In this document: positions 1 through 64,000 of the stretch, piece after piece
Layout of the letters: each line of letters starts with the position of its first letter
How positions within the stretch are numbered: the first letter of the stretch is position 1
Program-made: the position numbers and the translations under genes
Virus record (IMG/VR): IMGVR_UViG_3300029511_000167
Strand: one strand, 5' to 3'
Source: a virus
Lineage: Duplodnaviria > Heunggongvirae > Uroviricota > Caudoviricetes
Length of the DNA stretch: 64,000 nucleotides
The notes under the pieces: generated by a model
The model's input: only the letters and a program-made list of their open reading frames with translations
Told to the model about the DNA's origin: nothing
Databases searched by the model: none

Positions 1-2397
1 TTATAAAATGAGTTCTTTTACCAGCTCCCGTTTGATGCTGAAATTGTTGCCGTCTACATCCACCACGTATTTCTCTGCTGGAGAACCGTCAATAATTTCT
101 TTTACAAACTGCCGTTTAATCTTATCATTAATCAGTCTCTGCAGATTTCTGGCTCCGTACTCGTATGAAGTTCCATCTTCTGCGATCTTTTCAATACAGT
201 TTCTGGTAAATGTTACCTCAATGTCTTTTTTCGCTAATTTACTCTTCAGGTCTGCTAGTTCCTTTTCTGCCACCATGATAGACATTTCTTTGTTTAATCC
301 ATTAAATGTAACAATGGAATCTAAACGGTTGCGGAACTCAATGGAGAATAACCGGTTTACAGCCTCTGAAATTGCATCATGATTTACAGTTTCCACATTT
401 CCAAATCCGATTGCCGGTTTTGTAGCGTCTGCTACACCTGCGTTGGAAGTCATAATCACAATCAACTGCCTGCAGTCTACCTTATGTCCCTTGCTATCTG
501 TAATCATTCCGTAATCAAACATCTGAAGGAACGTTTTAAAGATATCTGGATGAGCTTTTTCAATCTCATCTAAGAGCAGTACCGCATGAGGTGTTTTTAA
601 AATAGCATCTGTCATCAATCCTCCGTCATCGTATCCAACATATCCGGCAGGAGAGCCAAATAACTTAGCTACTGAATGTGCTTCTGAATACTCAGACATA
701 TCAAATCGGATTAAAGAAAGAGACATTGCTTCTGCAATCTGTTTTGCAAGTTCTGTTTTTCCGACTCCGGAAGGTCCTACAAATAGGAATGTACCAATTG
801 GTTTATTGTCATTTCCCAGGCCGGATTTTGATAATTTAATCATTTCTGAAACTGCAGTAATAGCATTTTCCTGGCCAAATACATGTCGGTTTAACGTTTC
901 TTCCAGACTGGAAACCGTTTTTAAATCATCTTTTCCCATTGTTTTTTTCGGGATTTTGCAAACAGTGCTTACAATGTTCTCGATATCGGACTTAGTTACT
1001 TCTGGAACATGGCCTGGAGTTACATTGACATACGCGCCTGCCTCATCGATCATATCAATTGCTTTATCTGGAAGATACCTGTCATGGATATGTTTAGCTG
1101 TTAATTCAACTGCAGCTGCAATAGCATCCTCAGAATAGGTTACATGATGGTACTCTTCATAGTGCTCTTTTAATCCGTCCAGAATAGCGATAGCATCCTC
1201 AATAGAAGGCTCTTTAATCTCAATTTTCTGGAATCGTCTCATAAGAGCCGGATCCTTTTCAATAAACTGGGTATACTCCTTATAAGTCGTAGCACCAATG
1301 AATTTAATTTTGCTGTCAGTGAGATACGGCTTTAAGATATTAGCAGCATCCATACTTCCGGTTCCACCGTTTCCTGCTCCAATTAACATGTGTATTTCAT
1401 CGATAAAGAGAATTGGCTTTTCCAGTTGATCCAGCTCATCAAGAACCGCTTTAATTCTGTTCTCAAAGTCGCCACGGTAACAGGTTCCCGCCAGTAATGC
1501 TGTCAAATCAAGTTCGTATAACTTGGACCCTTTTAAAATCTCAGGAACTTTATCTTCTGAAAGCATTTTAGCTAATCCCTTGGTTACCGCCGATTTTCCT
1601 ACACCAGGCTCACCTAAATGAAGCGGATTGGACTTATCCGCCTTACAGAGTACCTGCATGGTTCTCTGGATTACATCTTCTCGTCCAATAAACGGTTTGT
1701 GATAAGACTTTGCTTTTTCAATTAAGTCTACACAGTAGTTTTTCAGGGCTTTCTTTGGTTTCTCTCCTGCTTCTTTTCTTGCGCCTGCCCGTTTCATGAT
1801 CTCCTCTTCTTCTCTTGCAGCTTCTTCTGCCTCTTTTTCATAGTCTTCTTTTTCTTTTGTGCAGCATCTTACAGTACGCTTTGTCATATCGATCTTATAC
1901 TGTCTATTCTTTAAATCGGAGAAATCTGGTTTCTCTGTTAAATCTCCATAAGCAACTAAGAGATTGGCAAATACTTCCATTTTATTGACTCCATTTGCTT
2001 CCATGAAGTCTTCTATATGAAGCTCATCATATTCCGCACAAAGGCCAAGAAATAAGTGGCCGACTGTAATATCCTCAGTATGAATTTTTCCATCCAGAAA
2101 GGTATGTACATTGTAAAGGATTTTATTACAAACAGCCGTTAAATCATATCCCATAAAACTTCCACTTGTTTTTTTCTCTGCTGGATAAGAATAAATGGTT
2201 GCACCCATTTTTGTGAGTCGTTTTAATGCATTCAGATCTCCTGTATAAGCTGTTACGAATTCTGGCTCCTCATACAGCTGCAGCAGCGCATGCGGAATTC
2301 CATAGGCAGTTAATTTACTTTTCTTTGCTGTTTCTTCTGTCTTATTTAAAATATTCATTGCTTTTGCATTTAATCTCATTCTTTTACTCCTCCTCAA
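1..2397 (-). CDS. clpA: ATP-dependent Clp protease ATP-binding subunit ClpA-like (two AAA+ modules)
   Basis: 798-aa ORF with two Walker A motifs (GEPGVGKSAV and GPSGVGKTELAK) and a ClpA-type N-domain. The start overlaps the upstream clpS stop. Confidence 0.85.
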   Translation of the reverse strand: MRRSKRMRLNAKAMNILNKTEETAKKSKLTAYGIPHALLQLYEEPEFVTAYTGDLNALKRLTKMGATIYSYPAEKKTSGSFMGYDLTAVCNKILYNVHTFLDGKIHTEDITVGHLFLGLCAEYDELHIEDFMEANGVNKMEVFANLLVAYGDLTEKPDFSDLKNRQYKIDMTKRTVRCCTKEKEDYEKEAEEAAREEEEIMKRAGARKEAGEKPKKALKNYCVDLIEKAKSYHKPFIGREDVIQRTMQVLCKADKSNPLHLGEPGVGKSAVTKGLAKMLSEDKVPEILKGSKLYELDLTALLAGTCYRGDFENRIKAVLDELDQLEKPILFIDEIHMLIGAGNGGTGSMDAANILKPYLTDSKIKFIGATTYKEYTQFIEKDPALMRRFQKIEIKEPSIEDAIAILDGLKEHYEEYHHVTYSEDAIAAAVELTAKHIHDRYLPDKAIDMIDEAGAYVNVTPGHVPEVTKSDIENIVSTVCKIPKKTMGKDDLKTVSSLEETLNRHVFGQENAITAVSEMIKLSKSGLGNDNKPIGTFLFVGPSGVGKTELAKQIAEAMSLSLIRFDMSEYSEAHSVAKLFGSPAGYVGYDDGGLMTDAILKTPHAVLLLDEIEKAHPDIFKTFLQMFDYGMITDSKGHKVDCRQLIVIMTSNAGVADATKPAIGFGNVETVNHDAISEAVNRLFSIEFRNRLDSIVTFNGLNKEMSIMVAEKELADLKSKLAKKDIEVTFTRNCIEKIAEDGTSYEYGARNLQRLINDKIKRQFVKEIIDGSPAEKYVVDVDGNNFSIKRELVKELIL

Positions 2398-2695
2398 TTG
2401 TGAATTTTAAGTCACAATCATAATCTTTTGAAATTTCATTTGCTTTTAATACTTTTTTATTTGCCTCGAAATACGAATTTCCGCTGCATACCACCGCTTT
2501 TCCTTCTGTTTGGGCGATATCTATTATTTTTAGCGATTCTCCTAATGACTTACCAAACACTTCCTGTAAGATTGAAATTACAATATTAATAAGTGTCGTG
2601 TCGTCATTGTGTATAATAACGGAATAGGTCTGATCGAGCAAAATTTCTTCTTCAATCGTTGTTTCAGTTATTATTCTTGTTTTTTCACAAATCAT
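2384..2695 (-). CDS. clpS: Clp protease adaptor protein ClpS
   Basis: 103 aa. The VIIHNDDTTLINIVISILQEVFGKS block matches the ClpS core. It sits immediately upstream of clpA with a 14-nt overlap. Confidence 0.8.
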   Translation of the reverse strand: MICEKTRIITETTIEEEILLDQTYSVIIHNDDTTLINIVISILQEVFGKSLGESLKIIDIAQTEGKAVVCSGNSYFEANKKVLKANEISKDYDCDLKFTIEEE

Positions 2696-2762
2696 GATTC
2701 TCTCCTTTCATTCTTATTCTTATTTATAATGGTGTTTTTTTTCTCAAATAATTCCAAGAATG

Positions 2763-2792
2763 AAAAAAAGAGCGGAAAATCCGCTCTTTTGT
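2763..2792. terminator. bidirectional rho-independent terminator
   Basis: Hairpin agagcgg-aaaat-ccgctct flanked by A and T runs, between clpS start and the convergent 2800..4569 gene end. Confidence 0.6.
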
Positions 2793-2799
2793 TTACTGC

Positions 2800-4569
2800 T
2801 TACATGATGATGTCTACGTCGTTTCCAGACTCACCCTTGTCGATAGAGTCCTTTCCCTCATCATCGGAATCCTCATCTGCATCTGCATCAGAGTCCTCAG
2901 TCTGGTCGATAAACTCAAGTTCAGTTCTTGCCTGATCCTCGTTGTTTAAGTACAGCCAGCCTTCGTTGATTGCATCGTAGCCATTCTCTGTCTTCATGAT
3001 AGAAGTGTAAGTATAAATATCGTCATCATACAGCTGGATAAACGGCATAGCAACGATTGTATCCTCTGTTACTTTCTCAAGGTCAGAAACCTCTTCGATC
3101 ATCATATCGATCAGGTCAGCTGCAGTGTAATCGAAGTTGCCGTTAGCAGACTCAATTCTCTCTACCTTTCCGGCGCTGTTGGTATATACCATTACGTCCT
3201 CTTCATCTACACCACGGTTCTCAAGGTCGAACTTCTTGCCGTCCTTAGCTGTCTGGATCTTACCTTTCTTATTTACCAGGTAAACATCTCCGTCATAGAA
3301 GAATAACTTGTTGTCATCCTCTGCCTGAAGACGCTTTCCGTTGAAGTACAGGTAGTCGTCCTTCTCGCCCTTCTGGCCCATGCCGTTCTTTCCGTTCTTT
3401 GTGTTAAAGTAGAAGGCGTAGTCATCGTCATCGCACTCTACAGAAGCCATTCTTCCGGTCTTTAAGTAACCGTTCTCATCGAAGAAGTAGAAGCCATGAT
3501 CATCATTGATGTACTGAAGACCTGTCTGCATCTGGCCCTTCTCATTAAATGCGAAGTATTTGCCGTCGATCTTAATCTTAGCTACATAAACAGGGCCGTC
3601 GTCATCATAAGTAGCAAAATCGGCTGCTCCACCATCTGCGTACTTAACCTCGCCATCATCGATGTAGTACCAGCTGGTCTCATCATCATCGCCAACGTCC
3701 TCGGCACCATCCATCTCGTACCAGCCATTTCCTCTGGAACCATCCTCTACTACATTGTAATACATCATCTTGTCGATTGCCGCATTACTTGCAGTTGCAC
3801 CTAAGTTGCCGTCAAGCTGTGCATGAGAACCGTGTGTTACAGATGTGTCGCCATCGATCCACTCATACAGCATCTGTCCATGCTCATTGAACATGTAGTA
3901 GCGGCCATTTACTTTCTTCTTCTTAGCCTCGTCATAGGTTCTTCCAGATGCCTGGAACCAGTACCAGCCCTCGTCGTCACAGTTATCATCCTCGCTACAG
4001 TCTAAAGCGGCCATGCCGTGTGTTGTATTGTCCTCATCCTCGGAAAGACCAGATTTCTCAAGCCATAACCACTGGTTCTCAGCTCTCCAGCCCTCGTCTT
4101 CTCCGCCAAGGTAATATGCATGACCATCAATCTCCTGCCAACCTGTCTTCATCTTGCCATCTTCATCAAAGTAATAGGTTCTGCCGTTGATTTTCTTGCT
4201 ATCGTCAGTGATTTTCTTACCCTTACTATTGAAGTAGTACCAGTTCTCGCCGCCATCCTCTGGATCATCGTATCCATCTGCACCTACTGTCTTCACCCAG
4301 TCATTGGTAACCATGCGGCCATCTGCACCTACATAAGACTCATCGTCTACCCAGGAATCAGTTGACATATCGCCATCCTCATCCAGATAGAACCAATATG
4401 CGCCGTCTTTCTTCCACTCATCTGTTACCATCTCATCATTTGAATCATAGTAATGCCAGGAACCAGAATCGTCTTTCTCCCATCCCTCTGCAAAAGAGGT
4501 CATAGATGCGCCCATTGCAAGCAATGCTGCTGTTGAGAGGATTGCTACTAATTTTCTATTCTTTCTCAT
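2800..4569 (-). CDS. secreted cell-wall-binding repeat protein (choline-binding/YG-type repeats) with acidic C-terminal tail
   Basis: N-terminal signal peptide MRKNRKLVAILSTAALLAMGASMTSFA. Repeated W-x-Y/F-Y-F-x-x-x-G-x-M-x-T-G-W modules. The D/E-rich tail DSDADADEDSDDEG. Confidence 0.7.
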   Translation of the reverse strand: MRKNRKLVAILSTAALLAMGASMTSFAEGWEKDDSGSWHYYDSNDEMVTDEWKKDGAYWFYLDEDGDMSTDSWVDDESYVGADGRMVTNDWVKTVGADGYDDPEDGGENWYYFNSKGKKITDDSKKINGRTYYFDEDGKMKTGWQEIDGHAYYLGGEDEGWRAENQWLWLEKSGLSEDEDNTTHGMAALDCSEDDNCDDEGWYWFQASGRTYDEAKKKKVNGRYYMFNEHGQMLYEWIDGDTSVTHGSHAQLDGNLGATASNAAIDKMMYYNVVEDGSRGNGWYEMDGAEDVGDDDETSWYYIDDGEVKYADGGAADFATYDDDGPVYVAKIKIDGKYFAFNEKGQMQTGLQYINDDHGFYFFDENGYLKTGRMASVECDDDDYAFYFNTKNGKNGMGQKGEKDDYLYFNGKRLQAEDDNKLFFYDGDVYLVNKKGKIQTAKDGKKFDLENRGVDEEDVMVYTNSAGKVERIESANGNFDYTAADLIDMMIEEVSDLEKVTEDTIVAMPFIQLYDDDIYTYTSIMKTENGYDAINEGWLYLNNEDQARTELEFIDQTEDSDADADEDSDDEGKDSIDKGESGNDVDIIM

Positions 4570-4707
4570 GTTTCTTTTCTCCTTTTGAATTATAAATTTA
4601 TGTTTCGATTTTATTATGCAAGAAATAATTAGGAATAGCGAAAGATTTGATGTATTTTTTTTAACTAAAATCTTACGGTATTCTTACAGTCTGTATTTCC
4701 CTTGATT

Positions 4708-5409
4708 TTAAAGGATCATTTCGGTGTTTGAAACCCTGCAGTTATGTTTTACGATTGCATTCCAAGCTGTATCCTTCTGCTCTTTGGTTGGCTTAAAACA
4801 AATATCCTGTTTGGCAGAAATATAATTTCCCATGGACGGAAGATATCGTGTGGCAATCCAGCCAGCATCGATTAAGTTATCAAGCGCCTGATCCATTGGA
4901 ACTTTTTCATATACTTCATTTCTGCTGGTAAAACCAAACTCTTTATAATATGCAGCAATGTAGTAAAAAGCTTTCGCATTGTGTCCACCAAACTCACAAG
5001 AAAAAAATGCTCCATCCGGACGAATAAGCCCTTCAAATTTTTCCATATCATCTGGAATGACTCGAACATCTAAGGAACCAGGCCTGCGGTTTATTATATG
5101 TAAGATAAACTCTTCCGGTGCCATATCACTAATGCTTTTTTCGCTGCTTTTGCCCTGCTGCCGCTTCTGCTCTGTTTTTGTTGGCGTTTTTTGCATACGC
5201 TTAGTGGCCAAATATCTCTGATTTCTTTTTTTAAAACCGGGTTCTTCTTTACCCTTAATCTGCTCATAGATGGTTTCCCAGAAAGCATCTGCTTCTGCAG
5301 TTGCAAATGCGGGTGCTATTTTTCCATAGCAGCGAGCGATCAGCTTTTTAGCATTGCAGCGGTTTAGCAGCCACAGACCACACTGTGTATCCGGATCCCT
5401 ATTTGTCAT
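4708..5409 (-). CDS. hypothetical protein
   Basis: ORF track. The start was chosen at MTNRD, where ATG overlaps the upstream stop (ATGA) and so is translationally coupled to 5406..5855. Confidence 0.5.
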   Translation of the reverse strand: MTNRDPDTQCGLWLLNRCNAKKLIARCYGKIAPAFATAEADAFWETIYEQIKGKEEPGFKKRNQRYLATKRMQKTPTKTEQKRQQGKSSEKSISDMAPEEFILHIINRRPGSLDVRVIPDDMEKFEGLIRPDGAFFSCEFGGHNAKAFYYIAAYYKEFGFTSRNEVYEKVPMDQALDNLIDAGWIATRYLPSMGNYISAKQDICFKPTKEQKDTAWNAIVKHNCRVSNTEMIL

Positions 5410-5855
5410 ATCATTTTTCTTCCAATAGTCATGATCTGAAAGCAAAAATAATCATAAACATCCGTATAGGAATGGATCTCTTTTTGCTTAGCGTATTCAA
5501 TAGATTTAACGGTTGCATATGGGTCAATGTAGTTCATGGGATGCAGTTCCATATCCTGCTCAATTTCTTCTTCCAGAAGCTTTGTCCGCAGTTCTGCCAC
5601 TTTTTCCTGAATGGGACGAACCTTTTCATTATCTTCCACTAGCTCAAACACATTTGTTCCAATTAATTTCTTTTTTCCTTCTAGAATATCTCTTGCAATT
5701 GTTTTCTTTTCGCTTAGAGAAATTTCATCTGTTTCCAGCACAGTCAACAACAGTTCTTCTGACTTTTCATAAGCCTTATTTTCATGCCAGAACCATGTCC
5801 TTGCAAGGTCACAGATAAATTCTCCACAAATGCTCCAGTTTAAGGTTTTCATCAT
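5406..5855 (-). CDS. hypothetical protein
   Basis: ORF track. The start was chosen at MMKTLNW, preceded by the RBS agagggaaaac. Confidence 0.5.
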   Translation of the reverse strand: MMKTLNWSICGEFICDLARTWFWHENKAYEKSEELLLTVLETDEISLSEKKTIARDILEGKKKLIGTNVFELVEDNEKVRPIQEKVAELRTKLLEEEIEQDMELHPMNYIDPYATVKSIEYAKQKEIHSYTDVYDYFCFQIMTIGRKMI

Positions 5856-6082
5856 TTTGTTTTCCCTCTTTTCTTCTTTGCTGTAAATAGTATGGTGCGA
5901 TGATGGGCAAAACAATGATCTAAAATAGAGAAAAAACAAAAAAACCGGCATATGCCGGTTTCATGTTTTAATCAAACTATGTCAATGTGTACTTATTTTT
6001 CACTCAGTTGCCCAATAGAATTCTCCAACTTCTGGAGTTATTGTCTTCTCGTTTTTGTTTACCCACATAATGTTTTCCTTTC

Positions 6083-6568
6083 TTAATCGGAATCTGTTTC
6101 CAGCGCAATGTATCCGTTAAATACAAAGGTTGTATAACTCATATTTTTACAAAATGATTCCATGCCATAGTAATCTGATAAGGTCTGGTGGTCAATTCCT
6201 GCTGCGGAGACTGTTTTTGGTTCAATTAAAATACCATCACAGGTTCTATATTGTCTGACATATTCACAGATCTGCTGTTCCAAATTTTTAAACTCCCAGG
6301 ATTCAACAAAATCTTCAATGTCAAAAAAGGAACCGGTACAATAGCCAATAGTCAAAAGGTAGGATAATTTTTCTTCCTGTGTATCATAAATGCAGTGCTC
6401 TTTTCCAAAATACTGAAGTGGGACGATGATATAGCTTCCCATCACGCCATCTATTTTTCTTTTCTTAATGGTTAAATTAGGCCGTTCCAATCCTTTTTCA
6501 GAAATAGCCAGAGAATGTACACTGGAACTATTGGTTTCAAATACGTGTCTTCTTATTTTTCTTATCAT
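6083..6568 (-). CDS. hypothetical protein
   Basis: 161-aa ORF with no recognisable motif. A terminator hairpin lies downstream at 5942-5962. Confidence 0.5.
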   Translation of the reverse strand: MIRKIRRHVFETNSSSVHSLAISEKGLERPNLTIKKRKIDGVMGSYIIVPLQYFGKEHCIYDTQEEKLSYLLTIGYCTGSFFDIEDFVESWEFKNLEQQICEYVRQYRTCDGILIEPKTVSAAGIDHQTLSDYYGMESFCKNMSYTTFVFNGYIALETDSD

Positions 6569-6582
6569 CCGCTCATTCCTTT

Positions 6583-7230
6583 CTAGAAATTAACAATCGC
6601 AGCCGGGTCTCCATCCGGGTCTGCAGCAGAATAGACTCTTCCTACAATACAGTGCCTGTTTGGGTCGTATTCTACGATTACACCTGGTTCTCCTGGCGCA
6701 TCTGTCAGAGTTGCGATTCCAGGATATTCTTTATCTTTCATAATCTTTGCAGATATTGTACCTTTTGGTGTTTTGACTATTAGCTCCTGCTGTTTATCAA
6801 TAACAGCTGCTTCATCAAGAGGAATATCTTTCCACTCAGCATCTTCTACAATGGAACATTTTAGTCCCTGTTCATCTTGAATATATACTTTTAGCGTCCT
6901 GCCATCTGGCAAAATGACTTCTATCCCTTCTCTATCTTCTTCAGAAAATCCAAACGCTTCGAATCTAGCTTGGTGTTTCAAACCGTCAGAGTCTTTTACC
7001 ATAGCTATACTGCTGGATACATGTTCGGTTGCATATAAAGCATTTTCTGAGATGCTCCAATCTTCTGCGACTTTTTTTATGGCAGAATCCGGATCCGTAG
7101 CATATACTACATCCAAAAGAAGGTCCTGGGAAACATCCATCCACTTATTTTCTTCTGTCGTATCATTTAACTCAACAGTACAAATCTGAGCATCTCTCAT
7201 ATGTTTTGCATATACATTGTATTCTTTCAT
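6583..7230 (-). CDS. hypothetical protein
   Basis: 215-aa ORF with non-repetitive composition. Confidence 0.5.
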   Translation of the reverse strand: MKEYNVYAKHMRDAQICTVELNDTTEENKWMDVSQDLLLDVVYATDPDSAIKKVAEDWSISENALYATEHVSSSIAMVKDSDGLKHQARFEAFGFSEEDREGIEVILPDGRTLKVYIQDEQGLKCSIVEDAEWKDIPLDEAAVIDKQQELIVKTPKGTISAKIMKDKEYPGIATLTDAPGEPGVIVEYDPNRHCIVGRVYSAADPDGDPAAIVNF

Positions 7231-7250
7231 ATTTAATAATCCTTTCCTTT

Positions 7251-8144
7251 TCAGTTTCTGACGATCTGGAACATATCGGTTGCGTCATTTAAAAGCTTAA
7301 ATCTTTCATTTTCAGGAGCCGTTGAGCTTTTTGCAAAGGTCCTTTCTACTGCATCAATATAGTAAGTAAAGGAAGCATCTTCTCCCATGTAAAATTCTTC
7401 CCACTCTTCTTCTGTGAGCCTTTCTTTTATTTCCATCTGTTCAATGGCTAAATTGTCAAAGCTGATGGTATGAAATTTCCCAACATAGTCGCTTAAATTA
7501 TTTCTTAGCCACTGCATCTTCCTCTGAATTGCTTCTGTTTCTGCTTTATAGTAGCGTTCTCCTCTGCGAAGTTTTTTATATCCAAGAATCAGCAATTTGA
7601 TATTTTGGTTACTTAAAGCATCCAGTTCTTTTTCTGTAACAAGCCCTGCAATCACATGAACAACGGCATTTGGGAAATCCTTTACCATCTGAATCAATTC
7701 TTTTGTTGGCTTTGAAAGGGAAATTCCAAGCCCGTAAATGAGATTTTCTTTTACCAGCCTTTGGATGAATTTTCGGTTTTGTTCAAAATGGATTTGGTTT
7801 ACGGTGATATTGGTAATTACCTTCTGCTTTTTTAAAATATGTAAAAGCTCCACCAGGTCCGGATGCTCTAACACATTTCCACCACCGATGGCCACTTCCT
7901 GATAAGGCTTTAATGTATAGATAAAATCTTCCTTTAAAATATCCGCATGCTTTCCGGTTGCGCTACTGCTCTCATGACAAAACGGACAATTTGCACCAGT
8001 ACAGCGGTTGGTAATCTTTAAATCAATATTTTCAGCAAACTGAGGATGAAAGGTTCCTTCCTCCAGTTCTCTTATTTTTGTTCCATCTTCAAAAATCTTT
8101 ACAGTATAATTTCCATTTTTGTATTTTGCTAATTGTCGAATCAT
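7251..8144 (-). CDS. radical SAM domain protein (variant CX4CX2C cluster motif), paralog of 23027..23878
   Basis: ITNRCTGANCPFCHE near the N-terminus and an AIGGGNVLEHPDLVELL (GGE-type) motif. Start at MIRQLAKYK with RBS aaaaggagac. Confidence 0.6.
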   Translation of the reverse strand: MIRQLAKYKNGNYTVKIFEDGTKIRELEEGTFHPQFAENIDLKITNRCTGANCPFCHESSSATGKHADILKEDFIYTLKPYQEVAIGGGNVLEHPDLVELLHILKKQKVITNITVNQIHFEQNRKFIQRLVKENLIYGLGISLSKPTKELIQMVKDFPNAVVHVIAGLVTEKELDALSNQNIKLLILGYKKLRRGERYYKAETEAIQRKMQWLRNNLSDYVGKFHTISFDNLAIEQMEIKERLTEEEWEEFYMGEDASFTYYIDAVERTFAKSSTAPENERFKLLNDATDMFQIVRN

Positions 8145-8194
8145 AGATGAGTCTCCTTTTTTCTTTGATACCATTAGCATGTCGTTTTTTGAGT

Positions 8195-8221
8195 AAAAAA
8201 AAGAGACCGAAGTCTCTTTTC
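8195..8221. terminator. rho-independent terminator (hairpin gagaccgaagtctc)
   Basis: aaaaaaaagagaccgaagtctcttttcg. The identical 26-mer recurs at 18784-18811. Confidence 0.65.
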
Positions 8222-8236
8222 GAATTAATTTAGCTT

Positions 8237-8665
8237 CTATTTTTCCAAAAACTCCTGAAAAGACAGCATCTCTTCTGAGCATTCATTCATCAGCAATTTT
8301 TTAACTTCATATTGTAAAGAAATATTTCGTGGATCGATGGCAATAACTTGCTGCGCTGATACTCCGCGTTCTCTTAAGTCATTTCTATAAACCGATAATA
8401 ACTCTTCATCTGAGGTACATTCATAGTTTTCATCCGAATCATGATAATGAATCATTCCGACATAGAGAGAATTATCATTCCATAGACTTTCTAATGTTTG
8501 ATACACTTTTCCGCATTTTTCACAAACAAAATCGCCAGTAAATCCTGTTGAAATAAGCTTCTCTTCTTTTTTAATATTATAGTTCCCATCAATTACCACA
8601 TTTTGAACAACAGTTCTTTTTGTTTTAAATTTTGGGCATCCGCATTTCGAACAACGTTTCACCAT
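8237..8665 (-). CDS. zinc-ribbon hypothetical protein
   Basis: 142 aa with CSKCGC...CEKCG Cys pairs. Confidence 0.5.
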   Translation of the reverse strand: MVKRCSKCGCPKFKTKRTVVQNVVIDGNYNIKKEEKLISTGFTGDFVCEKCGKVYQTLESLWNDNSLYVGMIHYHDSDENYECTSDEELLSVYRNDLRERGVSAQQVIAIDPRNISLQYEVKKLLMNECSEEMLSFQEFLEK

Positions 8666-8677
8666 ATTCGCTCCTTT

Positions 8678-9475
8678 TTAATGTTCTGTATTCAGCTGCT
8701 CTTTCATTTTTACAAAGAAATCTCTGGTCTCATTTCTGTTTTTAAGCATTGCTGCTTTCTCATATTCTGAATATACATATGGTTCGTTCTTATTTAAATT
8801 ATTTAAGAAAGACAAGTCGATCTCGTCTTCCTCCGTTTCTTCTTCTTTTTTTGCCTTTTCACTGGCATCATCCAGGGTATCACTTTCTTCACCTATTGAT
8901 CGTACCCGTTTTCTTGAAGTATCATAATCAAAGCCGAACCAGGTCATTTCATATAAAATATTGGCGGCCACTTGGATTTCTCCATAGGTCCGAATTAAAG
9001 AATGAGGTATCTTATAAGTGATAACAGCTTTCCAGTCTTCCGCCATAAAATTATAGGTTGTAATTGGAAGCATTGCCTGTTTCATATCTTCCAATGTTTT
9101 GCAGACAGGAAACTGCTCTGGATCAAACTGTTTTAACTCCGCTTCATCAAATACGAACGTATCGTAACCGGTTGGGACTTCTAGGCCAGTCTCTTCTTCC
9201 AATTCATCATAGTATGGAACAATTCCTATGATGCAGGATTCGGTTTCTTTTCTTTGCTTCAGATTGCATATCTCACTGATGCACGTTTGTATTTTTCCTT
9301 TAAGGTCACTTGTTCCACAACTTAATTTTTCTTCCTTTGAAAGACTGGACGTATTGTGCTCCCGGTCGTAGCGCTCTATGATTTTTTCTGTACTGAAAAA
9401 GTTCGATACAAAATAATCGGCCAGTGTTTCTGGCTTTAATGCTTTAAATAGTTCCTGCACTGTAATGCTCTTCAT
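8678..9475 (-). CDS. hypothetical acidic protein
   Basis: 265-aa ORF. Motif agtatg lies at 9531-9536, upstream of the start. Confidence 0.5.
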   Translation of the reverse strand: MKSITVQELFKALKPETLADYFVSNFFSTEKIIERYDREHNTSSLSKEEKLSCGTSDLKGKIQTCISEICNLKQRKETESCIIGIVPYYDELEEETGLEVPTGYDTFVFDEAELKQFDPEQFPVCKTLEDMKQAMLPITTYNFMAEDWKAVITYKIPHSLIRTYGEIQVAANILYEMTWFGFDYDTSRKRVRSIGEESDTLDDASEKAKKEEETEEDEIDLSFLNNLNKNEPYVYSEYEKAAMLKNRNETRDFFVKMKEQLNTEH

Positions 9476-9624
9476 AAAAAACCTCCATTTTCAATGATTT
9501 ACTTTCTCTCTCTTTTTCTTTCTTTTTTTAGTATGTCTGATTTTTGTTCCTTTTGATAGCTCTTTCCTTTTCCTTTTCTTTTTTCTTACATACTAAATAA
9601 AACGGATACAGGGAGGAAGAAAAA

Positions 9625-9990
9625 ATGGAACAGATTACGGAGACATTAGAATATGTGAGTATGTTGATTCGCAACCGCGACGCAGCTGCAGCAAGCCTGA
9701 ATCGGAATTATTCAGAGGATGAGCGTCTTATGATTTTGATGAATGCAAAAAAATTATTTGCATATGCGGCTGCAGAAGAAATGCAGCCGATGTGCGGAGC
9801 CTGCTACACCTGCAAGCATCGAGGAACGATTCCAGGAGATGCTCATAGTTGCTGCAAGAACCCGCTTGCAATTGCCATCGGAGACGAATCCGGTGTGAAA
9901 CACGGGTGGTTCATGCATCCTTTTAATTTTGATCCAGTGTGGCTTCGCTACTGCGATGGATATGAGAAGAAAGAAAAAAAGAGAGCGTGA
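9625..9990 (+). CDS. hypothetical Cys/His-rich protein
   Basis: RBS gggaggaag, ATG at 9625. The plus-strand CATACTAAA motif lies 31 nt upstream. A terminator hairpin lies downstream at 9975-10006. Confidence 0.55.
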   Translation: MEQITETLEYVSMLIRNRDAAAASLNRNYSEDERLMILMNAKKLFAYAAAEEMQPMCGACYTCKHRGTIPGDAHSCCKNPLAIAIGDESGVKHGWFMHPFNFDPVWLRYCDGYEKKEKKRA

Positions 9991-10004
9991 CTGCTCTCTT
10001 TTTT

Positions 10005-10199
10005 TCAATTTAATATTGAACCGTCGGTAGTTTCCCAGCCAGTCACATGTTCTTTGTAAAACTCGTGTCCTTTTTCTCCGCTCCACTCTTCTTTTTTCTT
10101 GTCAAATTCAATGACTTCCTCGATCCAACAACCATTTTCTCCATAGTAGCAAACCTTATAGCGTCCACTCTTTCCCGGTTCAAATCGTTTCTGTGCCAT
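10005..10199 (-). CDS. hypothetical small protein
   Basis: 64-aa ORF ending at a bidirectional terminator. Confidence 0.4.
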   Translation of the reverse strand: MAQKRFEPGKSGRYKVCYYGENGCWIEEVIEFDKKKEEWSGEKGHEFYKEHVTGWETTDGSILN

Positions 10200-10908
10200 C
10201 TTCTTTCTCCTTTTTCTCTTCTAATGGGCTGAAGACATCGATTCCAAAAAAATCGAGTCCCTGGAATAATCCAAGCGTATAAAAAAGCGTGAAATCCATA
10301 TCCCAGAAAACAAGGCCAAAATCCTCATTTAGATCGTAGTACATATGAGGAAAATCCGTAGCTGCCTTAATCTTATGATTTAAGGCGCGTTTACACTCGG
10401 CTTTAAACTGCGTTGCTTCTTTCCCTTTCAGCTGTTCTTTTTCTATCGTCTCTTTCATTTTCTGTTCCATCTCAGACGCAAAAAAAGTAGCCGCTGCATC
10501 TGCATCTTCAACAGCATTAGAATGCTCTTCTTTGAATTTTTTCCACTTTGCACCGGTTCGGTCTCCGGTTCGCTTCTTCATGTATGCTGCTGACTCCAGA
10601 ATCATTTCATATAGAAGCAATGTTTCAAAGAAATCAAAGTCATAGTCGGTCTGATCGCTTTCCAAGATCTGATACATATGCTCCAAGCGCTTTTTTGTGT
10701 AGTCTGAAACTTTCACCTTCTCTCCTGTGTATGGATTTTCAATCTGGATGCCTTCATATTGCCGCAAAAAATCAGAGTTTGAAAAGAAGGAAGAAAGATT
10801 TTCATCAGAAATCTCCTTATCCAGTCCCAAGTATTCTGCACCCATTTTGATTTGTCTTGTCACCAGTTCTGCCATTGTTGGAGTTTCATACTGTGGAAGA
10901 TTGTACAT
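10180..10908 (-). CDS. hypothetical protein
   Basis: 242-aa ORF. Motif agtatg at 10943-10948 lies 35 nt upstream of the start. Confidence 0.5.
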   Translation of the reverse strand: MYNLPQYETPTMAELVTRQIKMGAEYLGLDKEISDENLSSFFSNSDFLRQYEGIQIENPYTGEKVKVSDYTKKRLEHMYQILESDQTDYDFDFFETLLLYEMILESAAYMKKRTGDRTGAKWKKFKEEHSNAVEDADAAATFFASEMEQKMKETIEKEQLKGKEATQFKAECKRALNHKIKAATDFPHMYYDLNEDFGLVFWDMDFTLFYTLGLFQGLDFFGIDVFSPLEEKKEKEDGTETI

Positions 10909-11081
10909 TGTTTATTCTCCTTTTCTTCTTTTTCTTCATGCATAGTATGTGTTTTTTTTGTTGCAACAGCAGGTTCGGCAAAATGCTGGTCATAAGTTTT
11001 TTTCATTATAACACGGGTTTTATTGTTTGGAAAAAATTATAGCCATATTAATGATAATCACGAAAAAGGGAGGTTATATTT

Positions 11082-11243
11082 ATGTTAATTCAGAGAATGG
11101 ACAAAAGATTTGAGGAGTATGAAAAAAAATCGGAGACAAGAGTTGCTGTAAGTGAATCTACATGTACATATAAGTTTGGTTTATCAGATGCTTTCAAAAC
11201 AGCAGGACAGATTCTGTCAGTTTTTGTGGAAGCAATGGGTTAA
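11082..11243 (+). CDS. small hypothetical protein (53 aa)
   Basis: Strong RBS aaagggaggtt 8 nt before ATG. It is not in the ORF track because it is under 60 aa. Confidence 0.35.
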   Translation: MLIQRMDKRFEEYEKKSETRVAVSESTCTYKFGLSDAFKTAGQILSVFVEAMG

Positions 11244-11340
11244 ATCTTGTTTGCTGTGGTTCATCAACAGAATAGATTTTGTAGTTAAATTGCAAATGCA
11301 GCCGCATGACGCAGCGTAGATGCAGCGGAAAAGAGAGACA

Positions 11341-11472
11341 ATGGACGAAAAATTAGAAAATCTGTTATCTCGCATGGAAGCAGAGATTGCAGAATTAAGA
11401 GAAATTGGAGAAGAGGAATATGCCGAAGGGATTGAATATGCACTGAAGCTGATTCGTTCCCAATTATTTTGA
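11341..11472 (+). CDS. small hypothetical protein (43 aa, predicted helical)
   Basis: ATG at 11341. Followed at 11478-11507 by a strong terminator. Confidence 0.35.
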   Translation: MDEKLENLLSRMEAEIAELREIGEEEYAEGIEYALKLIRSQLF

Positions 11473-11477
11473 CAAAA

Positions 11478-11507
11478 AAGAAAAACCGGTTAATACCGGT
11501 TTTTTTA
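11478..11507. terminator. bidirectional rho-independent terminator
   Basis: accggttaataccggt hairpin with an A-run before and a T-run after. It separates the plus-strand small ORFs from the convergent minus-strand tRNA array. Confidence 0.7.
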
Positions 11508-11579
11508 TGTTTCTGAAGAGATTCGAACTCTTAATGCCCAGTCCGTAGCAGGGCGGTTTTTCCATTAGCCTACAGAAAC
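11508..11579 (-). tRNA. tRNA-Arg(ACG)-like, with mismatches in the D and anticodon stems
   Basis: Acceptor GTTTCTG/CAGAAAC, T-arm AAGAG-TTCGAAT-CTCTT, anticodon loop CTACGGA. The anticodon stem CCCTG/CTGGG has one T-T mismatch. The D-stem is imperfect. Confidence 0.5.
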
Positions 11580-11583
11580 AAAC

Positions 11584-11663
11584 TGCCCATGAAGGGATTC
11601 AAACCCTTATGCGTTCGCGCTTGATTTTGAGTCAAGTATGTATACCAATTCCATCACATGGGC
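11584..11663 (-). tRNA. tRNA-Leu(CAA)
   Basis: Acceptor GCCCATG/CATGGGC, anticodon arm CTTGA-CTCAAAA-TCAAG, 11-nt variable arm, T-arm AAGGG-TTTGAAT-CCCTT. Confidence 0.8.
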
Positions 11664-11981
11664 ATGGACTACGATGATAGCTGGCAGCTTGAGATTCTTG
11701 TCTCCGAGATGAAAGCCCAAATTTTTAAAAAGATGAGGCGTGGAGTTACTCGCATTTAGGATTTCTTTAAATACAGGCTCACCACTTTGCACAGATAAGG
11801 CTTAAAAGGCCCTGTTTTTTTACAGCCATACTTTTACCATCAGCACATAGTTTTTCAGGTCCTGTCTGCTCCGCAGTTCATAGTTGTTAATTCCCTGCGT
11901 CTTTGCTTTCTACCAAATGTCCGTTTTGTGCTGTTTCCGAAACACCTCGTAGTTTTTTTGCCAAAGAGACCTCATCTTTAG

Positions 11982-12053
11982 AGCACCGTGTCAGAGTCGA
12001 ACTGACCAATTATGGTTTTGCAGACCATCTCCATTCCGCATGGATTACGATGC
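11982..12053 (-). tRNA. tRNA-Cys(GCA)
   Basis: Acceptor GCATCGT/ACGGTGC (one G-U pair), D-stem TCCA/TGGA, anticodon arm ATGGT-CTGCAAA-ACCAT, T-arm GTCAG-TTCGACT-CTGAC, discriminator U. Confidence 0.8.
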
Positions 12054-12072
12054 GCATATAAATATATTAAAC

Positions 12073-12152
12073 TGCCCGTGAAGGGATTCGAACCCTTATG
12101 CTTTCGCGCTTGATCCTAAGTCAAGTGTGTATACCAATTCCACCACACGGAC
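12073..12152 (-). tRNA. tRNA-Leu(TAG)
   Basis: Near-duplicate of the Leu(CAA) backbone with anticodon loop CTTAGGA. Acceptor GTCCGTG/CACGGGC. Confidence 0.8.
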
Positions 12153-12169
12153 ATGAGATGCAATGATAA

Positions 12170-12241
12170 TAGGCAGCCTGAGATTTGAGCTCAGAAGACT
12201 GGTTTTGGAGATCAGCATGTTACCGTTACATCAAACCACCC
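12170..12241 (-). tRNA. tRNA-Trp(CCA)-like, degenerate (acceptor stem has 3 Watson-Crick and 4 G-U pairs)
   Basis: Anticodon loop CTCCAAA (the typical Trp loop), T-arm CTGAG-CTCAAAT-CTCAG, D-stem ATGT/ACAT. The acceptor GGGTGGT/GGCTGCC pairs only with wobbles. It may be a pseudo-tRNA. Confidence 0.4.
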
Positions 12242-12246
12242 AAACA

Positions 12247-12319
12247 TGTGCCTAGCGGGAATTGAACCCGCGACCTCCGGATTAAAAGTCCGCTGCTCTT
12301 CCGACTGAGCTACAGGCAC
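12247..12319 (-). tRNA. tRNA-Lys(TTT)
   Basis: Acceptor GTGCCTG/TAGGCAC, D-arm TAGCTCAGTCGGAAGAGCA, anticodon loop CTTTTAA, T-arm GCGGG-TTCAATT-CCCGC. Confidence 0.8.
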
Positions 12320-12324
12320 ATAAA

Positions 12325-12397
12325 TGACCTCGGCGGGAATTGAACCCGGCATCTGAAGCTTGAAAGGCTTCTGTCCTAACCACTAGACCACGAGGCC
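12325..12397 (-). tRNA. tRNA-Glu(TTC)
   Basis: Acceptor GGCCTCG/CGAGGTC, anticodon arm GAAGC-CTTTCAA-GCTTC, T-arm GCCGG-GTTCAAT-TCCCGC. Confidence 0.8.
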
Positions 12398-12401
12398 GAA
12401 A

Positions 12402-12473
12402 TACGGCTGGTTGGATTTGAACCAACGAATACAGGAGTCAAAGTCCTGTGCCTTACCTCTTGGCGACAACCGT
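12402..12473 (-). tRNA. tRNA-Gln(TTG)
   Basis: Acceptor ACGGTTG/CAGCCGT, D-arm TCGCCAAGAGGTAAGGCA, anticodon arm CAGGA-CTTTGAC-TCCTG, T-arm GTTGG-TTCAAAT-CCAAC. Confidence 0.8.
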
Positions 12474-12479
12474 ATAAGA

Positions 12480-12563
12480 TACTCCTGAAGGGACTTGAAC
12501 CCTCACGAATTTGCATTCAACGGATTTTAAGTCCGTAGCGTCTGCCAATTCCGCCACAGGAGC
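12480..12563 (-). tRNA. tRNA-Leu(TAA)
   Basis: D-arm TGGCGGAATTGGCAGACGC, anticodon arm ACGGA-CTTAAAA-TCCGT, long variable arm, T-arm with TTCAAGT loop. 84 nt. Confidence 0.8.
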
Positions 12564-12897
12564 AAAAAAATCGGGCTGCACAAAGCAGCCCACGTCAGTA
12601 TGTATAGATTCAAAAAGAGAATTTGAAAATTATAACAGATACTGTGCTACGAAAGGACTTTGTGCGTTTTTAGCATCGACAAAGAGCCGCTCTTGTTTCA
12701 GAGTAGTTTTCTGTTCTTCTGATTTTAAGCAAACGTACAATCTTTTCATATTTTTTCAGCGGAGAAACCCATGGGCTTGCCCGTGGAAGGAACCGCCTCT
12801 AACCTACCTTTCTTTGTTCTATCAGATAATTAGTGTTTAATTCCTCACTCCGAAGAGTGGTTCATATTAACTCCTTTTTCTTGTTTCTTTAAGTCTC

Positions 12898-12915
12898 ATT
12901 TATAGTATGAAAGAT
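12898..12915 (-). promoter_or_regulatory. CATACTATAAAT promoter-like element upstream of the tRNA array
   Basis: Minus-strand reading tttcatacTATAAAtga, about 335 nt upstream of the first tRNA (Leu-TAA). The same motif class precedes at least 25 genes in the window. Confidence 0.45.
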
Positions 12916-12997
12916 TTTTTAAAAATGGAGCAACAAAAATTGTATTTTTTTTAGTACAATATTAAATTCCATAAAAAAAGAGCCAAACGGCCCTTTC

Positions 12998-13777
12998 TTA
13001 TTGGTTCAAATTTTTCCTGTCGCGTGTGTATTCATACCTTTTTTGAGATTCGTTCAGCCAGTTTTGATATTTTTCTTTCTTTTCCTTCTTCTGTTCCCTT
13101 TCTATTTTTTTCTTTAACCAACGTATCGCAGTTCGATATGCACCTAGAAGCTCTTTTCGCATTACCCTGGACGTTTTAACGTCCTTTTCATACCGTGAAA
13201 CGGTTTTCTTCTCAAATTCTTCCATATGTTCTTCATACGCTTTTCGTTCTATTTCCGCATCTGGTTTTAAACTAGCATAAACACTCAGGCATTCGTTTTT
13301 CTCTTCTTCAGACAATTGACGAATTCCTAAAAGCAGTTTCTCCAGTTTTTTATTAACCGGCATGCAATCTTTTCGGTATCGGATTCGTTCAAGATAACAT
13401 AAGCGAAACTGTTCAATATAATCCATAGCATCTTCTTTCGTCTTAATTCGCAGCCAGTTGCCATAACGATTGATGCAGCGCTCCATTTTCTTCCAGTCTT
13501 TATTCGTTGTGTCCACCAGATCCTTAACATCTTTTAGACGTCCATCTCTTATGATGATAACTGTGTCTGGTTCAGGATACTCCCAAAAACTGTTGAGAAT
13601 CAGAATATTGAAGTTTTTCGTATAGTTGTACCAGCTCGTCCGATATGGAACTTTTTGGTTTTTCTGATAATATTTTAAGGATCCATTACTTTCCCATAAT
13701 GTTCCATCTGAAATATATGGAACCGGAAAACATTTAACTTGCTCATAGAGCATACAATCATACATTCCCATAATCAT
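12998..13777 (-). CDS. hypothetical protein
   Basis: 259-aa ORF with a K/E-rich C-terminus. A terminator-like hairpin lies downstream at 12975-13000. Confidence 0.5.
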   Translation of the reverse strand: MIMGMYDCMLYEQVKCFPVPYISDGTLWESNGSLKYYQKNQKVPYRTSWYNYTKNFNILILNSFWEYPEPDTVIIIRDGRLKDVKDLVDTTNKDWKKMERCINRYGNWLRIKTKEDAMDYIEQFRLCYLERIRYRKDCMPVNKKLEKLLLGIRQLSEEEKNECLSVYASLKPDAEIERKAYEEHMEEFEKKTVSRYEKDVKTSRVMRKELLGAYRTAIRWLKKKIEREQKKEKKEKYQNWLNESQKRYEYTRDRKNLNQ

Positions 13778-14178
13778 TTTCCTTCCTTTAGTTCTTTTTC
13801 TAGATCTGATATTTTTTTTATCAAATTATGAGTTAGTACCTGCTTGTTGACCTTTTTTTCTTCTCGTAATTTCTCCAGCAGCTTCTCAATTTGGGATAAG
13901 GATGTCGTTTTTTCTATTCGTTTAGCAATTTCTTTAGTTTGTTTCTTTGGAATATGATAAGAGGGTAACCAGCTTTCTTTTAATGATGAAGAGTTAACAA
14001 TTACAATGTTCTCTTGAATAAGTTTTATTCCCGTGTATTCAATGTTATCTAGTTCTTGAATCAGCTCCTTTTTTAATTCTTCTAACTCTTTCTTGTATTT
14101 TTTTTCTAATTCTCTGATTTCATTAACCTTCATTTTTCTCCTCACTTGAATACATCTTGAAAATGCACTCAACCGCAT
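13774..14178 (-). CDS. hypothetical coiled-coil protein
   Basis: 134-aa ORF, K/E/L-rich. A 4-nt overlap with the downstream gene suggests coupling. Confidence 0.5.
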   Translation of the reverse strand: MRLSAFSRCIQVRRKMKVNEIRELEKKYKKELEELKKELIQELDNIEYTGIKLIQENIVIVNSSSLKESWLPSYHIPKKQTKEIAKRIEKTTSLSQIEKLLEKLREEKKVNKQVLTHNLIKKISDLEKELKEGK

Positions 14179-15016
14179 CTCCTGCTTCTTTTAGCTGTTT
14201 TTCAAATTGTTTAGCCTCTTTATTTTTCCATGACGAAAATTCTTCGGTTGTAAATACGCTGTAATTGGAACCTGTGAATTCCGGATAAGGTATAAGATAT
14301 TCTACTAATCTTTGACATCTTTTTTCAAGTGGTTTCTTATATTCTTCATAGGAAGATGTCTTTATGATTTCCTTTACTGATATTGGAAGCCAGTTTTCTG
14401 AAAACAATTTTACCGAAAATCCAAACTCTCCTGGAATCCAGGTTGGCATTGCAGTTTTCCAGTCCTGATATCTCCTTTTCCACTCTTCTTCCGAAATCTT
14501 CTCTGGTTTGTCTGTCTGATTTTGATAATGATACTCTTCTATTCCCATGGATGCAGATACATCTTGAATCAGATCGTCTATTTCCGAATTTCCAAACGAA
14601 AGAATCATCAGCTTATCCTGAAGCGGCAGCAGCTGCAGCTGAGCCGATAAATTATATGGGCTGTACTTTCCTGATGCTGATACCTTTGCAATTTTATCAA
14701 AAAGGCTCCACAACAGATTATCGGCTAATGTTTCTGAAAAAGTTTCTTTTTGGAGGAATAAATTAATGTTATTTTCTTCCAATATTTTTTTGCATGTATC
14801 TGGATTAACAACATATAAGTCGGAATAGAGGGAGAATTTTTCAAAATACAGTTTCTTATACATTCGAAGCACTTTCTTCTGCCACTTCTTTCTTAGTGTA
14901 TTCATCAATTCATTAAGTTCCATTAATGTCAGATTTTTTCTAATGATATATCCATTATAGATTTTAATGCTCATGCTACTTTTTCCTTTCTTTTTTACAA
15001 GTGTCAATTTTTCCAC
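14123..15016 (-). CDS. hypothetical protein
   Basis: 297-aa ORF. The start is uncertain; MSIKIYNGY is an alternative. Confidence 0.5.
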   Translation of the reverse strand: MEKLTLVKKKGKSSMSIKIYNGYIIRKNLTLMELNELMNTLRKKWQKKVLRMYKKLYFEKFSLYSDLYVVNPDTCKKILEENNINLFLQKETFSETLADNLLWSLFDKIAKVSASGKYSPYNLSAQLQLLPLQDKLMILSFGNSEIDDLIQDVSASMGIEEYHYQNQTDKPEKISEEEWKRRYQDWKTAMPTWIPGEFGFSVKLFSENWLPISVKEIIKTSSYEEYKKPLEKRCQRLVEYLIPYPEFTGSNYSVFTTEEFSSWKNKEAKQFEKQLKEAGDAVECIFKMYSSEEKNEG

Positions 15017-15594
15017 TGTCTTTTTCTTTTTGTGTTATCTTTCCAACTTTTTGAATACTCCCGGAACGGTTCTATGTCCCATTTATCAATTTTCTTTTTG
15101 TAGGGCTTGATACCATATTCCTTACATTGGTCATCTTCTGAAAGAAGTATGGTATTTTTGTATTTAATTGGCCTTACGTATGTATGAAACTGTTTTCTTC
15201 CAGTACCTGAGACAGGTTCCTTTCGATATCCAGAATCTTTCTTCCTTAGTTTCTTTTTTCGATTCCAGTTTCTTTCTGGGACTCTCATATCATAGGAATG
15301 TCCGAAAAAGTCATAGAATACGAAGTTCAGCTTATGAGGTGGAATCATTCGTTCATGATTGTCAAAAATCATTAGTTTTCTTAAAAATATCGGTTCCATT
15401 GGATACGTCTCTTCTTCTCGATTAAATTTAACCGAGCTGATCGCGGTTTTTGAATCCTTGAGAAAATAAGATTTCTTTCCTGCCATTTCCAGAATTTGAA
15501 TGCACAGGACATTTTCTGATTCAATCCAATGGGAGGTTTCTCCTGTATAAATGTTGATAACCAAATATCTGGTCTTATGATCGGTTTCAAACAT
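15004..15594 (-). CDS. hypothetical basic protein
   Basis: 196-aa ORF. Motif agtatg at 15627-15632 lies 33 nt upstream. A terminator hairpin aatcccgtttgaaacgggatt lies at 15651-15680. Confidence 0.5.
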   Translation of the reverse strand: MFETDHKTRYLVINIYTGETSHWIESENVLCIQILEMAGKKSYFLKDSKTAISSVKFNREEETYPMEPIFLRKLMIFDNHERMIPPHKLNFVFYDFFGHSYDMRVPERNWNRKKKLRKKDSGYRKEPVSGTGRKQFHTYVRPIKYKNTILLSEDDQCKEYGIKPYKKKIDKWDIEPFREYSKSWKDNTKRKRQWKN

Positions 15595-15681
15595 AAGGTT
15601 CTCTCCTTCTTTTCTTAACTATAGATAGTATGACAGTTTTTCCTGGATTAAAAAAATCCCGTTTGAAACGGGATTTCGTAA

Positions 15682-15876
15682 TTAATCTGAATAAGCAAGC
15701 ATTTCTTCTTCAGTAAATACTTCCTGCCTGCTTAATTCCGGCCTTACATGAATTTCAAAAAAATGTCCTTCTCCGTCTTTTACCAGAACGCAGCTTGCAT
15801 ATTTCTTTTCAATGTAAATATCACCGTATTCATCTAATGCGCTGCTGATTCGGCTGCTTAACTCGTCTGCTCTCAT
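15682..15876 (-). CDS. hypothetical small protein
   Basis: 64-aa ORF directly downstream of the 15913..16083 gene. Confidence 0.4.
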   Translation of the reverse strand: MRADELSSRISSALDEYGDIYIEKKYASCVLVKDGEGHFFEIHVRPELSRQEVFTEEEMLAYSD

Positions 15877-15912
15877 ATTTATCTCCTTATCCTGCGAAAA
15901 TCTTGATAAGTT

Positions 15913-16083
15913 TTAATTTCTTTTTTCATTTTTAGGGCACCAATCTGGAATTTCGGCTTTTCTTAAGTTGTATGGATGATACGCATACAAAGACATTCCG
16001 GTCAGTTCGCATATCATATCTCCTGGGACATGCATCCCTTTTGGTCTTTTAAAGTGTTTACATTCAGTGCATCGTTTTGCCAT
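15913..16083 (-). CDS. small Cys-rich (zinc-ribbon-like) protein, 56 aa
   Basis: Translation: MAKRCTECKHFKRPKGMHVPGDMICELTGMSLYAYHPYNLRKAEIPDWCPKNEKRN. Strong RBS ataaggagaaat. Absent from the ORF track because of its size. Confidence 0.45.
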   Translation of the reverse strand: MAKRCTECKHFKRPKGMHVPGDMICELTGMSLYAYHPYNLRKAEIPDWCPKNEKRN

Positions 16084-16105
16084 ATTTCTCCTTATCTTTT
16101 ACAAC

Positions 16106-16540
16106 CTATCCAAATATCTCGAAACTTCCGCACCAGCTTGTCTTGGATTGTTCCATCCATCTTTTTTTAACAGAATTTTTTTCAGCATTAATTTTTTCAA
16201 AGAAGTTTAAAAATCTCTTGTATTCTCTTTTTTTCATTGGAAAGATTGCGCAAGTGCCACATCTTCGATTTGAATCGAAACAACTTTCTGGATCCAGATA
16301 CACCATGGTTAGTTCGGGTGAAAGTAACTCCATTCCGATTCCCACACCATTTGCTGTTAGATGCGGAATATATTCAACTGGATTCTTGCTGACGATTATG
16401 TCAGTTAGTTCATCATCGCTGAGATTGTTGAAATATCCCAGTTCCAGTAATCTTGCAAGAAATCCCGTGACCTGCTGATCTTTTCCTTCCAGAAATTTTG
16501 CCTTTAAGATGTCCAGTTTTTCTTTCTTTTCTTTTTTCAT
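16106..16540 (-). CDS. hypothetical protein
   Basis: 144-aa ORF with RBS aaaaaaggaggaatatgaaag. Confidence 0.5.
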   Translation of the reverse strand: MKKEKKEKLDILKAKFLEGKDQQVTGFLARLLELGYFNNLSDDELTDIIVSKNPVEYIPHLTANGVGIGMELLSPELTMVYLDPESCFDSNRRCGTCAIFPMKKREYKRFLNFFEKINAEKNSVKKRWMEQSKTSWCGSFEIFG

Positions 16541-16777
16541 CTTTCATATTCCTCCTTTTTTATTGATATACTTAATATGTGAAAATAATCAATGAAATAA
16601 AAAAAGAACTGTTAATCTCCAATGAACTACTCAGCAACAAGTTACCGAGCTTTTTGCTTCACCACCACTGCTTGAGTAGTCAATACATATAACATTCAAA
16701 TTTAGGCGGATAAAATGGCCAACTTCTGCGAAGCTGAAGTTCATGTTCCATGAACTTGCTTTCATCTCGGAGACAAT

Positions 16778-17149
16778 TCAGTAAGAATTCCTGCCTGAAT
16801 TCTTAAATTTAAAGTCATATCCATTTACTGTGATACCTATATATGAACCATCTTCATAAATACCAAAAGTATCTCCTTCCATATAATAATCAAATTTAAA
16901 ATCAATGATGTTTTCTTTGATTTCGGCAATAGCTTCCATGATCTGGCTGTGTTTTTCTATTGCGATTTTATATGCCTTTTTGTAATGTTTCACGGCTTCT
17001 TCTTCAGTTGAAAAATAATTAATTCCTTTCCGATATAACTCCCTTTTAATGACCACATAATTATCATTAAATTTAGGGTCTACCCGGTAATATAATACTT
17101 TTTCCATGTTAACTTTCTCCTTTTGTGAAAAATTAGCCAGGAGACTCAA
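16778..17149 (-). CDS. hypothetical protein
   Basis: 123-aa ORF. A palindrome taagaattc-ctgcctg-gaattctta overlaps its stop. Confidence 0.5.
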   Translation of the reverse strand: MSLLANFSQKEKVNMEKVLYYRVDPKFNDNYVVIKRELYRKGINYFSTEEEAVKHYKKAYKIAIEKHSQIMEAIAEIKENIIDFKFDYYMEGDTFGIYEDGSYIGITVNGYDFKFKNSGRNSY

Positions 17150-17167
17150 CCCGACCCTTTGAATCAG

Positions 17168-17449
17168 CTAGAGAGGTTCGCATGCATGCCTCACTGGAAT
17201 TCGTTCAAAATCAGGGCCTACACTTTTTTCCAGAAAGCATTCTCCCAGTTTTGCAATCTGACAGGTTTTAGGATTTGTATCCTCATAATATACTTGAATG
17301 CTTCCAAACCCAATGGCCTGCTGCAGCTGTTTTTTTGCTTCTGCTTCTGTTTTTGCACCTACACGATATCTTCCTGCTGTGTTTCTTTTTCTGGATGGAC
17401 GCCGATAGCCGTCTACAATGCAAATATAATTTTTAACTGGTTTTCCCAT
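17168..17449 (-). CDS. hypothetical basic protein
   Basis: 93-aa ORF. The overlapping plus-strand ORF 17159..17452 was judged spurious. Confidence 0.45.
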   Translation of the reverse strand: MGKPVKNYICIVDGYRRPSRKRNTAGRYRVGAKTEAEAKKQLQQAIGFGSIQVYYEDTNPKTCQIAKLGECFLEKSVGPDFERIPVRHACEPL

Positions 17450-17459
17450 TAATTTCTCC

Positions 17460-17768
17460 TTAGAAATGTATGTACTCGGTTGGAATATCCTTAGCTGGAT
17501 TTTTGAAAGTCCATTCTTTTAGAAAATCATAAGCTTTCTTAATTGCCGTTTCATCGTCTGCTGCTGCATATGCCACTGCTTGATTTCTTCTTTTTCTTGG
17601 CACATATCCTGTCCTACACTTATAGCAATCACAAAGCTTATGAATTTCAAGCATTTTTTGTCCCGTTACTTTTCCACCCTTGTAGCAAATTCGCTCAATC
17701 ATAATTTCTTTCATGATGTTTCCTTTCTGGGTTGTCCTACCATTCGTACTCAAGCAACTTTTCAGCAT
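17460..17768 (-). CDS. hypothetical Cys-containing protein
   Basis: 102-aa ORF. MKEIMIER is the probable start. Confidence 0.45.
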   Translation of the reverse strand: MLKSCLSTNGRTTQKGNIMKEIMIERICYKGGKVTGQKMLEIHKLCDCYKCRTGYVPRKRRNQAVAYAAADDETAIKKAYDFLKEWTFKNPAKDIPTEYIHF

Positions 17769-18228
17769 TTTGATTATTTGATTCGTATTCTTCCTTGGTG
17801 CAACAATCTACATCTGTTACCTGATAACCTTTTTCCTGGTATAAGTTGCTGCAATCGATGCAAGCCTGCCTGCAGATGATCGGAACAAGTTCTTCTGTTA
17901 ACTCTCGATTAAAATCCATGCAGATTTTTCCATATCCAGCAATATCTTCGTCGTTTTCTTTACAGTGGATTACAAAGTAAATGGAAATATATCCAAGTGG
18001 CTCACGGTCTTCTTTTACTCTGGTTTCATATTCTTTTTTGGTACAAAATTTTAACTGAGACACATCCGTTCCAAATTCCTGGCTCAGTTTATCTTTTACC
18101 ATTTCCAGATCGGATCTTATAACCCGGTTAACCTGTGTTTCTTTGGTCGCCACATAAGTATTTACCGTTTTTCCGCTTTTGTTTTTTGTTACTTTGGCAT
18201 AATGGTTTACGTAGAGGATTGTTTTCAT
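17737..18228 (-). CDS. hypothetical protein
   Basis: Start at MKTILYV with RBS aaaaaggagaaaaaaaga. Confidence 0.5.
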   Translation of the reverse strand: MKTILYVNHYAKVTKNKSGKTVNTYVATKETQVNRVIRSDLEMVKDKLSQEFGTDVSQLKFCTKKEYETRVKEDREPLGYISIYFVIHCKENDEDIAGYGKICMDFNRELTEELVPIICRQACIDCSNLYQEKGYQVTDVDCCTKEEYESNNQNAEKLLEYEW

Positions 18229-18244
18229 TCTTTTTTTCTCCTTT

Positions 18245-18727
18245 TTAAATGGTTTCAAAGCTGCTTCCATTATTTTTTAACCCATAAGCATTCAACATGG
18301 TTTTGTACACATACGGGTTTGGAACGTAGTGGTCACCTGTGAAATACTTGGAATCATCGCCGTTGTAGACACGTTCTAATGCAGCTGCAACGGCAGCCGA
18401 ACGGCTGATGCCTGCATAACAGTGGATGATTAAAAAATTAATCTGGTCCTTCTTTACCAGGTGCTCTACAAACGCTTTAATTTTAGCCGCATCTGCATCT
18501 GCCATGAGACGGCAGCCGCGGGCGGGTACTTCCGTATCGGAAAAGTAGATATTTAATACATCTTTCAGATTTCCGTTTGGAACGTACTGAAAAGCAGCTC
18601 TCCCTGGCTCTTCTTCCCGAATACTGATCATGGCAAAGCTATTCGGTGGGTTTTTCTGTACCGAATGGTTGTACACGTAATCAAATGCTTCTTTGTAGCT
18701 CATAACATAAATTGGAAAATTTAACAT
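18245..18727 (-). CDS. protein-tyrosine/dual-specificity phosphatase-like protein (CX5R active site)
   Basis: IHCYAGISRSAAV matches the HCxAGxxR(S) P-loop of Cys-based phosphatases. Motif agtatg lies 32 nt upstream. Confidence 0.65.
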   Translation of the reverse strand: MLNFPIYVMSYKEAFDYVYNHSVQKNPPNSFAMISIREEEPGRAAFQYVPNGNLKDVLNIYFSDTEVPARGCRLMADADAAKIKAFVEHLVKKDQINFLIIHCYAGISRSAAVAAALERVYNGDDSKYFTGDHYVPNPYVYKTMLNAYGLKNNGSSFETI

Positions 18728-18783
18728 ATAGTCTCTCCTTTTTTCTATATTTTTTATTAGTATGGATTTAAAAACAGGAAAAC

Positions 18784-18811
18784 AAAAAAAAGAGACCGAA
18801 GTCTCTTTTCT
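18784..18811. terminator. rho-independent terminator, second copy of the gagaccgaagtctc hairpin
   Basis: aaaaaaaagagaccgaagtctcttttc, identical to 8195-8221. Confidence 0.65.
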
Positions 18812-18821
18812 AAGGAAAGCG

Positions 18822-19727
18822 TTATGAGCGCTCTGGTTCTGTATTTGATAAGCTTTCTGAATGGTTCCTGGTTTCTAATGACAGCTCCTTCTTGGTATCA
18901 GAAATCATCCCATCCAGTGCACTTAAAGGTTCTTTCGTATACTCATAGAGAAAATCTTTAAGAACTGAGTAATACTTTGCCTGCTCTTTTTCAAAAAACT
19001 GGCAAAGTTCTTTGTACTCTTTTTTGGTTTGAGCCGTATTGAGTGCATGATAGTATTCAAGCTTATTCTCATCCTGAATAATAACGGGAATGATGTCAGA
19101 CGCAAGGCATTCCCGAAGCAGCAGCAGGCGGCCGGTTCTTCCGTTTCCATCTTGAAATGGATGAATGGTTTCATATGCAGCGTGAAACCTAGCCAAGCCT
19201 TCCACTGTATGTTTCTTTTCCGGGTCATAGTTTTGTAACAGTTCTTTCATCCGGTCGGAAACCTCATCTGGCCTTGCTGTTTTAATATTTGCAACCTGGT
19301 TTAATCGATTCTTATACTCTCCTACTGGATAACCATTTGCCAAATCTTCGAAGACTCCTGATTTTAATCGAAAATGAAATTTCTTTATCAGGTCTTCGGA
19401 TAGCGGTTCATGAAGAGTCTTAAGCATCTCATTGAACATAGCGAAATGTCCTGTCATCTCTTCAATGTCTTTCGCCTTAAAAATTTCTCCATCAGCCAGT
19501 ATCGTTCCTGTATCAAACAGAGACGCGGTCTGATCTGGAGTTAAGGTACTGCCTTCAATCTTATTGGAGTTATATGCCATTAGTTTTTGTGTTTTTGCAT
19601 AAATTCCACTCCGATCCATCTTTTCATGTTCAATTTTGAATCGTTCTTTTAACTGCTTTACCAGCGTTTCTTCATCATAAGTAGATAACTCATGAAAAGA
19701 GTTTTCTAAGATTTTATTAATATTCAT
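18822..19727 (-). CDS. fic: Fic family protein (AMPylase-type, with SxxxEG inhibitory motif)
   Basis: Canonical Fic motif HPFQDGNGRTGR. N-terminal SNKIEGS matches the [S/T]xxxE[G/N] autoinhibitory helix. Confidence 0.8.
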   Translation of the reverse strand: MNINKILENSFHELSTYDEETLVKQLKERFKIEHEKMDRSGIYAKTQKLMAYNSNKIEGSTLTPDQTASLFDTGTILADGEIFKAKDIEEMTGHFAMFNEMLKTLHEPLSEDLIKKFHFRLKSGVFEDLANGYPVGEYKNRLNQVANIKTARPDEVSDRMKELLQNYDPEKKHTVEGLARFHAAYETIHPFQDGNGRTGRLLLLRECLASDIIPVIIQDENKLEYYHALNTAQTKKEYKELCQFFEKEQAKYYSVLKDFLYEYTKEPLSALDGMISDTKKELSLETRNHSESLSNTEPERS

Positions 19728-19738
19728 GTTGATACTCC

Positions 19739-21205
19739 TTATCGTTCTATCTCTTCTTTTTCCAATTTCCCTGTTTCCATCTGGTCAATGATTTGTGTTA
19801 GTTTTTTTGAAAAGTCATGGAGAGATTCGTACTTTAATAAGAATGTTCCAAACGCCAACTCTTCATCATTTTCTTTCACATTTAATTCTTTCGTTTTTCC
19901 ATCGACACAAAAAGTCAGCTCTGGAACCTGCTTTGGAATAATCTCAAGCTCCAGGTTTCCATCTTCTTTTTCGTTTATGAAGCAGGTACCCATCAGACTC
20001 TTCTCAATGGAAGCTTTGATTTTTTCCAGATAGGTTTCCTGTTCTGAAACGTCTTTCTTTTCTGGTTTTGGTTTTTCTGGTTCCATATCTGGAATGAATA
20101 CGTCTTTTGTATATAAGGTTTCTTTAAAAAGCAGTGCAGCTGCCTGTTTATGAATCAGTTCTTCCAACCACTTGACTCGTTTTTTTGAAAAGTTTAAATC
20201 TCCCTGGAAGGAAAACTCGAAGTCTTTTAACGAAATTAAGTCTTTTCTGATTTCGCTTGTCACGGCCAGCTGCCCGACTCGGGTAAAATCGTCTCCGATT
20301 CGTGGGCCATATTCCAGAAGTTTTGTTCCAATTTTTGTGAACTCATCTTCTTCCACATAAGGAAGCATAGCCATATTTAAGTCAAAAACTGGAGCCATTT
20401 TAATTGGCTCTAATGTGTCGTTATGAATCAGAATTCCATAATTTCCCAGATGCCTGTCAACGTTAAAGGTTAATGCATCCAGCACCAGCATCCTTCGAAA
20501 GGTATCTTCTGAACCGATTGATGAAAAATACTGTAACACAGTATCCAGTGTCTTATTTTCCAGTGGAATTTTCGCCATAGGCACGTAGCCATATGTCTCA
20601 TTGGTAAATAATTGGCATTTTGTAGCGAGTTTTCCATGAAGCTTAACCAAATGATACGGAACGCATCCCGGACACAGCTGCAGCGCAATCTCAGACGCCA
20701 AGGCTTCGCAGTATGGCTCCAGTCCTGCATTTCTGGCTCCTTCCGAGCCTCTCTTGTAAAGAAAAATGCCATCGCTTTCTTTTTTCCAGCACTTTTTAAA
20801 GGAACCTTCTGTGGAAAGTTCTGGAGATGTATCAGAAAATTGAAAGTCCTGGAGACCTACACCTTCAAACGCCAGCTTTGAAATGATTTCATTGAATTCA
20901 TTTTGATAGAGAGAAACATCTTCCCATTTAAGAGTTTCATTTTCTGTTTTAACCCAAAACGTATCGTTTAAGGATGCGGCATGAGTGACTTGAATAAATC
21001 CAGACGTGGTACCACAGCCGCACTCTTCCATGATTTTTCGAATACTGGCATTGTGTTTTGAGGCTTTCCTATTTTCAAGCCATTCATTGATCTCATTCAT
21101 ACCAATGGGTAGTTTTCCAGATATTTCATCAAACACATAGTTTTCTGCTAACACTCCAGCGTCATGAAATTTTGCCACAATCTGGTTCTTGTTCATCAAA
21201 AACAT
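19739..21205 (-). CDS. HipA-like Ser/Thr kinase family protein
   Basis: LDALTFNVDRHLGNYGILI resembles the HipA catalytic-loop region. It is a paralog of 54029..55084 (shared SWEDI..QN.F block). ATG start MFLMNK with RBS gaggaggaaa. Confidence 0.6.
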   Translation of the reverse strand: MFLMNKNQIVAKFHDAGVLAENYVFDEISGKLPIGMNEINEWLENRKASKHNASIRKIMEECGCGTTSGFIQVTHAASLNDTFWVKTENETLKWEDVSLYQNEFNEIISKLAFEGVGLQDFQFSDTSPELSTEGSFKKCWKKESDGIFLYKRGSEGARNAGLEPYCEALASEIALQLCPGCVPYHLVKLHGKLATKCQLFTNETYGYVPMAKIPLENKTLDTVLQYFSSIGSEDTFRRMLVLDALTFNVDRHLGNYGILIHNDTLEPIKMAPVFDLNMAMLPYVEEDEFTKIGTKLLEYGPRIGDDFTRVGQLAVTSEIRKDLISLKDFEFSFQGDLNFSKKRVKWLEELIHKQAAALLFKETLYTKDVFIPDMEPEKPKPEKKDVSEQETYLEKIKASIEKSLMGTCFINEKEDGNLELEIIPKQVPELTFCVDGKTKELNVKENDEELAFGTFLLKYESLHDFSKKLTQIIDQMETGKLEKEEIER

Positions 21206-21238
21206 AGCTTTCCTCCTCAAAACATCAATTCTATGTCA

Positions 21239-21268
21239 ATTATAGTATGAGATTTTTTTCATGTCAAC
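21239..21268 (-). promoter_or_regulatory. sigma-70-type promoter TTGACA-17-TATAAT with embedded CATAC
   Basis: Minus-strand reading TTGACAtgaaaaaaatctcatacTATAAT, about 35 nt upstream of the 19739..21205 start. Confidence 0.6.
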
Positions 21269-21322
21269 GAAGGCACAGCTCCTTCTCTTTCTATGAAAAA
21301 AGGGCCTTAAGCCCTTTCTTAG

Positions 21323-22090
21323 TTAGTTAAGCCTAACAATCTGTTCATATAGCAAAATATCCTTATCGTTCATCGCATAGTTCAGGTGCATATGTCCCAT
21401 GAACCATTTTCTGTATTCCATTTTCTGTCTTATTTCTTCCAGATATTTTGTTAGAATGTCCTGTTCATAGAGACCTCGCCCAAGTAAAGCAATCATACTG
21501 GCCGATGGGCTGTGTGTTAGAATGAAGTCTACCTGATACTGATTCTTTTCAAGGTTTTTTCTTCCATTTTCCATTTCTTCCTCAGTTGGAAGCTCTTCTT
21601 CCCACCAGGAAAGTCCCTTTACCCGGAATCTGTATTTTCCTTCTTTTTCAAGTTTCTTAGCTTTTTCCTTCCATTTTTCATCCTTCCCATCTAGAATGCC
21701 ATCAGAAATGTCATGGGAGGAGGCTCCGCCAAAGGCAAAGAATTTCTTTCCTTCTAGGGTATAAATCTCTCCTCTTCTAAGCCTTACCACATTGGGTCTG
21801 ATTTCATTGACAAGGCCGCCATTCCATTCTTTTAATGGGAACTGGTTAAGTCTTGGGATATTATCATGATTCCCATCGATAAATGCTGTGGTAAACGGTT
21901 TCTCTTTTAACCAGTTTAAGTTATAATTTTCTTTTTTTGTTTCTTTGGGATCCCAGATGAGACCAAAATCGCCTAACTGTATCATGGTATTTTCTGCCGG
22001 ATCTATTCCAAACTCTTTCTGTTCGTAAAAAATTTTAGAGGAGAACCTGGATGGATCTCCATGAATATCTCCTGTTACATAAATGCCCAT
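21323..22090 (-). CDS. calcineurin-like metallophosphoesterase
   Basis: Motifs GDIHGD, GDFG, GNHD and GHMH. A terminator agggccttaagccct lies downstream. Confidence 0.7.
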   Translation of the reverse strand: MGIYVTGDIHGDPSRFSSKIFYEQKEFGIDPAENTMIQLGDFGLIWDPKETKKENYNLNWLKEKPFTTAFIDGNHDNIPRLNQFPLKEWNGGLVNEIRPNVVRLRRGEIYTLEGKKFFAFGGASSHDISDGILDGKDEKWKEKAKKLEKEGKYRFRVKGLSWWEEELPTEEEMENGRKNLEKNQYQVDFILTHSPSASMIALLGRGLYEQDILTKYLEEIRQKMEYRKWFMGHMHLNYAMNDKDILLYEQIVRLN

Positions 22091-22107
22091 AAATCATTCT
22101 TCCTTCC

Positions 22108-22533
22108 TTAAGACTGAACGGGTTTCCATTTCGCTCGGATGTCAAAAAAATCTCCAATGGCACGAATCGTAAGACCCAACTGCTTACTCAGCTGCTTCTT
22201 CTGCTGCAGCTGCATTTCTTCTGTTTCTGTACTGATTATATCTGAAAAGGTTCTGGCAAGGCTGCTTTCTGGCAGCTTATTCTTCTCTGCACAGGATACA
22301 ACCGAATTTAATACTTCTTTTAATCTCTTAATTAACGAATCCATCCATTGACTATCTTTGCTTTCCAGTACCAGATCCATTTCTTCTTCTGTCAGGTCTG
22401 AAAAACAGATGCTCTCCCATTTTCCACTTCGTTCTATTCTGAAGTATACACCATCCAAATCTCTATTCATAGTCTTTTTCCTTTCCCTGAAGCAAAACAA
22501 GATATGCTTCAAAATATGAGTCTGTATTTCCAT
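22108..22533 (-). CDS. hypothetical protein
   Basis: 141-aa ORF. It overlaps the 3' end of 22463..23014, so its start is uncertain. Confidence 0.4.
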   Translation of the reverse strand: MEIQTHILKHILFCFRERKKTMNRDLDGVYFRIERSGKWESICFSDLTEEEMDLVLESKDSQWMDSLIKRLKEVLNSVVSCAEKNKLPESSLARTFSDIISTETEEMQLQQKKQLSKQLGLTIRAIGDFFDIRAKWKPVQS

Positions 22534-23014
22534 AAAACAATTGATACAGACTATCGCAATAGTTCATCCACTGCTCATTAGTTCCAAAATTTGGAATCCA
22601 ATAATGATGTTCTTTCTCATCTTCTGGAATAGTTCCGGTTAAGGAATATTCCAGATACATGCGAAGAAGATAACGGCTGATATCGGCAGAATACGCAGAA
22701 GTTCCACGCTTTTTACCTAAGAGCTTCTCTATATGATGTTTCAGATAACTATAATTTAGATAAATGAACTGAGGCTTGTACGGATCTGATACACTACTAT
22801 CTTTCGGCTTATGAAGATGTCTGACTGTTTTTTCCAGGATTTGCCTTAATGGAAATAAGAACATTACATCAAAATTTTCTGGATTGCTTAGCTTATAGGG
22901 ACTTTCTTTTAACTGCTCGGCCAGAGATTTTGAAAGTGTCCCATATTCTTTGTCTTCTTTTGAAGTAATGCTTTTTAACATTTCTTCCATTATTTCTCTT
23001 AATTCGTTTTCCAT
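22463..23014 (-). CDS. hypothetical protein
   Basis: 183-aa ORF downstream of, and co-oriented with, the radical SAM gene. Confidence 0.5.
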   Translation of the reverse strand: MENELREIMEEMLKSITSKEDKEYGTLSKSLAEQLKESPYKLSNPENFDVMFLFPLRQILEKTVRHLHKPKDSSVSDPYKPQFIYLNYSYLKHHIEKLLGKKRGTSAYSADISRYLLRMYLEYSLTGTIPEDEKEHHYWIPNFGTNEQWMNYCDSLYQLFYGNTDSYFEAYLVLLQGKEKDYE

Positions 23015-23026
23015 TTTTTTCCTTTC

Positions 23027-23878
23027 TTATGTTCTGTTTTCCTGTTTCCATCCGTTTGAACAAACGCCATTTTCATAGAGAACCAACTGTTCATTACTTT
23101 TATTTTTTGTTAGCAGCCGCAGACTTTTCACAAAGTCAGCCGCAGAAGCCCGCAGCATTGGATTCACTAAAAAGCAGGAACGCTTAAGCGTTATCAAAAG
23201 CGGATGCCCTGGCAGCTGCAGCTGCGTCTGACACCCATATGCGAATGGACTTTTGTACTTCACACCGTATGCTTTTTCAAATGATACATAAAGGTCTTTT
23301 TCAAATTGAAGTTCGTTAATCTTAACATGCTGAACGCCACACTCTTCCATTTTTTTTAGAAATGCATCAATTTCTTCTTTGGTATCAATCTGACCTTTTA
23401 TGAGGTTTATTGATACCCGTACTTTGTCAGCATAAGCGTTGCAAATTTTCTTTGTTAAGGCAATCCTGTCATGTCTTGATGAAGCATGAAGAATGTCATT
23501 ATTTTTCTCTGGATCATAATGCTGCAAAGAAATATTAAGACCATCAATGTAGTCCATAATTTTTGTAAATGTATTCCAGTTATCTTCTACCGTCTTTGGC
23601 AAAGAAGTTGTAACATAGATATGATCCACAAAGGATCTGATTCCTCTTACATACAGCAGCAGCTCATGCGGCAGCAGAAGCGGTTCTCCACCAAGAACCA
23701 AAATCTCTTTTTTTCCTGTTTTAATGGTTTCCATGATTAGCCGGTTTACATCGGTTTTCTCGCCTTTCACTCCATTTCGCTCAATACAAAACGGACAGGT
23801 GTTATCGCACCTCTTTGTAAAGCGAACGTCCAGGCTATCTTTATAAAAACCATCACATGAATTATTAAATGAAATCAT
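23027..23878 (-). CDS. radical SAM domain protein (CX3CX2C; viperin/MoaA-like N-terminal layout)
   Basis: FTKRCDNTCPFCIE near the N-terminus and LVLGGEPLL. Nine Cys in total. The RBS aaaggag lies directly after the stop of the upstream micro-ORF. Confidence 0.7.
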   Translation of the reverse strand: MISFNNSCDGFYKDSLDVRFTKRCDNTCPFCIERNGVKGEKTDVNRLIMETIKTGKKEILVLGGEPLLLPHELLLYVRGIRSFVDHIYVTTSLPKTVEDNWNTFTKIMDYIDGLNISLQHYDPEKNNDILHASSRHDRIALTKKICNAYADKVRVSINLIKGQIDTKEEIDAFLKKMEECGVQHVKINELQFEKDLYVSFEKAYGVKYKSPFAYGCQTQLQLPGHPLLITLKRSCFLVNPMLRASAADFVKSLRLLTKNKSNEQLVLYENGVCSNGWKQENRT

Positions 23879-23889
23879 GGTACTCCTTT

Positions 23890-23967
23890 CTAATGGCAGC
23901 CGATAGAGTGGCAGCCGCAGCTGCGTTTGGCAGTTTTAATAATGAATTTTGTTAATTTTGTAAACAT
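23890..23967 (-). CDS. 25-aa Cys-rich micro-ORF (MFTKLTKFIIKTAKRSCGCHSIGCH), candidate precursor or leader peptide
   Basis: RBS aaggagacgact before ATG. Its stop is 11 nt from the radical SAM start (translationally coupled). The C-terminus is SCGCHSIGCH. Confidence 0.4.
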   Translation of the reverse strand: MFTKLTKFIIKTAKRSCGCHSIGCH

Positions 23968-23984
23968 AGTCGTCTCCTTATTTT

Positions 23985-24506
23985 TTAAATCATCATCAGA
24001 TGTCCTAATCTTTCATATCCGGCTTTTTCAGTCAGTTCTGCAAATTCAGGACAAGTATCAGTAAGATATGCAAACACCAATCCAGTAAAAGACTGCTGAA
24101 GGGTTCTGTGTTCCCTTGTAAACAGCATGGCTACCTCATACGGGTTATTACATTTAAATCGTGGTTCATGATAATAATCAGATGTCTCCGGATCAAAGTC
24201 TTTTGTTTGTTTGAAAATTACATTGTCTGTTTCTGTAAGCAGAAGTTTATTGCAAATCTTATATGCCTGCTCATTTCTGGCATCATAAGCGTATGGATTT
24301 TTAAACAGTGTTCCAATGGTTCGGATCCAGTACCATGAAATTTCATCCATTCTCTTCTTTGCAGTCTCAGCCGCAGCGATGGCTTGGATCATTTCTTTGG
24401 TTGACATGGAAAATGAGTTAACCATGTTTGAAATGGTTTTTGTCATAGTTTCCGGTTCATAATCAGTTTTTAACAGCTCTACAAAATTTGCTTCATATTC
24501 TCTCAT
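23985..24506 (-). CDS. hypothetical protein
   Basis: 173-aa ORF, first gene of the putative operon containing the micro-ORF and the radical SAM gene. Confidence 0.5.
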   Translation of the reverse strand: MREYEANFVELLKTDYEPETMTKTISNMVNSFSMSTKEMIQAIAAAETAKKRMDEISWYWIRTIGTLFKNPYAYDARNEQAYKICNKLLLTETDNVIFKQTKDFDPETSDYYHEPRFKCNNPYEVAMLFTREHRTLQQSFTGLVFAYLTDTCPEFAELTEKAGYERLGHLMMI

Positions 24507-24704
24507 AGTTTTCTTCCTTTCTTTTTCTCTCCTGGTTTCTTGTGTCTTACTTATTATGGAGCAGAATTGAATGGAACAAATGAACGTTGATTATTTCCTG
24601 TCCGTATCTTTATCCCAAAAAAGCTCCTAAAAGGAGCCTTATTTTTTGCGTATTTCTTAGAAATTCAAGACGCAATTTTTGCGCATAGTTGGCATTGTTA
24701 ATGA

Positions 24705-25703
24705 TTAGGATTTCTTCTCTTCTGTCTTTTCTTCCGATTTCTCTTTTTCTTTCTTCTTTTTCTTTCTAGAAATTGTTAAAATCGGCAAAGCAACAGCTGC
24801 TGCTGCACCGCAAAGGGCCAGCGTTGGCAGATGTGATAAAGTTACGACTAGCATGTTTTCTGTGCTTTCTTTAATATCTTCTACGTTCTGTTTCATTCCA
24901 GTTGAAATCCGGACAGAAAGTGGGTCTTTTTCTTTTGCTGTATAAACAACAACTTCGGATACATGCATATCAATGGTGGTATAATCTACCTGATTATCAT
25001 AAATATTTAACCGGGTTTGATAAGAAGCCAGCTCATATTGAATTTCTGATAGTCGTTTTTCAAGAAGGATTATAGTATCCACAGACTCTGCTTCTTTAAG
25101 AAGTTCTAAGAGACGAGTCTGTTCGGTTTTAAGTGTTTCAATCCGGTCTTTTGAATCATAGTATTCCAGTGTAATATCAGAGAGATTTTCTGTGTGCTCT
25201 GTCATGTTTCCGGCTTCAGCTGCTGCTTGCAAAAACTCGTCTGCCTTTGCGGCTGGAATTCGGATGCTTAAATTTCCGTATGATTCACCTTCCTCCATGA
25301 TTGGCTCTGAACTGTATTCATCCGATAAATTTCCGTGGAGACTGATTCTTTCTATATATCCTCCAAGCGCTGCTACTTTTTTCCTTATCTCAGCAATTGT
25401 TTCGTCGAAGTTAGTTGTTTCTAACTGCATGGATATATTTCGCACCAGTTTCCGTTCTACTTCGGAATTCATTGATTCCTCTTTTAAACTTTCCTGTTCT
25501 GCTTCCATTGTTGTCGTATTTGCCATTTCTCCCGGAATTCCACCTCTAGCTGAGACATCAGCAACTTTCATTATCGAAGAATCAGACGCATTATAGGCTG
25601 TAACAGCAGAAGAAGATTCAGACGCAGAGCCGCCGCAGCCAGTTAGCATTGCAGACGCGACTGCAGTCATTACTAAAAAATTAGTCAACTTTTTTTGTTT
25701 CAT
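24705..25703 (-). CDS. lipoprotein with C-terminal transmembrane anchor (DUF4349-like architecture)
   Basis: Start MKQKKLTNFLVMTAVASAMLTGC (lipobox LTGC), a C-terminal hydrophobic segment, then a K/E-rich tail. Confidence 0.6.
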   Translation of the reverse strand: MKQKKLTNFLVMTAVASAMLTGCGGSASESSSAVTAYNASDSSIMKVADVSARGGIPGEMANTTTMEAEQESLKEESMNSEVERKLVRNISMQLETTNFDETIAEIRKKVAALGGYIERISLHGNLSDEYSSEPIMEEGESYGNLSIRIPAAKADEFLQAAAEAGNMTEHTENLSDITLEYYDSKDRIETLKTEQTRLLELLKEAESVDTIILLEKRLSEIQYELASYQTRLNIYDNQVDYTTIDMHVSEVVVYTAKEKDPLSVRISTGMKQNVEDIKESTENMLVVTLSHLPTLALCGAAAAVALPILTISRKKKKKEKEKSEEKTEEKKS

Positions 25704-25778
25704 ATCGATTACCTCGTTTTTTTTAAGTATGTTATTTTGGAAGAAAAAAAAGAGAGCCAACGGGCCCTCTCTTTCTTA

Positions 25779-27028
25779 TTATTTTGTGTCAGGTGTTTCA
25801 TCTGCTTTTTCTTCAGCAGCATTTTTCTCTTTTCCAGCTTCTTCTACTTTCTTCTTTTCCACTGGTTTCTTTTCTTCCTTTGCTTTTTCTGACCTTTCTT
25901 CTTCTTTTACGGTCTCTTCCAGAATGTCCGCTGCAATTGCTTTTTTCGCTGGGTCTGAATCTAGATCTGTTAGTCCGGTCAAATTGATGTTTCGTGTTAC
26001 CTTCGCATCATAAGAATCCGCTCTCATAATTTCAGCCAGATCCACACCGGTTGTCTCTTTCATAGACTCAAACAGCTTCATCATAACGGCAGGAACATTG
26101 CCAGCAATCGCATCCACAGAGTCATTGCTGCTGCCGCCGCCAATGATTGTAATCTTATCAATCTGGGATAATGGTTCTGCAATTTTTCCTGCAATTTCAG
26201 GAAGAACCTTAATCATCATCTCGGCCATGGCAACCTTGTTGTATTTCTGATAAGCTTCTGCTTTCTTTTCCATTGCTTCCGCTTCCGCAATACCTTTCGC
26301 CTGGATCGCAGCCGCCTCCGCTTCACCTTTTGCACGGATTCCTTCTGCTTCCTGAAGCATCGCGTATTTGTCTGCTTCGGCCTGGGCTCTTCTTGCTTCG
26401 GCATCTTTTTCCTGCTCATATTTCTTTGCTTCGGCTTCTCTCTGACGTTTTGCAAGAGTTGCAGCAGCTTCCTGCTCTACTTTATATCGCTCTGCGTCTG
26501 CTTTTCGGTTGATTTCTGCTTCCAGTCTCTGCTGTTCTACTTCAACCTGCTGCCGGTTTAACTCGGCTTCTCTCTCTGCTCTTGCAATCTGTGCATTTAC
26601 AGTAGTCGTCTGAATGGTCTTTTCCTGCATCTGCGCCTGAATCTTATACGCAGCATCAGCCTCAGCCAGTTTCGCATCCGCCAGTTTTTTCAGCTCTGCT
26701 TTCTTGATTTCCAGCTCATTATTTTTCTGGGCAATCTCTGTCTGAGCCATTACTTTTGCATCATTCGCAGCCTTATCCGCCTCCGCCTGAGCAATAGCAA
26801 CGTCACGTTCTGCCTGCGCTCTTGCAATGGAAGCATCTTTCTTGATTTTGGCTGTATTATCTGCACCCAGATCTCGAATGAGACCATTTTCATCTGTTAC
26901 ATTCTGGATGTTGCAGGATAAGATTTCAATTCCCAGTTTTGCCATGTCCTTGGAAGCTTTTTCCATTACCTGGTCAGAGAAAGAATCTCGATCTGTATTG
27001 ATAGCTTTTAATGATAATGTACCGATGA
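25779..27028 (-). CDS. floT: flotillin (FloT/YuaG-like) exon 2, the C-terminal two thirds
   Basis: An EA-rich flotillin repeat region plus the conserved KVLPEIA...IDKITIIGGGS block. The reading frame continues upstream of the annotated M to the intron junction. Confidence 0.75.
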
Positions 27029-27764
27029 ATAGCCATAGGTAAACGTTTGATATTATCTCCGGCTTTTCCCTGGCTCCACACCGTGCGTGAGAGTTTCCTG
27101 CTCACACGGCGCTCCATCGTTAGTAAAACTTTTTTCGATGATTTCGTTTTCCTAACGACTTGAGGCTGTTGCTCCATTCTCATTACAAGAACTTCATCGC
27201 TCGTGCCTCTACTTTCACAACGATTAAAATAAGTTATATTTTTCAATTTTCCTTATTAACGCTTCTCTGGATTTTGGACTCCTCTTCGTTCGTTGCTTCC
27301 CTTGTTCCAATAAACCTATCTGTGCATATACTTTTAGGCCGTTCCTTTAACCCTGAGTGCTTGAATATGCCTGTAACATATTAAGGACTTTCATAGCGAA
27401 AATTTTTACTAATCCTCACACTCTCCACCTTTTGTGGAACCTACCATTTCTAATAGGTCATGCTATAGAGTTGTACCCTCGGAACTTCGTCTCTGTTTTT
27501 CACACATTCTAGCCATGAGTATTTTATAGAACTCCGAACTATCAAATACAAATTCCACCTCTGGAATCCTTTCGTGTATTTCTACTTACGGTATTCTTCA
27601 TTCGACTTCATCGAGCTTTATACAGACAATCTTCCAAACGATTGCTGCATATCGAATATTAAGTATGACGTTTCAAGGCGTTACCCTATCATTCCATCAT
27701 TCGGTTTATCAGTTCAATAATTTAAAATTATTGGCTAAACTTTTCATTTAGCAACAAGTCGCAC
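27029..27764 (-). mobile_element. ORF-less group II intron (about 736 nt) interrupting the flotillin gene
   Basis: The 5' end is GTGCG. A domain V hairpin GAGCGCCGTGTGAGCAGGAAACTCTCACGCACGGTGT lies about 40 nt from the 3' end. The intron ends in ...GGCTAT (AY). Splicing restores ...LQGNMRE-IIGTLSLKAINTDRDSFSDQVMEKASKDMAKLGIEIL, colinear with FloT. Confidence 0.75.
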
Positions 27765-28158
27765 TCTCTCTCATGTTTCCCTGCAGGGAATCTTTAAGCT
27801 CCATAGCAATGTCATCTGGATTTTTGTTTAAAAAGTTCTTAGCAGCCAGCTTAATGCCATTTGGCGTCTGTTCGATACGAACTTTTGCAACTGCGTCTAC
27901 ATCCACATTAATAAAGTCATTGGTTGGAACCGGTTCTCCTGTTTTAATATCGACTGTCATCTGCCCTAAGTACAGGCGATCCAGTCTCTCTAAAAACGGG
28001 ATTCGGATGCCGGAACGGCCAATCAGGATTTTCGGTTCTTTTTTAAGTCCAGAAATAATAAATGCCTTATCCGGTGGTGCCTTGACATACCCAAGGGCGG
28101 CAATAATAATTAAAAAGATAATGAGTGCTGCACCAAGCAGCCAGAATGAAATTTTCAT
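27765..28158 (-). CDS. floT: flotillin (FloT/YuaG-like) exon 1, N-terminal TM helix plus start of SPFH domain
   Basis: MKISFWLLGAALIIFLIIIAALGYVKAPPDKAFIISGL matches the flotillin N-terminus. RBS aaaaggagaaaagcat. Confidence 0.75.
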
Positions 28159-28270
28159 ATGCTTTTCTCCTTTTGTGTTTATACTCAATTATTAGTATGT
28201 GTCTTTTCTCGTTAAATAACTGAAAAAGTGTAGCTTGGACAATTCTTCAATCTCAGAAAAAAAAGTTCAT

Positions 28271-28283
28271 CTTTCATACTAAA
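28271..28283 (+). promoter_or_regulatory. plus-strand TTTCATACTAAAA promoter-like motif
   Basis: 30 nt upstream of the plus-strand gene 28310..29098. The reverse-oriented copy at 28191-28200 serves the divergent flotillin gene. Confidence 0.45.
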
Positions 28284-28309
28284 AACAAAAAAAATAAAAA
28301 GGAGAACCT

Positions 28310-29098
28310 ATGTATCAGATTAAGAATTATTTGAATAATGATGATGTTAAAATCATCGACAAACTTGGGCCCTTTCAGGTCATTGAATATCAAAGAGACT
28401 TGAGTGTAACACCGGAAAGTGCTTTGTTTGCTTACTACTGCAATGCAATGAATGTCCGAAAACGTCAGGTGGTTTGCGATTTAAAACAGGCGAATGTTAC
28501 TATTCAGGCAGGTGCTATGCAATGGATGCTTGGAAATGTTGCAGCGACCACTGGCTTAAAAGGTGTGGGAGATCTGTTTGGAAAGGCAATCCGTGGAAAG
28601 GCGACGGGAGAAGCTGCTATTAAGCCAGAATATAAGGGAGACGGTCTTTTGGTATTGGAACCTACTTATCGCCATATCCTTCTCATTGATGTGTCTGAGT
28701 GGAATGGTGGAATTGTTCTTGATGACGGGCTTTTTCTTGCCTGCGACTCAAGCCTTCAGCACAAAGCTATTATGCGAAGCAATTTAAGTTCTGCTGTTGC
28801 TGGTGGAGAAGGACTCTTTAATCTGAGCATCAACGGATCCGGTGTGGTTTGCCTAGAGTCTCAGGTCCCAAAAGAAGAGCTGATTGAAGTATCTCTGGAA
28901 AACGATGTAATTAAAATTGATGGAAATATGGCGATTGCTTGGAGCCGGAGTTTGGAATTTACCGTGGAGCGTTCTGGGAAAACACTGCTTGGCTCTGCTG
29001 CTTCTGGCGAAGGATTAGTAAATGTCTATCGCGGAACCGGAAAAATTCTAATGGCTCCAACTGCCAGACCTCCAGTTGTCACATTCTCAAAACAATAA
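28310..29098 (+). CDS. AIM24/DUF124 family protein
   Basis: 262 aa with VTIQAGAMQWMLGNV, GGEGLFNLSINGSGVVCLES and GEGLVNVYRGTGKILMAP blocks typical of TIGR00266/AIM24. Confidence 0.7.
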   Translation: MYQIKNYLNNDDVKIIDKLGPFQVIEYQRDLSVTPESALFAYYCNAMNVRKRQVVCDLKQANVTIQAGAMQWMLGNVAATTGLKGVGDLFGKAIRGKATGEAAIKPEYKGDGLLVLEPTYRHILLIDVSEWNGGIVLDDGLFLACDSSLQHKAIMRSNLSSAVAGGEGLFNLSINGSGVVCLESQVPKEELIEVSLENDVIKIDGNMAIAWSRSLEFTVERSGKTLLGSAASGEGLVNVYRGTGKILMAPTARPPVVTFSKQ

Positions 29099-29125
29099 AA
29101 AAAGAGCCATTAGGCTCTTTTTTGT
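29098..29125. terminator. bidirectional terminator of the agagcc-NNNN-ggctct family
   Basis: aaaaaaagagccattaggctcttttttg. Sibling hairpins lie at 53993-54024, 59760-59790 and 60672-60700. Confidence 0.65.
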
Positions 29126-29823
29126 TAGATTCGTTTGCAAATATCTTTCTGATAGGCTTCCTTGAAACCATACAAATCAACGATGGCTTCTGATTCAGCC
29201 TGAAAATAGCAAATGATTCTTTTTTTGGGAATCTGGATGGTCCAGAGTTCTCCTTCGTTGTCAAAGCGTGTGGCAAAACGTTCTGCGATTTCTTTTTCCA
29301 AGCTCCAGGATAATGCCTTTGTGTTTTTCTGATTGTATTTTGACACACCACGATATAATGTGACCATATCTGGAAGATTTCTTATGAAATTCAACTCTTC
29401 TGCATTCATTAGATTTTCCTTCTTAGCTTTTTTAAACCAGGAAACCAATGTTTTTGTAGATACTCCACCGTTTGAATTTGGCCATTCAATCGATTGCCAA
29501 AAATTCTTTAAGACTCTTCCCAGCTCTGCTTCATCCAAATCATCCACAATATATTTAAGAAACGTCAAAATGTAGGGTTTATGAAACAGCATCAGAAGCT
29601 GAATCAGATCTTCAGATTCATTAATTTTTGCCTGTAGATTATCTCGCCAAAGTTTTACATCTTCTTTTTCATGTAGATCCAATGTCTTATACGTTCCTTG
29701 AGCGAAGATAGCAGTCAGCCACATATTGGTAAACGGATGAGTTGCAATGAAGGAAAAATCAGTTTCCTTGATGTCCAATTGCAAAAAAACATTTGCCATT
29801 TTCTTTATTTTTGCTAAATTCAT
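29125..29823 (-). CDS. hypothetical protein with a possible minimal R-S-E ADP-ribosyltransferase-like motif in its C-terminal third
   Basis: TLYRG ... LSWSL ... QAESEA is arranged like the Arg / S-x-S / (Q)ExE motifs of ADP-ribosyltransferases. It lies 8 nt downstream of the macrodomain gene. This is a weak, motif-only call. Confidence 0.3.
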   Translation of the reverse strand: MNLAKIKKMANVFLQLDIKETDFSFIATHPFTNMWLTAIFAQGTYKTLDLHEKEDVKLWRDNLQAKINESEDLIQLLMLFHKPYILTFLKYIVDDLDEAELGRVLKNFWQSIEWPNSNGGVSTKTLVSWFKKAKKENLMNAEELNFIRNLPDMVTLYRGVSKYNQKNTKALSWSLEKEIAERFATRFDNEGELWTIQIPKKRIICYFQAESEAIVDLYGFKEAYQKDICKRI

Positions 29824-29831
29824 AATTCTCC

Positions 29832-30611
29832 TTATTTTTCAAATACATTTCGAAATGCATTCAGATTCGGGCCTGACGGAATCGCAAATACTACGGTGTC
29901 AAAGCTTTGTCTCTGCTTTAATGCCTCTGCGAAACACTCTGCTGTTTCTTCTGCTGCTTGCCCAAATACACCACATCCGAATGCGCCTAGAATCAGTATA
30001 TCAACTTTTTTGGAATTTGCAATATCAACCACAAACTGAATCCTGTCTTTTAATGCTTTTAGATTTTCTTCGTCTGATACATGCTGATACGTTTGTGCCG
30101 CGTGTTTGTTTGGCGCAGCGCAGGTAATAACATCGCAATGAACAGATTTTCCATTTCGTTCAAATCGCACATTTGGCGTATACAGCGCCCGATTGGTATA
30201 GAGAGCCTTGTTTTTGTGTGCCTGATTCCACTCATAATAGCTTTCTTTTTTTGAAAGCACGTTATAGAGAAATGACTCATGGCATAAGGACTCTTCCTGG
30301 GCAGAACTTCCATTTAAGAACATGCCACCCGGATTCTTATAGGAGGCAAAATTTAATACAGCAGTTTTTCCATCCTTTGCGTGTCTCATGATACTTTCTA
30401 CACTGTCGGATTCTTCCAAGAGAATTTTCATTCTTCCTTTTTCATCCATTCTTTTTGCTGTTTTTTCAAATGGTACTGCTTTTTCGGTTGCTGTTAATAC
30501 GATTGTCTCTGCGGCTGCCTTTGCAATTTCGTCTGCATGAGTTTCTTCCATTAATTTCGTATGAAGAACGGCCTTCTTTGCACGTTCTTCCTTGTTTTTC
30601 CAATAGCTCAT
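29832..30611 (-). CDS. macrodomain protein of the bacterial PARG-like / TIGR02452 (DUF2263) type
   Basis: LNFASYKNPGGMFLNGSSAQEESLCHESFLY contains the PARG signature GG-X8-QEE. C-terminal ILGAFGCGVFGQ. Confidence 0.65.
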   Translation of the reverse strand: MSYWKNKEERAKKAVLHTKLMEETHADEIAKAAAETIVLTATEKAVPFEKTAKRMDEKGRMKILLEESDSVESIMRHAKDGKTAVLNFASYKNPGGMFLNGSSAQEESLCHESFLYNVLSKKESYYEWNQAHKNKALYTNRALYTPNVRFERNGKSVHCDVITCAAPNKHAAQTYQHVSDEENLKALKDRIQFVVDIANSKKVDILILGAFGCGVFGQAAEETAECFAEALKQRQSFDTVVFAIPSGPNLNAFRNVFEK

Positions 30612-30622
30612 ATGGTTTCTCC

Positions 30623-32803
30623 TTATTTTTCTTCTGTTTTCTGTTTTCTTTTTTCATAAAGTTTCCTGACATGGCAGATATTGCTGCTTGGATCGTTAAG
30701 CTGAATGATTCCTTTTTCCAGTAATTCTTTTGCAAATACAATGAATCTGAAATCATCTGCTGATAATGCAGCCATATTTAGCAGCTGCAGCCGCCCAAGC
30801 AGGCCGCGTCTGCGTTTCCATGTCTTATAGTAGTTTAATTTGAGTTTGAACATGAAGTGGTTTGTATCTTCAAGCACAAACCCTTCAATGGGCTTTCCAT
30901 TATAGGTGTATGTACCATTCTGATCCGATTTTAGCAGGTTCTGATACCAGGCATCAAATTCATCGTAGGTGTTAAACTTAAATACCAGCTTTTTCGGCTG
31001 CAGATGGTAGGCAGCTGCAAAGGCCAATAGCTCTTCATAGCTTTTTTTCTGGAAATCAAACTCGTTTTTAATGATATCCAGAAGATAGACCTCGCTGTCT
31101 TCATAATCGATGATATGCGGGTCGTTTACCTGGTCCACACACTCAAAGACCAGCGTTTCAGAATGTTCTTTCAGATACTTCTTTAATGATTCTATCGTTT
31201 CTTCTGAAAGTTTCTTATAAAGCATATCTTTAAAACAGCCTGCGGCTTTTCCCGTCGGATCTGATTTTGTGGTGATAAACAGCTCATCTTTTTCTTTGTT
31301 AAAGCTTACCATACCAAGAAATCCATTTTCTTTAACATACGCTTCTACTGGAAATACCAGTTTTTCTTTCAGATTATGATACATGGTTTCTTCTACTTCG
31401 TCTACAGCGAAAAACTTATCATATCCACGACAGACCAGTTCTTCTGTTTTTGTATTAAGGTAAAGTCCACGGGCCTTGACCGTTCGTTCATTCCATACCC
31501 GGTTATTGAAAGCTTCCCTTGAAAAATTAAAAGAAGAAATCGAATCAAACTTTTTTTCTTTAATGTACGGGTCTTTTCTTAAGGTTTCAATTGCATCATG
31601 AACTGTTGAAAAATCAGTTTCCGGCTTTCGGTATACGGTGTTTCTAATTTCAGTTGTTTCTATCCCAGCAGCAGAGACAACAGCAGCCCGCAAGAAGCCG
31701 CCAAGTTCTACTTTTCCTTCTAGATTGTAGTTTCGATTGGTAGAATGAACTGGATAGCCAAAATTTCGATGTCCGTGAATCTGGTAGATATGATTGGGCA
31801 TGGATGCATCAAACATTTCTTCGGCTTCTTTTACATCAGGATAACCGCCAACACCGTGGATCATCTGTTCGGTAGAAAGAAAGATTGGATTTCCAGGAAT
31901 GGTACTTACACCGCCATGGCAGCCAAAGACAACTTTATCGTGATAGCGGTAGTATACACACTGAGCAAGCTTTCGATAAAAAATACGTACTTCTTTTTTT
32001 GAAATACCTGCTGCTTCCAGTTCTTTTGCCGTATGCTCCTCAAATTCTTTTGACGGAGTATGCTCATTATGTGCCCATAGGTGTAACCACCGCTCATGAT
32101 TTCCTTCCAGCAGCAGAACATTTTCTCTTTTTGAAAGGTTCATCATAAGTTTTAAAGTGTTCACATTATCTGGGCCGCGATCCAGATAGTCGCCATGGAA
32201 AATGTAAAACTCATCTTCTTTCAGTCCGCCTTTAAGATAACACTGCAATGCGTCAAAGCACCCGTGAATATCTCCAATGTGGTGGATCTTCTTATATTTA
32301 CTGAAATCCAGCGGCATAAGCAGCAGTTTTTCAAACTCATCTGGCTTGATAAATGGAAAATCTGCATAAAACGGCAGCTGCAGCCACTTACAAAACTTTT
32401 CCATCACCTCATCTGGCACTTGTTCTACCTGGCTGCGGCTACGGTTGCGGCGCATCGCATCTGCGAGGCTAATATCCGTAAAATCCACACCTATAATGCG
32501 GTAGCGATAGGTTTTTGCAAGGGTGCGATACTTATTTACATCTTTCTGAAGAATATTAGTGGCGTCAATGATTAAAAATTCACCTCGCGCCATTCTCTTT
32601 TCTGCAATCTTTGTTAGAAGCTCCCACACTTCCTTATCGTTCATTCGGGATGTTTTAATCCTTCCATCAATACCCAACACTGGGCCTTCATAAAGTCTTC
32701 GAATAGTATCTGAGCTTAATGTATAAGGCTCCAGCTGGTGTTCTTTTATCCAGGTTGTTTTTCCAGAAGCTGGAATTCCTCTAAGTAATACTAGTGTTCT
32801 CAT
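30623..32803 (-). CDS. pnkp: polynucleotide kinase-phosphatase Pnkp with C-terminal ligase-like nucleotidyltransferase domain (RNA end-healing/sealing enzyme)
   Basis: N-terminal P-loop LRGIPASGKTT, as in a 5' kinase. Central calcineurin-type phosphoesterase motifs IGDIHGC, GDYLDRGP and GNHE. C-terminal covalent-NTase-like motifs EGFVLED and FKLKL. No hen1 gene is adjacent. Confidence 0.75.
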   Translation of the reverse strand: MRTLVLLRGIPASGKTTWIKEHQLEPYTLSSDTIRRLYEGPVLGIDGRIKTSRMNDKEVWELLTKIAEKRMARGEFLIIDATNILQKDVNKYRTLAKTYRYRIIGVDFTDISLADAMRRNRSRSQVEQVPDEVMEKFCKWLQLPFYADFPFIKPDEFEKLLLMPLDFSKYKKIHHIGDIHGCFDALQCYLKGGLKEDEFYIFHGDYLDRGPDNVNTLKLMMNLSKRENVLLLEGNHERWLHLWAHNEHTPSKEFEEHTAKELEAAGISKKEVRIFYRKLAQCVYYRYHDKVVFGCHGGVSTIPGNPIFLSTEQMIHGVGGYPDVKEAEEMFDASMPNHIYQIHGHRNFGYPVHSTNRNYNLEGKVELGGFLRAAVVSAAGIETTEIRNTVYRKPETDFSTVHDAIETLRKDPYIKEKKFDSISSFNFSREAFNNRVWNERTVKARGLYLNTKTEELVCRGYDKFFAVDEVEETMYHNLKEKLVFPVEAYVKENGFLGMVSFNKEKDELFITTKSDPTGKAAGCFKDMLYKKLSEETIESLKKYLKEHSETLVFECVDQVNDPHIIDYEDSEVYLLDIIKNEFDFQKKSYEELLAFAAAYHLQPKKLVFKFNTYDEFDAWYQNLLKSDQNGTYTYNGKPIEGFVLEDTNHFMFKLKLNYYKTWKRRRGLLGRLQLLNMAALSADDFRFIVFAKELLEKGIIQLNDPSSNICHVRKLYEKRKQKTEEK

Positions 32804-32884
32804 ATTTCTTCCTCCATGTTTGATTTTCTCTTATAATGTGGAAAAAAAAGAAAAGATAAAGAAAAAAGAGAGGAAGTTCCTCTC

Positions 32885-33472
32885 TTAAATATATTCTCCT
32901 TTGATATGACCGGATACGATTCCGTTTACTTCCAGAAATGCCATCCACTTTTCTACGGCTTCATATACCTGCACGGCAACCTTGTTTGGCTCTGAGTAGC
33001 TTTCTTTTGATAACATTGCCTGATACTCATAAGGCTGACAAAAATCATCATCCAGTACATCAATCCGAAAATCGGTTGGATCGTCTTTATTAATGGAAAT
33101 GGAAAAACTGATACTGGATACGATTCCACGGCAGAAATACCAGTATCCTTCTCTATAATCCGTAAAACCAAGGGTCCGCATTTCTTCTTCTGGCAGTAAA
33201 TGAATCTGAATCTTTTTGTTGATACCACGATCATTTACCTCAAAATCTGGAAACGTCAGATATGGTTTCTTCTTTTCAATCTTCATAGGTTCTGGCTGTG
33301 GCTCATCCCACCATCCTTCTATCTTTGAATAGGTTCGATTGGAATCTGCATCTTTCCACTGATTGTTTCCCATATATCTACAGGCAACTACATTTGGTTT
33401 TCCAAATTTAATAGTCGTTGTCCAATATACGTTTCCCTTTTTTGCTTCTTTTTCGTTTGCTTTCATCCACAT
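32885..33472 (-). CDS. hypothetical protein
   Basis: 195-aa ORF. Confidence 0.5.
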   Translation of the reverse strand: MWMKANEKEAKKGNVYWTTTIKFGKPNVVACRYMGNNQWKDADSNRTYSKIEGWWDEPQPEPMKIEKKKPYLTFPDFEVNDRGINKKIQIHLLPEEEMRTLGFTDYREGYWYFCRGIVSSISFSISINKDDPTDFRIDVLDDDFCQPYEYQAMLSKESYSEPNKVAVQVYEAVEKWMAFLEVNGIVSGHIKGEYI

Positions 33473-33499
33473 GATAGGTTCCTTTCTCTTTTCTTTGTT

Positions 33500-34690
33500 C
33501 TACATTTTTTCTGGTATTTCCTTGGAAAATTTCTTATTAAAAATCTTGTTTTGCAAGGACACTGGCGATATTGGATAGGAAATGTCATTTAAGATCTCAT
33601 AGCTTTCATGAAACTTATCACACATTTCTTTCGCCTGCACTTCATTAAATGCTTCGAACTTAATTTTTAAGTCAAATCGTCCTTCTCTGATAAGTGCTGG
33701 ATCCAATCGGTCTATATGGTTCGTTGTGGCTAATATGATTGTATTTTCTGGAGACATTGGACCATCCAGAAACTGAAGCATTGCATTTACCTTTGCTTCG
33801 TCTTCTTTTGATGATTCTTCCCTGTCCTTTGGCAGCAGCTCATCAAGTTCTTCCATAACAACGATGTTAATTCGTTTTCCCTGTTTGAAATCCAGATCCT
33901 GGCTGTTCTGATAGATGTATCGCAAATCCCGCTGCAGTAGATCGATGTTTTTTGACAAATCCAGGTATGTCACCTGATTCTGGCATTCATAGGAATCGCT
34001 GGCATAGCTGATAATCGCTTTTACGACACTTGATTTTCCAGTTCCTGGTTCTCCATATAGAAGAATTCCAAGCTTATACGGGATTCCATAATGCTGGAAT
34101 GTTGCATGGTTTTTTCTAAAATTGTCCAGGGAGGTTAAGATCTTCTTTTTATCTTTTAAAATAATCTCATCAAAGGACTTATACGGAAAATATATGTATC
34201 CACCACCTGACTGATAATTCGCACTGATGAATCGTCCCTGGTCTCTGTTTTTCTTCATTTTTGCTTTAATGAAGGTAATGAGCCGATGGGCGTGATAGTA
34301 GGCATTCAGTCCAATAAAGGTTACTGACACATAGCTCAGTTCTTCTCTATATTTACAGTCATCTTCCAGCTCTCTTCTATCAAACCGGATGCTGCAATAA
34401 GTCATATCATCCAGATAGAATGAAAATCTGGTTGGCCTTAATGATACTTCAAGCTTTGATGGATTTCCGCTTGCGATATCCAGGTAGGTATTTCCATCCC
34501 GGTTTCGCTTCTTATAAACATGCTTAATGTATTTTTCTACATATCTTGAATATACTTCGCTGCTGAAATTTACCGTAGCGCAAAAGCGTCGACTTGCTTT
34601 AGAACGAACATAAACCGCAGCTGCCTTTCCGGCTGCAGATGCAGAGGCTGCTGTATATTCTTTCAATAATTTAGATATGAGTGGATTCAA
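33500..34690 (-). CDS. AAA+ ATPase (BCS1-like architecture: N-terminal domain plus single AAA module)
   Basis: Walker A GILLYGEPGTGKSS. Sensor/arginine-finger region ATTNHIDRLDPALIREGRFD. Confidence 0.7.
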   Translation of the reverse strand: MNPLISKLLKEYTAASASAAGKAAAVYVRSKASRRFCATVNFSSEVYSRYVEKYIKHVYKKRNRDGNTYLDIASGNPSKLEVSLRPTRFSFYLDDMTYCSIRFDRRELEDDCKYREELSYVSVTFIGLNAYYHAHRLITFIKAKMKKNRDQGRFISANYQSGGGYIYFPYKSFDEIILKDKKKILTSLDNFRKNHATFQHYGIPYKLGILLYGEPGTGKSSVVKAIISYASDSYECQNQVTYLDLSKNIDLLQRDLRYIYQNSQDLDFKQGKRINIVVMEELDELLPKDREESSKEDEAKVNAMLQFLDGPMSPENTIILATTNHIDRLDPALIREGRFDLKIKFEAFNEVQAKEMCDKFHESYEILNDISYPISPVSLQNKIFNKKFSKEIPEKM

Positions 34691-34729
34691 TTTTTGTCCT
34701 CCTTATAACCGGTTTCTTTCTCATTGCGC

Positions 34730-35077
34730 TTATGCCGTTTTTTCATAAAATGTAAAATACCCTTCGCCTAGGTTAAACACTGCTTCATAATAGGTATTTT
34801 CTTTTTTGCAAACTAAGATGTCTCGATCGTTCCAGCGCTCGTAGCTGAAGATTTGACATCCCAAAGCTTTTACTAAATTCTTTAAATCCTGAATGGAAAT
34901 GAAAATGCGACTGTCGACTTCTTTTATTTTTCCTGCAATGACTGCAGATAAAGTACGTCTGTAATACCGATTTAATTCGGTGTTTAATTCTGATTCCGTT
35001 TTTCCCAAAATTTTATCTCCTTCAAGTTCTGAAATTTCATTTTGAGAAATTGTGTGGTTATGATTATATGTTCTCAT
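34730..35077 (-). CDS. hypothetical protein
   Basis: 115-aa ORF. Motif agtatg at 35107-35112. Confidence 0.45.
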   Translation of the reverse strand: MRTYNHNHTISQNEISELEGDKILGKTESELNTELNRYYRRTLSAVIAGKIKEVDSRIFISIQDLKNLVKALGCQIFSYERWNDRDILVCKKENTYYEAVFNLGEGYFTFYEKTA

Positions 35078-35152
35078 GTTTTTCTCCTTCTTTCATTTTC
35101 ATTATTAGTATGAGAGTTTCATGGAAAAACAAAAACCTGCACAAGGCAGGTT

Positions 35153-36214
35153 TTAAAATAATTGGATCCAGGCTCCGTCCGCATCTACAGTATATCCATC
35201 CGGTGTAACTGCATTGGCCCACATCGCTCCACTTGATGGATCCAGGTAGTACCATTTTCCGCTTGGGCCTGAAGTATGCCATCCAGTTTTCATAGAGCCA
35301 TCTTGATTTAGGTAATACCACTGACCATTTACATGAACCCAGCCGGTCATCATGGTACAGGTATCGGAGAAGAAGTACCATTTCTCATTCAGTAGTCTCC
35401 ATCCAGATCTGGCAGCACGATTGCCATCTGCTGGATCAAAGTAATACCAATGTCCGTTAATCATCTGCCAGCCGCTGGCCGGGTTTCCATTGTCATCCTT
35501 AAAATAGTAATTTTCATAGTTGCCAGCAAATGAACCATATACTGTATTGTCAGCTGCAGAAACAGACTCATCGCAATTGACCCAGTCAGACGCTAATAAA
35601 TATTTTGATTCTCCGTCTTCAATTCCTGCTGCCCTGATATCGAATGTAATGTCATCAGAATCTGTTGCATAATCGGACAGGTCAATCTTTTCATTGGATG
35701 TTTCAATCGTCTTATAATACTCTCCATCCCTATAAAGCTTTAATTCATATCCAGTTGCGTATTCCACCTCATCCCAGGTAGCTTCATACTCATCTTCGAA
35801 ATAAATGTTTTCGGGCGCTTCTAACTGAACTTTTGGAACGTAGTTTAGTTTCATGCGAATTTCATTTCTGGAAATCGATGTACTTTTGGGAATGCTGGCA
35901 TTTCCAGAGCAGTGAACTTTTGTTTCACTCTTGCTGAAGAAATTTCCATCCGTTGGAACAATTGTAATGTCATAGGTGATTTTTCGTCCTGGCTTCCAGT
36001 CACTGTAATCTTTGGTTGCGCTGATGGATTCAATCTCATAATCGTTTGAATTACATTTTACTTCAACCGGATAGACCACTCCGGGTGATGGCTTATCCTC
36101 TTCCACAGATATACCAACAGATGTGATCCGATTAGACCCTGCATAAGCAGGAATGGATGATAATGCGGCTATTCCCGCGGCTGCTAACAGCACTTTCTTA
36201 CTTTTTCTTTTCAT
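35153..36214 (-). CDS. secreted protein with C-terminal cell-wall-binding (YG/choline-binding-type) repeats
   Basis: Start MKRKSKKVLLAAAGIAALSSIPAYA (signal peptide). C-terminal GW..NGHWYYF / KWYFFS / GQWYYLNQDGSMKTGW / GKWYYL repeats. Confidence 0.65.
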   Translation of the reverse strand: MKRKSKKVLLAAAGIAALSSIPAYAGSNRITSVGISVEEDKPSPGVVYPVEVKCNSNDYEIESISATKDYSDWKPGRKITYDITIVPTDGNFFSKSETKVHCSGNASIPKSTSISRNEIRMKLNYVPKVQLEAPENIYFEDEYEATWDEVEYATGYELKLYRDGEYYKTIETSNEKIDLSDYATDSDDITFDIRAAGIEDGESKYLLASDWVNCDESVSAADNTVYGSFAGNYENYYFKDDNGNPASGWQMINGHWYYFDPADGNRAARSGWRLLNEKWYFFSDTCTMMTGWVHVNGQWYYLNQDGSMKTGWHTSGPSGKWYYLDPSSGAMWANAVTPDGYTVDADGAWIQLF

Positions 36215-36404
36215 ATCTTTTTTCTCCTCTCTATATTTTTCTGATGTTACAAAAATAGTATGCAAGAATTGGTACTTCTTTAAGAAGTCAGAAGAAAAAG
36301 AGGAAGAAGCTCTTCTTTCTTTTCCATTTTCTATTTCCTTCTTCTTATATCACTATTGTTGGTATAAAAAAAAGAGGTGCAAAAACACCTCTTATCACAG
36401 CTTC

Positions 36405-37046
36405 TTACTCAGCGGCTGCTTCACTCTCTACATCTGTCTCTGTCTCAGACTCTGCAACTGTCTCGGCTTCCTCTTCTGCTGCCGTTTCATTTGCAACATC
36501 AGCTGCAGACTCATCAGAATCTACGGTTGCCTCATCGGTCTTACTCTCATCGGTTTCAACACTCTTTGTCGTCTCTGCGCTGCTTTCTTTCTTTTCATCA
36601 TCTGTAATAGTTAAGGATTCTGCATCATCCACTGGCTCGATTTCGTATACACGGCTGTAGATCGGCGGTAAGCTTCTGGTAGCAATGGCACTGTGATGCA
36701 CCATATACTTGGTTCCAGGTTCCATTTCCTCCGGAACAATCGTGAATTCACTTACCAGTGCCTGGAACTCATTTCCTTTTTCATCGATAAAGATTAACTT
36801 ATCCTGGGTGCCATTCTCATCTTCCATCGGTTCTGAATACTGGTAGGTAGCTACGGTCTGCATTACAGCAGTTGCATCCGGCTGCGTCTCATCCATTGGT
36901 GTAATCGGGACATCAGCATCCTCAATTGTCTCTCCATCTACGCCAATGTGAACGACCGGATCCTGCTTCTTTGCACAACCAGTAAACATCATGCAGGCGG
37001 AAGCTGCAACTGCAGCACACAGTAACATCTTTTTTGTTTTTTTCAT
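36405..37046 (-). CDS. acidic lipoprotein
   Basis: Start MKKTKKMLLCAAVAASACMMFTGC (lipobox). D/E/T-rich C-terminus. Terminator hairpin agaggtg-caaaaa-cacctct at about 36375-36400. Confidence 0.6.
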   Translation of the reverse strand: MKKTKKMLLCAAVAASACMMFTGCAKKQDPVVHIGVDGETIEDADVPITPMDETQPDATAVMQTVATYQYSEPMEDENGTQDKLIFIDEKGNEFQALVSEFTIVPEEMEPGTKYMVHHSAIATRSLPPIYSRVYEIEPVDDAESLTITDDEKKESSAETTKSVETDESKTDEATVDSDESAADVANETAAEEEAETVAESETETDVESEAAAE

Positions 37047-37220
37047 AATATTTTTCTCCTCTTTTTGGTTTAACAATGTTAGTATGAAAGATCCCACAAC
37101 GAAAACTGGGATTTTTTAAAAGGTATCAAAAATAGTGATACCAGGCATGAAAAAAAGAAAGAAGAAAGAATTCCCTGAAATGTTTCAAGACAGGGAACTC
37201 TTATCGTTTCTTAATCTTTT

Positions 37221-37562
37221 TTATACTAGCTTCTTTTTTGATGCTGGGTGAGCCATCTGCTTTCTCATGTAAGCCTCAAATCTCTCCACGATCATCTCCC
37301 GCTGCTTTACAATGGTACGGTTTAACTTTCTAACGGCTTCTCTTCTGCCAGTCTCTTCATCATAAGGATCTGCTTCGTGGCATTTAACTCTGGCCACTAA
37401 CTTATCCTCGCCATACAGCCAATCCTGCGCCATCATCCAGTCCAGATCAATCCAGGGATACCTGACTGCGATAAGTGCAATTCCATCTACTGCGTGGCCG
37501 ATCTCAACTGCGGTTGTATATGCTCCGTTCACTGCAATTTTAATATTTCTTTCATTTCTCAT
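37221..37562 (-). CDS. hypothetical protein
   Basis: 113-aa ORF. Motif catacTATAAT 37 nt upstream. Confidence 0.5.
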   Translation of the reverse strand: MRNERNIKIAVNGAYTTAVEIGHAVDGIALIAVRYPWIDLDWMMAQDWLYGEDKLVARVKCHEADPYDEETGRREAVRKLNRTIVKQREMIVERFEAYMRKQMAHPASKKKLV

Positions 37563-37684
37563 GATTGGTTCTCCTTATTTAAAAAATGTTCTAATTATAG
37601 TATGAGAGAAATTCTCAAAACGGTGCGCCTTAATTTAAAAAATATCAGTAATTATGATATTCACTCAAATGAATCCGTTTTTTT

Positions 37685-37954
37685 CTACATCATTACTTTT
37701 CCGGTCAGGGAATCGGACTCGTTTGCCACAAAGTATGCAGCTGCTTCTGCTACATTAATGTAGATGCGCATGGATTTTAACTTTTCAGAATATGCAGCAG
37801 CAAATGCAACGGCAGCTTTTTCTTCGATCTCTTTCATATCGATCTGGCGTCCATTTAACTCAAGCACTACGGTATTTTTGGGTTTTACTGCTCTTTTCCT
37901 GGTTTCTTTTTCTTTCTTCTCTTCTTTCTTCATCTCTTTTGAAATATCAATCAT
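37685..37954 (-). CDS. hypothetical protein
   Basis: 89-aa ORF. Motif agtatg at 37993-37998. Confidence 0.45.
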   Translation of the reverse strand: MIDISKEMKKEEKKEKETRKRAVKPKNTVVLELNGRQIDMKEIEEKAAVAFAAAYSEKLKSMRIYINVAEAAAYFVANESDSLTGKVMM

Positions 37955-38633
37955 AGTAATTACCTTCCTTTTTTAATTTTATTTTTTCTTTAGTATGAAA
38001 GATGAAAGGAAAAAATTGAGAAATGATGTATCAAAAATCCTGATACTTTTAAAAAATGAAAGAAAAAGGGAGAGGAAACTCCAGGAAAGATAAGAAGGAA
38101 TATTTTACAGTAGCTGCAAATGCGGATGCGGTGGCAGATGGGAAAGGGAATCGGCAGCAGGTACGGGTGTAACTGTTAAACAGACGCAGACGAATGAGGT
38201 GGGCAGCTGCAGCTGGGAGGCAATTGAGATTGAAACTGAAAAAGGAAAAAGAAAGAGGAAAAATGGATGGATTCGCAGTGTAAGGAAAAAAAGAGAACTG
38301 AGGTGGTCACATTGGGTGCTAGGTTTATGAAAGGAAAGAAAATGAAAAAGGAAAGAAGGAAAAAGAAAAAAAGGAAGAAAATATATCTTTTTCGGTAAGT
38401 CTATACATTGTGACGAATTTTCATTTTTTTGGTCTCTTTATTACTTATTACGCATTTTTTCTTCCTGCCTCATAAAATCACTTTTTTCCTGCGTATTTTC
38501 GTGAGTTTCTTCTCTTTTTTACAGGGAAAAATGTGCGGAAAAAAGTATTGAAAAAAGGCCTGTAAAAAACAGACCCTTTTAACAATATCTCCTAATTTAG
38601 CTGTTCTACTTTTCCTATCTCCTATTCTCTTTT

Positions 38634-39116
38634 CTAGAAAAAGGCAAACGCTCCCTGCCAGAAAAAGCAAAGAAGAAGGGTAATTAGAAAATCTGCATAG
38701 CTTCCACTCTTAAAAAATCCCAGGCTTATTTTCTTTTTATAGAAGGGATATAGGAGGGAAATTCCTCTTTTTGTGAACATATCCTGAACTAAATGAGCGG
38801 AATATCCAAGTAAAAATCCGAAGGAAACTTTCGAGAAGCCATAAGGATAGGTGACGCCATAAAGGATTGTCCATAAGGCTAACATGAAGATTGGCGTGTG
38901 AATTAGGCCACGATGCCCGAAGTTTTTTTTGAAAAATTTTGGAAGAACTGGAATGTGTTTTCCAAGCATCGAACCAGGTTCATCAATATCCGGAAACAAA
39001 GAACCAACCATGGCGGCTGAAATAAAAAACAGACTTTCTTCTGGTGTAGTATTTAATAAAACAGCACCTGTAGCGCCTACATAGGCACCAAAAAATAAGT
39101 GCATATTTCCATTCAT
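38634..39116 (-). CDS. membrane-bound metal-dependent hydrolase, YdjM/DUF457-like
   Basis: Multi-pass hydrophobic protein with HRGLIHTP and HLVQD His motifs. Confidence 0.55.
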   Translation of the reverse strand: MNGNMHLFFGAYVGATGAVLLNTTPEESLFFISAAMVGSLFPDIDEPGSMLGKHIPVLPKFFKKNFGHRGLIHTPIFMLALWTILYGVTYPYGFSKVSFGFLLGYSAHLVQDMFTKRGISLLYPFYKKKISLGFFKSGSYADFLITLLLCFFWQGAFAFF

Positions 39117-39196
39117 AGATTGTATGACTCCATTTCTCTTTTTCTTTAGTATGTAGGAAAAACAAAAAGAAAAAAGGCTGTAAAGCCTTTTTTCTC

Positions 39197-39451
39197 TTAA
39201 GACCGGATATAATTTCTTCTGCGATATAACAAAAGCTTCATTTCCGGTGTGGCTGCATCCACATACGTCTCATTCCTTACTTCTTTTTTTGAAATAATCT
39301 CAGCTCCCGCAATCTCCCGGTTCTTTAAATAAATTTCCAGCTCTTTTCTGGAATGAATCATCCGAAGGGAAGACTCGGCTGGAAGGGTTCGAATCATTAA
39401 ATGAACCGGGTAATCAATCGTTTCTTTCTTTAATAAATCTTTTACTGTCAT
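39197..39451 (-). CDS. hypothetical protein
   Basis: 84-aa ORF with a terminator hairpin aaggctgtaaagcctt downstream. Confidence 0.45.
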   Translation of the reverse strand: MTVKDLLKKETIDYPVHLMIRTLPAESSLRMIHSRKELEIYLKNREIAGAEIISKKEVRNETYVDAATPEMKLLLYRRRNYIRS

Positions 39452-39462
39452 ATGTTCCTCTC

Positions 39463-40017
39463 CTATTTTTCCTGAATTTCTTTCTGTACATTTTTAAGCA
39501 TTTCAATGATTTCTTTCTGATTCTTATCATTCTGGGCTTTTTCAAATGCTTCACGTTCTCTTTTTTCCTTTTCGCTCTCTTCTTCCATTTCAAATTCTTC
39601 TTCAAGCTCGATTCGTGTGCAGGATGAATCTTCCAGCTGATTCATTGCCTCGTCAATACTTTGAATTACTTCTCTTTTTCTTGAATTGCAGTTCTCATAA
39701 AATAACCCAAAGTATGTCATCTGAGTAAAAATAGCAGCAGCAACAGCCGCAGCTCCATAGGCAGAGACAGAAGACTTTGCCACTTCCCAGCCAAGAATAT
39801 CTTCCCAATCAGAAAACTCAAATCCAGATCGAAGGAATAATTCGTCTTCATATTCCTTTCCTGGTTCAACTTTCATTCCTTCTTCAAAAATAGTTTTTTC
39901 CTGCAATTTTTTTTTTGGAAACAACGGATGCTTCCAGAAATGATTCATTGGTTTCATTATCAGTTCCAAGATTATAGATGTTTTCAATCCAAACGCAAAG
40001 GATGATATTATCTTCAT
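39463..40017 (-). CDS. hypothetical acidic protein (start uncertain; overlaps next ORF)
   Basis: ORF track. An E/K-rich C-terminus and a hydrophobic segment. Confidence 0.4.
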   Translation of the reverse strand: MKIISSFAFGLKTSIILELIMKPMNHFWKHPLFPKKKLQEKTIFEEGMKVEPGKEYEDELFLRSGFEFSDWEDILGWEVAKSSVSAYGAAAVAAAIFTQMTYFGLFYENCNSRKREVIQSIDEAMNQLEDSSCTRIELEEEFEMEEESEKEKREREAFEKAQNDKNQKEIIEMLKNVQKEIQEK

Positions 40018-40213
40018 TTTGGCGGACTGGAAGTCTCATCATCTCTTCTGCTGCTTCTTTTACTTTTTCTTTCACTGCTTCGATTATTTTTTCTTTTTCT
40101 GTTTTGTTTTTTTTGGTGTCATATAATATTCCCGGCATTTTTTTTGCGATTTCTCTTCCGATATAATCAAAATTCACCAGTTTAAACAATTCCAGAACGG
40201 TCATAAGAAACAC
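39884..40213 (-). CDS. hypothetical protein
   Basis: 109-aa ORF. Motif agtatg at 40239-40244, 26 nt upstream. Confidence 0.45.
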   Translation of the reverse strand: MFLMTVLELFKLVNFDYIGREIAKKMPGILYDTKKNKTEKEKIIEAVKEKVKEAAEEMMRLPVRQNEDNIILCVWIENIYNLGTDNETNESFLEASVVSKKKIAGKNYF

Positions 40214-40341
40214 TCTCCTTTTTTAAGTTCTTATCTTTAGTATGAGAGTTTTGGAAAAAATGCAGTTCTCAGAACAATAATTTTTACAATAAAAAAAGCC
40301 AGATACCACTGGCTTTTAATTTTTTTCTGACCTATAAGGGA

Positions 40342-40704
40342 TTACGGTCTGAACTGACTGCGAAGGATTTCTGACAAGTCATACTCAATCTGATTAATTT
40401 CAATAGCTCCTTTGAAAAGATTCTTATCCGTAATGCTGCTACACTCTTTTGATAATTCGGAAATGCTATTATGATAGCTGTTCTTCATAAACTCATAGGC
40501 TTTCTTGTCTTTCTCAAGCCCAGTCATCCGATATCTTTCATTCAGTCGATTGAGATAATCCGTTTCTAATGACTCAGCTGGAAAAACGATAGCATACTCC
40601 TCTGTGCCATACTCTTCCACATATTTTCTGACTTCTGCATGAGAAGAAACAAACACTGCATGTCCCTGCCTGGAGAGATACTCGGCCATCTGAACATAGT
40701 ACAC
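40342..40704 (-). CDS. hypothetical protein
   Basis: 120-aa ORF. Confidence 0.45.
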   Translation of the reverse strand: MYYVQMAEYLSRQGHAVFVSSHAEVRKYVEEYGTEEYAIVFPAESLETDYLNRLNERYRMTGLEKDKKAYEFMKNSYHNSISELSKECSSITDKNLFKGAIEINQIEYDLSEILRSQFRP

Positions 40705-40831
40705 GTACCAATCATTTGGACGTGTTCTTACGCCGTTTTCATCTGTTTTCCGAAAACATGAACTTTCAAGATCATATCGCTGGATCCATTTCTTTCATAT
40801 TAAGAGTATCAATATGAAAGGATGACAAGTT

Positions 40832-41455
40832 ATGAAAAATGATATGCGGCCGCAGCTGCGTTTTCCTGGGTTTGCAGATGCGTGGGTAGAGAAGAAGCTG
40901 GGCGAGGTAGGCAATACTTTTACTGGTTTATCAGGTAAAACAGCTGATGATTTTGGGCATGGAAATGCTTCATTTATAACTTACATGAATGTTTATTCAA
41001 ATCCAGTGGCCAACCCAGAAATGGTTGGACAAATAGAAATAGATCCACGGCAAAAAGAAGTAAATGTGGGAGATGTATTTTTTACGACTTCATCAGAAAC
41101 ACCCGAAGAAGTTGGAATGTCAAGTGTTCTAAAAGAAAAAAACGGTATAATGTATCTTAACAGTTTTTGTTTTGGTTTTAGACCATCCCTGACATTTGAT
41201 TTAGATTATCTTGCATATTTGCTTCGCTCAGAATTTGTACGGAGAAAGATCAAAATTTTGGCTCAAGGAATTTCCAGATATAATATCTCAAAAAACAAAA
41301 TGATGGAAATAGAAATTCAATATCCTACTCTTCCAGAGCAGCATCTCATTGGAACGTTCTTCAGCTCCCTGGATCGCCTTATTGCCCTTAATAAGCACAA
41401 GCTCTCGGCCATGAAAGAATATAAAAAGTCCATGTTGCAGCGAATGTTTGTATAA
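40832..41455 (+). CDS. hsdS: type I restriction-modification specificity subunit HsdS, half-size with a single target-recognition domain (orphan)
   Basis: N-terminal LRFPGFADAW..LGEV and C-terminal conserved PTLPEQHLIGTFFSSLDRLIALNKHKL...SMLQRMF blocks. No hsdM or hsdR in the window. Confidence 0.65.
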   Translation: MKNDMRPQLRFPGFADAWVEKKLGEVGNTFTGLSGKTADDFGHGNASFITYMNVYSNPVANPEMVGQIEIDPRQKEVNVGDVFFTTSSETPEEVGMSSVLKEKNGIMYLNSFCFGFRPSLTFDLDYLAYLLRSEFVRRKIKILAQGISRYNISKNKMMEIEIQYPTLPEQHLIGTFFSSLDRLIALNKHKLSAMKEYKKSMLQRMFV

Positions 41456-41839
41456 AAACTTTATTTTTTTTTGTTATTTTGTCATAAATCTCTCATAATA
41501 TTTATGACGAAAAGATTTCTGGAGATTAGATTATATTGTATTAAGTGGCCACTAAGGATTAATTAGTTTTATTCTGGAATCTTGATGTGTCATATTCTTT
41601 ATTTTTTATTTCAGCCAGTGCAATAGTAATTGCATTTTAAAATTATAATTGCATTTTAAAAAAACCATAAACACAGTTCTTATTTAACTAAATTATTTTG
41701 TCTATTTTGGGACTGTGGTTAATATGCTACATGCTTTGGTCTGGAGCGGTTTTCTCGTTTTGAAAGTAAATTAGAAGAGATGTGATCGAGTTTTTGTGGG
41801 CGAATAGAATATAGTATTCAGTAGCCCTGAGCGTATTAA

Positions 41840-41920
41840 GTTAACGATGCGAATTGGTCAGCAAGCGGTCTCGAAAACTGTCGGTCTTTGGACTTGTGGG
41901 TTCGAATCCCACCGTTAACG
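41840..41920 (+). other. tRNA-like element (perfect 7-bp acceptor pairing plus canonical T-arm, but no cloverleaf D/anticodon arms); possible att core
   Basis: 5' GTTAACG ... GTGGG-TTCGAAT-CCCAC-CGTTAAC-G, followed by the terminator aaaaaaaagcaccaaacaggtgcttttt at 41924-41960. Confidence 0.35.
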
Positions 41921-41957
41921 CGCAAAAAAAAGCACCAAACAGGTGCTTTTTCTTTTT

Positions 41958-42932
41958 TTAAACAGTTGCTAATTTCAGCTTCTTAGCTGTGCTTGCCCGA
42001 AGTACGGCATAATCTTTTATAACCGTATCACACAGGCAGTTTTTTCTTTTTCCAGGGACACTGTGATAAACCTTAAATGCAGAACGAATACATTCATTGA
42101 AATTGTTGGATTCAATCTCTCCTCGATAAGATGCGAATGCTTTGCCAAATCTTCTGCTGCTGAAGCCATAATCCATCATGAGATAGCTGACAGCATTTAA
42201 AAACTTATCCTCATACCGAACACATTTAAAGAGATTCGATTTCCTTGCAATAAATACAAGTTCCGATAAATCTTTCAAACATTTTCGAATCTTCTTCTCC
42301 TGCTCCTGTGACATGGTAAAGAGACCATTTTTGATCATCTTTGAACCATTTCCATTGGAATTATTTCCATAACTTCCAGTTGCCACAGCCAAAATGCATT
42401 TGCTGCTAAGAGAGTATTTAAAGTCTTCAATGACCTGAACTAATCTCTTGTAATCATCGCTGTAATCAGCAAAAGATGCTACATAATCATAAAGCTTCCA
42501 CTTAGACTGGCAGATGTTCATAACTCTGGCCTGCTCTAATGTATATCCAGGCTGGCAGACTACGCGTACCGGAATCGCCTCTCCTTTTTCCCTTGAAAGA
42601 TCTATAATGGCGCTTAATCGATGCTGCCCATCCAGAATCTCTCCATTCTCATTTACAATGATTGGTGCAATCTGACCGTGACGTTTAATGGAATTTTTAA
42701 TTCTCTTTTTCACTTTATCTGTAATTGGCCGGTTTCCCTTTAACTTTTCTGAGAACAGCTGGTGATTGGCTGTTTCAAAAACAACATTAGTTACTTTGGT
42801 CTGTTTGTCAAAACCATACAGTTCTCCAAGCAGCTGGAACAGAATCTCTTCCTTCTCTACGTCTGTTACGATTTCTGATAAAAAGCCTCTCATGTTCTCT
42901 TTTACCTGGTTCTTATCAATTGTCTTATTCAT
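41958..42932 (-). CDS. ParB/Srx-fold protein with DGQHR motif (ParB-like nuclease / DndB-like family)
   Basis: PIIVNENGEILDGQHRLSAIIDL. Motif agtatg at 42965-42970, 33 nt upstream. Confidence 0.55.
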   Translation of the reverse strand: MNKTIDKNQVKENMRGFLSEIVTDVEKEEILFQLLGELYGFDKQTKVTNVVFETANHQLFSEKLKGNRPITDKVKKRIKNSIKRHGQIAPIIVNENGEILDGQHRLSAIIDLSREKGEAIPVRVVCQPGYTLEQARVMNICQSKWKLYDYVASFADYSDDYKRLVQVIEDFKYSLSSKCILAVATGSYGNNSNGNGSKMIKNGLFTMSQEQEKKIRKCLKDLSELVFIARKSNLFKCVRYEDKFLNAVSYLMMDYGFSSRRFGKAFASYRGEIESNNFNECIRSAFKVYHSVPGKRKNCLCDTVIKDYAVLRASTAKKLKLATV

Positions 42933-43012
42933 TTCTTATCTCTCCTTTTTTCTTTTATGAATACAGTATGCTGTTTATTTATCTAAACAAAAAAGAAGGC
43001 AAAGCCTTCCTT

Positions 43013-43795
43013 TTATGCTGCAATCAGAGATTTCATGGTTTCTATATTTGATATGGCTGTTTGAAACATATCATACAGACATTTTCTTTCGATTTTAGTT
43101 AAAGCGAATGCATCGCTTCCATTTTTTTCTTTCTTTATTTGCTTGATTATGGATATTTCTGTATAAACATTGGTTGTATGAATCATACTTGAATGTTTCT
43201 CGTAGAATTTGTCTAATAGATAATGAGTGATTTGTTCTTGTTCTGAATCGGAAATCCTGTTTTCGTAGATGTCAATGAATGTTGTATCTTCCCAGGTTCC
43301 GTAATCTTTTGGTCTAAGTCGGATAATTTCTTTATAACCATGTTCGTGATAGACCCTATCTTTTTCTTGATCCTCTTCTTCTTTTAGCTCATGATGACCA
43401 CCATCGACTTCAATACAAAGTGAAAAATCCGGAAGAAAAATATCGGTTTCGTATTTTCTGTCTTTAATCAGATTTTCATTGATTTGAATCGGTCCAAGTC
43501 CTACATGATATTTCTCATTTAAATAATCATCCACTGCCTCTGCGACTAAAATGACCTGCCGCTGCAGACTTGAAACTTTGGAATCTTTCGATGCTAACAC
43601 ACATTTTTCGAAATAACCTGAAAGAGTGGAATCTGGCTCTCCATCTGAGAGTTTCATAATCACCTTTTCATAGAGAGTATCCTCTTTACTTGTTAATACT
43701 AGTTCCTTTGACTTTTTATTTCCTTTAAAATTTTTAATAGAAAACATGTTATTGTTAAATGCAAATAAGCATTTTCTCCTTCTGTCTTTTTTCAC
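43013..43795 (-). CDS. PD-(D/E)xK nuclease-like protein (DUF559/Vsr-like C-terminal core)
   Basis: LCIEVDGGHHELKEEEDQEKDRVYHEHGYKEIIRL resembles the IEVDG..H....D..R...L..GY.I.R block of DUF559 endonucleases. The start is uncertain. Confidence 0.4.
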   Translation of the reverse strand: MKKDRRRKCLFAFNNNMFSIKNFKGNKKSKELVLTSKEDTLYEKVIMKLSDGEPDSTLSGYFEKCVLASKDSKVSSLQRQVILVAEAVDDYLNEKYHVGLGPIQINENLIKDRKYETDIFLPDFSLCIEVDGGHHELKEEEDQEKDRVYHEHGYKEIIRLRPKDYGTWEDTTFIDIYENRISDSEQEQITHYLLDKFYEKHSSMIHTTNVYTEISIIKQIKKEKNGSDAFALTKIERKCLYDMFQTAISNIETMKSLIAA

Positions 43796-43886
43796 TTATA
43801 TAATGGGAAAAAAATGGGAAGATAAAGAACGAAAATCATTTGACTACAAAAAATTGCATACTATGGCAGAAAAAAGAAAAAAGGAG

Positions 43887-44615
43887 TTTGATTTTATGAT
43901 AGATACTGCTACTGCTCATGCATGTATTAAAGATTTTTTAAAGAAACCAAGACCGGAAATTCCCATTTCAGTGAATGAACGAAGTCTTGAAGTGTTTGGA
44001 AATGAAAAATATTTAGCTTCTGCAGAATGTAAGAAACTGTTACATAAGAATCATTTATCATTTTCATTATTTAATGTGTATGAAACACCAGAACCATTTT
44101 TTTATTATCATTGTCATAATTTTTCTGGTATTGGCCTGATTGTTGAAAATAAGGATACCTGGTATTCCATGCGAAAGATCTTAATGAAAACCGGACAAAT
44201 TTGCGGGCTGCCAGTTCAGGCTTTAATTTATGGAGAAGGACGAAAAATACAAAAATCCTTTCAGTATATTGCGGCAGAGGATACAAAGGACATTCATAAT
44301 GTGAAAACATTCTATTACTTTGGAGATATGGATTCTTCTGGAATTGATATTCTATATAAGATCGTAAGCAGCTATCCAGAGTATTCGATTCTTCCCTTTA
44401 AGCCCGGTTATGAATATTTATATTGCCACCGAATGGAAGGCCGGACAAAAGAACTTGAAATATCTATTCCAATTTCTATGAAGGAAGTCTCCATTTTGGA
44501 TTTTTTTGATGAACATTGCTTGAATGATATCTATACCTTTTGTAACCATGACTATATCATTCCACAGGAATTGCTCAATTACCATGTTCTTGACACTTGG
44601 AATTTGCCTTGCTAA
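43887..44615 (+). CDS. Toprim-like (E...DxD) domain protein
   Basis: Start MIDTATAHAC with RBS aaaaaggag. GLIVENKD (Glu) and YYFGDMDSSG (DxD) are spaced as in Toprim folds. The plus-strand CATACT motif lies 24 nt upstream. Confidence 0.4.
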   Translation, partial: FDFMIDTATAHACIKDFLKKPRPEIPISVNERSLEVFGNEKYLASAECKKLLHKNHLSFSLFNVYETPEPFFYYHCHNFSGIGLIVENKDTWYSMRKILMKTGQICGLPVQALIYGEGRKIQKSFQYIAAEDTKDIHNVKTFYYFGDMDSSGIDILYKIVSSYPEYSILPFKPGYEYLYCHRMEGRTKELEISIPISMKEVSILDFFDEHCLNDIYTFCNHDYIIPQELLNYHVLDTWNLPC

Positions 44616-44649
44616 ATGAAAAATAAAAAAATGAAAAGGAAAAAATTAT

Positions 44650-45075
44650 ATGCTAATTCGAAAATGGAAATCTCACAGCACTTGGTACCGCATGATTGCA
44701 AATTTTAAGTATGGCGTTGTCTATACCAACATCATTCAAATCTCATTAAAAAATCCATGGCTTCTTCCAAAATATGAAGATAACTTTGCAGGCATTGATG
44801 GCTTTCGATTATACGGTTGGTTATTTTTCTATTTTGGAAGAGCTTATTATGGCTTTCTGTATCCTGCGGAAAAGGAAACCACTGGCGGATTTTTGGACAA
44901 AAATGGAACTAGATGGTTTATTGCTGGAAAAAATAAAAGAAAAGATGAAATCGATACGTTTCTAACTGACGTAAAAAACGTCAAAAAGCTGATTAAAATG
45001 GGATATCATATTGTTTGGACTCGTACTTATCTGGAGAATGGTCACTATAATATTTCCGCTGTTATTCAAAAGTAA
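44650..45075 (+). CDS. hypothetical protein co-transcribed with the Toprim-like gene
   Basis: 141-aa ORF with a bidirectional terminator agcacctctaaggtgct immediately downstream. Confidence 0.45.
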   Translation: MLIRKWKSHSTWYRMIANFKYGVVYTNIIQISLKNPWLLPKYEDNFAGIDGFRLYGWLFFYFGRAYYGFLYPAEKETTGGFLDKNGTRWFIAGKNKRKDEIDTFLTDVKNVKKLIKMGYHIVWTRTYLENGHYNISAVIQK

Positions 45076-45099
45076 AAGCACCTCTAAGGTGCTTTTTCG

Positions 45100-45387
45100 T
45101 TAATCAAATTCGAATTCATCCGTTTCTTTTTTAGTAACTGTATCAAACCCATTTAATACATTTACATACTTCACCAGTTTATCATCTTTTAAAGTGATCC
45201 CAGAAGAAGCGGCTCCTACCATTTCATTTTTATAAATACTTTCGTTTTCATTATTTTTAACACACACGGAAACAAACATAGGAACCTTATTCCGGTTGCA
45301 CGCAATCCTTAATTTTGTAATCAAATCTAAAATTTCCTTCTCATATACCTCACTGGCATCAAATTCTGTTACTGAATTCTGTCTCAT
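45100..45387 (-). CDS. hypothetical protein
   Basis: 95-aa ORF. Confidence 0.45.
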   Translation of the reverse strand: MRQNSVTEFDASEVYEKEILDLITKLRIACNRNKVPMFVSVCVKNNENESIYKNEMVGAASSGITLKDDKLVKYVNVLNGFDTVTKKETDEFEFD

Positions 45388-45391
45388 CTTT

Positions 45392-45643
45392 TTAATCCTC
45401 CACTGAAATTAAAATATCTTTTATCGCATTTAAAAACTCTTTGACATGTTCTGTATTCCACTCATCATTAATAGAAAGAACACAGGGTTTTGAAAAGTCG
45501 GAACTTAACACTCCAAGCAAACTCTTGGCATCTGTAATGCGTCTGCCATTAGAAAAATCAACATCACAGGGCATCTGCATGGCGGCTTTCACCATATGGA
45601 CTGCGTCTGCATTTGTTTTAATTTGAATATTTACTTTAATCAC
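45392..45643 (-). CDS. HPr-like phosphocarrier-fold protein
   Basis: ADAVHMVKAAMQ (His region) and KSLLGVLSS resemble HPr GIHARPA and KSIMGVMSLG. Confidence 0.4.
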   Translation of the reverse strand: MIKVNIQIKTNADAVHMVKAAMQMPCDVDFSNGRRITDAKSLLGVLSSDFSKPCVLSINDEWNTEHVKEFLNAIKDILISVED

Positions 45644-46151
45644 TTCTTCGTACCTCCACGGAGTCTAATGCTCCTGCCTGCCGTAACAGGTCTTCCTGAT
45701 CCTTAGTCAAAATCACATAGTCTTTTTTCTTTCTTTTTTTCATAGGTTTTAAAGTTTCAAGGTTTAGCATATGGTTTTCAATATTTATCATTCTTTTGTT
45801 TGTTTCATCTGTTAAAATCTCTTCATATGCATAGGCAACCGGCCCTGCAAGATAAGATCGGAGTAGATTTTTCAGGAATGAATTCCTGTAAAAACGCTTT
45901 AAAGTAGACAAATACTGAATGACATCAGCATCCTCTTCTTCACTTAATTTGATATGAAACTGTGCATGCTTAATGTTTGAAAGTTCATCATTTTTCACAT
46001 GAGTGACTGGAACCTGAAAGAATACAGGTTCGTCTCTCACATACGCGATGAGGGCTCGCTTCATCGCTTCTTTAATTGGAAACCGCAGATTTTTGTATAA
46101 ATAAATTAAATCAAAATCATGCAGTTTATATAATCGAACTGTGATATTCAC
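45636..46151 (-). CDS. hypothetical protein
   Basis: 171-aa ORF. Confidence 0.45.
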   Translation of the reverse strand: MNITVRLYKLHDFDLIYLYKNLRFPIKEAMKRALIAYVRDEPVFFQVPVTHVKNDELSNIKHAQFHIKLSEEEDADVIQYLSTLKRFYRNSFLKNLLRSYLAGPVAYAYEEILTDETNKRMINIENHMLNLETLKPMKKRKKKDYVILTKDQEDLLRQAGALDSVEVRRSD

Positions 46152-46160
46152 AAATACCTC

Positions 46161-46508
46161 CTATGCCAAAATACACATCAGTCCACCGGCGGCAATGCAC
46201 AGGTAACCAATGTATCTCCATTTTTTGTCCGGATAATAGATCGTAACTCCTGTTTCAGTTATCTGAAGCATCAGATCCTCTCCAATACTTCTCGGCTTTC
46301 GTTTCTTTACTTCTTTTATCTGACATTGTTCAAAGGTTTCTTTATCTTCTCTAAGCAAAAGCACAGAAAGAATTGTTTCATCGTTTTGTGTTTCAATTTT
46401 ATGAATGGTTCCACAGCGCATTTCATCCGCAGACGGGAGCAGACGCTTTGGAAGCCAAAATGCCAGGAAAAAACCAATTATCTCACATACAATCCCTAAC
46501 AATATCAT
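46161..46508 (-). CDS. hypothetical membrane protein
   Basis: 115 aa with N- and C-terminal hydrophobic segments. Confidence 0.45.
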   Translation of the reverse strand: MILLGIVCEIIGFFLAFWLPKRLLPSADEMRCGTIHKIETQNDETILSVLLLREDKETFEQCQIKEVKKRKPRSIGEDLMLQITETGVTIYYPDKKWRYIGYLCIAAGGLMCILA

Positions 46509-46624
46509 TCATTACTCTCTTTCTTATGATTCTTTTTCCTCTTCTGCCTCTGCAAATGGGCATTTAACCAGATCGTCAAAAAAATCCTCTTCAAATAGTG
46601 GAAGGCTGCACTTCCTATCGTTTA

Positions 46625-47965
46625 ATTTGTCTTGAACTACTCCGACTTATAGAAGTCGGCGATTCTCGTTTCATCCCAGCGGCCAGATATTTCTGGTCTT
46701 ATACCAGTCCACGAAAGGGCTGTCCCAGCCCTCTAATCATTTATATAGACAGGATTCTTAATCCTTCCTTTTGAATGTTTAATGCCGCGTTTATATCTCT
46801 ATCATGTAGGGCACCACATTCTGGGCATGTCCACTGCCTAACACTTAAATCCTTAACCTCTGTATTTTTATAACCACAAGTACTACATAGCTGACTTGAT
46901 GAAAAGAATCTTCCTACTTTTACAACTGTCCTTCCATACCAATCAGACTTATAGGATAACATTCTTTGGAAAGTCCCAAATGCCGCATCCTGAATCTCTT
47001 TTGATAGTTTGTGATTCTTTAACATACCTTTTATGTTTAAATCTTCAATACAGAATGTTCCATATGTTTGGATTAACCAAGTAGTTAATTTATTTAGAAA
47101 GTCTTTTCTTAAATTGGCTACCTTTTCGTGTAAACGAGATACCAAAAGTCTCTGTTTTTCATAACGCCTACTGCCAATTGTTTTTCTTGACAGGATACGT
47201 TGTTCCTTAGAGAGTCTTTTTAACATCTGTTTCAAGCATTTTGGATTATGGATTTTTATTTTATTTGATAATACTGCATAATCCTTAATCCCTAAATCAA
47301 TCCCTACTGTTATATTGTTTTCTGGTAAATGATGTATTTCTTCTTCACAAAGAATCGATACATAATATTTTTCAGAAGGCGTTTGGCTTACGGTAGCGGA
47401 TAAGATCTTCCCATTGCAAGGTCTTGATATTTTTGTTTTTACATATCCAAGTTTTGGGAGTTTTACGAACTTTTCTAATACCGATATACTGTTATTGTTA
47501 TTTTTTGAAGTATAACTGTACTTATGTTTCTTTTTCGATTTAAACTTAGGAAACTTCGCTCTTTTAGAAAAGAAGTTCTTATAGGCCGTATCCAAATTTT
47601 TAATCGCAGACTGTAGCGCTGTTGAATCTACTTCATTTAACCACGAAAAATCCTCATCCTGTTTTAACTTAGTCAATTCTTCTGAGCCGCAGCTGTAGGA
47701 TACCGATTTGTATTCCATACGATATTCCTGAATTCTCATATTTAAGAAATAATTGTATACAAATCTTGCCGATCCAAATGTTTTAGCTAATAGCTTCTTT
47801 TGTTCTTTATTTGGATAGATCCGATATTTATATGTACGATTTATATGCATGGAAGCCTCCTTTCATAGACTACTTATATTATGACCTATTTTTTTAATTT
47901 GACAACTATAGTTTTGTCAATTCATCTCACCGGTTATAGAACCGGGAGTGTTCTTGACGTTTTTT
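46625..47965 (-). mobile_element. IS200/IS605-family element carrying tnpB only (IS1341-like), with matching subterminal hairpins
   Basis: LE hairpin ccggTTATAGAAccgg (47930-47945) and RE hairpin ccgacTTATAGAAgtcgg (46643-46660). No tnpA. An extra hairpin gggctgtcccagccc lies in the predicted omega-RNA region. Confidence 0.6.
46741..47850 (-). CDS. tnpB: TnpB (OrfB) RNA-guided endonuclease of IS200/IS605 family
   Basis: N-terminal [31 protein letters not shown]-terminal zinc finger CSTCGYKN...[18 protein letters not shown]. Confidence 0.85.
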
Positions 47966-48041
47966 GATAAACAAAAATACAAACAGCAGCCGAAGCTACC
48001 GCAGCAGCTGCAGCAATGGCAGTTAATTTTAATTTTGTCAT
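47934..48041 (-). CDS. small hydrophobic protein (35 aa) whose 3' end is formed by the IS left end
   Basis: RBS aggagattgtgccc. Translation MTKLKLTAIAAAAAVASAAVCIFVYQKTSRTLPVL. Motif agtatg at 48090-48095. Confidence 0.3.
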   Translation of the reverse strand: MTKLKLTAIAAAAAVASAAVCIFVYQKTSRTLPVL

Positions 48042-48409
48042 GGGCACAATCTCCTTTACTTTAATATCGTCAATTTTGGTATCTCTTTTAGTATGAAAGA
48101 AATCAGAAAAAAATTTCTTTTATTATGAAAAAAAGCATGAAAAAAAAGCCGCATTTGCGGCTTGAACAAAAACAGATATGTCCGTTTTCTTAAAAGGATC
48201 TGCGAATCATAACAGTGGATTGAGCACCCAAATGGGAAAAATACTTGCTTTTCAGCAAACTTTCTTTTAATCTTTAATATATGTTGTATGAAGGAACCAC
48301 TGTCTCCGCTGCAGTCATAATTAGTATGAGAGAAATGAAGAAAAAAGTGCTGATTTTTTGAAAAAAAATTTAAAAAAAGATGACACAGTGATTTGTGTCA
48401 TCTTTTCTT

Positions 48410-50491
48410 TTAGTATCCTGGCAACCAGTAAACAAATAAAGTGATTGGATCCGACAGGCTGTCTCCTGCATTGTTGTTTAACACGATTCTGTATTTTGTA
48501 TTATGAATGCTTCTGACTGCATGGTCAATCTCCAGATAGAAAGTTCCTGCTTCCGCCTCGTCTGGATAAGTCCGGTACGTTACTCCATTTGCTTCGGTTC
48601 TGGTTTCACCTTCTGAAAGTAAATCATTCCAGGTTGTGCCGTCTGTTGAAATCTGCCAGGTCCAGTGGTTGGTGGATCCGTCTTCTGCCACTCCGCCGCC
48701 TGTATATGCGGCTATTTTTGTTTTGGAGTATGGATACTGAAGTTTCCCTTCCTGAATTAAGTCAGAACTTAGTGGTCCGTATTGTTTGATATACTCTGCT
48801 TCTTCTACTCCCAGATATTCAATAACTTCCGGATTTGCAGTAGTATCAACAATTACCGGTGGCTTTGCAATCCAGTGTGCATAGAGAGTGTGTTCTCTTG
48901 TTGCATTTACGATACTTTCTGCCGTAATTTTTTTGCCACCAGCGGCTTCTGTATACCAGCCATCAAACTGGTAATCCAGTAATTCCGGTTCCGGCAGAAT
49001 TCCGTATGGCTGCAATGGAATGACGATAATGCTGTCCTTGCTGCAGCTTGGCTCTGCATTTGATGCGGCCGGTTTATTTAAATCAAGTGTTACTTTGATT
49101 TCGTTTAATCTACAGTAGCGATAAACCGTTGCGCCAGTTACGGTTACTTTTGCAGCAGTTTCAATGTTTCCATCCATATTTAATCGATACGGTCTGTCGT
49201 CTCCATCAATATAGAAAACGTGGTTTGTATCTGGTTTTAACTTCTGGTCAATATCGCTTCCTTTTACAGTTGTATCATAATTAATATTCTTCTCAAACCG
49301 TTTCAGTTCCTTCTTTTGTGTCTCATCATAAACGATATAGGTAACCGGATACTGATTTACACTCCATTTTGCATAAAGATTTACAGTTCCATTATCATCC
49401 GTTGTCAGATTTTTAACTGCCTGTTGATCCGAATAATTGGTTCCGGTACCTACTTCATTGCTGTTCCATCCAATAAAGGAATGTCCTGTCTTTGCAAATC
49501 CATTGGGTGTCAATGTTTTTTCTGTTTCATAAGTATGAACGGAATATGCCGTACTTCCGGATGTAGCTCCATTTCCATTATATTTTATAGTGTAGGAGAT
49601 ATAGCGAACAAAGATCACATGGTTACACCGGGTACATTTCTTTTTAATCTGACCATTCTCGCTGTATTCCGCTCCATAGTTATGCCCTAATGCAGAGGTC
49701 GCAGCAGACGCAACGTAGCCGCAAGTGCCGCATTTCCGGTACTGAGTTCCACCGACGGTACAGGTTGCCGTATTTCCATACCAGCTGCCAAAGCCATGAG
49801 CGACGGACGACCATGTAAGTCCACACACATTACAGTATTTCCAATGGTTGGAGCCATTGTACTGCCATTTCCAGTTACCATTTCGATTATGGCTTGTTGA
49901 CCAGGTTCCGCACTGTGTACAGGCTCTATAATGATTTTCTCCAGAGGTTAACCAGCCGCTGACGCATTGACCTGGGTGGCTGCAGCTGGTGCCGACGTTG
50001 TTGAAATATTTGATAGTTCTTCTGTTATAATAATCAGAATTTTTTGCATTTAAATTTGACGTCCAAATATATAATGTATAATTGGCACCAGTATTGTATA
50101 ATGCCCTACCGCCAATGGACATGTTTCCATTTCGTCTTAAATAGATATTGGTTGCAGCAGTTCCATAAAACGCCTCAGATCCTATACTGCTAACATTTGC
50201 AGCGACATCAATGCTTCCTGTAATTCTGCCACGTAAATGATACCACGGATATGCACTGTCTACACTTGCAGCATCACACGTTCCGTCTCCACCACTTCTC
50301 TGACGAATATACAATGTCCCGCCTGTAAAGTTCCACTCAATCCCGTCCCATGCACTGTAATATCCTTCGCCTGCTTCTGCTTCTATCCTGCTACTGCTGA
50401 CGGTAAGAAATAAAATTAAAATCAACATAGATAGGATTTTAAGCCAAACCGGATCATCCCGCATATATTTTCTTTTTTTATTTTCTATCAT
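48410..50491 (-). CDS. secreted surface protein with Listeria-Bacteroides (Flg_new) type repeats
   Basis: Signal/TM region LKILSMLILILFLTVSSS. Repeats such as YTIKYNGNGATSGS...TLTPNGFAKTGHSFIGWNS. Terminator agatgacacagtgatttgtgtcatct downstream. Confidence 0.6.
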   Translation of the reverse strand: MIENKKRKYMRDDPVWLKILSMLILILFLTVSSSRIEAEAGEGYYSAWDGIEWNFTGGTLYIRQRSGGDGTCDAASVDSAYPWYHLRGRITGSIDVAANVSSIGSEAFYGTAATNIYLRRNGNMSIGGRALYNTGANYTLYIWTSNLNAKNSDYYNRRTIKYFNNVGTSCSHPGQCVSGWLTSGENHYRACTQCGTWSTSHNRNGNWKWQYNGSNHWKYCNVCGLTWSSVAHGFGSWYGNTATCTVGGTQYRKCGTCGYVASAATSALGHNYGAEYSENGQIKKKCTRCNHVIFVRYISYTIKYNGNGATSGSTAYSVHTYETEKTLTPNGFAKTGHSFIGWNSNEVGTGTNYSDQQAVKNLTTDDNGTVNLYAKWSVNQYPVTYIVYDETQKKELKRFEKNINYDTTVKGSDIDQKLKPDTNHVFYIDGDDRPYRLNMDGNIETAAKVTVTGATVYRYCRLNEIKVTLDLNKPAASNAEPSCSKDSIIVIPLQPYGILPEPELLDYQFDGWYTEAAGGKKITAESIVNATREHTLYAHWIAKPPVIVDTTANPEVIEYLGVEEAEYIKQYGPLSSDLIQEGKLQYPYSKTKIAAYTGGGVAEDGSTNHWTWQISTDGTTWNDLLSEGETRTEANGVTYRTYPDEAEAGTFYLEIDHAVRSIHNTKYRIVLNNNAGDSLSDPITLFVYWLPGY

Positions 50492-50765
50492 ACTTTCCTC
50501 CCAAGCACTGCTGCTGCATCTGAATAATATACTTATTCTTTAGTATGCAAGATGGAATATGCGTTTGATTTTCTTTTGATCAAAAAAGTTTATTCTTTCA
50601 ATAACAATGGATAAAGAAAAATAGGCTATTCGATAACTACGAATGGCCTATTTTTTTGTTAATATTAATTTTCTGAATCCAACAAGCGGAAAAGAATCGT
50701 ATCAATGTTTCGAAAGTAAGCCATTTCTCCAGAGGAGAGATTCGGCTTAACTTAATAACATTGGC

Positions 50766-52355
50766 TTACGCTTCCTTATAAATCAGATGTTCTTTTCTAG
50801 ACAGCTTTTTACAAAATTCTTTTGCAAAATCAATTACATCTTTTCGATGTACTTTATTATTGTATTTTCCAAGAATCTGAACCAGTTCTCCATCTTTGTA
50901 CTCAGCAGTTACAAACGATTCTTCCGGATGTTCTTTTGTCCGAACAAAGAAAACGATATCTTTTTTTCTAATCACAGACTCTACATAAGATGCAACGCAG
51001 TTATGCTGTTCTCTTCCTTCTACAACAAAATCCATTGTAGATTTTGGAATGATAATCGTTAATTCCGGATGTGCTGGGATCTGTTTTTCGCAGTTAACTG
51101 CAATCTGGTGTAACACAATATCATTGTGTTCATTTTTATGTGCGTGATAAGCGTTCATCATATTATCATGTGCTTGTCTAATATTTGAAGGAAATAAATC
51201 TGGTTTTACGCCCATAATAGAAGACATTTCCAAATAATCTTCAAGAAATCTTATAGAACTCCAATCATCATCATCATCAGATTGTCGTTTAAGATAATTC
51301 AAAAGTTTCTCTATCTTATATCCATATTTCAATAAACTCGCGATTGCAGCTAACCGATCATTATACATGGTAGTTATTTCATTTGACTGGTACAGTTTTA
51401 AAAAGTGTTCTTTGCTTAATGGGTCATAGGAAAATATCTCAGCCCACATTTCATATTCGCACAATGGCGCATCAATCTCTTTAAAATAGTCAGCTACAAA
51501 TTTAGGTACGCATAGAGCTAAAGAACCTTTTGTAGTGTCTTTTACAATCTTTGAAATTTTCTTCCCATTTTTTCGGATCCCTTCTTTATTATATGCACAC
51601 ATGACTTCTTTGAATATTCCTGCTATCAATTTTGTATAATTCATTTTAACCAGAAGCTCAATTGCAGGATATTCTGTCAATAAATACAGATATAACATGA
51701 ACGCTACATTTCTTGGAATTTCCAATTCGATATTATTCATGAACTGGATAAATCCAGTTTTTTTTGCAAAATCTTTATTTTTCAAGATAAAATCCATCAA
51801 ATTATCAGCGCCCTGAAATATCATAGGAATACCTTCACGAATAGTCCTTGTATTGATTCGAAAAGAATCAAAAAGATCCGTTGGTTCCTCTCCAGTTCTT
51901 GTCAGCTTAAAGGCCTTTGACTTTTCACCAATTTTAATCTCAATGTAATCAAATATTTTTAATTTTAATTCAACTGGTGTTTCCTGAGTCTTAATTATGT
52001 TGCTCTGTATTTGAAAAAAAATAATCTGAATTCCATTTTCAATATTTTTTACGAAAAACTGTTTTTCGCTTAAATATTGAGATGGTTTTTTTTCTCTAAA
52101 ATTTTTGGGATATATTTCTGTTACATACTGATGACATCTCGGACAACAATATCCTTTGAACGGTTTTCCATTATTTGGCTTGCAAAAACAGGTAGAAGAA
52201 ATGCCCACAACATGCTTTCGCTGCCATGCCTCATATTTAGGATTAATTTCGGTAACAACTCCATAAGATATTTTCATTTTTTCTTTGATGTAATCCTGCT
52301 CTTCTTTTGTTAGTTCTAACATATTCATTGTTTCCTTTCTATTATTATTCTTCAA
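50766..52355 (-). CDS. PcfJ-like protein
   Basis: C-terminal VVEGREQHNCVASYV resembles the PcfJ family signature. 529 aa. Confidence 0.5.
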   Translation of the reverse strand: MKNNNRKETMNMLELTKEEQDYIKEKMKISYGVVTEINPKYEAWQRKHVVGISSTCFCKPNNGKPFKGYCCPRCHQYVTEIYPKNFREKKPSQYLSEKQFFVKNIENGIQIIFFQIQSNIIKTQETPVELKLKIFDYIEIKIGEKSKAFKLTRTGEEPTDLFDSFRINTRTIREGIPMIFQGADNLMDFILKNKDFAKKTGFIQFMNNIELEIPRNVAFMLYLYLLTEYPAIELLVKMNYTKLIAGIFKEVMCAYNKEGIRKNGKKISKIVKDTTKGSLALCVPKFVADYFKEIDAPLCEYEMWAEIFSYDPLSKEHFLKLYQSNEITTMYNDRLAAIASLLKYGYKIEKLLNYLKRQSDDDDDWSSIRFLEDYLEMSSIMGVKPDLFPSNIRQAHDNMMNAYHAHKNEHNDIVLHQIAVNCEKQIPAHPELTIIIPKSTMDFVVEGREQHNCVASYVESVIRKKDIVFFVRTKEHPEESFVTAEYKDGELVQILGKYNNKVHRKDVIDFAKEFCKKLSRKEHLIYKEA

Positions 52356-52371
52356 TTAAATTTCTTCCATC

Positions 52372-52698
52372 CTATAAATTAAGGAAATTCATGTTTTTCT
52401 TTCTTCGCTTAGCTTGCTTATAATCTTTGTGTGTGTTTACAAAGTTAAATATCCATATCGCTTCAACAATAGGGTATACAATGTATTCTAAAACGGTAAA
52501 TGCTATATTATAAGTTGCTATCATATACTCTTGAATACACAATCCAAATATAAATGCACCAGTCAATATTATATTGCACACAATATATCCACTCATATAG
52601 GCTTTAATTTCATCAACTGAATGATATAGGTATGAATAGTCTTTATCCTTTTTTTTGATATAATCTCGTTCTTCTTTTCTTGGTTCTATCATATTCAT
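52372..52698 (-). CDS. hypothetical membrane protein sharing a duplicated N-terminus with the PcfJ-like gene
   Basis: Start MNMIEPRKEERDYIKKK versus MNMLELTKEEQDYIKEK; both lie inside an approximately 80-bp direct repeat. Confidence 0.45.
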   Translation of the reverse strand: MNMIEPRKEERDYIKKKDKDYSYLYHSVDEIKAYMSGYIVCNIILTGAFIFGLCIQEYMIATYNIAFTVLEYIVYPIVEAIWIFNFVNTHKDYKQAKRRKKNMNFLNL

Positions 52699-52715
52699 TG
52701 TTTCCTTTCTATTTT

Positions 52716-52955
52716 TTATTCTTCAATTAACAATGGAAAATTTTCAAAGATCACTGTTTTTTGTTCCAGTTTTTCCCATTCCTTCTTCCACTTTCCTTCT
52801 TTGATTTCCTTAATGATATGACATCCATTCCCACCCGCTGCGGCTGCGGTGCTTGCCTGTGGTGTTATTCCTGACATAGCTGCAGCTGCAATGAGAGTTC
52901 CAATTATCTGTTTCTTGTATTTTCTGATAAGCTTTCTTTTTAATCTTTTGAGCAT
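52716..52955 (-). CDS. hypothetical protein
   Basis: 79-aa ORF with a STAAAAGGNGC segment. Confidence 0.4.
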   Translation of the reverse strand: MLKRLKRKLIRKYKKQIIGTLIAAAAMSGITPQASTAAAAGGNGCHIIKEIKEGKWKKEWEKLEQKTVIFENFPLLIEE

Positions 52956-53048
52956 GACTAATTCCTTTCTCTTTTTCTCTTATTTTCTTTAATATGGAAA
53001 ATTTTCCAGCATAATAATATTGAAAACAGAAAAAAAGGAGAACTTATT

Positions 53049-53675
53049 ATGAAATACTATGCAGTAAAAAAAGGAAGGAAAACAGGAATTTTTTCAACCT
53101 GGGATGCTTGTAAAGCTTCTGTTCATGGCTATCCTGGTGCGATTTATAAAAGCTTTGCATCTATGGAAGATGCCAAGGCATTCATTTCAGGATCTGAAGG
53201 AAAAAAGAAAATGAAAAAGCCCTCTTCTGTCAGCAATGATGCAGTAGCCTACGTGGATGGCAGCTACAACCGAAGTACAAAGACATACGGTTCTGGTGTT
53301 GTGTTTTTCATGAATGGGACACAGGAAAATATCAAGAAAGCGGGAACGGATCCAGAAATGGAGGAAATGTGGAATGTGGCTGGTGAAGTGGTTGCAGCTA
53401 TGATTGCAATGGAACGAGCCAAAGAACTTGGAGCGAAGAAATTAACTATCTACCACGATTATAACGGCATTGCTGGTTGGGTAGTCGGATCTGAAAACGG
53501 GTCTTATCGAACAAAAGTATGGAACGCAGAAAAAGCCGGTGCGATTCGCTACAAGGGCTTCGCTGAAAAAATGCTAAAAGATATGAAAATTGAATTTGTG
53601 AAAGTAAAAGCCCATTCCGGAGATCAATATAATGAGCTGGCAGACAAATTAGCAAAACAAGCCTGTGGAGTCTAG
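53049..53675 (+). CDS. rnhA: ribonuclease HI with N-terminal hybrid-binding domain
   Basis: N-terminal YYAVKKGRKTGIFSTWDACKASVHGYPGAIYKSFASMEDAKAF. RNase H motifs AYVDGSY and HSGDQYNELADKLAK. RBS aaaaaggagaac. Confidence 0.8.
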   Translation: MKYYAVKKGRKTGIFSTWDACKASVHGYPGAIYKSFASMEDAKAFISGSEGKKKMKKPSSVSNDAVAYVDGSYNRSTKTYGSGVVFFMNGTQENIKKAGTDPEMEEMWNVAGEVVAAMIAMERAKELGAKKLTIYHDYNGIAGWVVGSENGSYRTKVWNAEKAGAIRYKGFAEKMLKDMKIEFVKVKAHSGDQYNELADKLAKQACGV

Positions 53676-53994
53676 AAAGGAACATGAAAAAATGAAAGCA
53701 GAACGAGCCATTGAAAAAATGTTGGTAGCTAATATCAGACATATCCGACCGCAGACAGCGGAATGGTTAACTGAAGGTGGCTATCAAAATATGATGTATG
53801 AAAAACGGGATGGAGATTTATACGGATGGTTTCTTTCCATCAATTTGGATGAACCTGACTCATATACATCAGCGGACATTCCGGATGACTTGCGAGACGT
53901 GTTTGCAGCTGCTGCCGCAGAGCATTGCTGGTGGGTTTGTCTGGATCCAGAAGGATTTGAAATTGATTCTTTACTGCTATATGATTGGGATTAA
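53665..53994 (+). CDS. hypothetical protein
   Basis: 109-aa ORF. Terminator aaaaagagccttatggctcttttttt downstream. Confidence 0.45.
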   Translation: MESRKEHEKMKAERAIEKMLVANIRHIRPQTAEWLTEGGYQNMMYEKRDGDLYGWFLSINLDEPDSYTSADIPDDLRDVFAAAAAEHCWWVCLDPEGFEIDSLLLYDWD

Positions 53995-54028
53995 AAAAAG
54001 AGCCTTATGGCTCTTTTTTTTAAGCGGT

Positions 54029-55084
54029 TTAATTATTGATGATGAATAAATAATTTTCCTTCAGTTCTCTTTTGGCTTTTTGAAAACAAGATTCTGGAAT
54101 TTGAAAATCTTCGTAGGCAGCTTGAATAATATGTTCCATTTCTGTCAGGTTTGGAAGTTCTATATGAAATGAGTCTGTTAATTCCAGCTGTTCTTTCCTG
54201 GTATTTGCAAATGGTTTAATTTCTTTTGTACCATTCCATCCAAGACAGGATCCTGAGTCAAATAACGGAGCAAATTTTAAAACCTCTAACGTATTAGAAT
54301 TTCTAATTATCCCAAAATTTTTCTCATGACGATCTGTATTTCCAATGAGAATATCAAATACAATCATCTGGTTTAATTCTTTTTTGAATCCGAGTTCGGA
54401 AAATGCCTGGTATAATGCTACTCCAGATGCTTTTCTTCCTTTTCCAATTTGATTTGCATTAATAAATTCTTCTCTATCATTTTTTATAAAACTTTTGCAG
54501 CCGCAAACCATTTCATCCACATCGTTTAATTTTACAGAAAAGTATTCTACCGCCTGCAGCTGCATCAGCTTTGCAATCGCAGATGCGGCTACTTCGTTTG
54601 CGCTGAGCAAATTTTTTCCGTCTGCATGTGGTCCATAATTTCCAAATTTAAGCAAAATCGAAGTATTATCATGTAGTATCCATTGCTTTTTCAAGTCTCC
54701 GTCTGTTGTTAGGTCTGGAGTATCAAACGTTCTTCTATAACGACTGCAATCAAACGGATTCTGATGAAAATTAATATCTTCCCAGGATATTTCCTCGCCT
54801 ACGTTTTTCATCCAGTAGCAATCGGTTAAACTTGCCATATGACCGTTTTTCAGCGCATGTTCCAGTGGCAGCACATCCTTTAAACTTGCAATCTCCTGCC
54901 GTGTATCAGGAATACTTCTCATCGCATTCCAGGCGGAAAGAAGATGCGGCTGCAGCTGCGGATATTCAGTATAAGTCCCAACCGGTAGCAGACTTCGATT
55001 TAACACAGAAGCAGCTGCAATTTTGCGGCCGCAGACGCGGATAGCGGCAACCGGTGTGTTCTTGTGCATGAGTATACGTTCCAT
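54029..55084 (-). CDS. HipA-like Ser/Thr kinase family protein
   Basis: VFDILIGNTDRHEKNFGII matches the HipA catalytic motif. Paralog of 19739..21205. Confidence 0.7.
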   Translation of the reverse strand: MERILMHKNTPVAAIRVCGRKIAAASVLNRSLLPVGTYTEYPQLQPHLLSAWNAMRSIPDTRQEIASLKDVLPLEHALKNGHMASLTDCYWMKNVGEEISWEDINFHQNPFDCSRYRRTFDTPDLTTDGDLKKQWILHDNTSILLKFGNYGPHADGKNLLSANEVAASAIAKLMQLQAVEYFSVKLNDVDEMVCGCKSFIKNDREEFINANQIGKGRKASGVALYQAFSELGFKKELNQMIVFDILIGNTDRHEKNFGIIRNSNTLEVLKFAPLFDSGSCLGWNGTKEIKPFANTRKEQLELTDSFHIELPNLTEMEHIIQAAYEDFQIPESCFQKAKRELKENYLFIINN

Positions 55085-55238
55085 ATTTTTTTCCTCCTAT
55101 CATTAGGATGACAGAAAATGGAAAAAAAAGAGAAAAAAAGAGCCGAAAATGGCTCTTTCCAACTACAAGTGCAATGCTTGTACGTTGATATTACATTATA
55201 GATAGAATATACGAAATTTTCATGTTTGTCAATTAATT

Positions 55239-55886
55239 TTAATCTTCTTTTAAATTTAAAGTATCTTTGATCTTGTCATCAATATCCGTGAATATCCTTT
55301 TTGAACAATCTTTTAGTTTTTTCTCATCTTTAAGATAAACTAATTCGTCATAGATATCCAATGTTTCTTTTTTTGCTACTATCATTATAATTTTCTTTTC
55401 CTCATCTGCATCTTTTGACGTTCCAGCTTTTCTCAAACTTCTGGCTTTATTAATGGAACCGACAAAGGCTACACAGGTCTTCATGCTATCATTTCTTATC
55501 GCAGTTGGAAAAATTTTTGTGTGCGTATTTAAATTTTTCAACAATAATATTTTGTCTGATTTTGAATACAATAGTTCTTGTAAATTTGCAATTCGTGTCA
55601 CTTTACTTTTCAACGTACTCCAGTCATATTTCTGTTCAGATAAAATATTTCCGTTATTAATTTTTTCTTCCAAACACATTCTGAAAAAGTCATTTTCGGA
55701 TAAGTCAGTTTCTATTCCCGTCAAGTGTTTAAAATCATCTGAAAAAAATCGAATGCATACTGTTGTTTCGTCATGACATAGAATTTTAAACACTTTTCCA
55801 TTTAAGAAAGTATCATAATTTTTCGCACCTTTAATAATGTTTTTACGTATTCTATTTTTATTTCCATCTGTTAAATGATGTTTCAT
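55239..55886 (-). CDS. hypothetical protein
   Basis: 215-aa ORF. A terminator hairpin agagccgaaaatggctct lies at about 55138-55156. Confidence 0.5.
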   Translation of the reverse strand: MKHHLTDGNKNRIRKNIIKGAKNYDTFLNGKVFKILCHDETTVCIRFFSDDFKHLTGIETDLSENDFFRMCLEEKINNGNILSEQKYDWSTLKSKVTRIANLQELLYSKSDKILLLKNLNTHTKIFPTAIRNDSMKTCVAFVGSINKARSLRKAGTSKDADEEKKIIMIVAKKETLDIYDELVYLKDEKKLKDCSKRIFTDIDDKIKDTLNLKED

Positions 55887-55917
55887 GTTTAATTATCCTT
55901 TGTTTATAAAATAAAAG

Positions 55918-55937
55918 GCAGGAGAATTTCTCCTGCC
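55918..55937 (-). terminator. rho-independent terminator hairpin gcaggagaatttctcctgcc
   Basis: Followed on the minus strand by TTTTATTTTAT. It closes the transcript containing the AbrB-like gene and the tandem repeats. Confidence 0.5.
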
Positions 55938-55940
55938 CTG

Positions 55941-56108
55941 CAAGTTTTCTGCTGGTTATCAGCCTTGTATATCCTATAGATATACCATACCGGACTTGGA
56001 TTTTTACCGACTTCCAATTGTCTACAAGTTTTCTGTTGCTTGTCAACCTTGTATATCCTATAGACATACTATACCGGACTTGGATTTTTACCGACTTCCA
56101 ATTGTCTA
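55941..56108. repeat. tandem direct repeat, 2 x 84 bp (about 90 percent identical)
   Basis: Unit 1 is 55941-56024 and unit 2 is 56025-56108. Each contains the palindrome GTATATC-CTATAG-GATATAC (degenerate in unit 2). Unit 2 carries a plus-oriented CATACTA motif. Confidence 0.8.
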
Positions 56109-56234
56109 TAACTTAGAATGCTTGCACATTAGAATATTACTATTCTATTATCATAATATAACAAACAATTCTATTTGTCAATATTATTATGCTTGAAATT
56201 TTGATAAATAATCGTTCAATAAATTACTATCTAA

Positions 56235-56609
56235 TTATTCCGTTCCAAATACATCATCATAAGTTGCGTATTCGGCTCTACCAGCTGCGATATCTTCTGC
56301 TTTGGCAAGCATCGCTTCTGCTGCTGGCCGAATTTGCGCTTGGCGTTTTTTAAATTCTGTAAGCAGATCTTCTCCAGACAGCCCTTCCTTAATCAAATCT
56401 GTTAAGATTTGTTCTGCAAATTCACCGCCTGCAACAGTCTTGACCGGACGAATAATAAGTTCATCACCACGCACAATACATTCTGCTTCATCTCCAAAAC
56501 CGAGAGAATGGTAAAACTTTTGTGGTATTGTAATCTGTCGTTTGGAAGAAATGCTAAGAATTTTTCTATTCATTTTCGTGTTCCCTCTTTCCATTACAGC
56601 TATGGACAT
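56235..56609 (-). CDS. AbrB/MazE-type (SpoVT/AbrB swapped-hairpin) DNA-binding protein, antitoxin-like
   Basis: RKILSISSKRQITIPQKFYHSLGFGDEAECIVRGDELIIRP. Acidic C-terminal half. RBS aaaggaggtaataagt. Motif agtatg 29 nt upstream. Confidence 0.65.
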   Translation of the reverse strand: MSIAVMERGNTKMNRKILSISSKRQITIPQKFYHSLGFGDEAECIVRGDELIIRPVKTVAGGEFAEQILTDLIKEGLSGEDLLTEFKKRQAQIRPAAEAMLAKAEDIAAGRAEYATYDDVFGTE

Positions 56610-56804
56610 ACTTATTACCTCCTTTTCATTTTATGCAAGTATGTTTCTTTATATTCTTTTTCTTGATTTCTTGATTTCTTTACTTCTAATTTTAGTATAA
56701 TAGCTCTTTCCATTAAAGTCAATAGTCTGCAATGACTTTACAATCCCGTCTGAAATCCTTCAAAATTCTTACACAGGCACCAAGAGCTACACCCAAATCT
56801 GTTT

Positions 56805-56942
56805 TCAGGAAAATTTTCTGAGTTGTTCCAGCTCTTCTAATAGCAACACTGCTTCTACTTCTGTCAGGCAGCCGCTGCCGGTTGGTATGAATTCAATTAC
56901 GCCGTTTCTGAGCTCTTCAATTGCTGTTTTGAGTTCGAGCAT
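56805..56942 (-). CDS. small hypothetical protein (45 aa)
   Basis: RBS aaggagtagca before ATG, overlapping the stop of 56945..57181. Translation MLELKTAIEELRNGVIEFIPTGSGCLTEVEAVLLLEELEQLRKFS. Confidence 0.4.
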   Translation of the reverse strand: MLELKTAIEELRNGVIEFIPTGSGCLTEVEAVLLLEELEQLRKFS

Positions 56943-56944
56943 TG

Positions 56945-57181
56945 CTACTCCTTGGGCATATAGAAGGCTGTTTTTGAGTTATAGCAGCTTTTGCAGATTC
57001 TATCTAACACTTCCATGGCATGAGCTACGGTTGCATATTTTCCAAGTGTCATCCAATAAGACGAATTCTCTGAAGTTTCATGATAACCACGAATGAAAAC
57101 GGCTGATTCCACTTCTACAATCTGCAAACTTCCACCGGTTGTATCAAAAATTGTTCTTCTATCCTGAGCCATAATTAACAT
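56945..57181 (-). CDS. hypothetical protein
   Basis: 78-aa ORF whose end overlaps the metallophosphoesterase stop. Confidence 0.45.
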   Translation of the reverse strand: MLIMAQDRRTIFDTTGGSLQIVEVESAVFIRGYHETSENSSYWMTLGKYATVAHAMEVLDRICKSCYNSKTAFYMPKE

Positions 57182-57795
57182 AATTTTTCCTCCGATAATT
57201 TCTTTTCCAGTTCAATCCATTCGTCAAGCGTAAGAGGTTCATAATCTGACTTCATACAGAAGCAGTTGATCATCTCACATGGAATGTTTCTTTCTTTTCC
57301 ACAAATTTCCCGCGTATGAGATTTCGTAATTTCTACGAATTTTCGTACCAGTTCCTCATCCAGTGTATTATGTACATGCCCATAAAGCATATAAACAGCC
57401 GGTGTTTCATCTTCCATGATACGATTCTGCCCATTATAACAAAATACCGGGTAGTGGCTGAGAATCACTTTCCTTTTGTTATCATTCAGTTCCAAATAAG
57501 GAACAATCCTTTGGAACAGACTTCTGTTAAATGCCTTATCCTTTAGAAACTTATCATGATTTCCAATGATCAATGTCTTTTTTCCATTTAGTCTTTTGAT
57601 TACTTTTTCTGTCTCTTCTGTTCTTGCCACTGACAAATCGCCAAGGATGACGATTTCATCATTTTTTCTTACTTTTTTGTTCCATTTTTCAATCATGTAC
57701 TCATTCATGGTTTCCATAGAAGGAAAGCCGCGATTGTCCATTCTCTCGTTTAAATTTTTGTGGAAAAAATGGCAATCTGAAATGTAATATCTCAT
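57175..57795 (-). CDS. calcineurin-like metallophosphoesterase
   Basis: Start MRYYISDCHFFH (DxH). GDLS, GNHD and GHVH motifs. RBS aaaaggagaac. Motif agtatg 31 nt upstream. Confidence 0.7.
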   Translation of the reverse strand: MRYYISDCHFFHKNLNERMDNRGFPSMETMNEYMIEKWNKKVRKNDEIVILGDLSVARTEETEKVIKRLNGKKTLIIGNHDKFLKDKAFNRSLFQRIVPYLELNDNKRKVILSHYPVFCYNGQNRIMEDETPAVYMLYGHVHNTLDEELVRKFVEITKSHTREICGKERNIPCEMINCFCMKSDYEPLTLDEWIELEKKLSEEKLC

Positions 57796-58067
57796 AAGCT
57801 TGTTCTCCTTTTTTCGTTTGATATATTTAGTATGATAGAATGAATTCGATTTTAATGAAAATATGAAAAAAAGCGGATGCAATCCGCTTTTAAAGGCAAC
57901 CGCCGCTGTTCCAGAACTTCGGATGCATCGGCTCTCCTTTAAAACTGAATCCAAACTTCTCCTCTTTTCCGTTAATCTTTAATGTCAATACACCGCTGCA
58001 AAGGTTTGGCATTTCCCATCATATGAAACAAACTCAACATGTTTTTCCATTTCAGATTTCCTTTCTT

Positions 58068-58238
58068 CTACTTTTCATGATCCAGCTTGAAACCCTTATG
58101 ACAAAAACCGCTGAAGTCAGACAGATAATCGCTGATTTCGTCTTCATCATTCATCCCGTCAGGAATGTCAATTTCTGTTGGCAGGAACTTAAGATCTTCT
58201 TCATTGTCCACATCCCACTTAATTTCTACTGCTTTCAT
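58068..58238 (-). CDS. small conserved hypothetical protein (MKAVEIKWDVD... family)
   Basis: Start MKAVEIKW with RBS aaaaggagaaaaaaaga. 56 aa, acidic, with a C-terminal CH..F. Confidence 0.5.
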   Translation of the reverse strand: MKAVEIKWDVDNEEDLKFLPTEIDIPDGMNDEDEISDYLSDFSGFCHKGFKLDHEK

Positions 58239-58360
58239 TCTTTTTTTCTCCTTTTTTCTTTTTCTTCCTCTAATATGTTGTTTTTTTTCATAGTTAATGT
58301 TTCGCATTATCCATTTCTTTTTTTCTCCATATTATAGAAAATCGAAAATAGGAGGTTTTT

Positions 58361-59059
58361 ATGAGAAGAAAATATTTTATTGACACAGAAAATGTAGGAG
58401 ACGCCTGGATTTCATTCCTTAAAAAGGCAGAGCCGGATGATACCTTCATCCTTTTTATTTCCAAGTACACAAAACTTTCTTATAGAGATATGAGAACCAT
58501 TATGGACTCTGGAAAAACTGGACAGATTTCTTTCCATGAAGTCTACACCCAGGGAAAAGGTGGAAACGCAATGGACTATACGTTATGCAGCTCCATGCTT
58601 GAGTCTATCTATCATGATCCAGAATCCGAATTCGTTATTCTTTCTTCGGATCATGATTATGATGTCTTCTTATCAGAGCAGGTGGAACGTGGAATTCATG
58701 CCTCCCGCATCTCCTTTGTACCGGAGTTTGAAGAAATTTCTTATGCAGCTGCAGCCGAAGACGCAAATGTGGATGCTATTTTACCTCCAGTTCCTTCTCC
58801 TGCTACTCTTGCTCCCACTCTTAAACCAGCTGTTTCCGCAAAACAGATTCGAAAACTTCTAAAAAAAGAATTGGAAGACGGATATTATAAGCGTTTAACT
58901 TCGTCCTTTGATATTCAGGCTTTTTGCCAGGCAATTATCGCATGTCAGGGAGATGTTTCAAAGGCGATTAATAAGCTGGAAAGTGGAAGCGGGAAAAATA
59001 ATCTACTCTCCTGCCTTGTATCAAAGAAAGTGAGAAAGAAAATTGAAGTGTTGTTTTAA
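58361..59059 (+). CDS. NYN/LabA-like (PIN-fold) domain protein
   Basis: N-terminal YFIDTENVGDAW. RBS aataggaggttttt. A terminator aggtgctacttcgcacct follows. Confidence 0.55.
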   Translation: MRRKYFIDTENVGDAWISFLKKAEPDDTFILFISKYTKLSYRDMRTIMDSGKTGQISFHEVYTQGKGGNAMDYTLCSSMLESIYHDPESEFVILSSDHDYDVFLSEQVERGIHASRISFVPEFEEISYAAAAEDANVDAILPPVPSPATLAPTLKPAVSAKQIRKLLKKELEDGYYKRLTSSFDIQAFCQAIIACQGDVSKAINKLESGSGKNNLLSCLVSKKVRKKIEVLF

Positions 59060-59073
59060 AAAAAATAAAGGTG

Positions 59074-59226
59074 CTACTTCGCACCTTTTTTCTTTTGCAT
59101 TTCTTTCTTTGTATCAAGATCCGGTCTCCAGCGATCGCAGAGCATCTCCTTTTCCCAGCTGCAGCTATATTCATGATCGCAGTTCAGACAAGATTTCTCA
59201 AATGTTGTTTTTGATGTGTTAGACAT
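59074..59226 (-). CDS. small Cys-rich protein (50 aa)
   Basis: RBS aaggagaaaaaatat. Translation MSNTSKTTFEKSCLNCDHEYSCSWEKEMLCDRWRPDLDTKKEMQKKKGAK. Motif agtatg 40 nt upstream. Confidence 0.45.
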   Translation of the reverse strand: MSNTSKTTFEKSCLNCDHEYSCSWEKEMLCDRWRPDLDTKKEMQKKKGAK

Positions 59227-59345
59227 ATTTTTTCTCCTTTTTCTTCTTAATTATAGTCTTAATTAGTATGGAAGATATTGATAAATACAATGGCAGAAAA
59301 AAAGGCATTCGAAAATGCCTTTTTTCGTGCAGCTTACGACGCTGC

Positions 59346-59726
59346 CTACATCATTAACTGTTTGCATCTTGCCCAGGAAAACTTACCCGTGAAAATTTCT
59401 TCTGCAAGATTAAATAGTATAAGCGGAAAATGGAATAAAAATTTCAATTCGCGGAAAACAATTGCGACCTCACCTGCAAGAATATGGCCTAACCCAATCA
59501 GTAACATCGTTGTTAACAATCCTTCAGGCAAAAATTCTGAAAAAGCAAATCCGAAAAATGCCCATACGTAAAGTTTTCCGATTAGCAAAAGTAGATCGAA
59601 TCCAATGTGGAATATATATGAATCTTTCTTAAAATCATCCACACAAAAATACACTCTCATTGCCTTTTTCAATTTTTCTTTCATTTCCTCTCTTCGCAAC
59701 ATTTTAATTTCCTCCTTGTTATTCAT
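59346..59726 (-). CDS. hypothetical membrane protein
   Basis: 126 aa with two hydrophobic segments. Confidence 0.45.
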   Translation of the reverse strand: MNNKEEIKMLRREEMKEKLKKAMRVYFCVDDFKKDSYIFHIGFDLLLLIGKLYVWAFFGFAFSEFLPEGLLTTMLLIGLGHILAGEVAIVFRELKFLFHFPLILFNLAEEIFTGKFSWARCKQLMM

Positions 59727-59918
59727 TTCTTATAATATGGAATTATTTTGAGGAAATAAAAAAAGAGCCTAATGGCTCTTTTCCGGATTATTGTTTTCTT
59801 TCTCTTTAGCAGTCTTCTCTTCCTGGATTTTAAGATCTAATCCAACGAAGCAAAGCTGCCCATCACATTCATAATTATCAAAATTTTCATATGCTCTCCT
59901 ATTAATCGCTTTAACTGC

Positions 59919-60554
59919 CTACTCTTTTGCAAAATTTCGGTTTCCGATGGCAATCTGATAAAGATCTTTTCGACTATTGAGTAGTCCAATTAAATCTCCG
60001 ACATAAAATTCTTCTTTTGGATAAATATAATATTCTTCTTCTTTTTTGGGAACCAGTTTTAATTTATAGCAATCTGACGGCATTCGAAGATATTCTTCAA
60101 TGAATTTGTATTCAATCCACTCATAATCTTCTGGTTTTTCATGGTTTGAACGTACTTCAAAACTCATATGTCCACCATATGGAAGAGGAATAACTTCTAA
60201 TTTTTTGCTTTTGATTTTAAGAGTAAGACTATCAATACCATATTTTAAAAGTGTTGCACAAAGATCTTCATCCTGAATGTCACTACTGTTTGAATCAAAC
60301 TCCTTAATAAGTTCTAATGGAGAATAAGCAATGAAATCATCCATATAAAACGTCTCACGGTCCCAAATGAAGAACTTTCTTCCGTTTCTATCAGATCTGA
60401 TAAGCCTTGTATGTTCTACATATTCTCCATTGTTTAATAACTGTTCAATAGTTATTAAACCATATGTTTTATTTTTTTTATCGGCAAAAAGATTACTATA
60501 AACCTTTAATACTTCACCATTTTTTCTTTTAAACTTCAAATTCATAATATCCAT
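59919..60554 (-). CDS. hypothetical protein
   Basis: 211-aa ORF. Motif agtatg at 60579-60584, 25 nt upstream. Confidence 0.5.
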   Translation of the reverse strand: MDIMNLKFKRKNGEVLKVYSNLFADKKNKTYGLITIEQLLNNGEYVEHTRLIRSDRNGRKFFIWDRETFYMDDFIAYSPLELIKEFDSNSSDIQDEDLCATLLKYGIDSLTLKIKSKKLEVIPLPYGGHMSFEVRSNHEKPEDYEWIEYKFIEEYLRMPSDCYKLKLVPKKEEEYYIYPKEEFYVGDLIGLLNSRKDLYQIAIGNRNFAKE

Positions 60555-60683
60555 CTCCTTTTTTTCTTATTTATCATTAGTATGTATGTTTTTTTTAACA
60601 CTAAAAATTCAAGCTCTAAGTTGTTCGCAAACAATGAGCACATTGTTAGTATGTTGAAAAAACAGAACTACAAAAAAAGAGCC

Positions 60684-61751
60684 TTATGGCTCTTTTCTTA
60701 AATCGTATAGGACAAACTCAGTCATCATATCCGAAATTTTCTTCATATTCGGTTCTTTTGGAAGTACAGAATGCTCAAATGCATAAGCGACTGCTTTTTT
60801 AATATCTTCTACCATCTGAAAATATTCGTTTCGCACATGGCCGTCTGAGCTTAAAAACATTCCATTAAGAATATCTGTGAACATTGGAATGTCTTCATTC
60901 CTGCAAATCCTGACTTTTCCTGTTTCCAGTGTTTCAATACTGGTTAACATACCACGAATCGTATGCATCATCAGCTTATTGAGTTTTCTCCTTTCCCTTT
61001 CCAGATCTTCTTCCTTTGAACTTGCTTCCTTTACATTTTCTTTCTTTTCAAAATTTCCACTGATATGCTTTAGATCTCTGGCAACTTCGAAAAAATCTTC
61101 GACTGATACATCTTGCAAGGTCATGGATGCGATTCTTATTTTTTCTTCTGCTTCTGGGATTTTAAATTGAATCTTCATATTATCTGATTGGATGGTTGAA
61201 TATCTGGTATGAAAATGGCAGGTCGCATTGTTTAGAATACTGAGCTTTAAGCTATCTTTTTCTTTTTTCTTTTCAGCCAGTTTTCCGAGCTCAGCAAGTT
61301 CTATTCTTCGCAGCTGCGACTGCACATAGCCCATGCAGCTGCGATAGATTCCGTTTGCGCAGAGAAAATCGGTGTGCTTTTCTATTAATTCTGTTCCAAG
61401 GTCTGATAAGTACAGGTACTGATCCTTTTCTTGCCCTATGTACGCCAAAATGTCAGGATTTCCTTTTGAAAGCAAGTGTAACATTTTCCGGTATGAATGA
61501 ATAACAGTATCTGATGAGCTGAATGTCTTTGTTTCCCAATCAGCCGCAGCACCATTCGCATACGCCGGTTCCAAACCAACGATTCCGCGCACATCGATAT
61601 CGCTTTCAGAATAATTCGTTCCATACGCATAAGATCCGCTGACGCAGAGCAGATGCAGGTGGTTTTTAACTTTTTCAGATTCCCGGAATTCCTGGTATTC
61701 TTTTCCTGTTTGAATTAAATTTTTAATTTCGTTTAATGTGTTATTATCCAA
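60684..61751 (-). CDS. nucleotidyltransferase-fold protein (Pol-beta-type GS...DxD motif)
   Basis: LLCVSGSYAYGTNYSESDIDVRGIV matches the minimal NTase signature hG[GS]x9-13Dh[DE]h. Confidence 0.55.
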   Translation of the reverse strand: MDNNTLNEIKNLIQTGKEYQEFRESEKVKNHLHLLCVSGSYAYGTNYSESDIDVRGIVGLEPAYANGAAADWETKTFSSSDTVIHSYRKMLHLLSKGNPDILAYIGQEKDQYLYLSDLGTELIEKHTDFLCANGIYRSCMGYVQSQLRRIELAELGKLAEKKKEKDSLKLSILNNATCHFHTRYSTIQSDNMKIQFKIPEAEEKIRIASMTLQDVSVEDFFEVARDLKHISGNFEKKENVKEASSKEEDLERERRKLNKLMMHTIRGMLTSIETLETGKVRICRNEDIPMFTDILNGMFLSSDGHVRNEYFQMVEDIKKAVAYAFEHSVLPKEPNMKKISDMMTEFVLYDLRKEP

Positions 61752-61757
61752 ATAATT

Positions 61758-62171
61758 CTATTCCTTTCTTTTCGCATCATCCAGGGTAAACCCATAAAAA
61801 TCATCCTTCGGTCGCTCTTCATTATAGCCCGTAAATGGCAGGGCTATTCCTTTTTTCTTCAAAAGCTCGCAGAAATGATAATCACAAGCTTCCGGATATA
61901 ATCTTTTGTCTGGAATATAGTCTTCGTTTTTTTCAATGGCAATTACCGACATATCTTTTGGTGTTGGTACACGATCTGTATAGTCCATAAAATAGGTTAC
62001 TGCATGGATTTTTTCATTCTTTAAATACACATGAAAGGTCTTTCCTTTACATGTATAGCCATATAACAAGGTTCGATCGCGTAAAAACGGCCTTAAATCT
62101 TTTGCACAGATAATTCTTTCTCTTATATTGTCCGTTGTATTTTCTATGAATCCTAATTCTTCTCTAGTCAT
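61758..62171 (-). CDS. hypothetical protein
   Basis: 137-aa ORF. Confidence 0.45.
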   Translation of the reverse strand: MTREELGFIENTTDNIRERIICAKDLRPFLRDRTLLYGYTCKGKTFHVYLKNEKIHAVTYFMDYTDRVPTPKDMSVIAIEKNEDYIPDKRLYPEACDYHFCELLKKKGIALPFTGYNEERPKDDFYGFTLDDAKRKE

Positions 62172-62174
62172 ATT

Positions 62175-62351
62175 CTAATTTTCCTTTCCTGATAATAGTA
62201 CAACTTTATCACTATGTCCAATATCTGCTATTTCCAGCTCTGAAAAACTTCGAATATTGAGGAATTTTCCATTATCTCCATCCGAAAAAATGAACTGAAT
62301 TTCAAAATCCGGGTACTCCTTGCAGATTTTTTCTAACTCTTTTCCTTTCAT
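62175..62351 (-). CDS. small hypothetical protein (58 aa)
   Basis: RBS ggagtcagt. Translation MKGKELEKICKEYPDFEIQFIFSDGDNGKFLNIRSFSELEIADIGHSDKVVLLSGKEN. Its stop lies 4 nt from the next start. Confidence 0.4.
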   Translation of the reverse strand: MKGKELEKICKEYPDFEIQFIFSDGDNGKFLNIRSFSELEIADIGHSDKVVLLSGKEN

Positions 62352-62360
62352 ACTGACTCC

Positions 62361-62639
62361 TTAATCATTCCACCGTTCTTTAGTATTTTCCAGAAAAATC
62401 ATTCCATCTTTTCTAATTCCGCCACAGTTTTCGGCTATTTCAGTTCTTGCTGTAATAAATTCATCCAGATTGTTTTTGAAATACTGAATTGCGTTCTGTT
62501 CAGATTCAAATTTCTTATCATGCTCCCAGAAAAAATATCTCTGATTCGTACAGAAAAAAGAATCTGTATCAATGCAGTAAGCTATGATCCATGTAGCATG
62601 TTCCGTTGAAAAATCTTCTTTCATTTCTTGATATCCCAT
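62361..62639 (-). CDS. hypothetical protein
   Basis: 92-aa ORF. Confidence 0.45.
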   Translation of the reverse strand: MGYQEMKEDFSTEHATWIIAYCIDTDSFFCTNQRYFFWEHDKKFESEQNAIQYFKNNLDEFITARTEIAENCGGIRKDGMIFLENTKERWND

Positions 62640-62653
62640 TTCAGCTCCTTTCC

Positions 62654-62986
62654 TTAGCTGATTTCAATCAGGTGCTTGATTGCCTGTGCTGCAGCTGCAT
62701 AATCAACTGCAGTGCCATAGCAGATCTGATATCCGGTTTTTTCTTGCAGATTGATTAATTCTGAATACGAAAACATATCATTCCATAAATTAATAGCTTC
62801 TTCATACCCTGCTTCATAATCTATACTGCTTCTCTCATCTGTACCGTTATCGTATCCATTCTCATACCCTTCATCGTATCCAGTGGCGTATCCTTTTTGA
62901 TATGAACTCTTTAAAATTTGACTCAATTTTTTCTTGTTTTGATATCTCACATTCATTTGCGTTATTCCCTTCCTTTTATGGCTCAA
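62654..62986 (-). CDS. hypothetical protein with GY-repeat segment
   Basis: 110 aa with a YATGYDEGYENGYDNG repeat. Confidence 0.45.
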   Translation of the reverse strand: MSHKRKGITQMNVRYQNKKKLSQILKSSYQKGYATGYDEGYENGYDNGTDERSSIDYEAGYEEAINLWNDMFSYSELINLQEKTGYQICYGTAVDYAAAAQAIKHLIEIS

Positions 62987-63461
62987 TCCAAATCATTGGA
63001 CGAAATTGTTTCTTGGCATAATCAATACAGTTCTTTGTACCACCTTTTTCTCCATTCCAAAATGCAATCAGAAGATCCGAATGATCCACCATATACTCAT
63101 TTCTTATCTGCATCAAACGTGGCTGGTATGATTCTTCTGAAACAACCTGCACAAGATCTGCTTGTCTTAAGATAGAATGATATAATTCCCTGGACTTTTC
63201 AGGCCACTTTGAAGAATGATTTAAGCAGGGAATTGCACAGTGTAGCTTTAAGTCATAGCCAGATTTTTTTAACTCTAATACAGCAATCGCAAACGCAGTG
63301 TCCGCGCCAAGTGCCATTCCTGTTATAGCTTCCGTTGCTTTATAACGAATTAACAATTCCTTGAATATCTGAATGGTATATTTCCATTTTCCCGAATGAT
63401 AGTCATACCCATAATCGTTTGAAAGACTGTTGGGTCGATGTCCTGTTATCATGATCTTCAT
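62976..63461 (-). CDS. YoqJ/DUF1273-like (SLOG-fold) protein, phage-associated family
   Basis: N-terminal MKIMITGHRP plus an ITGMALGADT block typical of the SPBc2 YoqJ family. Motif agtatg 34 nt upstream. Confidence 0.6.
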   Translation of the reverse strand: MKIMITGHRPNSLSNDYGYDYHSGKWKYTIQIFKELLIRYKATEAITGMALGADTAFAIAVLELKKSGYDLKLHCAIPCLNHSSKWPEKSRELYHSILRQADLVQVVSEESYQPRLMQIRNEYMVDHSDLLIAFWNGEKGGTKNCIDYAKKQFRPMIWIEP

Positions 63462-63552
63462 CTTTCATTCTCCTTTTCTGCTTTTGATACTTCAAGTATG
63501 TTGAAATTTGAAGCGAAATAAAAAAGGCAGTAAACAACCACTTTTTTCTGGT

Positions 63553-63972
63553 TTAATTCAAATACACATAATCCATAACTTCATAATCGCTTATGAATTT
63601 TTCATATGGAATATTGCACCATTCCAGACTCCCATAGAGTGCCACATTCGTTGGATCGCAGTAACACCATTTTTCTCCGTCACGATATCTTAACCACATA
63701 TGCGGAGTCCCAAGATAATTTCCGACCATGGTTTCCACTTGGATGTCTCGTTTCTCTGCCACGACTTTCACACACTTAGCCAAAAACCAGCACACGCCTC
63801 TGTTATTGTTTAAGCAGGCCATTGCATTACAATCCATATAAGCAGGTTCGTATTCAATGTGTTCTGTTACTCGTCTGCAGGTATCGTACATAATTTCGCT
63901 TGAATTGTTTCCTTCTGGAATACCAAACTTATTAATCACTGCATTTACAATCGCTTCCCTGTCATAACGCAT
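63553..63972 (-). CDS. transglutaminase-like / papain-fold cysteine peptidase-like protein
   Basis: Candidate C-H-D triad in GVCWFLAKC, GTPHMWLRY and CYCDPTN. Confidence 0.4.
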   Translation of the reverse strand: MRYDREAIVNAVINKFGIPEGNNSSEIMYDTCRRVTEHIEYEPAYMDCNAMACLNNNRGVCWFLAKCVKVVAEKRDIQVETMVGNYLGTPHMWLRYRDGEKWCYCDPTNVALYGSLEWCNIPYEKFISDYEVMDYVYLN

Positions 63973-64000
63973 GAAATCTTCCAGTTTTGTTATCCACTTT

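Follow-up and report, generated by a model that had tools for sequence, protein, structure and literature searches.

ORF-less group II introns within protein-coding genes have been documented in Clostridium perfringens (plc and tcpF), in the Bacillus cereus group, and in phages. According to the account given in PMC6628447, Ma et al. (2007; J Bacteriol 189:1633) described an 834-bp ORF-less intron in the alpha-toxin gene plc, which is 94 to 96% identical to the sequence of such an intron on C. perfringens plasmids. The same account states that the plc intron is spliced during expression and that intact toxin is made. For phages, Merk, Jones, and Eddy (NAR 2025; PMC12350094) curated 20 group II introns, 6 of which are ORF-less, and reported thousands of matches in IMG/VR. 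These authors describe an ORF-less class IIB intron of the D1D4-5 type, with a CGC triad, in the terminase gene of Listeria jumbophage LPJP1 (MZ422438, positions 120219-120890). Other ORF-less introns, namely, the B.c.I7 copies of B. cereus E33L and introns of Trichodesmium and Thermosynechococcus, are mobilized or spliced in trans (PMC2504315, PMC2882425).

Here, we characterize a 736-nt intron in a flotillin gene located in a 64,000-nt stretch of DNA (IMGVR_UViG_3300029511_000167; referred to below as the window). The flotillin intron belongs to the known IIB, D1D4-5-type ORF-less introns of Firmicutes and their mobile elements; given the examples listed above, the case is less unusual than the first-pass annotation of the window had claimed. 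Its best full-length DNA match outside the species is an ORF-less intron in tcpF of C. perfringens, carried by pCW3-like plasmids (e.g., pCP8533etx), with 69% identity over 86% of the intron. Like the flotillin intron, the tcpF intron matches both RF02004 (192 bits) and RF00029, has GUGCG...CUAU ends, a CGC triad, and a domain VI (D6) with a bulged A, and is a frame-restoring, ORF-less insertion within a protein-coding gene. The C. perfringens intron is, however, approximately 100 nt longer (834 to 838 nt), owing to a larger domain IV (D4), and its EBS1 (GUAACC) targets ...GGUUUU, unlike that of the flotillin intron. Its hosts are conjugative plasmids or a Clostridium toxin gene. Other plasmids have an ltrA-containing version at the matching tcpF site (L104), whereas the flotillin intron has no known full-length partner of this kind.

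The LPJP1 intron resembles the flotillin intron in its D1D4-5 family, IIB class, CGC triad, 3' AT end, lack of an ORF, and length (672 versus 736 nt), and, like it, splits a conserved protein gene with an available intron-less homolog. The two introns align over their full length with compensatory changes, although identity is low outside the conserved cores. This end-to-end alignment with the LPJP1 TerL intron, which is class B according to Merk et al., also supports the IIB assignment by homology. The LPJP1 genome contains an RT-encoding sibling intron, whereas none was found for the flotillin intron, and LPJP1 is a phage, whereas the flotillin intron resides in a bacterial chromosome island that is not a demonstrated phage.

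RT-encoding relatives are found on B. cereus-group plasmids (ltrA; L100, L102, L103, and L106) and on the human-gut scaffold MT837963.1 (L105), with 64 to 69% identity to the flotillin intron in domain I (D1) and 77 to 82% in D5-D6. These relatives carry a protein of 590 to 660 aa with RVT_1 (with or without HNH) in D4 and are autonomous retroelements, whereas the D4 of the flotillin intron is 44 nt long. The introns of B. cereus E33L, Trichodesmium, and Thermosynechococcus are ribozyme only, as is the flotillin intron, and are thought to rely on the protein of a full-length copy in the same cell. They occur in multiple copies with a helper in the same genome, whereas the flotillin intron has one known copy and its helper is hypothetical.

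Boundaries and ribozyme domains of the intron

The first-pass annotation had delimited a 736-nt segment that begins with GTGCG and ends with GGCTAT, and both its coordinates and its ends were exact, as judged from Rfam matches and from the breakpoints of intron-less (empty) alleles described below. The segment runs from 27764 to 27029 on the minus strand and possesses both conserved ends of group II introns (5' GUGYG and 3' AY), with GUGCG at 27764-27760 and ...GGCUAU reaching 27029. A scan of the whole 64-kb window with the Rfam covariance models (cmscan) yielded two group II matches: (i) RF02004 (group-II-D1D4-5) at 27717-27523(-), with 171.1 bits and an E value of 1e-38 over the full model length; and (ii) RF00029 (domains V and VI) at 27114-27029(-), whose 46.1 bits exceed the gathering score of 40 (E value, 7e-06). 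Both matches are far above chance. They bracket the segment on the correct strand and in the correct order, and the RF00029 match ends on the proposed 3' intron base, 27029. A permissive Rfam scan (E ≤ 1) gave no further group II signal in the 64-kb window. Taking all lines of evidence together, we consider it highly probable that the segment represents a true group II intron of the IIB type whose RT/maturase ORF was lost or never present, inserted in the sense orientation in a FloT-like flotillin gene on the chromosome of a Lachnospiraceae-like gut bacterium.

A consensus fold (RNAalifold) of the flotillin intron and two full-length ORF-less relatives (three sequences) comprised 133 pairs, 53 of which showed compensatory changes in one or more of the sequences. 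The consensus yields D1, D2, D3, D5, and D6, and the D4 hairpin comes from a single-sequence fold; with the covariance models and these folds, all six domains expected of a group II intron are recognizable (Table 1). The closing stem of D1 shows CG/GC/GU and UA/AU/CG exchanges across the three aligned sequences. D1 also contains a pair of tetraloop-receptor-like motifs, CAUGG (from 27517) and CCUAAAAG (from 27338), for which a receptor role is presumed from their sequences. D5 reads GCGCCGUGU-GAGCAG-GAAA-CUCUC-AC-GCACGGUGU and folds into a 9-bp lower helix, an AC bulge, a 5-bp upper helix, and a GAAA tetraloop at 27097-27094. The D5 sequence and GAAA tetraloop reported in the first-pass annotation were thus correct, but CGC (27111-27109) is the catalytic triad when D5 is read in the register shared by the Rfam alignment and the consensus fold, and the AGC originally assigned as the triad straddles the J4/5 linker. 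In D6, A729 is unpaired in the consensus and single-sequence folds and is the 8th base from the 3' end; it is the predicted branch-point adenosine.

Table 1. Coordinates of the intron, its domains and exon contacts, and the two flotillin exons within the window
Feature	Position	Strand	Description
Flotillin exon 1	27765..28158	-	N-terminal membrane anchor and first part of SPFH; ends ...AUG AGA GAG A
ORF-less group II (IIB-type) intron	27029..27764	-	Rfam matches; missing exactly from empty alleles; consensus fold
Domain I	27301..27758	-	Intron 7-464; closing stem CUUGUU/AACAAG; holds the RF02004 match 27717-27523
Domain II	27217..27296	-	Intron 469-548; folds
Domain III	27162..27209	-	Intron 556-603; conserved core GAUGAAG...UUGUAAUGAGA
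Domain IV	27116..27159	-	~44-nt hairpin, intron ~606-649
Domain V	27078..27112	-	Intron 653-687; RF00029 and folds
Domain VI	27031..27075	-	Intron 690-734; bulged A729 (27036)
EBS1 UUUCGC	27396..27401	-	Intron 364-369; 23-nt terminal loop of conserved hairpin 27416-27384; family covariation
IBS1 GAGAGA	27770-27765	-	Last six bases of exon 1
EBS3 A418	27347	-	Partner IBS3 is U27028, the first base of exon 2
Tentative EBS2 GCAUG	27459..27463	-	Intron 302-306; faces exon -11..-8
Tentative IBS2 CAUGA	27775-27771	-	Exon -11..-7
Flotillin exon 2	25779..27028	-	Starts UC AUC GGU...; remaining SPFH, coiled-coil/Flot region, C-terminal tail; UAA

The absence of an encoded RT/maturase, as claimed in the first-pass annotation, was borne out. 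Because D4 spans only ~44 nt, an intron-encoded protein would not fit in it. The longest stop-to-stop stretches in the intron are 74 codons in the sense and 83 codons in the antisense direction, and a Pfam search with its nine open stretches returned nothing RT related and no match above noise (best E value, 0.018). Lacking its own RT/maturase, the flotillin intron is not an autonomous mobile group II retroelement. Among the ORFs of at least 390 aa within the 64-kb window, none encodes an RT.

Exon recognition

EBS1 and EBS3 occupy the same positions in the RT-encoding relatives, which made a covariation test possible. The test covered ten introns of the family, each at an unrelated insertion site: that of the window, the LPJP1 terminase intron, two tcpF introns of C. 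perfringens, two from gut scaffolds, three from Bacillus plasmids, and one from an E. faecium plasmid. The D1 alignment columns (~720) were scored for pairing with the exon of the intron concerned. At exon positions -1, -3, -4, and -6, the top column lay each time within an antiparallel block, columns 460 to 465, with pairs in 10 of 10 introns. This six-column EBS1 block was paired at 56 of 60 positions; the next best position reached 35, and none of 2,000 permutations of the exon labels reached 56. In the flotillin intron itself, EBS1 and IBS1 form five of six pairs (U-A, U.G, U-A, C-G, G x A, C-G), with an internal G x A mismatch at -5. For EBS3, column 515 ranked at the top of the ~720 columns, with seven introns of a small sample of eight paired via A-U, G-C, or U-A combinations, and the A418-U27028 contact is of the IIB type.

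The location of EBS2 is tentative. The candidate GCAUG would form 4 bp with IBS2 in a register shared with L105, Bmy, Bth, and Efm, and 1 of 3,000 label permutations reached the observed sum, but other alignment windows score equally. Three other EBS candidates were rejected. CUCAUG (intron 246-251) could form 6 bp with exon -11..-6 but overlaps the CAUGG receptor-like motif conserved in all relatives, and AACUUU of the C. perfringens intron lies within an internal hairpin, forming one of its strands. An alternative EBS3 column, AG[A/G/U]AUG, pairs in six of eight introns, compared with seven of eight for column 515.

The interrupted flotillin gene

The first ORF, on the minus strand, starts at an ATG (28158-28156) preceded by a Shine-Dalgarno-like AAGGAG and ends at a stop five codons past 27765; the second, in another frame of the same strand, extends from ~27028 to a UAA stop at 25781-25779. 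Gene callers report them as ORFs of 136 and 395 aa in every filled (intron-containing) contig examined. As the first-pass annotation had recognized, the two become colinear with flotillin when the 736 nt are removed. Joining 27765 to 27028 in silico restores a 1,644-nt ORF encoding 547 aa (...QGNMRE|IIGTLSLKAINTDRDSF...), with Pfam matches to Band_7/SPFH (83 bits; E value, 3e-23; residues 28 to 205) and Flot (30 bits) and a hydrophobic N terminus (MKISFWLLGAALIIFLIIIAAL). The junction at NMRE is in register with the SPFH domain, again as originally proposed, and an identical, uninterrupted 547-aa protein is present in public assemblies. Unspliced read-through would terminate at ...RESATCC*, giving a 136-aa N-terminal fragment. 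The protein is 63 to 78% identical to flotillin/SPFH proteins encoded by chromosomal genes of Lacrimispora and other Lachnospiraceae. Flotillin is a host gene not previously reported for group II introns, as a full-text literature search retrieved no paper linking the two.

Empty and filled alleles

We searched 5.8 billion proteins with the predicted spliced product. One 547-aa protein (P0001) was 100% identical to it, and P0003 to P0010 were 98 to 99% identical. P0001 is encoded by a genuine empty allele; the contigs of P0001 and P0003 are syntenic with the window (with AIM24, PARG-like, Pnkp-ligase, DUF4349, and radical SAM neighbors) and lack the insert. In seven empty loci (L011 to L017), BLAST alignments break exactly at 27765 and 27028, with contiguous subject coordinates (10394 to 10395), and the flanks are 99.6 to 100% identical to the window in the closest loci. 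Of these, L011 to L013 belong to near-identical strains and L014 to L017 to more divergent ones (94% upstream identity). On the human-faecal scaffold MT836322.1 (phage-scaffold homolog L001), a flotillin gene with 69% aa identity gives a two-piece match whose span in the record is exactly 736 nt shorter; it reads uninterrupted across the junction (...QGNMREIIGTLSLK...), and the junction DNA GAGA|TCATCGGTAC is conserved. A genome-contig scan with the spliced protein (top identity, 78%; the host species itself was not returned) gave a single uninterrupted match for each of the best 80 Lachnospiraceae homologs.

The filled allele was found on six further contigs from other samples, which are 99.3 to 100% identical over 9 kb. 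With intact exons, it occurs in six or more independent assemblies, among them a polished 3.51-Mb contig. The identical breakpoints in the empty alleles and the recurrence of the filled allele in other samples indicate that the intron is real and sharply bounded and is not an assembly artifact. The filled alleles are virtually identical: exons and intron are the same in five of the six contigs, and the intron shows no diversity. For this reason, dN/dS across the filled alleles has no power, and the intact exons are no sign of purifying selection after the insertion.

Over 4.4 kb, the empty locus L013 differs from the window at only two positions besides the intron, 11 and 35 nt upstream of the insertion site. 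These positions carry T/A in all seven empty alleles and C/G in all seven filled sequences, and both changes are synonymous; no intron-less sequence carrying C(-11)/G(-35) was found. The chance that two random differences in 4.4 kb would both fall within 35 nt on one side of the site is ~6e-5. C(-11), which is C27775 and is confined to filled alleles, changes a G.U to a G-C pair in the tentative IBS2-EBS2 helix. C(-11)/G(-35) could represent a short 5'-exon co-conversion tract from a donor allele, a target variant preferred by the intron, or an adaptation after insertion. L008 contains a mismatch-free block around the intron, which we considered as the trace of an intron-driven sweep; this was discarded, as all strains share a patchy mosaic over 20 kb.

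Genomic context

A polished contig of 3,512,663 bp (contig_1093_polypolish, ENA ERZ27273576) contains, at ~2.88 Mb, a stretch with 100% identity to the window. On a 106-kb contig, the island containing the locus terminates at transposases, with argC-argJ-argB beyond them. Products of the window's 30 largest ORFs include ClpS, a ClpB-like ATPase, choline-binding repeat proteins, two HipA-like kinases, Fic, a PARG-like protein, a kinase-phosphatase-RNA ligase fusion, RlaP, PBECR4, a PIN/NYN protein, RNase H1, TnpB, radical SAM enzymes, and many ORFans. The island is rich in conflict and RNA-repair genes and ORFans, and none of these 30 ORFs encodes a capsid, portal, terminase, tail, or phage polymerase/replication protein. 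In megablast searches with 25 kb around the locus, no match was obtained among 50,697 phage records, and only the D1 core of the intron matched plasmids.

Predicted splicing and maturase supply

The predicted course of splicing is as follows. Transcription would run through the intron, and D1 would dock the exons via EBS-IBS pairing; the 2'-OH of the bulged A729 in D6 would then attack the 5' splice site, and the freed exon 1 would attack the 3' splice site, releasing the lariat and joining ...AGAGAGA|UCAUCGG.... The ligated mRNA would be translated into the full 547-aa flotillin, whereas the unspliced RNA would give only the 136-aa fragment. Splicing of the flotillin intron is likely, by analogy with its closest tested relative, the ORF-less plc intron of C. 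perfringens, which is reported to be spliced in vivo. Flotillin expression may then reasonably be expected, as in the first-pass annotation, to depend on folding of the ribozyme and perhaps on a maturase acting in trans.

No helper RT/maturase was found in the 64-kb window. A search with the intron-encoded protein of L105 (657 aa; RVT_1) gave more than 8,000 matches, and none of the best 120 lies on the 3.5-Mb filled contig or on a 3,245,959-bp contig with the empty allele. RT-encoding relatives share the gut habitat, and the L105 family is abundant in gut assemblies.

Alternative explanations and history of the intron

A chimeric join or a misassembled repeat is a generic risk of metagenome assembly, but this explanation is effectively refuted: the 736-nt insert recurs with identical junctions in six or more independent assemblies of different studies, as well as in a long-read polished contig, and it carries a complete group II ribozyme. 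A different question is whether the locus is owned by a phage (an integrated jumbo-type prophage or a phage-plasmid), which would make the intron a phage-borne one as in Merk et al. 2025. Several features are compatible with such an origin, including a tRNA array, many ORFans on one strand, the Pnkp-RNA ligase fusion, PARG, and RlaP, a thymidine kinase/Thg1 just beyond the window, several proteins with PHROG matches, the presence of the locus on a 305-kb contig as well, and the flotillin homolog on a scaffold deposited as phage. We nevertheless regard it as unlikely, given the placement within a 3.51-Mb contig at 100% identity, the abutting argCJB genes, the lack of virion, packaging, or phage polymerase genes among the 30 largest ORFs and of megablast matches to phage records, and the identity of 63 to 78% between this flotillin and ordinary chromosomal genes of many Lachnospiraceae. 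The locus is best described as an accessory island of a bacterial chromosome; the term "phage-like island" used in the first-pass annotation is at best unproven.

Within this chromosomal island, an intron that is structurally intact could still fail to splice in the present host, for example, for want of a compatible maturase, in which case the filled allele would represent a flotillin pseudogene so recent as to be still undamaged. Bacterial group II introns generally require their own maturase in vivo (e.g., PMC2504315), and the lack of an ORF in the intron and of an RT in the window, the EBS1-IBS1 mismatch, the weak EBS2, and the absence of any sign of selection on the split gene among essentially identical filled alleles would all accord with this view. 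It appears improbable in light of the intact catalytic and recognition elements, the occurrence of the filled allele in many independent samples, the splicing in vivo of the closest tested ORF-less relative, as relayed in PMC6628447, and the abundance of related RT-encoding introns in gut bacteria. Moreover, the filled-specific C(-11), which strengthens the tentative IBS2-EBS2 helix, is more easily explained if this pairing matters. As to the direction of change, the precise absence of the intron would be expected under either gain or loss, and the island is a recombination mosaic, so that alleles shift between backgrounds; an older intron might therefore have been removed precisely by recombination with a cDNA of the spliced mRNA or with an empty allele. 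Such a loss is very unlikely, as all empty alleles, close or distant, carry T(-11)/A(-35), with C/G confined to filled ones, the divergent strains L014 to L017 and 80 homologs of other species are all empty, and the lack of intron diversity among filled alleles points to youth.

We therefore infer an ancestral empty state and a recent gain of the intron: the site is empty in other species, in divergent strains, and in near-identical strains, and the filled alleles lack intron diversity, which makes a gain parsimonious. The likely route would be reverse splicing followed by reverse transcription by a trans-acting RT; alternatively, the intron may have arrived through recombination with an allele that had already been invaded. 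An exact search for the 35-nt domain V found neither a second copy of the intron nor a donor in IMG/VR or JGI metagenome contigs, so the case for mobility comes from a single site. It remains a rather doubtful proposal that the ORF-less IIB ribozyme is currently mobile in the human-gut Lachnospiraceae population, having entered the site via a trans-supplied RT, with C(-11)/G(-35) as a co-conversion tract or an IBS2-EBS2 adaptation.

Implications

The flotillin intron adds no new mechanism: its ribozyme class, ORF loss, and the notion of assistance in trans were already established. It is a well-documented addition to the few ORF-less group II introns known within conserved bacterial protein genes, and its recognition corrects a likely annotation error, in which gene callers split flotillin into two ORFs. 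The case stands out by its population context, in that the intron and two adjacent synonymous bases separate filled from empty alleles, and both alleles are present in many human-gut assemblies. This polymorphism defines the intron boundaries exactly without experiments and provides a matched strain pair for studying splicing and the cost to the host gene. If the intron is indeed currently mobile, the two alleles would constitute a natural filled/empty pair for trans-mobilization and for splicing-gated expression of a bacterial membrane-microdomain scaffold.

Flotillin locus and strain variation

The window and its closest intron-free (empty) flotillin allele, on contig L013, differ at only two positions in 4.4 kb, namely, 27775 and 27799, which lie in exon 1 at positions -11 and -35 relative to the 5' splice site. 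Both changes are synonymous, and their association with the intron is perfect: C/G occurs at -11/-35 in all seven of the intron-containing (filled) sequences and T/A in all seven of the empty ones. These differences may represent a co-conversion tract, a target preference, or a compensatory tightening of the pairing between the tentative IBS2, which includes position -11, and the tentative EBS2.

Compared with four contigs of other strains carrying the same island (L006 to L009), the window differs in sharply bounded patches of 4 to 15% divergence separated by identical stretches (Table). This patchy divergence between island strains is a recombination mosaic. In the same comparison, the flotillin gene sits within an invariant block of approximately 8 kb. 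Hardly any gene other than the divergently oriented AIM24-family gene lies on the plus strand in this region, and the pair formed by flotillin-DUF4349 and AIM24 is kept in all strains examined. In another strain (L107, 11249-12932), a Y1 transposase and TnpB pair lies beside RlaP, where the window has none; IS200/IS605 content therefore differs between island strains.

Table. Features of the island in the window
Feature	Coordinates	Strand	Remark
tRNA genes	11508-11663, 12073-12563	-	eight genes in two tight clusters
Conflict-type gene set	18822-19727, 19739-21220, 40832-41455, 43746-44615
Divergent patches	21300-23300, 31300-33300, 36300-38100		versus L006-L009
AIM24-family gene	28310-29098	+	divergent from flotillin gene
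Microbial PARG-like macro protein	29832-30611	-	adjoins Pnkp-like fusion
P-loop kinase + metallophosphatase + T4-type RNA ligase fusion (Pnkp-like)	30623-32803	-	726 aa
Single tRNA	41840-41920	+	isolated
TnpB (IS605 OrfB/Cas12f-like)	46741-47850	-
Conflict-type gene set (continued)	53049-53675, 54029-55084, 55239-55886, 58361-59059
RlaP nucleotidyltransferase	60684-61751	-	28 kb from Pnkp-like fusion/PARG-like pair

Conflict-type and probable RNA-repair genes

Conflict-type genes are densely grouped in the window: two encode HipA_C-like kinases and the others Fic, a PBECR4 nuclease, a PIN/NYN protein, RNase H1, a JetD_C-like protein, and an orphan type I R-M specificity subunit. The tRNA genes are embedded in an island that is elsewhere full of ORFans. 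Directly past the right window edge, contigs L107 and L108 encode Thg1, Macro, YpsA, and thymidine kinase, which, together with the Pnkp-like fusion, the PARG-like protein, and RlaP, look like an RNA-repair/anti-toxin gene set.

Relatives of the intron

Bacillus thuringiensis plasmid pIS56-285 (L100, 2501-2583 and 2759 onward) carries two ltrA-containing introns of the family arranged head to tail, with approximately 175 nt between them; the first ends in ...CACUAA rather than ...CUAU.

At the tcpF site of Clostridium perfringens plasmids, the intron is ORF-less in some (L019, 3359-4196) and contains ltrA in others (L104, 1426 onward), and an EBS1 change in the ORF-less copy disrupts one IBS1 pair. 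In the Enterococcus faecium plasmid relative (L101, 3423-3755), domain IV retains only a 111-aa HNH remnant. Taken together, these copies display stages in the loss of the intron-encoded protein inside this intron lineage.

What the first reader, a model, noticed from the sequence alone, without database searches (positions are those of the whole stretch)
28191..28283. Window-wide conserved promoter-like motif (T)CATACTA(A), 25-50 nt upstream of at least 25 genes on both strands
On the plus strand, the hexamer agtatg (reverse complement CATACT) sits 23-51 nt upstream of minus-strand start codons at 9531, 10943, 12904 (tRNA array), 15627, 18759, 21244, 25726, 28194, 35107, 36257, 37081, 37599, 37993, 39148, 40239, 42965, 48090, 48323, 50542, 56638, 57829, 59265, 60579 and 63495. 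The forward CATACT sits the same distance upstream of plus-strand genes at 9589, 28275 and 43857. The motif is orientation-specific, usually preceded by T-rich sequence and followed by A, giving TTTCATACTAAA; the example coordinates span two divergent copies. In two cases it abuts a perfect TATAAT (21239-21268 with TTGACA-17-TATAAT, and 37596-37606). CATAnnnTA / CATnnTA-type -10 boxes are characteristic of the sporulation sigma factors E, K and G in Bacillus, and many phages use their own sigma factor. One promoter class driving almost every gene of a 60-kb block, including a tRNA array, is therefore notable; the promoter class appears to be element-specific.
Basis: seen in the sequence. Interest (0 to 1): 0.6.

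Follow-up and report, generated by a model that had tools for sequence, protein, structure and literature searches.

The report
Private promoter class of a giant mobile element
A short DNA signal (CATACTA, more generally CATnnTA) sits in front of almost every transcription unit of a huge mobile element inserted in a gut Lachnospiraceae chromosome but not in front of host genes. It most likely marks promoters read by the element's own sigma factor, so the element probably runs its own transcription programme.

Summary
CATACT occurs 62 times against 22.6±4.5 expected. The wider form CATnnTA lies 20-62 nt upstream of 33 of 41 spaced genes (shuffles 3.4) but only 3 of 39 operon-internal genes.

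It is always co-oriented with the downstream gene, often follows a terminator, and has no -35 box of σA, σG/F, σE or σK.

The window is part of an insertion of at least 120 kb between purL and argC in a Lachnospiraceae chromosome. The motif continues along the whole stretch seen. It is absent upstream of host-clade genes (1/70) and at chance in other Clostridia (28/514).

Diverged relatives, including a 233-kb IMG/VR contig with a MOBV relaxase, keep only this motif in otherwise unalignable upstream regions.

They also encode a σ70-family factor in a syntenic replication module. That sigma operon has consensus σA promoters. The sigma carries His at the σ70 Q437 position, and Q437H is the known change that accepts C at -12.

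Best reading: -10-only promoters of an element-encoded sigma cascade. The sporulation-sigma idea fits only the -10 box.

Not shown: transcription start sites, and the sigma gene of the window's own element.

The parts
28193..28199 (-). CATACTA promoter motif (flagged pair, left copy), 34 nt before the ATG of gene 27748-28158 (5' exon of an intron-split flotillin-like gene)
28275..28281 (+). CATACTA promoter motif (flagged pair, right copy), 28 nt before the ATG of the AIM24-like gene 28310-29098
2725..2731 (-). CATTATA variant upstream of the ClpS / ClpA-like operon (2695-1)
4612..4618 (-). CATAATA variant upstream of the choline-binding repeat protein 2800-4569
5888..5894 (-). CATACTA upstream of gene 5406-5855
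8175..8181 (-). CATGCTA variant upstream of the radical-SAM gene 7251-8144, directly after a terminator hairpin
9529..9535 (-). CATACTA upstream of the DUF6557 gene 8678-9475 (divergent pair with 9589)
9589..9595 (+). CATACTA upstream of plus-strand gene 9625-9990
10943..10949 (-). CATACTA upstream of gene 10180-10908
12903..12909 (-). CATACTA about 340 nt upstream of the tRNA array (12564-11507). A sigmaA-like TGtTATAAT near 12634 lies closer to the array
15626..15632 (-). CATACTA upstream of gene 15004-15594. The terminator stem ends 21 nt before it
16573..16579 (-). CATATTA variant upstream of gene 16106-16540
18758..18764 (-). CATACTA upstream of gene 18245-18727. The terminator stem ends 21 nt before it
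21243..21249 (-). CATACTA overlapping a perfect sigmaA consensus (TTGACA-17-TATAAT, 21267-21239), upstream of the HipA-like / Fic operon 21205-18822
24552..24558 (-). CATAATA variant upstream of gene 23985-24506
25725..25731 (-). CATACTT upstream of the DUF4349 gene 24705-25703. The terminator stem ends 15 nt before it
32832..32838 (-). CATTATA variant upstream of the kinase-phosphatase-RNA ligase gene 30623-32803
35106..35112 (-). CATACTA upstream of gene 34730-35077. The terminator stem ends 19 nt before it
36256..36262 (-). CATACTA upstream of the choline-binding protein 35153-36214
37080..37086 (-). CATACTA upstream of gene 36405-37046
37598..37604 (-). CATACTA (CATACTATAAT) upstream of gene 37221-37562
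37991..37997 (-). CATACTA upstream of the DUF6465 gene 37685-37954
39147..39153 (-). CATACTA upstream of the YdjM-like gene 38634-39116. The terminator stem ends 12 nt before it
40238..40244 (-). CATACTA (best PWM score in the window, 20.8) upstream of ORF 39884-40213
40796..40802 (+). CATATTA variant upstream of plus-strand gene 40832-41455
41494..41500 (+). CATAATA variant (PWM 11.6) upstream of plus-strand tRNA-Ser 41840-41921
42964..42970 (-). CATACTG upstream of the ParB-like gene 41958-42932. The terminator stem ends 20 nt before it
43857..43863 (+). CATACTA upstream of the plus-strand JetD_C-like gene 43896-44615
47877..47883 (-). CATAATA variant upstream of the TnpB gene 46741-47850
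48089..48095 (-). CATACTA upstream of a 35-aa ORF
48322..48328 (-). CATACTA with no ORF before the terminator at 48163-48146 (possible small RNA)
50541..50547 (-). CATACTA upstream of the Listeria-Bacteroides-repeat surface protein 48410-50491
52990..52996 (-). CATATTA variant upstream of the operon 52955-50766 (79 aa, 108 aa, PcfJ). Divergent pair with 53010
53010..53016 (+). CATAATA variant upstream of the plus-strand RNase H gene 53049-53675
55104..55110 (-). CATCCTA variant upstream of the HipA_C gene 54029-55084
56637..56643 (-). CATACTT upstream of gene 56235-56609
57828..57834 (-). CATACTA upstream of the metallophosphatase operon 57795-56805
58271..58277 (-). CATATTA variant upstream of gene 58068-58238 (divergent pair with 58328)
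58328..58334 (+). CATATTA variant upstream of the plus-strand PIN7 gene 58361-59059
59264..59270 (-). CATACTA upstream of gene 59074-59226
59733..59739 (-). CATATTA variant upstream of gene 59346-59702
60578..60584 (-). CATACTA upstream of gene 59919-60545. A second copy lies at 60647-60653, with a terminator stem ending 17 nt before it
63494..63500 (-). CATACTT upstream of the YpsA-like operon 63461-60684

Best explanation
CATACTA (family-wide CATnnTA, in this element WWCTnnCATACTAA) is the -10-like core of a promoter class private to a giant integrated mobile element. One copy precedes each transcription unit, often right after the previous unit's terminator, and it works without a -35 box.

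The most likely reader is host core RNA polymerase carrying an element-encoded sigma70-family factor. That factor is itself transcribed from ordinary host sigmaA promoters. The order would then be: host sigmaA, then the element sigma, then nearly all other element genes.

Shown here: the motif's statistics, position, orientation, restriction to the element, conservation across diverged relatives, lack of a -35 box, and lack of space for any other promoter. Also shown: a conserved sigma gene with sigmaA-type promoters in relatives, carrying a His at the residue that reads position -12.

For: 1. Enrichment and placement. CATACT occurs 62 times against 22.6 expected. CATnnTA precedes 33/41 spaced genes against 3.4 in shuffles, and only 3/39 operon-internal genes. 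One copy precedes an eight-gene operon (L103:274).

2. Features typical of a sigma70-type -10 box. A at hexamer position 2 and T at position 6 are invariant. Copies are co-oriented with genes on both strands, including divergent pairs. Copies lie 12-16 nt before tRNA 5' ends in relatives.

3. No competing promoter. SigmaA-type matches are not enriched (44 against 47.5 expected; 48 against 64.8), while terminators are enriched 2-3 fold. In 7 sites the terminator stem ends only 12-21 nt before CAT.

4. Restriction to the element. The PWM gives 4.5 hits per 10 kb in the window and 1 hit in about 127 kb of host-clade chromosome. That one hit is a remnant at the insertion junction. CATACT lies upstream of 34/73 element genes, 0/71 host-clade genes and 2/505 genes of other Clostridia.

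5. Conservation. Relatives with 29-85% protein identity keep CATnnTA at the same distance in otherwise unalignable upstream regions.

6. Candidate reader. A sigma70-family gene with regions 2-4 scores 71.5 bits against a cut-off of 42.9. It is conserved at 50.6% identity at the same place in two diverged relatives. It is preceded by tandem 11-12/12 sigmaA consensus promoters rather than by CATnnTA.

7. Residue-level link. Both sigma orthologues have His at the sigma70 Q437 position. Q437H suppresses a T-to-C change at -12 (PMC2613000).

8. The XRE regulator module also uses TATAAT-type boxes, as expected for genes that must be expressed before the element sigma is made.
Against: - No transcription start sites are available.
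- The sigma gene was seen only in relatives (L116-118, L123). The window's own element could be followed for about 120 kb, up to the marker gene that lies about 8 kb downstream of sigma in the relatives, and no sigma or RNAP domain occurs in that stretch.
- The one check that could have extended the synteny was inconclusive.
- The candidate sigma has a region 4, which usually reads a -35 box, yet none is conserved.
- The flanks of the motif differ between elements: CTnnCATACTA here, and tnaCATTATA in relatives.
- The His-437 argument is borrowed from E. coli sigma70 genetics.
Confidence: 0.6

Rival explanations
1. Host sigmaA holoenzyme reads these sites as weak -10 variants (CATAAT-like). It might be helped by AT-rich upstream DNA, or by an element-encoded activator or 'appropriator' protein rather than a dedicated sigma.
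For: A-11 and T-7 are retained. CATAAT and CATATT variants occur at the same positions. Two sites overlap a true TATAAT. No sigma was found in the 120 kb of the window's own element that I could read.
Against: C at -12 is invariant across more than 60 sites and across diverged elements. Such sites are absent upstream of host-clade genes and at chance in other Clostridia, where TATAAT dominates. There is no -35 box and no TG extension to compensate. Relatives carry a conserved sigma with a residue known to accept C at -12.
Confidence: 0.13
2. A host sporulation sigma factor (sigmaG/F in the forespore, or sigmaE/K in the mother cell) reads the motif, so the element would be expressed during sporulation.
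For: CATnnTA equals the textbook sigmaG/F -10 box (my knowledge). Mother-cell -10 boxes in C. difficile are CATATTAT and CATATAAT (PMC3789822).
Against: The defining -35 elements are missing. GnATR occurs 0/33 times, ATA at most 1/33 and AC at most 2/33 at any spacing from 13 to 20. Position 8 of the motif is A (18/29) rather than the T of CATAnnnT. Host-clade chromosomal genes show no such sites in the sample. The gene content (replication, FtsH, HPF, tRNAs, relaxase in a relative) does not look specific to sporulation.
Confidence: 0.07
3. The motif is not a promoter. It would instead be an RNA-level leader or processing signal, or the operator of a DNA-binding regulator placed at a fixed distance from ribosome-binding sites.
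For: The distance to the start codon is fairly tight (median 33 nt), and the motif is strand-specific.
Against: In 7 sites only 12-21 nt separate the upstream terminator stem from the motif, which leaves no room for another promoter. No other conserved element or sigmaA-type enrichment is present. The motif also precedes tRNAs. It is a 7-nt asymmetric box with the A2/T6 signature of -10 elements, unlike dimeric operators.
Confidence: 0.05
4. A non-canonical element-encoded RNA polymerase (YonO-like single-subunit enzyme, or a phage-type multisubunit enzyme) recognises the motif.
For: Many element proteins have no annotation, and part of the element was not seen.
Against: The large unannotated proteins I checked are an acidic coiled-coil protein, a secreted surface protein and a member of phrog_33734. 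None has a DxDGD catalytic motif. A canonical sigma70-family gene is conserved in the family.
Confidence: 0.05

Closest known systems
SigN (ZpdN) regulon of Bacillus subtilis plasmid pBS32 (PMC6751061)
   Same: The sigma factor is encoded on a large mobile element. Its regulon is essentially restricted to that element. The sigma gene is transcribed from SigA-dependent promoters.
   Different: SigN promoters have a clear -35 (TTTACG) and a GATA-type -10. The regulon is about a dozen promoters on an 84-kb plasmid. Here there are more than 60 -10-only CATnnTA sites over at least 120 kb, and sigma-dependence has not been tested.
Phage sigma cascades: T4 gp55 late promoters (TATAAATA, -10 only) and SPO1 gp28 / gp33-34 (my knowledge)
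   Same: A host-sigma-dependent early step produces a private sigma, which then reads a short private promoter present before most remaining genes. T4 late promoters also lack a -35 box.
   Different: The consensus differs. T4 gp55 lacks region 4 and needs gp33 and the sliding clamp, whereas the candidate sigma here has regions 2-4. The element carries relaxase, sortase and adhesin genes rather than recognisable virion genes.
Sporulation sigma promoters of Firmicutes (sigmaG/F: GnATR-N17-18-CATnnTA; sigmaE/K: ATA or AC plus CATA-type -10; PMC3789822)
   Same: The -10 box begins with CAT and matches CATnnTA.
   Different: None of the -35 elements is present. The sites are confined to the mobile element. 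The candidate sigma falls below every sporulation-sigma model cut-off.
E. coli sigma70 Q437H altered-specificity mutant (Waldburger et al. 1990, as reviewed in PMC2613000)
   Same: His at this region 2.4 position goes with acceptance of C instead of T at -12. Both sigma orthologues have His there, and the promoters have an invariant C at -12.
   Different: Q437H is a laboratory point mutant of a housekeeping sigma. Here it would be the natural state of a divergent sigma that also lacks the W433/W434 pair (I and Y instead).
Sigma factors annotated on clostridial conjugative transposons (Tn916, Tn1549, Tn5397 families; PMC7438776)
   Same: These are sigma-like genes on mobile elements of Clostridia whose target promoters are thought to lie within the element.
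   Different: Their consensus sequences are stated to be unknown. Those elements are 18-60 kb, and no homology to the present sigma was tested or shown.

Membership tests
sigma70-family -10 promoter element (generic) | A at hexamer position 2 (-11) and T at position 6 (-7) | tested here: met
   29/29 in the logo. All 33 CATnnTA variants keep both.
sigma70-family -10 promoter element (generic) | Lies upstream of and co-oriented with transcription units, including RNA genes, one per unit | tested here: met
   33/41 spaced genes against 3/39 operon-internal genes. One copy precedes an eight-gene operon. Copies lie 12-16 nt before tRNA 5' ends in L106 and L108.
sigma70-family -10 promoter element (generic) | Transcription starts 5-9 nt downstream | not testable with these tools
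   No transcript data. A purine at the predicted +1 in 27/29 sites is uninformative because the leaders are purine-rich.
Housekeeping sigmaA promoter (TTGACA-17-TATAAT) | -35 hexamer at 16-18 nt, T at -12 | tested here: not met
   At most 2/33 sites have at least 4/6 of TTGACA at any spacing. C at -12 is invariant. SigmaA-type matches are not enriched.
sigmaG/sigmaF forespore promoters | -10 box CATnnTA | tested here: met
   33/41 spaced genes. The consensus is from my knowledge of the B. subtilis literature.
sigmaG/sigmaF forespore promoters | -35 box GnATR, 15-18 nt upstream | tested here: not met
   0/33 at spacings 13-20. G is 0/29 at the expected column.
sigmaE/sigmaK mother-cell promoters (PMC3789822) | -35 ATA (sigmaE) or AC (sigmaK), with a -10 of the CATATTAT / CATATAAT type | tested here: not met
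   ATA at most 1/33 and AC at most 2/33. Position 8 is A in 18/29 and T in 9/29.
Mobile-element sigma with element-restricted regulon (SigN-like, phage cascades) | Sigma gene carried by the element | tested here: inconclusive
   Present and syntenic in relatives L116-118 and L123. Not retrievable for the window's own element, where the walk ended about 8 kb short.
Mobile-element sigma with element-restricted regulon (SigN-like, phage cascades) | Cognate promoters confined to the element | tested here: met
   The host sample is limited to about 127 kb of the host clade plus about 1 Mb of other Clostridia.
Mobile-element sigma with element-restricted regulon (SigN-like, phage cascades) | Sigma gene itself expressed from host-type promoters | tested here: met
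   Tandem 11-12/12 sigmaA consensus sites precede the sigma operon in L123 and L116, and no CATnnTA does. These are consensus matches only.
Mobile-element sigma with element-restricted regulon (SigN-like, phage cascades) | Sigma-dependent transcription of the promoters | not testable with these tools
   Needs in vitro transcription or genetics.
T4-type late promoters | Sigma lacking region 4, with the TATAAATA box | tested here: not met
   The candidate sigma aligns through region 4, and the box differs.

The most novel reading that the evidence does not exclude
This would be an undescribed family of giant (about 120-230 kb) integrative, mobilisable elements of gut Lachnospiraceae. They carry their own replication genes, tRNAs, FtsH, HPF and ClpA/ClpS. 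Nearly all of their genes would run on an autonomous programme that needs no -35 box. The programme would be driven by a divergent sigma whose natural His at the Q437 position sets a C at -12 (CATnnTA), which keeps the element's promoters insulated from the host's promoters.
Probability: 0.45. Interest if true: 0.65.

Novelty: new member of a known kind. Interest (0 to 1): 0.5.

Why it matters
If confirmed, the motif gives a simple sequence handle for three things. It defines the transcription units of a very large and common, but unannotated, mobile element of human-gut Lachnospiraceae. It delimits the element in assemblies. It also allows relatives to be found.

The pairing of a natural His at the sigma70 Q437 position with promoters that all have C at -12 can be tested directly. 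It would show how a mobile element keeps its promoters silent for the host sigma and its own genes under one switch. It could also supply orthogonal sigma-promoter parts for engineering Clostridia.

The general principle, a mobile element with its own sigma and promoter class, is already well known from phages and from pBS32.

Tried and rejected
- Close DNA or protein relatives in reference phages and plasmids: none. Two long 'Bacteriophage sp.' contigs that matched Pol III alpha or sigma share only those genes and lack the motif (0/18, 1/16, 0/29).
- IMG/VR and GTDB scans with the Pnkp-ligase fusion: nothing. Distant YpsA-bearing IMG/VR contigs lack the motif.
- Looking for a sigma or RNAP in the window and in about 60 kb of flanks: none by Pfam, even at relaxed thresholds.
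- Large unannotated proteins as hidden polymerases: rejected.
- Literature search for the motif string returned only primers.
The SSB-end check was negative.
- A profile of the two sigma orthologues found no further family members in IMG/VR, so no covariation test of residue 437 against the -12 base was possible.
- Rfam found nothing in the 1.7-kb non-coding region of L112.
- Phage or conjugative element is not settled. No capsid, terminase or type IV secretion genes were seen in what I could read.

Full report
**Observation.** The two copies at the flagged coordinates are there. AGTATG at 28194-28199 serves the minus-strand gene 27748-28158. CATACT at 28275-28280 serves the plus-strand AIM24-like gene 28310-29098. 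The hexamer occurs 62 times against 22.6 ± 4.5 in dinucleotide shuffles, and no shuffle reaches 62.

With a rough gene call, 31 copies are fully intergenic, which is 3.0 per kb against 0.58 per kb in coding DNA. CATACTA is as common in intergenic DNA as the Shine-Dalgarno heptamer AAGGAGA. The hexamer ends 22-54 nt (median 33) before the start codon.

A logo of 29 sites reads WWCTnnCATACTAA. The region where a -35 box would lie shows only weak T-richness.

CATAATA, CATATTA, CATTATA, CATGCTA and CATCCTA occupy the same position. CATnnTA lies 20-62 nt before the ATG of 33 of 41 genes that have an upstream gap of at least 70 nt. Allowing CATA[ACT]T raises this to 37 of 41. Shuffles give 3.4 on average and 11 at most. 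Only 3 of 39 tightly packed, operon-internal genes have it. The layout is therefore one copy per transcription unit. In the flank, a single copy precedes an eight-gene biosynthetic operon.

**What the window is.**
- Almost all genes run on the minus strand. They encode accessory functions: ClpS with a ClpA-like ATPase, choline-binding surface proteins, radical-SAM enzymes, HipA- and Fic-like proteins, a kinase-phosphatase-RNA ligase fusion, PARG, a ParB-like protein, PcfJ, TnpB, RNase H and a PIN protein. There is also a tRNA array.
- Exact-protein look-ups place the window in a 3.5-Mb chromosomal contig.
- The flanking ArgJ is 100% identical to that of 'Clostridiaceae bacterium Marseille-Q3526', a relative of Otoolea and [Clostridium] symbiosum.
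- In that isolate and in a second genome, purL lies next to the choline-binding and arg genes. The element is therefore an insertion, and its left end lies about 2 kb left of the window.
- Walking right through five overlapping loci showed the same-direction array continuing for at least 120 kb. The genes along it are TK, Thg1, Macro, a biosynthetic operon, a glycosyltransferase, a sortase, DUF4315, an XRE module, two more PcfJ genes, FtsH, a ribosome hibernation factor, an SbcC-like ATPase and RecJ.
- The motif precedes nearly every unit along the whole stretch.

**The motif is specific to the element.**
- A PWM built from the window sites hits 4.5 times per 10 kb in the window. It hits once in about 127 kb of host-clade chromosome, at a PBECR4 remnant at the insertion junction.
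- CATACT lies upstream of 34 of 73 element genes, 0 of 71 host-clade genes and 2 of 505 genes in other Clostridia. In those other Clostridia TATAAT is the top hexamer.
- The looser CATnnTA is at chance upstream of chromosomal genes: 1/70 in the host clade, and 28/514 in other Clostridia against 26.8 in shuffles.

**Why it is a promoter, and a -10-only one.**
- A at position 2 and T at position 6 are invariant, which is the signature of sigma70-type -10 boxes.
- The motif is co-oriented with its gene on both strands and forms back-to-back pairs in divergent intergenic regions.
- In relatives it sits 12-16 nt before mature tRNA 5' ends. That argues against a translational role.
- SigmaA-type TTGACA/TATAAT matches are not enriched in the window (44 against 47.5 expected; 48 against 64.8). 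Terminator-like hairpins are enriched 2-3 fold.
- Sixteen of 29 sites have a terminator hairpin within 110 nt upstream. In seven of these the stem ends only 12-21 nt before CAT. That leaves no space for another promoter, or for a -35 box outside the terminator.
- None of the 33 sites has the -35 element of sigmaG/F (0), sigmaE (at most 1), sigmaK (at most 2) or sigmaA (at most 2) at any spacing from 13 to 20.

**Conservation.** Diverged relatives of the element were recovered through homologues of flank proteins:
- L106 (85% protein identity);
- L108 (51%);
- L116-118 (53%);
- L119, from Lacrimispora amygdalina (46%);
- L123-125, a 233-kb IMG/VR contig (47%).

In L106, L108, L116 and L119, CATnnTA precedes 5/11, 10/15, 6/12 and 7/11 spaced genes, against about 1 in shuffles. 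In L123-125 it visibly precedes most units as well. CATTATA and CATAATA are preferred over CATACTA in most of these relatives.

Orthologous genes have otherwise unalignable upstream regions but keep the box at the same distance. RecJ, for example, has CATTATA in all four elements compared.

**A candidate reader.**
- About 8 kb upstream of a family-specific 430-aa marker gene, the relatives encode a sigma70-family protein (384 and 372 aa, 50.6% identical to each other). It has regions 2-4 and an N-terminal extension.
- It passes the superfamily model (71.5 bits against a cut-off of 42.9) but no subfamily model, including the sporulation ones.
- It sits next to SSB, DNA polymerase III alpha, an RNase T-like exonuclease, RecJ and an SbcC-like ATPase.
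- The sigma operon is one of the few units without CATnnTA. Instead it has tandem near-perfect sigmaA promoters: TTGACA-18-TATAAT and TTAACA-16-TATAAT in L123, and two 11/12 sites in L116. Only one 12/12 site occurs in 40 kb of the window.
- The XRE regulator module likewise carries TATAAT-type boxes.
- This pattern fits a cascade: host sigmaA, then the element sigma, then the CATnnTA units.
- Both sigma orthologues have His at the position of E. coli sigma70 Q437 and Thr at T440 (LHEMTE). Q437H is a classical change that suppresses a T-to-C substitution at -12 (PMC2613000). That gives a residue-level reason for promoters that all begin with C.

**What remains open.**
- The window's own element was followed only as far as the orthologue of the marker gene (L115:485-1780). 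Its sigma gene is inferred from the shared order of at least seven genes between L115 and L116 and was not seen.
- No start-site data exist.
- The nature of the element is unsettled. The 233-kb relative is listed in IMG/VR, and the Pol III alpha gene of relative L116 has homologues at about 40% identity in uncultivated phage contigs. The 233-kb relative also carries a MOBV relaxase, sortases and thioester/SpaA adhesins. No virion or type IV secretion genes were seen.
- I favour a giant integrative mobilisable element.

**Comparison with known systems.**
- The closest functional analogue is SigN of plasmid pBS32. It is an element-borne sigma, transcribed from SigA promoters, with a regulon confined to the plasmid. 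Its promoters, however, have a -35 TTTACG and a GATA-type -10 (PMC6751061).
- Phage cascades such as T4 gp55 and SPO1 gp28 share the logic, and T4 late promoters also lack a -35 box.
- Sigma factors on clostridial conjugative transposons are annotated, but their consensus sequences are stated to be unknown (PMC7438776).

**Verdict.** The interpretation as an element-specific promoter class is supported. The link to sporulation sigmas is not. This is a new member of a known kind of system, of moderate interest.

Noticed in passing
window 27029-27717 (-): A group II intron (Rfam RF02004 at 171 bits, plus RF00029) without an obvious ORF splits an SPFH/flotillin-like gene into 27748-28158 and 25779-26966. 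Another strain (L098) has the uninterrupted 547-aa gene. This also explains the 'intergenic' CATACT at 27662.
   Followed up: partly
window 1-2695 (-): A ClpS adaptor gene is followed by a 792-aa ClpA/ClpB-like double-AAA ATPase at the end of the element. The same pair ends the diverged relative L106. A ClpS/ClpA pair carried by a mobile element is unusual for Firmicutes.
   Followed up: no
window 11507-12564 (-) and 41840-41921 (+): The array holds nine tRNAs: eight found by ARAGORN (Arg, Leu x3, Cys, Lys, Glu, Gln) and one found only by Rfam at 12171-12240. A separate tRNA-Ser lies on the other strand.
   Followed up: partly
window 29832-32803 (-); L011:3735-4613; window 60684-61751: An RNA-repair-like gene set is present: a polynucleotide kinase-phosphatase-RNA ligase fusion (726 aa), a PARG-like protein next to it, a Thg1-like enzyme, and an RlaP-type nucleotidyltransferase.
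   Followed up: no
window 48146-48328 (-): A strong CATACTA site (48322-48328) is followed by about 150 nt without an ORF and then a terminator (48163-48146). This is a candidate small RNA.
   Followed up: no
window 21239-21267 (-): The only perfect TTGACA-17-TATAAT in 40 kb overlaps CATACTA upstream of the HipA-like / Fic operon. It may be a dual promoter that keeps these toxin-like genes expressed from host sigmaA as well.
   Followed up: no
L001/L002:12700-15930; L013:4105-5250: The left junction carries a 711-bp direct duplication that includes the promoter and 5' part of a PBECR4 nuclease gene. The 'empty-site' isolate keeps one full PBECR4 copy with its CATACTA site, while another genome (L019) lacks it.
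   Followed up: partly
L112:13874-15589: A 1.7-kb stretch without ORFs, with internal repeats, lies between a type I R-M S-subunit gene and an 811-aa coiled-coil protein. Rfam finds no match. It could be an origin of transfer or replication, or an unknown RNA.
   Followed up: partly
L112:4921-8613; L114/L115:8230-12861: The element encodes housekeeping-like proteins: a ribosome hibernation factor, FtsH, RecJ and an SbcC-like ATPase. Each has its own CATACTA site.
   Followed up: partly
L114:1973-5830 versus L115:485-4859: This region varies between strains. One strain has a 1285-aa secreted surface protein where another has five genes, including the 430-aa marker and an RNase T-like exonuclease.
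   Followed up: no
L116:4243-8722, L119:3752-8653, L123:4524-8660: DNA polymerase III alpha is split into two ORFs, separated by 250-770 nt, in two relatives. It is a single 1378-aa ORF in the IMG/VR relative. The split may reflect an intron or intein, or a real split gene.
   Followed up: no
window 46741-47850 (-): A TnpB (IS605 OrfB) gene has its own CATAATA site. Neighbouring strains differ here, and several assemblies break near it.
   Followed up: no

Follow-up and report, generated by a model that had tools for sequence, protein, structure and literature searches.

Organization of the gene cluster

The locus raises the question of whether an RNA repair enzyme, a macrodomain protein and a candidate ADP-ribosyltransferase (ART), encoded side by side in a 64,000-nucleotide stretch of DNA (the window), function together. 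The window is best explained as belonging to a large phage-like element from a gut bacterium with low GC content. All three ORFs are on the minus strand in the same orientation, at 30623-32803 (726 aa), 29832-30611 (259 aa) and 29125-29823 (232 aa), separated by 11 nt and 8 nt respectively, exactly as laid out in the original prediction. Each is preceded by a GGAG-type Shine-Dalgarno sequence 6-8 nt 5' of the ATG. The features are as follows.

32866..32886, minus strand: terminator-like hairpin at the upstream edge of the trio; 9-bp stem, then T-run
30623..32803, minus strand: trifunctional RNA end-healing/sealing enzyme, 726 aa; phrog_8238 member
32372..32794, minus strand: P-loop polynucleotide 5'-kinase domain, aa 4-144; PF13671, 7.6e-21
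31754..32290, minus strand: calcineurin-type binuclear metallophosphoesterase domain, aa ~172-350; PF00149, 4.4e-14 (aa 172-298)
30827..31477, minus strand: ATP-dependent RNA ligase domain of the T4 Rnl1/fungal Trl1 family, aa 443-659; PF09511, 4e-42
29832..30611, minus strand: bacterial-type poly(ADP-ribose) glycohydrolase (PARG)-like macrodomain, 259 aa; PF10021, 5.4e-27
29377..29823, minus strand: N-terminal domain of the 232-aa protein, aa 1-149; small beta-sheet and helical bundle
29128..29376, minus strand: C-terminal minimal ADP-ribosyltransferase-fold domain, aa ~150-232; predicted fold
29098..29123, minus strand: terminator-like hairpin at the downstream edge; 11-bp stem, then T-run

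The upstream hairpin lies directly 3' of a 195-aa ORF and 63 nt ahead of the start of the 726-aa ORF, and the downstream hairpin directly follows the stop codon of the ART gene and is common to a convergent AIM24 gene. Internal terminators would have argued for separate transcription, and a terminator scan within the trio gave no convincing hairpin. Since the gaps are 8-11 nt and the unit is flanked by terminator-like hairpins, a single transcript is suggested and the trio is probably co-transcribed as an accessory cassette. Promoter and terminator scans of the locus gave site counts not above those of shuffled sequence, so that operon status is offered here as a suggestion. The window also encodes an RlaP RNA-ligase-associated nucleotidyltransferase (PF10127, 40 bits) and a cluster of 8 tRNAs, which together with the repair enzyme fit a tRNA-conflict toolkit.

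The kinase-phosphatase-ligase

The kinase domain of the 726-aa protein contains GIPASGKT (residues 9-16) and SSD (30-32), and the phosphoesterase domain contains GDIHG (177), GDYLDRG (204), GNHE (234), CHGG (295) and HGH (343) and also draws PP1/PP2A/ApaH-type matches. The ligase match covers the full PF09511 model (positions 1-227), with motif I (K491-E-N-G), FEC (553), EGFV (640) and FKLK (652). These domains and motifs bear out the composition first proposed; motif I (KENG 491) was absent from the earlier motif list. The best PDB matches of the ligase domain were fungal Trl1 ligase domains (9qw7 and 6n0v, 1.5e-12 to 1e-8), and it also matched phrog_562, the T4 gp63-type RNA ligase, at 3e-21.

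The protein had been taken for a bacterial Pnkp without its partner Hen1. It shares with Clostridium thermocellum Pnkp/Hen1 (TIGR04075) the order 5'-kinase, binuclear metallophosphoesterase, adenylyltransferase/ligase, and its kinase domain matched the kinase structure of that enzyme (4gp7) at 2.8e-5. However, TIGR04075 reached 76 bits where its cutoff is 750, aligning with N-terminal residues 3-263 only, the protein has 726 residues against the 851 positions of the model, and its ligase is of the Rnl1/Trl1 type and not the Hen1-activated ligase of Pnkp. Over its full length the protein matched the phage 'RNA ligase' family phrog_8238 (E 3e-195), carried by Staphylococcus Kayvirus-like, SPbeta-like, Alicyclobacillus, Streptomyces and Lactobacillus phages. 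Relatives were found in 157 phage records (INPHARED), 112 of them 37-42% identical across ≥80% of its length. Judged by sequence, the enzyme is of an ordinary, common phage type. Since it belongs to this family and has an Rnl1/Trl1-type ligase, the absence of Hen1 is expected. That absence was upheld to the extent that a crude regex found no SAM-methyltransferase motif I in six frames of the window, and no methyltransferase Pfam domains were recorded in the relatives' contigs, which span about half of it.

No biochemical study of the fused family turned up in the literature. From its domains, the kinase would phosphorylate 5'-OH ends, the metallophosphatase would strip 2',3'-cyclic or 3'-phosphate, and the ligase would close the break using ATP. 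The enzyme would thereby likely mend tRNAs that host anticodon nucleases have cut, without requiring Hen1. The same healing and sealing logic for anticodon-nuclease cuts is seen in T4 Pnkp and Rnl1, although there the activities reside in two proteins and the phosphatase is of the HAD type.

The PARG-type macrodomain

The 259-aa protein matched TIGR02452 at 6e-56 (190 bits, well above the cutoff of 50). The predicted GG-X8-QEE signature is intact at residues 95-107, and a GAFGCG diphosphate loop is present at 209. The signature aligns with that in the matching structures of D. radiodurans PARG (5zdb, 3e-25) and T. curvata PARG (3sig, 5e-19). With its catalytic motifs intact, the protein is an active-looking bacterial-type PARG.

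A D. radiodurans operon encodes a ligase (DRB0100), a bacterial-type PARG (DRB0099) and an HD phosphatase plus polynucleotide kinase (DRB0098), and the PARG is proposed to clear ADP-ribose off RNA or DNA ends ahead of healing and sealing (PMC11833690). The claim that the cassette is not a described operon type was therefore overstated. Its link to the repair enzyme would parallel the Deinococcus arrangement, in which PARG is likewise encoded beside ligase, 5'-kinase and phosphatase. The window differs in that the repair activities are fused in one protein, the phosphatase is a metallophosphatase rather than an HD protein, the ligase is of another family, the setting is a mobile element, and an ART gene is present where the Deinococcus operon has none.

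The 232-residue protein

The 232-aa protein carries Y157-R158-G159, S172-W173-S174 and E210-S-E212, the R / STS / ExE arrangement noted originally. Across 128 to 155 members of the family, R158 and G159 were invariant, and S172 (98%), W173 (97%), E210 (95%) and E212 (94%) nearly so; at the sequence level, this conservation indicates that the motifs are not chance. The predicted C-terminal fold resembled an ART, as anticipated, with R158 at the end of strand 1, S172-W-S as strand 2, a helix at 177-184 and E210-x-E212 opening strand 5. The closest folds were those of the protein-modifying Tre toxins and AcrIF11. The C-terminal ~80 residues of the family are thus predicted to be a minimal R-S-E ADP-ribosyltransferase. 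The N-terminal domain, with conserved H29-P30-F31, Y84, W109, E113, F130 and M139, is assumed to have a role in target recognition.

Sequence-profile comparison gave no link from the family to any known ART family. This result, together with an unusually short domain in which the Arg and Ser motifs are only 14 residues apart, would suit a protein that is ART-like in fold but acts as an NAD+ or ADP-ribose binder, an NADase or a structural mimic. We regard such a non-transferase role as very unlikely, since the R, the S and the two Glu residues each reach ≥94% conservation over thousands of sequences in all contexts and occupy canonical secondary-structure elements.

Among the R-S-E toxins compared (TreX, TreTu, Tre1, TreThr, and RhsP2 with its reversal by PARG), the Tre toxins are borne as cargo at the C-terminus of Rhs/T6SS proteins, whereas the 232-aa protein is free-standing, begins with a conserved domain of 150 residues, occurs in phages and conjugative elements and has no sequence-level homology detectable with them. 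The immunity proteins of Tre toxins are non-enzymatic; that of Tre1 is of the ARH type. AcrIF11, unlike the present protein, has neither an N-terminal domain nor a cognate macrodomain.

Decidedly improbable is a complete NAD+-dependent, fungal-style tRNA repair pathway with the 232-aa protein as a non-orthologous Tpt1/KptA. There the metallophosphatase would open the cyclic phosphate to a 2'-PO4, the Trl1-like ligase would seal while the junction 2'-PO4 stays, the ART-fold protein would move it to NAD+ and the macrodomain would process the ADP-ribose-phosphate by-product. The Trl1 ligases among the best solved relatives of the ligase domain agree with this scheme. However, the Tpt1 active site is an Arg-His-Arg-Arg tetrad against the conserved R-S-E-x-E, the 232-aa protein gave no match to PF01885 (KptA/Tpt1), the enzyme that usually serves as Appr-1''-p phosphatase is not a bacterial-type PARG, and most family members occupy the entry regions of conjugative elements, without a neighbouring ligase. 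PMC7824862 and PMC9503650 describe phage repair sets, including those of jumbo phages, of an ART (KptA/Tpt1), Macro, 2H and RNA ligase, which accord with the scheme and further weaken the claim of operon novelty; KptA has H-H-h motifs rather than R-S-E, and the annotated neighbours yielded no 2H phosphoesterase. Phosphoesterases of the C. thermocellum Pnkp type can be reprogrammed to support Trl1-type splicing (PMC1920235), but normally take the phosphate off fully so that no 2'-PO4 remains (PMC3675462).

Distribution and genomic context

The complete trio was limited to relatives ≥85% identical, no record in the INPHARED collection was common to all three families, and the other phages examined with the phrog_8238 enzyme had no adjoining PARG or ART gene. 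The three-gene set is thus, by sequence comparison, confined to one narrow lineage, and the writer/eraser pair described as fused to the repair enzyme is adjacent to it and lineage-specific. In contrast, the 232-aa family numbered 5565 representative clusters at a threshold of E≤1e-3, with 481 left at E≤1e-30, and on the modeled fold is a new, large and previously unnamed R-S-E ART family; the cassette is a variant of known modules.

Family members are mostly solitary, near ArdA and methylases, in conjugative elements and phages. The 137 non-redundant neighbour proteins included ArdA (five), C5 methylase (four), D12 methylase (two), LPD28 (two), TrbL and Toprim, and the ART-family gene was the first gene inside two integrated elements (L029, L033). 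Since ~17 of 20 distinct contexts had no macrodomain or RNA-repair gene nearby, macrodomain pairing is optional. In three lineages, with ARTs that share 42-44% identity, the gene immediately 5' of the ART encodes a macrodomain, and it was of two types, PARG in the window and PF01661 Macro in L004/L005 and L036.

A macrodomain gene followed at once, with very short spacing, by an ART gene recalls a DarTG-like toxin-antitoxin or abortive-infection pair, in which a growth-arresting ART and an enzymatic PARG antitoxin would stabilise the element or exclude competing phages. The interbacterial toxins among the fold relatives, and the RelB/YoeB and PIN pairs neighbouring the gene in one context (L003), accord with such a pair. 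It is nevertheless improbable: most members lack a macrodomain or conserved small partner, without which a lethal toxin could not persist, PADLOC gave no match, and the N-terminal 150 residues are kept family-wide, unlike those of polymorphic toxins. DarT is a member of the H-Y-E-type clade, and its partner DarG is a fused antitoxin, whereas the ART here is R-S-E and its optional macrodomain is, in the window, of the PARG type.

Proposed function

The reading we hold somewhat better than even is a co-transcribed cassette in which a phage RNA-repair enzyme accompanies an ART/PARG writer/eraser pair, with a nucleic-acid target favoured. Since ArdA and methylase genes are neighbours and the ART gene is first in L029 and L033, the family may serve in the entry phase; we infer that the ART mono-ADP-ribosylates a host macromolecule from NAD+ early after the element enters the cell. 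The recurrence of a directly upstream macrodomain of two types in three diverged lineages suggests that PARG and ART would form a writer/eraser, or effector/safeguard, pair.

Macrodomains are not known to cleave arginine-ADP-ribose. Bacterial PARGs reverse RNA ADP-ribosylation at the 2'-OH and 5'-phosphate (PMC11833690). For both reasons a nucleic acid, probably RNA or tRNA, would be favoured over protein arginine as the target, and small R-S-E Tre toxins can hit tRNA anticodon loops (PMC13617354). The E-x-E motif, typical of arginine-specific protein ARTs (PMC11606950), fits poorly with a macrodomain eraser. It agrees instead with a less probable, though appreciable, alternative, namely three unrelated accessory genes acting independently: the ART would modify an arginine in a host protein, such as RNA polymerase or one involved in defence or division, like T4 Alt, AcrIF11 or Tre1, the PARG would counter host ADP-ribose or NAD-derived defence chemistry, and the repair enzyme would fix tRNA. 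The protein-modifying nearest folds, the mainly stand-alone ART genes and the lack of trio conservation beyond one clade point the same way, as does the proposal in PMC9503650 that phage ADP-ribose-processing domains act mainly against soluble ADP-ribose derivatives. On the other hand, the repeated pairing of macrodomain and ART is hard to explain without functional coupling, and the short gaps and flanking terminators suggest one transcript.

The link to RNA could be coincidence among clustered accessory genes. In its favour, RNA-linked neighbours recur elsewhere in the family: gp123 of phage Faith1 adjoins tRNA-Lys(UUU) inside a tRNA cluster, RtcB is encoded 1.8 kb upstream of the ART-family gene in L034, and in L031 a HEPN gene shares 4 nt with the start of the ART gene.

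Organization and genomic setting of the three genes

The row of three co-oriented genes was found as originally predicted, with spacings of 11 nt and then 8 nt. A GGAG-type ribosome-binding site precedes the ATG of all three genes. The ORF calls and the terminator-like sequences on either side are as follows.

32886-32866, minus strand: terminator-like hairpin, strong and followed by a T-run, that separates the 726-aa gene from the 195-aa ORF preceding it
30623-32803, minus strand: ORF encoding the 726-aa protein
29832-30611, minus strand: ORF encoding the 259-aa protein
29125-29823, minus strand: ORF encoding the 232-aa protein
29123-29098, minus strand: terminator-like hairpin directly after the 232-aa gene

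The possibility of internal terminators had also been raised, and the candidates within the 726-aa gene have poor T-tails. Across the whole scan the number of sites did not exceed that in shuffled sequence, so the evidence suggests, but does not show, that the genes form one transcription unit.

The 64-kb window has a G+C content of 34-43% and encodes genes almost all on the minus strand, most without a Pfam match and several with products matching PHROG families. The exact three proteins were each found on 16-45 contigs in public assemblies. Since these include contigs of 3.25 Mb and 3.51 Mb, the element probably resides in a bacterial chromosome rather than only in a free phage genome, and our reading is that the window belongs to a large phage-like element integrated in a gut Firmicute. 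No virion genes were detected among ten window ORFs scanned, a 693-aa window protein had no record in the contig index, and a blastn search of the 3.7-kb region against phages returned a single 111-bp match.

The 726-aa protein

The kinase, phosphoesterase and ligase-like domains first recognized in the 726-aa protein were confirmed by Pfam matches to AAA_33 (aa 4-144, PF13671, 7.6e-21), Metallophos (aa 172-298, PF00149, 4.4e-14) and RNA_lig_T4_1 (aa 443-659, PF09511, E = 4e-42, 145 bits against a cutoff of 28.3), the last aligned over model positions 1-227 of 227. The kinase and metallophosphoesterase motifs are complete, and ligase motifs I (K491-E-N-G), IV (E640-G-F-V) and V (F652-K-L-K) are present. 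The kinase domain matches that of Clostridium thermocellum Pnkp, and, among solved structures, fungal Trl1 ligase domains are the closest to the C-terminal domain. The protein also matched phrog_8238, annotated 'RNA ligase', with an E value of 3.2e-195 (residues 1-673 against profile positions 1-684 of 737). A tblastn search detected homologues in 157 phage records, with coverage of at least 80% and 37-42% identity in 112, including Staphylococcus, SPbeta-like Bacillus, Alicyclobacillus, Streptomyces and Lactobacillus phages. Judged from these matches, the 726-aa protein represents a fusion, common in phages, that joins T4-like healing and sealing functions to an Rnl1-type ligase. Its Rnl1/Trl1 ligase domain is predicted to seal 5'-PO4/3'-OH RNA ends in an ATP-dependent manner; in Trl1 ligases, sealing depends on a 2'-PO4.

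The original prediction had instead described a Pnkp without Hen1, an annotation for which a kinase-phosphatase-ligase of this kind is likely to be mistaken and which is corrected here. A Pnkp that lost Hen1 was rejected on the score to the bacterial Pnkp equivalog TIGR04075, 76.4 bits against a cutoff of 750 with residues 3-263 alone aligned, and on the different family of the ligase; of the four Pfam families matching the protein, none is a Pnkp-ligase model. A Hen1-dependent Pnkp ligase was likewise excluded by the PF09511/Trl1 type of the C-terminal domain. Because the enzyme is of the phage fusion type, the absence of hen1 is expected. No adjacent hen1 was found, the neighbors of the 726-aa gene being those encoding the PARG-type macrodomain and the ART-fold protein. 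A regex search of the window in six frames revealed no SAM-methyltransferase motif I, and no methyltransferase Pfam domain was found in the contigs of relatives, the window between 40 and 64 kb being covered by the regex alone.

The 259-aa protein

The PARG-like (DUF2263) macrodomain was upheld with its motifs intact. The 259-aa protein matched PF10021 (5.4e-27, 95.4 bits against a cutoff of 23.5) and TIGR02452 (189.9 bits against 50). The PARG signature, GGG-X6-8-QEE with the catalytic Glu, is represented by GGMFLNGSSAQEE (aa 95-107), which aligned with GGGFLGGAQAQEE of DrPARG, and the Gly-rich loop that binds the diphosphate, GAFGCGVF, aligned with GAWGCGVF of the same enzyme. Both GG-X8-QEE and the loop are kept in the alignment with PARG structures from D. 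radiodurans and T. curvata. Lak megaphages and Bacillus phage G encode homologues. By profiles and signature the protein is assigned to the bacterial-type PARGs and is predicted to hydrolyze ADP-ribose held by ribose-ribose (PAR or RNA 2'-O) or phosphate linkages, an activity established for SCO0909 and DRB0099 (PMC11833690).

Lu et al. (2025) identified SCO0909 and DRB0099 as the sole hydrolases reversing the 2'-OH RNA ADP-ribosylation by RhsP2, and bacterial-type PARGs also remove 5'-phosphate-linked ADP-ribose (PMC11833690). DRB0099 lies in an operon with the ligase DRB0100 and the HD-phosphatase/polynucleotide kinase DRB0098 (PMC11833690); a PARG beside healing and sealing activities has therefore already been described in Deinococcus. 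Phage repair sets of KptA, Macro, 2H and RNA ligase are outlined by Iyer et al. (PMC7824862, PMC9503650). To call the operon type undescribed was therefore an overstatement, but no description was found in the literature of an R-S-E ART in such a cassette, nor of the 232-aa family. The finding is a new version of known modules combined with a new family within a known kind of enzyme.

The 232-aa protein

The 232-aa protein had no match in Pfam, NCBIfam, PADLOC or PDB sequences and matched PHROG 4776, annotated 'unknown function'; PADLOC likewise gave no match for the other two proteins. No named ART family (e.g. PF03496, PF01129, Alt/VIP2) was detected by sequence profile: PF03496 was touched by 2 of 128 family members, at an E value of 0.087, and a profile of the 128 members returned noise alone from PDB sequences. 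A profile search across 1.84 billion representative proteins yielded 5565 clusters at E ≤ 1e-3 and 481 at E ≤ 1e-30; nearly all members are of 220-250 aa and aligned over the full length. Pfam found no informative added domain in ten longer members.

Residues R158, G159, A180 and R186 are invariant in the 128 aligned members, and H29, P30, Y84, W109, E113, F130, M139, Y157, S172, W173, F183, E210 and E212 are at least 90% conserved. Conservation of the putative active-site residues is 100% for R158, 98% for S172, 90% for T/S174, 95% for E210 and 94% for E212. AlphaFold2 with the family alignment produced a model with a pLDDT of 96.4 and a pTM of 0.90, in which residues 1-149 are predicted to form a small sheet and helical bundle and residues ~150-232 six strands and one helix. 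Predicted strands include 153-160, 172-174 and 212-215; R158 would close strand 1, S172-W-S would form strand 2, and E210-x-E212 would run into strand 5. In the model the C-terminal part has an ART fold (split beta-sheet NAD+-binding core) and, by the secondary-structure positions of the motifs, the canonical R-S-E layout. The proposed minimal ART is thus supported by the modeled fold and the conserved R-S-ExE residues, although not by a match to any Pfam or NCBIfam ART family. Matches to the fold in BFVD were exclusively uncharacterized phage proteins. The 232-aa protein is predicted to transfer ADP-ribose from NAD+. A non-catalytic ART-like protein, for which the lack of a named ART family might speak, is the least probable of the explanations considered; the R-S-ExE motifs were retained in 10 of 11 diverse contexts.

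Known ART types were also compared. Identity with Tpt1/KptA was rejected, there being no PF01885 match and no active site of the H-H-h clade, and a complete 2'-phosphate pathway in which the protein would be analogous to Tpt1 is highly improbable. ART-PolyVal of the Tox-ART-HYD2 clade has an H-Y-D site in a domain embedded in polyvalent proteins (PMC5512222) and was rejected, the 232-aa family being R-S-E and free-standing. Small R-S-E Tre toxins are able to modify tRNA anticodon loops (PMC13617354).

The family is large, comprising thousands of 50%-identity clusters, and lacks annotation, being without a model in Pfam or NCBIfam. Its genes reside in phages and in conjugative-element entry regions from gut Firmicutes and Actinobacteria. 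Should its members be active, they would constitute a widespread new ADP-ribosylating effector used when mobile elements establish in a new host.

Genomic contexts of the ART family

Contexts were surveyed in 14 viral loci, 80 metagenome loci (reduced to 8 clusters) and eight contigs with precomputed Pfam annotation. Among 137 non-redundant proteins encoded within three genes of the ART gene, the commonest families were ArdA (5) and C5 DNA methylase (4), with LPD28, D12 methylase, DUF3846, Toprim/DUF3991 and Macro at 2 each and TrbL at 1. In two loci (L029 and L033) the ART gene is the first inside an integrated element, beside chromosomal genes. Such a setting is the signature of anti-restriction regions that act in the entry phase of conjugative elements and phages (PMC5512222, PMC11541004). 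A DNA pattern scan for the ART family gave 42 pattern matches and no true relative; a degenerate DNA pattern scan gave 5 loci.

A macrodomain gene is immediately upstream of the ART gene in three lineages, encoding the PARG type in the window and PF01661 Macro in the compared loci L004/L005 and L036. The ARTs paired in this way share 42-44% identity with one another. Since the type of macrodomain changes between lineages, the arrangement argues for a functional pair, although an optional one, rather than inherited synteny. The pairing with two macrodomain types offers a ready-made eraser for biochemistry. An obligate ART/macrodomain toxin-antitoxin system of the DarTG type was rejected, a macrodomain adjoining the ART in 3 of ~20 distinct contexts, and a toxin-antitoxin role for the pair, whose adjacency it would explain, is very unlikely. 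The locus in L004 (GCA_028748485.1, JAMHJC010000876.1), at 5127-6915, encodes a YAcAr SLOG protein (PF10686, 36 bits), a Macro protein (PF01661, 37 bits) and the ART-family protein, and is a second type of ADP-ribose-centered cassette around the same ART family.

RNA-related neighbors of the ART gene recur in phage contexts. The ART-family gene of phage Faith1 (gp123) adjoins tRNA-Lys(UUU) inside a tRNA cluster, and RtcB is encoded 1.8 kb upstream of the ART gene in locus L034. In L031/L032, on a phage-like contig with an nrdD gene split by homing endonucleases, a gene encoding a 139-aa HEPN protein (5585-6004) shares 4 nt with the start of the ART-family gene (6001-6717), which suggests translational coupling of this RNase-type domain to the ART.

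Relatives at 85-94% identity have the same three genes and the same neighbors. No INPHARED phage record is common to the three families, neither a PARG nor an ART gene adjoins the kinase-phosphatase-ligase homologue of Alicyclobacillus phage KKP_3916, and the PARG homologues of phage G, Lak-C1 and two uncultured phages have neither the ART nor the ligase nearby. In MT835651 the PARG has just a stand-alone PPP phosphatase in its vicinity. A conserved three-gene module was rejected on these neighborhoods; because no INPHARED record is shared and the PARG homologues inspected have no ART or ligase nearby, the trio is lineage-specific. That the genes are unrelated neighbors, with the ART acting on protein arginine, would accord with this distribution; it is an unlikely explanation, and the recurrent pairing with macrodomains points to a functional link for at least two of the genes.

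Proposed function of the cassette

While the observation of the three-gene row is confirmed, its interpretation is partly supported. A co-transcribed cassette combining a phage RNA repair enzyme with a writer and eraser pair, an ART of a new family and a PARG, is the best explanation and is held to be moderately probable; the functional coupling of all three genes is a proposal. The kinase-phosphatase-ligase would heal and seal RNA breaks, the ART would write ADP-ribose and the PARG would erase it. Because the partners of the ART are macrodomains, nucleic acid (RNA or tRNA) is tentatively preferred over protein arginine as its target. With a predicted ART beside a healing and sealing enzyme, and with recent evidence that ADP-ribosylation of RNA is reversed by bacterial PARGs, three small recombinant proteins would suffice for a direct test of whether phage-host tRNA conflicts involve reversible RNA ADP-ribosylation.

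Metal-independent anticodon nucleases use the 2'-OH as nucleophile, and in the bacterial Pnkp/Hen1 system the counterpart of the mark considered here is 2'-O-methylation by Hen1. The ART might place an erasable ADP-ribose on tRNA (2'-O or phosphate) as a Hen1-like protective mark since 2'-O-ADP-ribose would deny the nucleases their nucleophile; this more specific role is quite unlikely. The modified site, for example a 2'-OH or terminal phosphate, would be at or near the anticodon-loop break; 2'-O-ADP-ribose would block the 2'-OH, the PARG would erase it, and the kinase-phosphatase-ligase would heal and seal. tRNA-cleaving back-up defenses are triggered by anti-restriction proteins, and if this role were true an ART encoded beside ArdA in conjugative entry regions would pre-empt them.

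Other features of the element

Additional features were identified in the window.

11507-12564, minus strand: cluster of eight tRNA genes by ARAGORN (Arg-ACG, Leu-CAA, Cys, Leu-TAG, Lys-TTT, Glu, Gln, Leu-TAA)
12171-12240: weak ninth tRNA-like match to Rfam
18822-19727 and 21323-22090: Fic (AMPylation) protein and second stand-alone metallophosphatase, placed by synteny
28158-27765 and 27028-25779: exons of a flotillin/SPFH gene (Band_7 and Flot)
27029-27764, minus strand: ORF-less group II intron of 736 nt
33500-34690, minus strand: AAA+ ATPase of 396 aa
41840-41921, plus strand: separate tRNA-Ser(CGA)
60684-61751, minus strand: RlaP-family Pol-beta nucleotidyltransferase of 355 aa (PF10127, 40 bits against a cutoff of 23)

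The RlaP-family protein is RNA-ligase-associated, and its gene, ~28 kb away from that for the ligase, adds another RNA-repair component to the same element. Together with the tRNA cluster it fits the tRNA-conflict toolkits described for large phages (PMC7824862). The Fic protein and metallophosphatase were recognized from Pfam annotation of relatives, a few kb from the cassette, and were positioned by synteny with L006 and L120; the same gene row would hold other protein- or nucleotide-modifying accessory genes. The AAA+ ATPase is encoded two genes upstream of the cassette, from which it is separated by the 195-aa protein without matches and a terminator-like hairpin. It resembles the anti-phage ATPase IetA/IteA weakly (PADLOC 2e-17; NCBIfam 50 bits against a cutoff of 510) and matches phrog_7485 better (1.7e-39).

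In one close relative (L007) the kinase-phosphatase-ligase gene is split into ORFs for a 419-aa kinase-phosphatase (7020-8279) and a 253-aa ligase (8440-9201), and in one viral contig (L017/L010) the ART-family gene is split into ORFs 5986-6333 and 6367-6723; sequencing errors or decay could account for both. The group II intron, which matched RF02004 (D1-D4, 27523-27717, 171 bits) and RF00029 (27029-27114, 46 bits), interrupts the flotillin/SPFH gene. Relatives have the intact gene encoding 547 aa (L006, 11706-13349), and alignment puts the insertion precisely between positions 394 and 395 of the gene.
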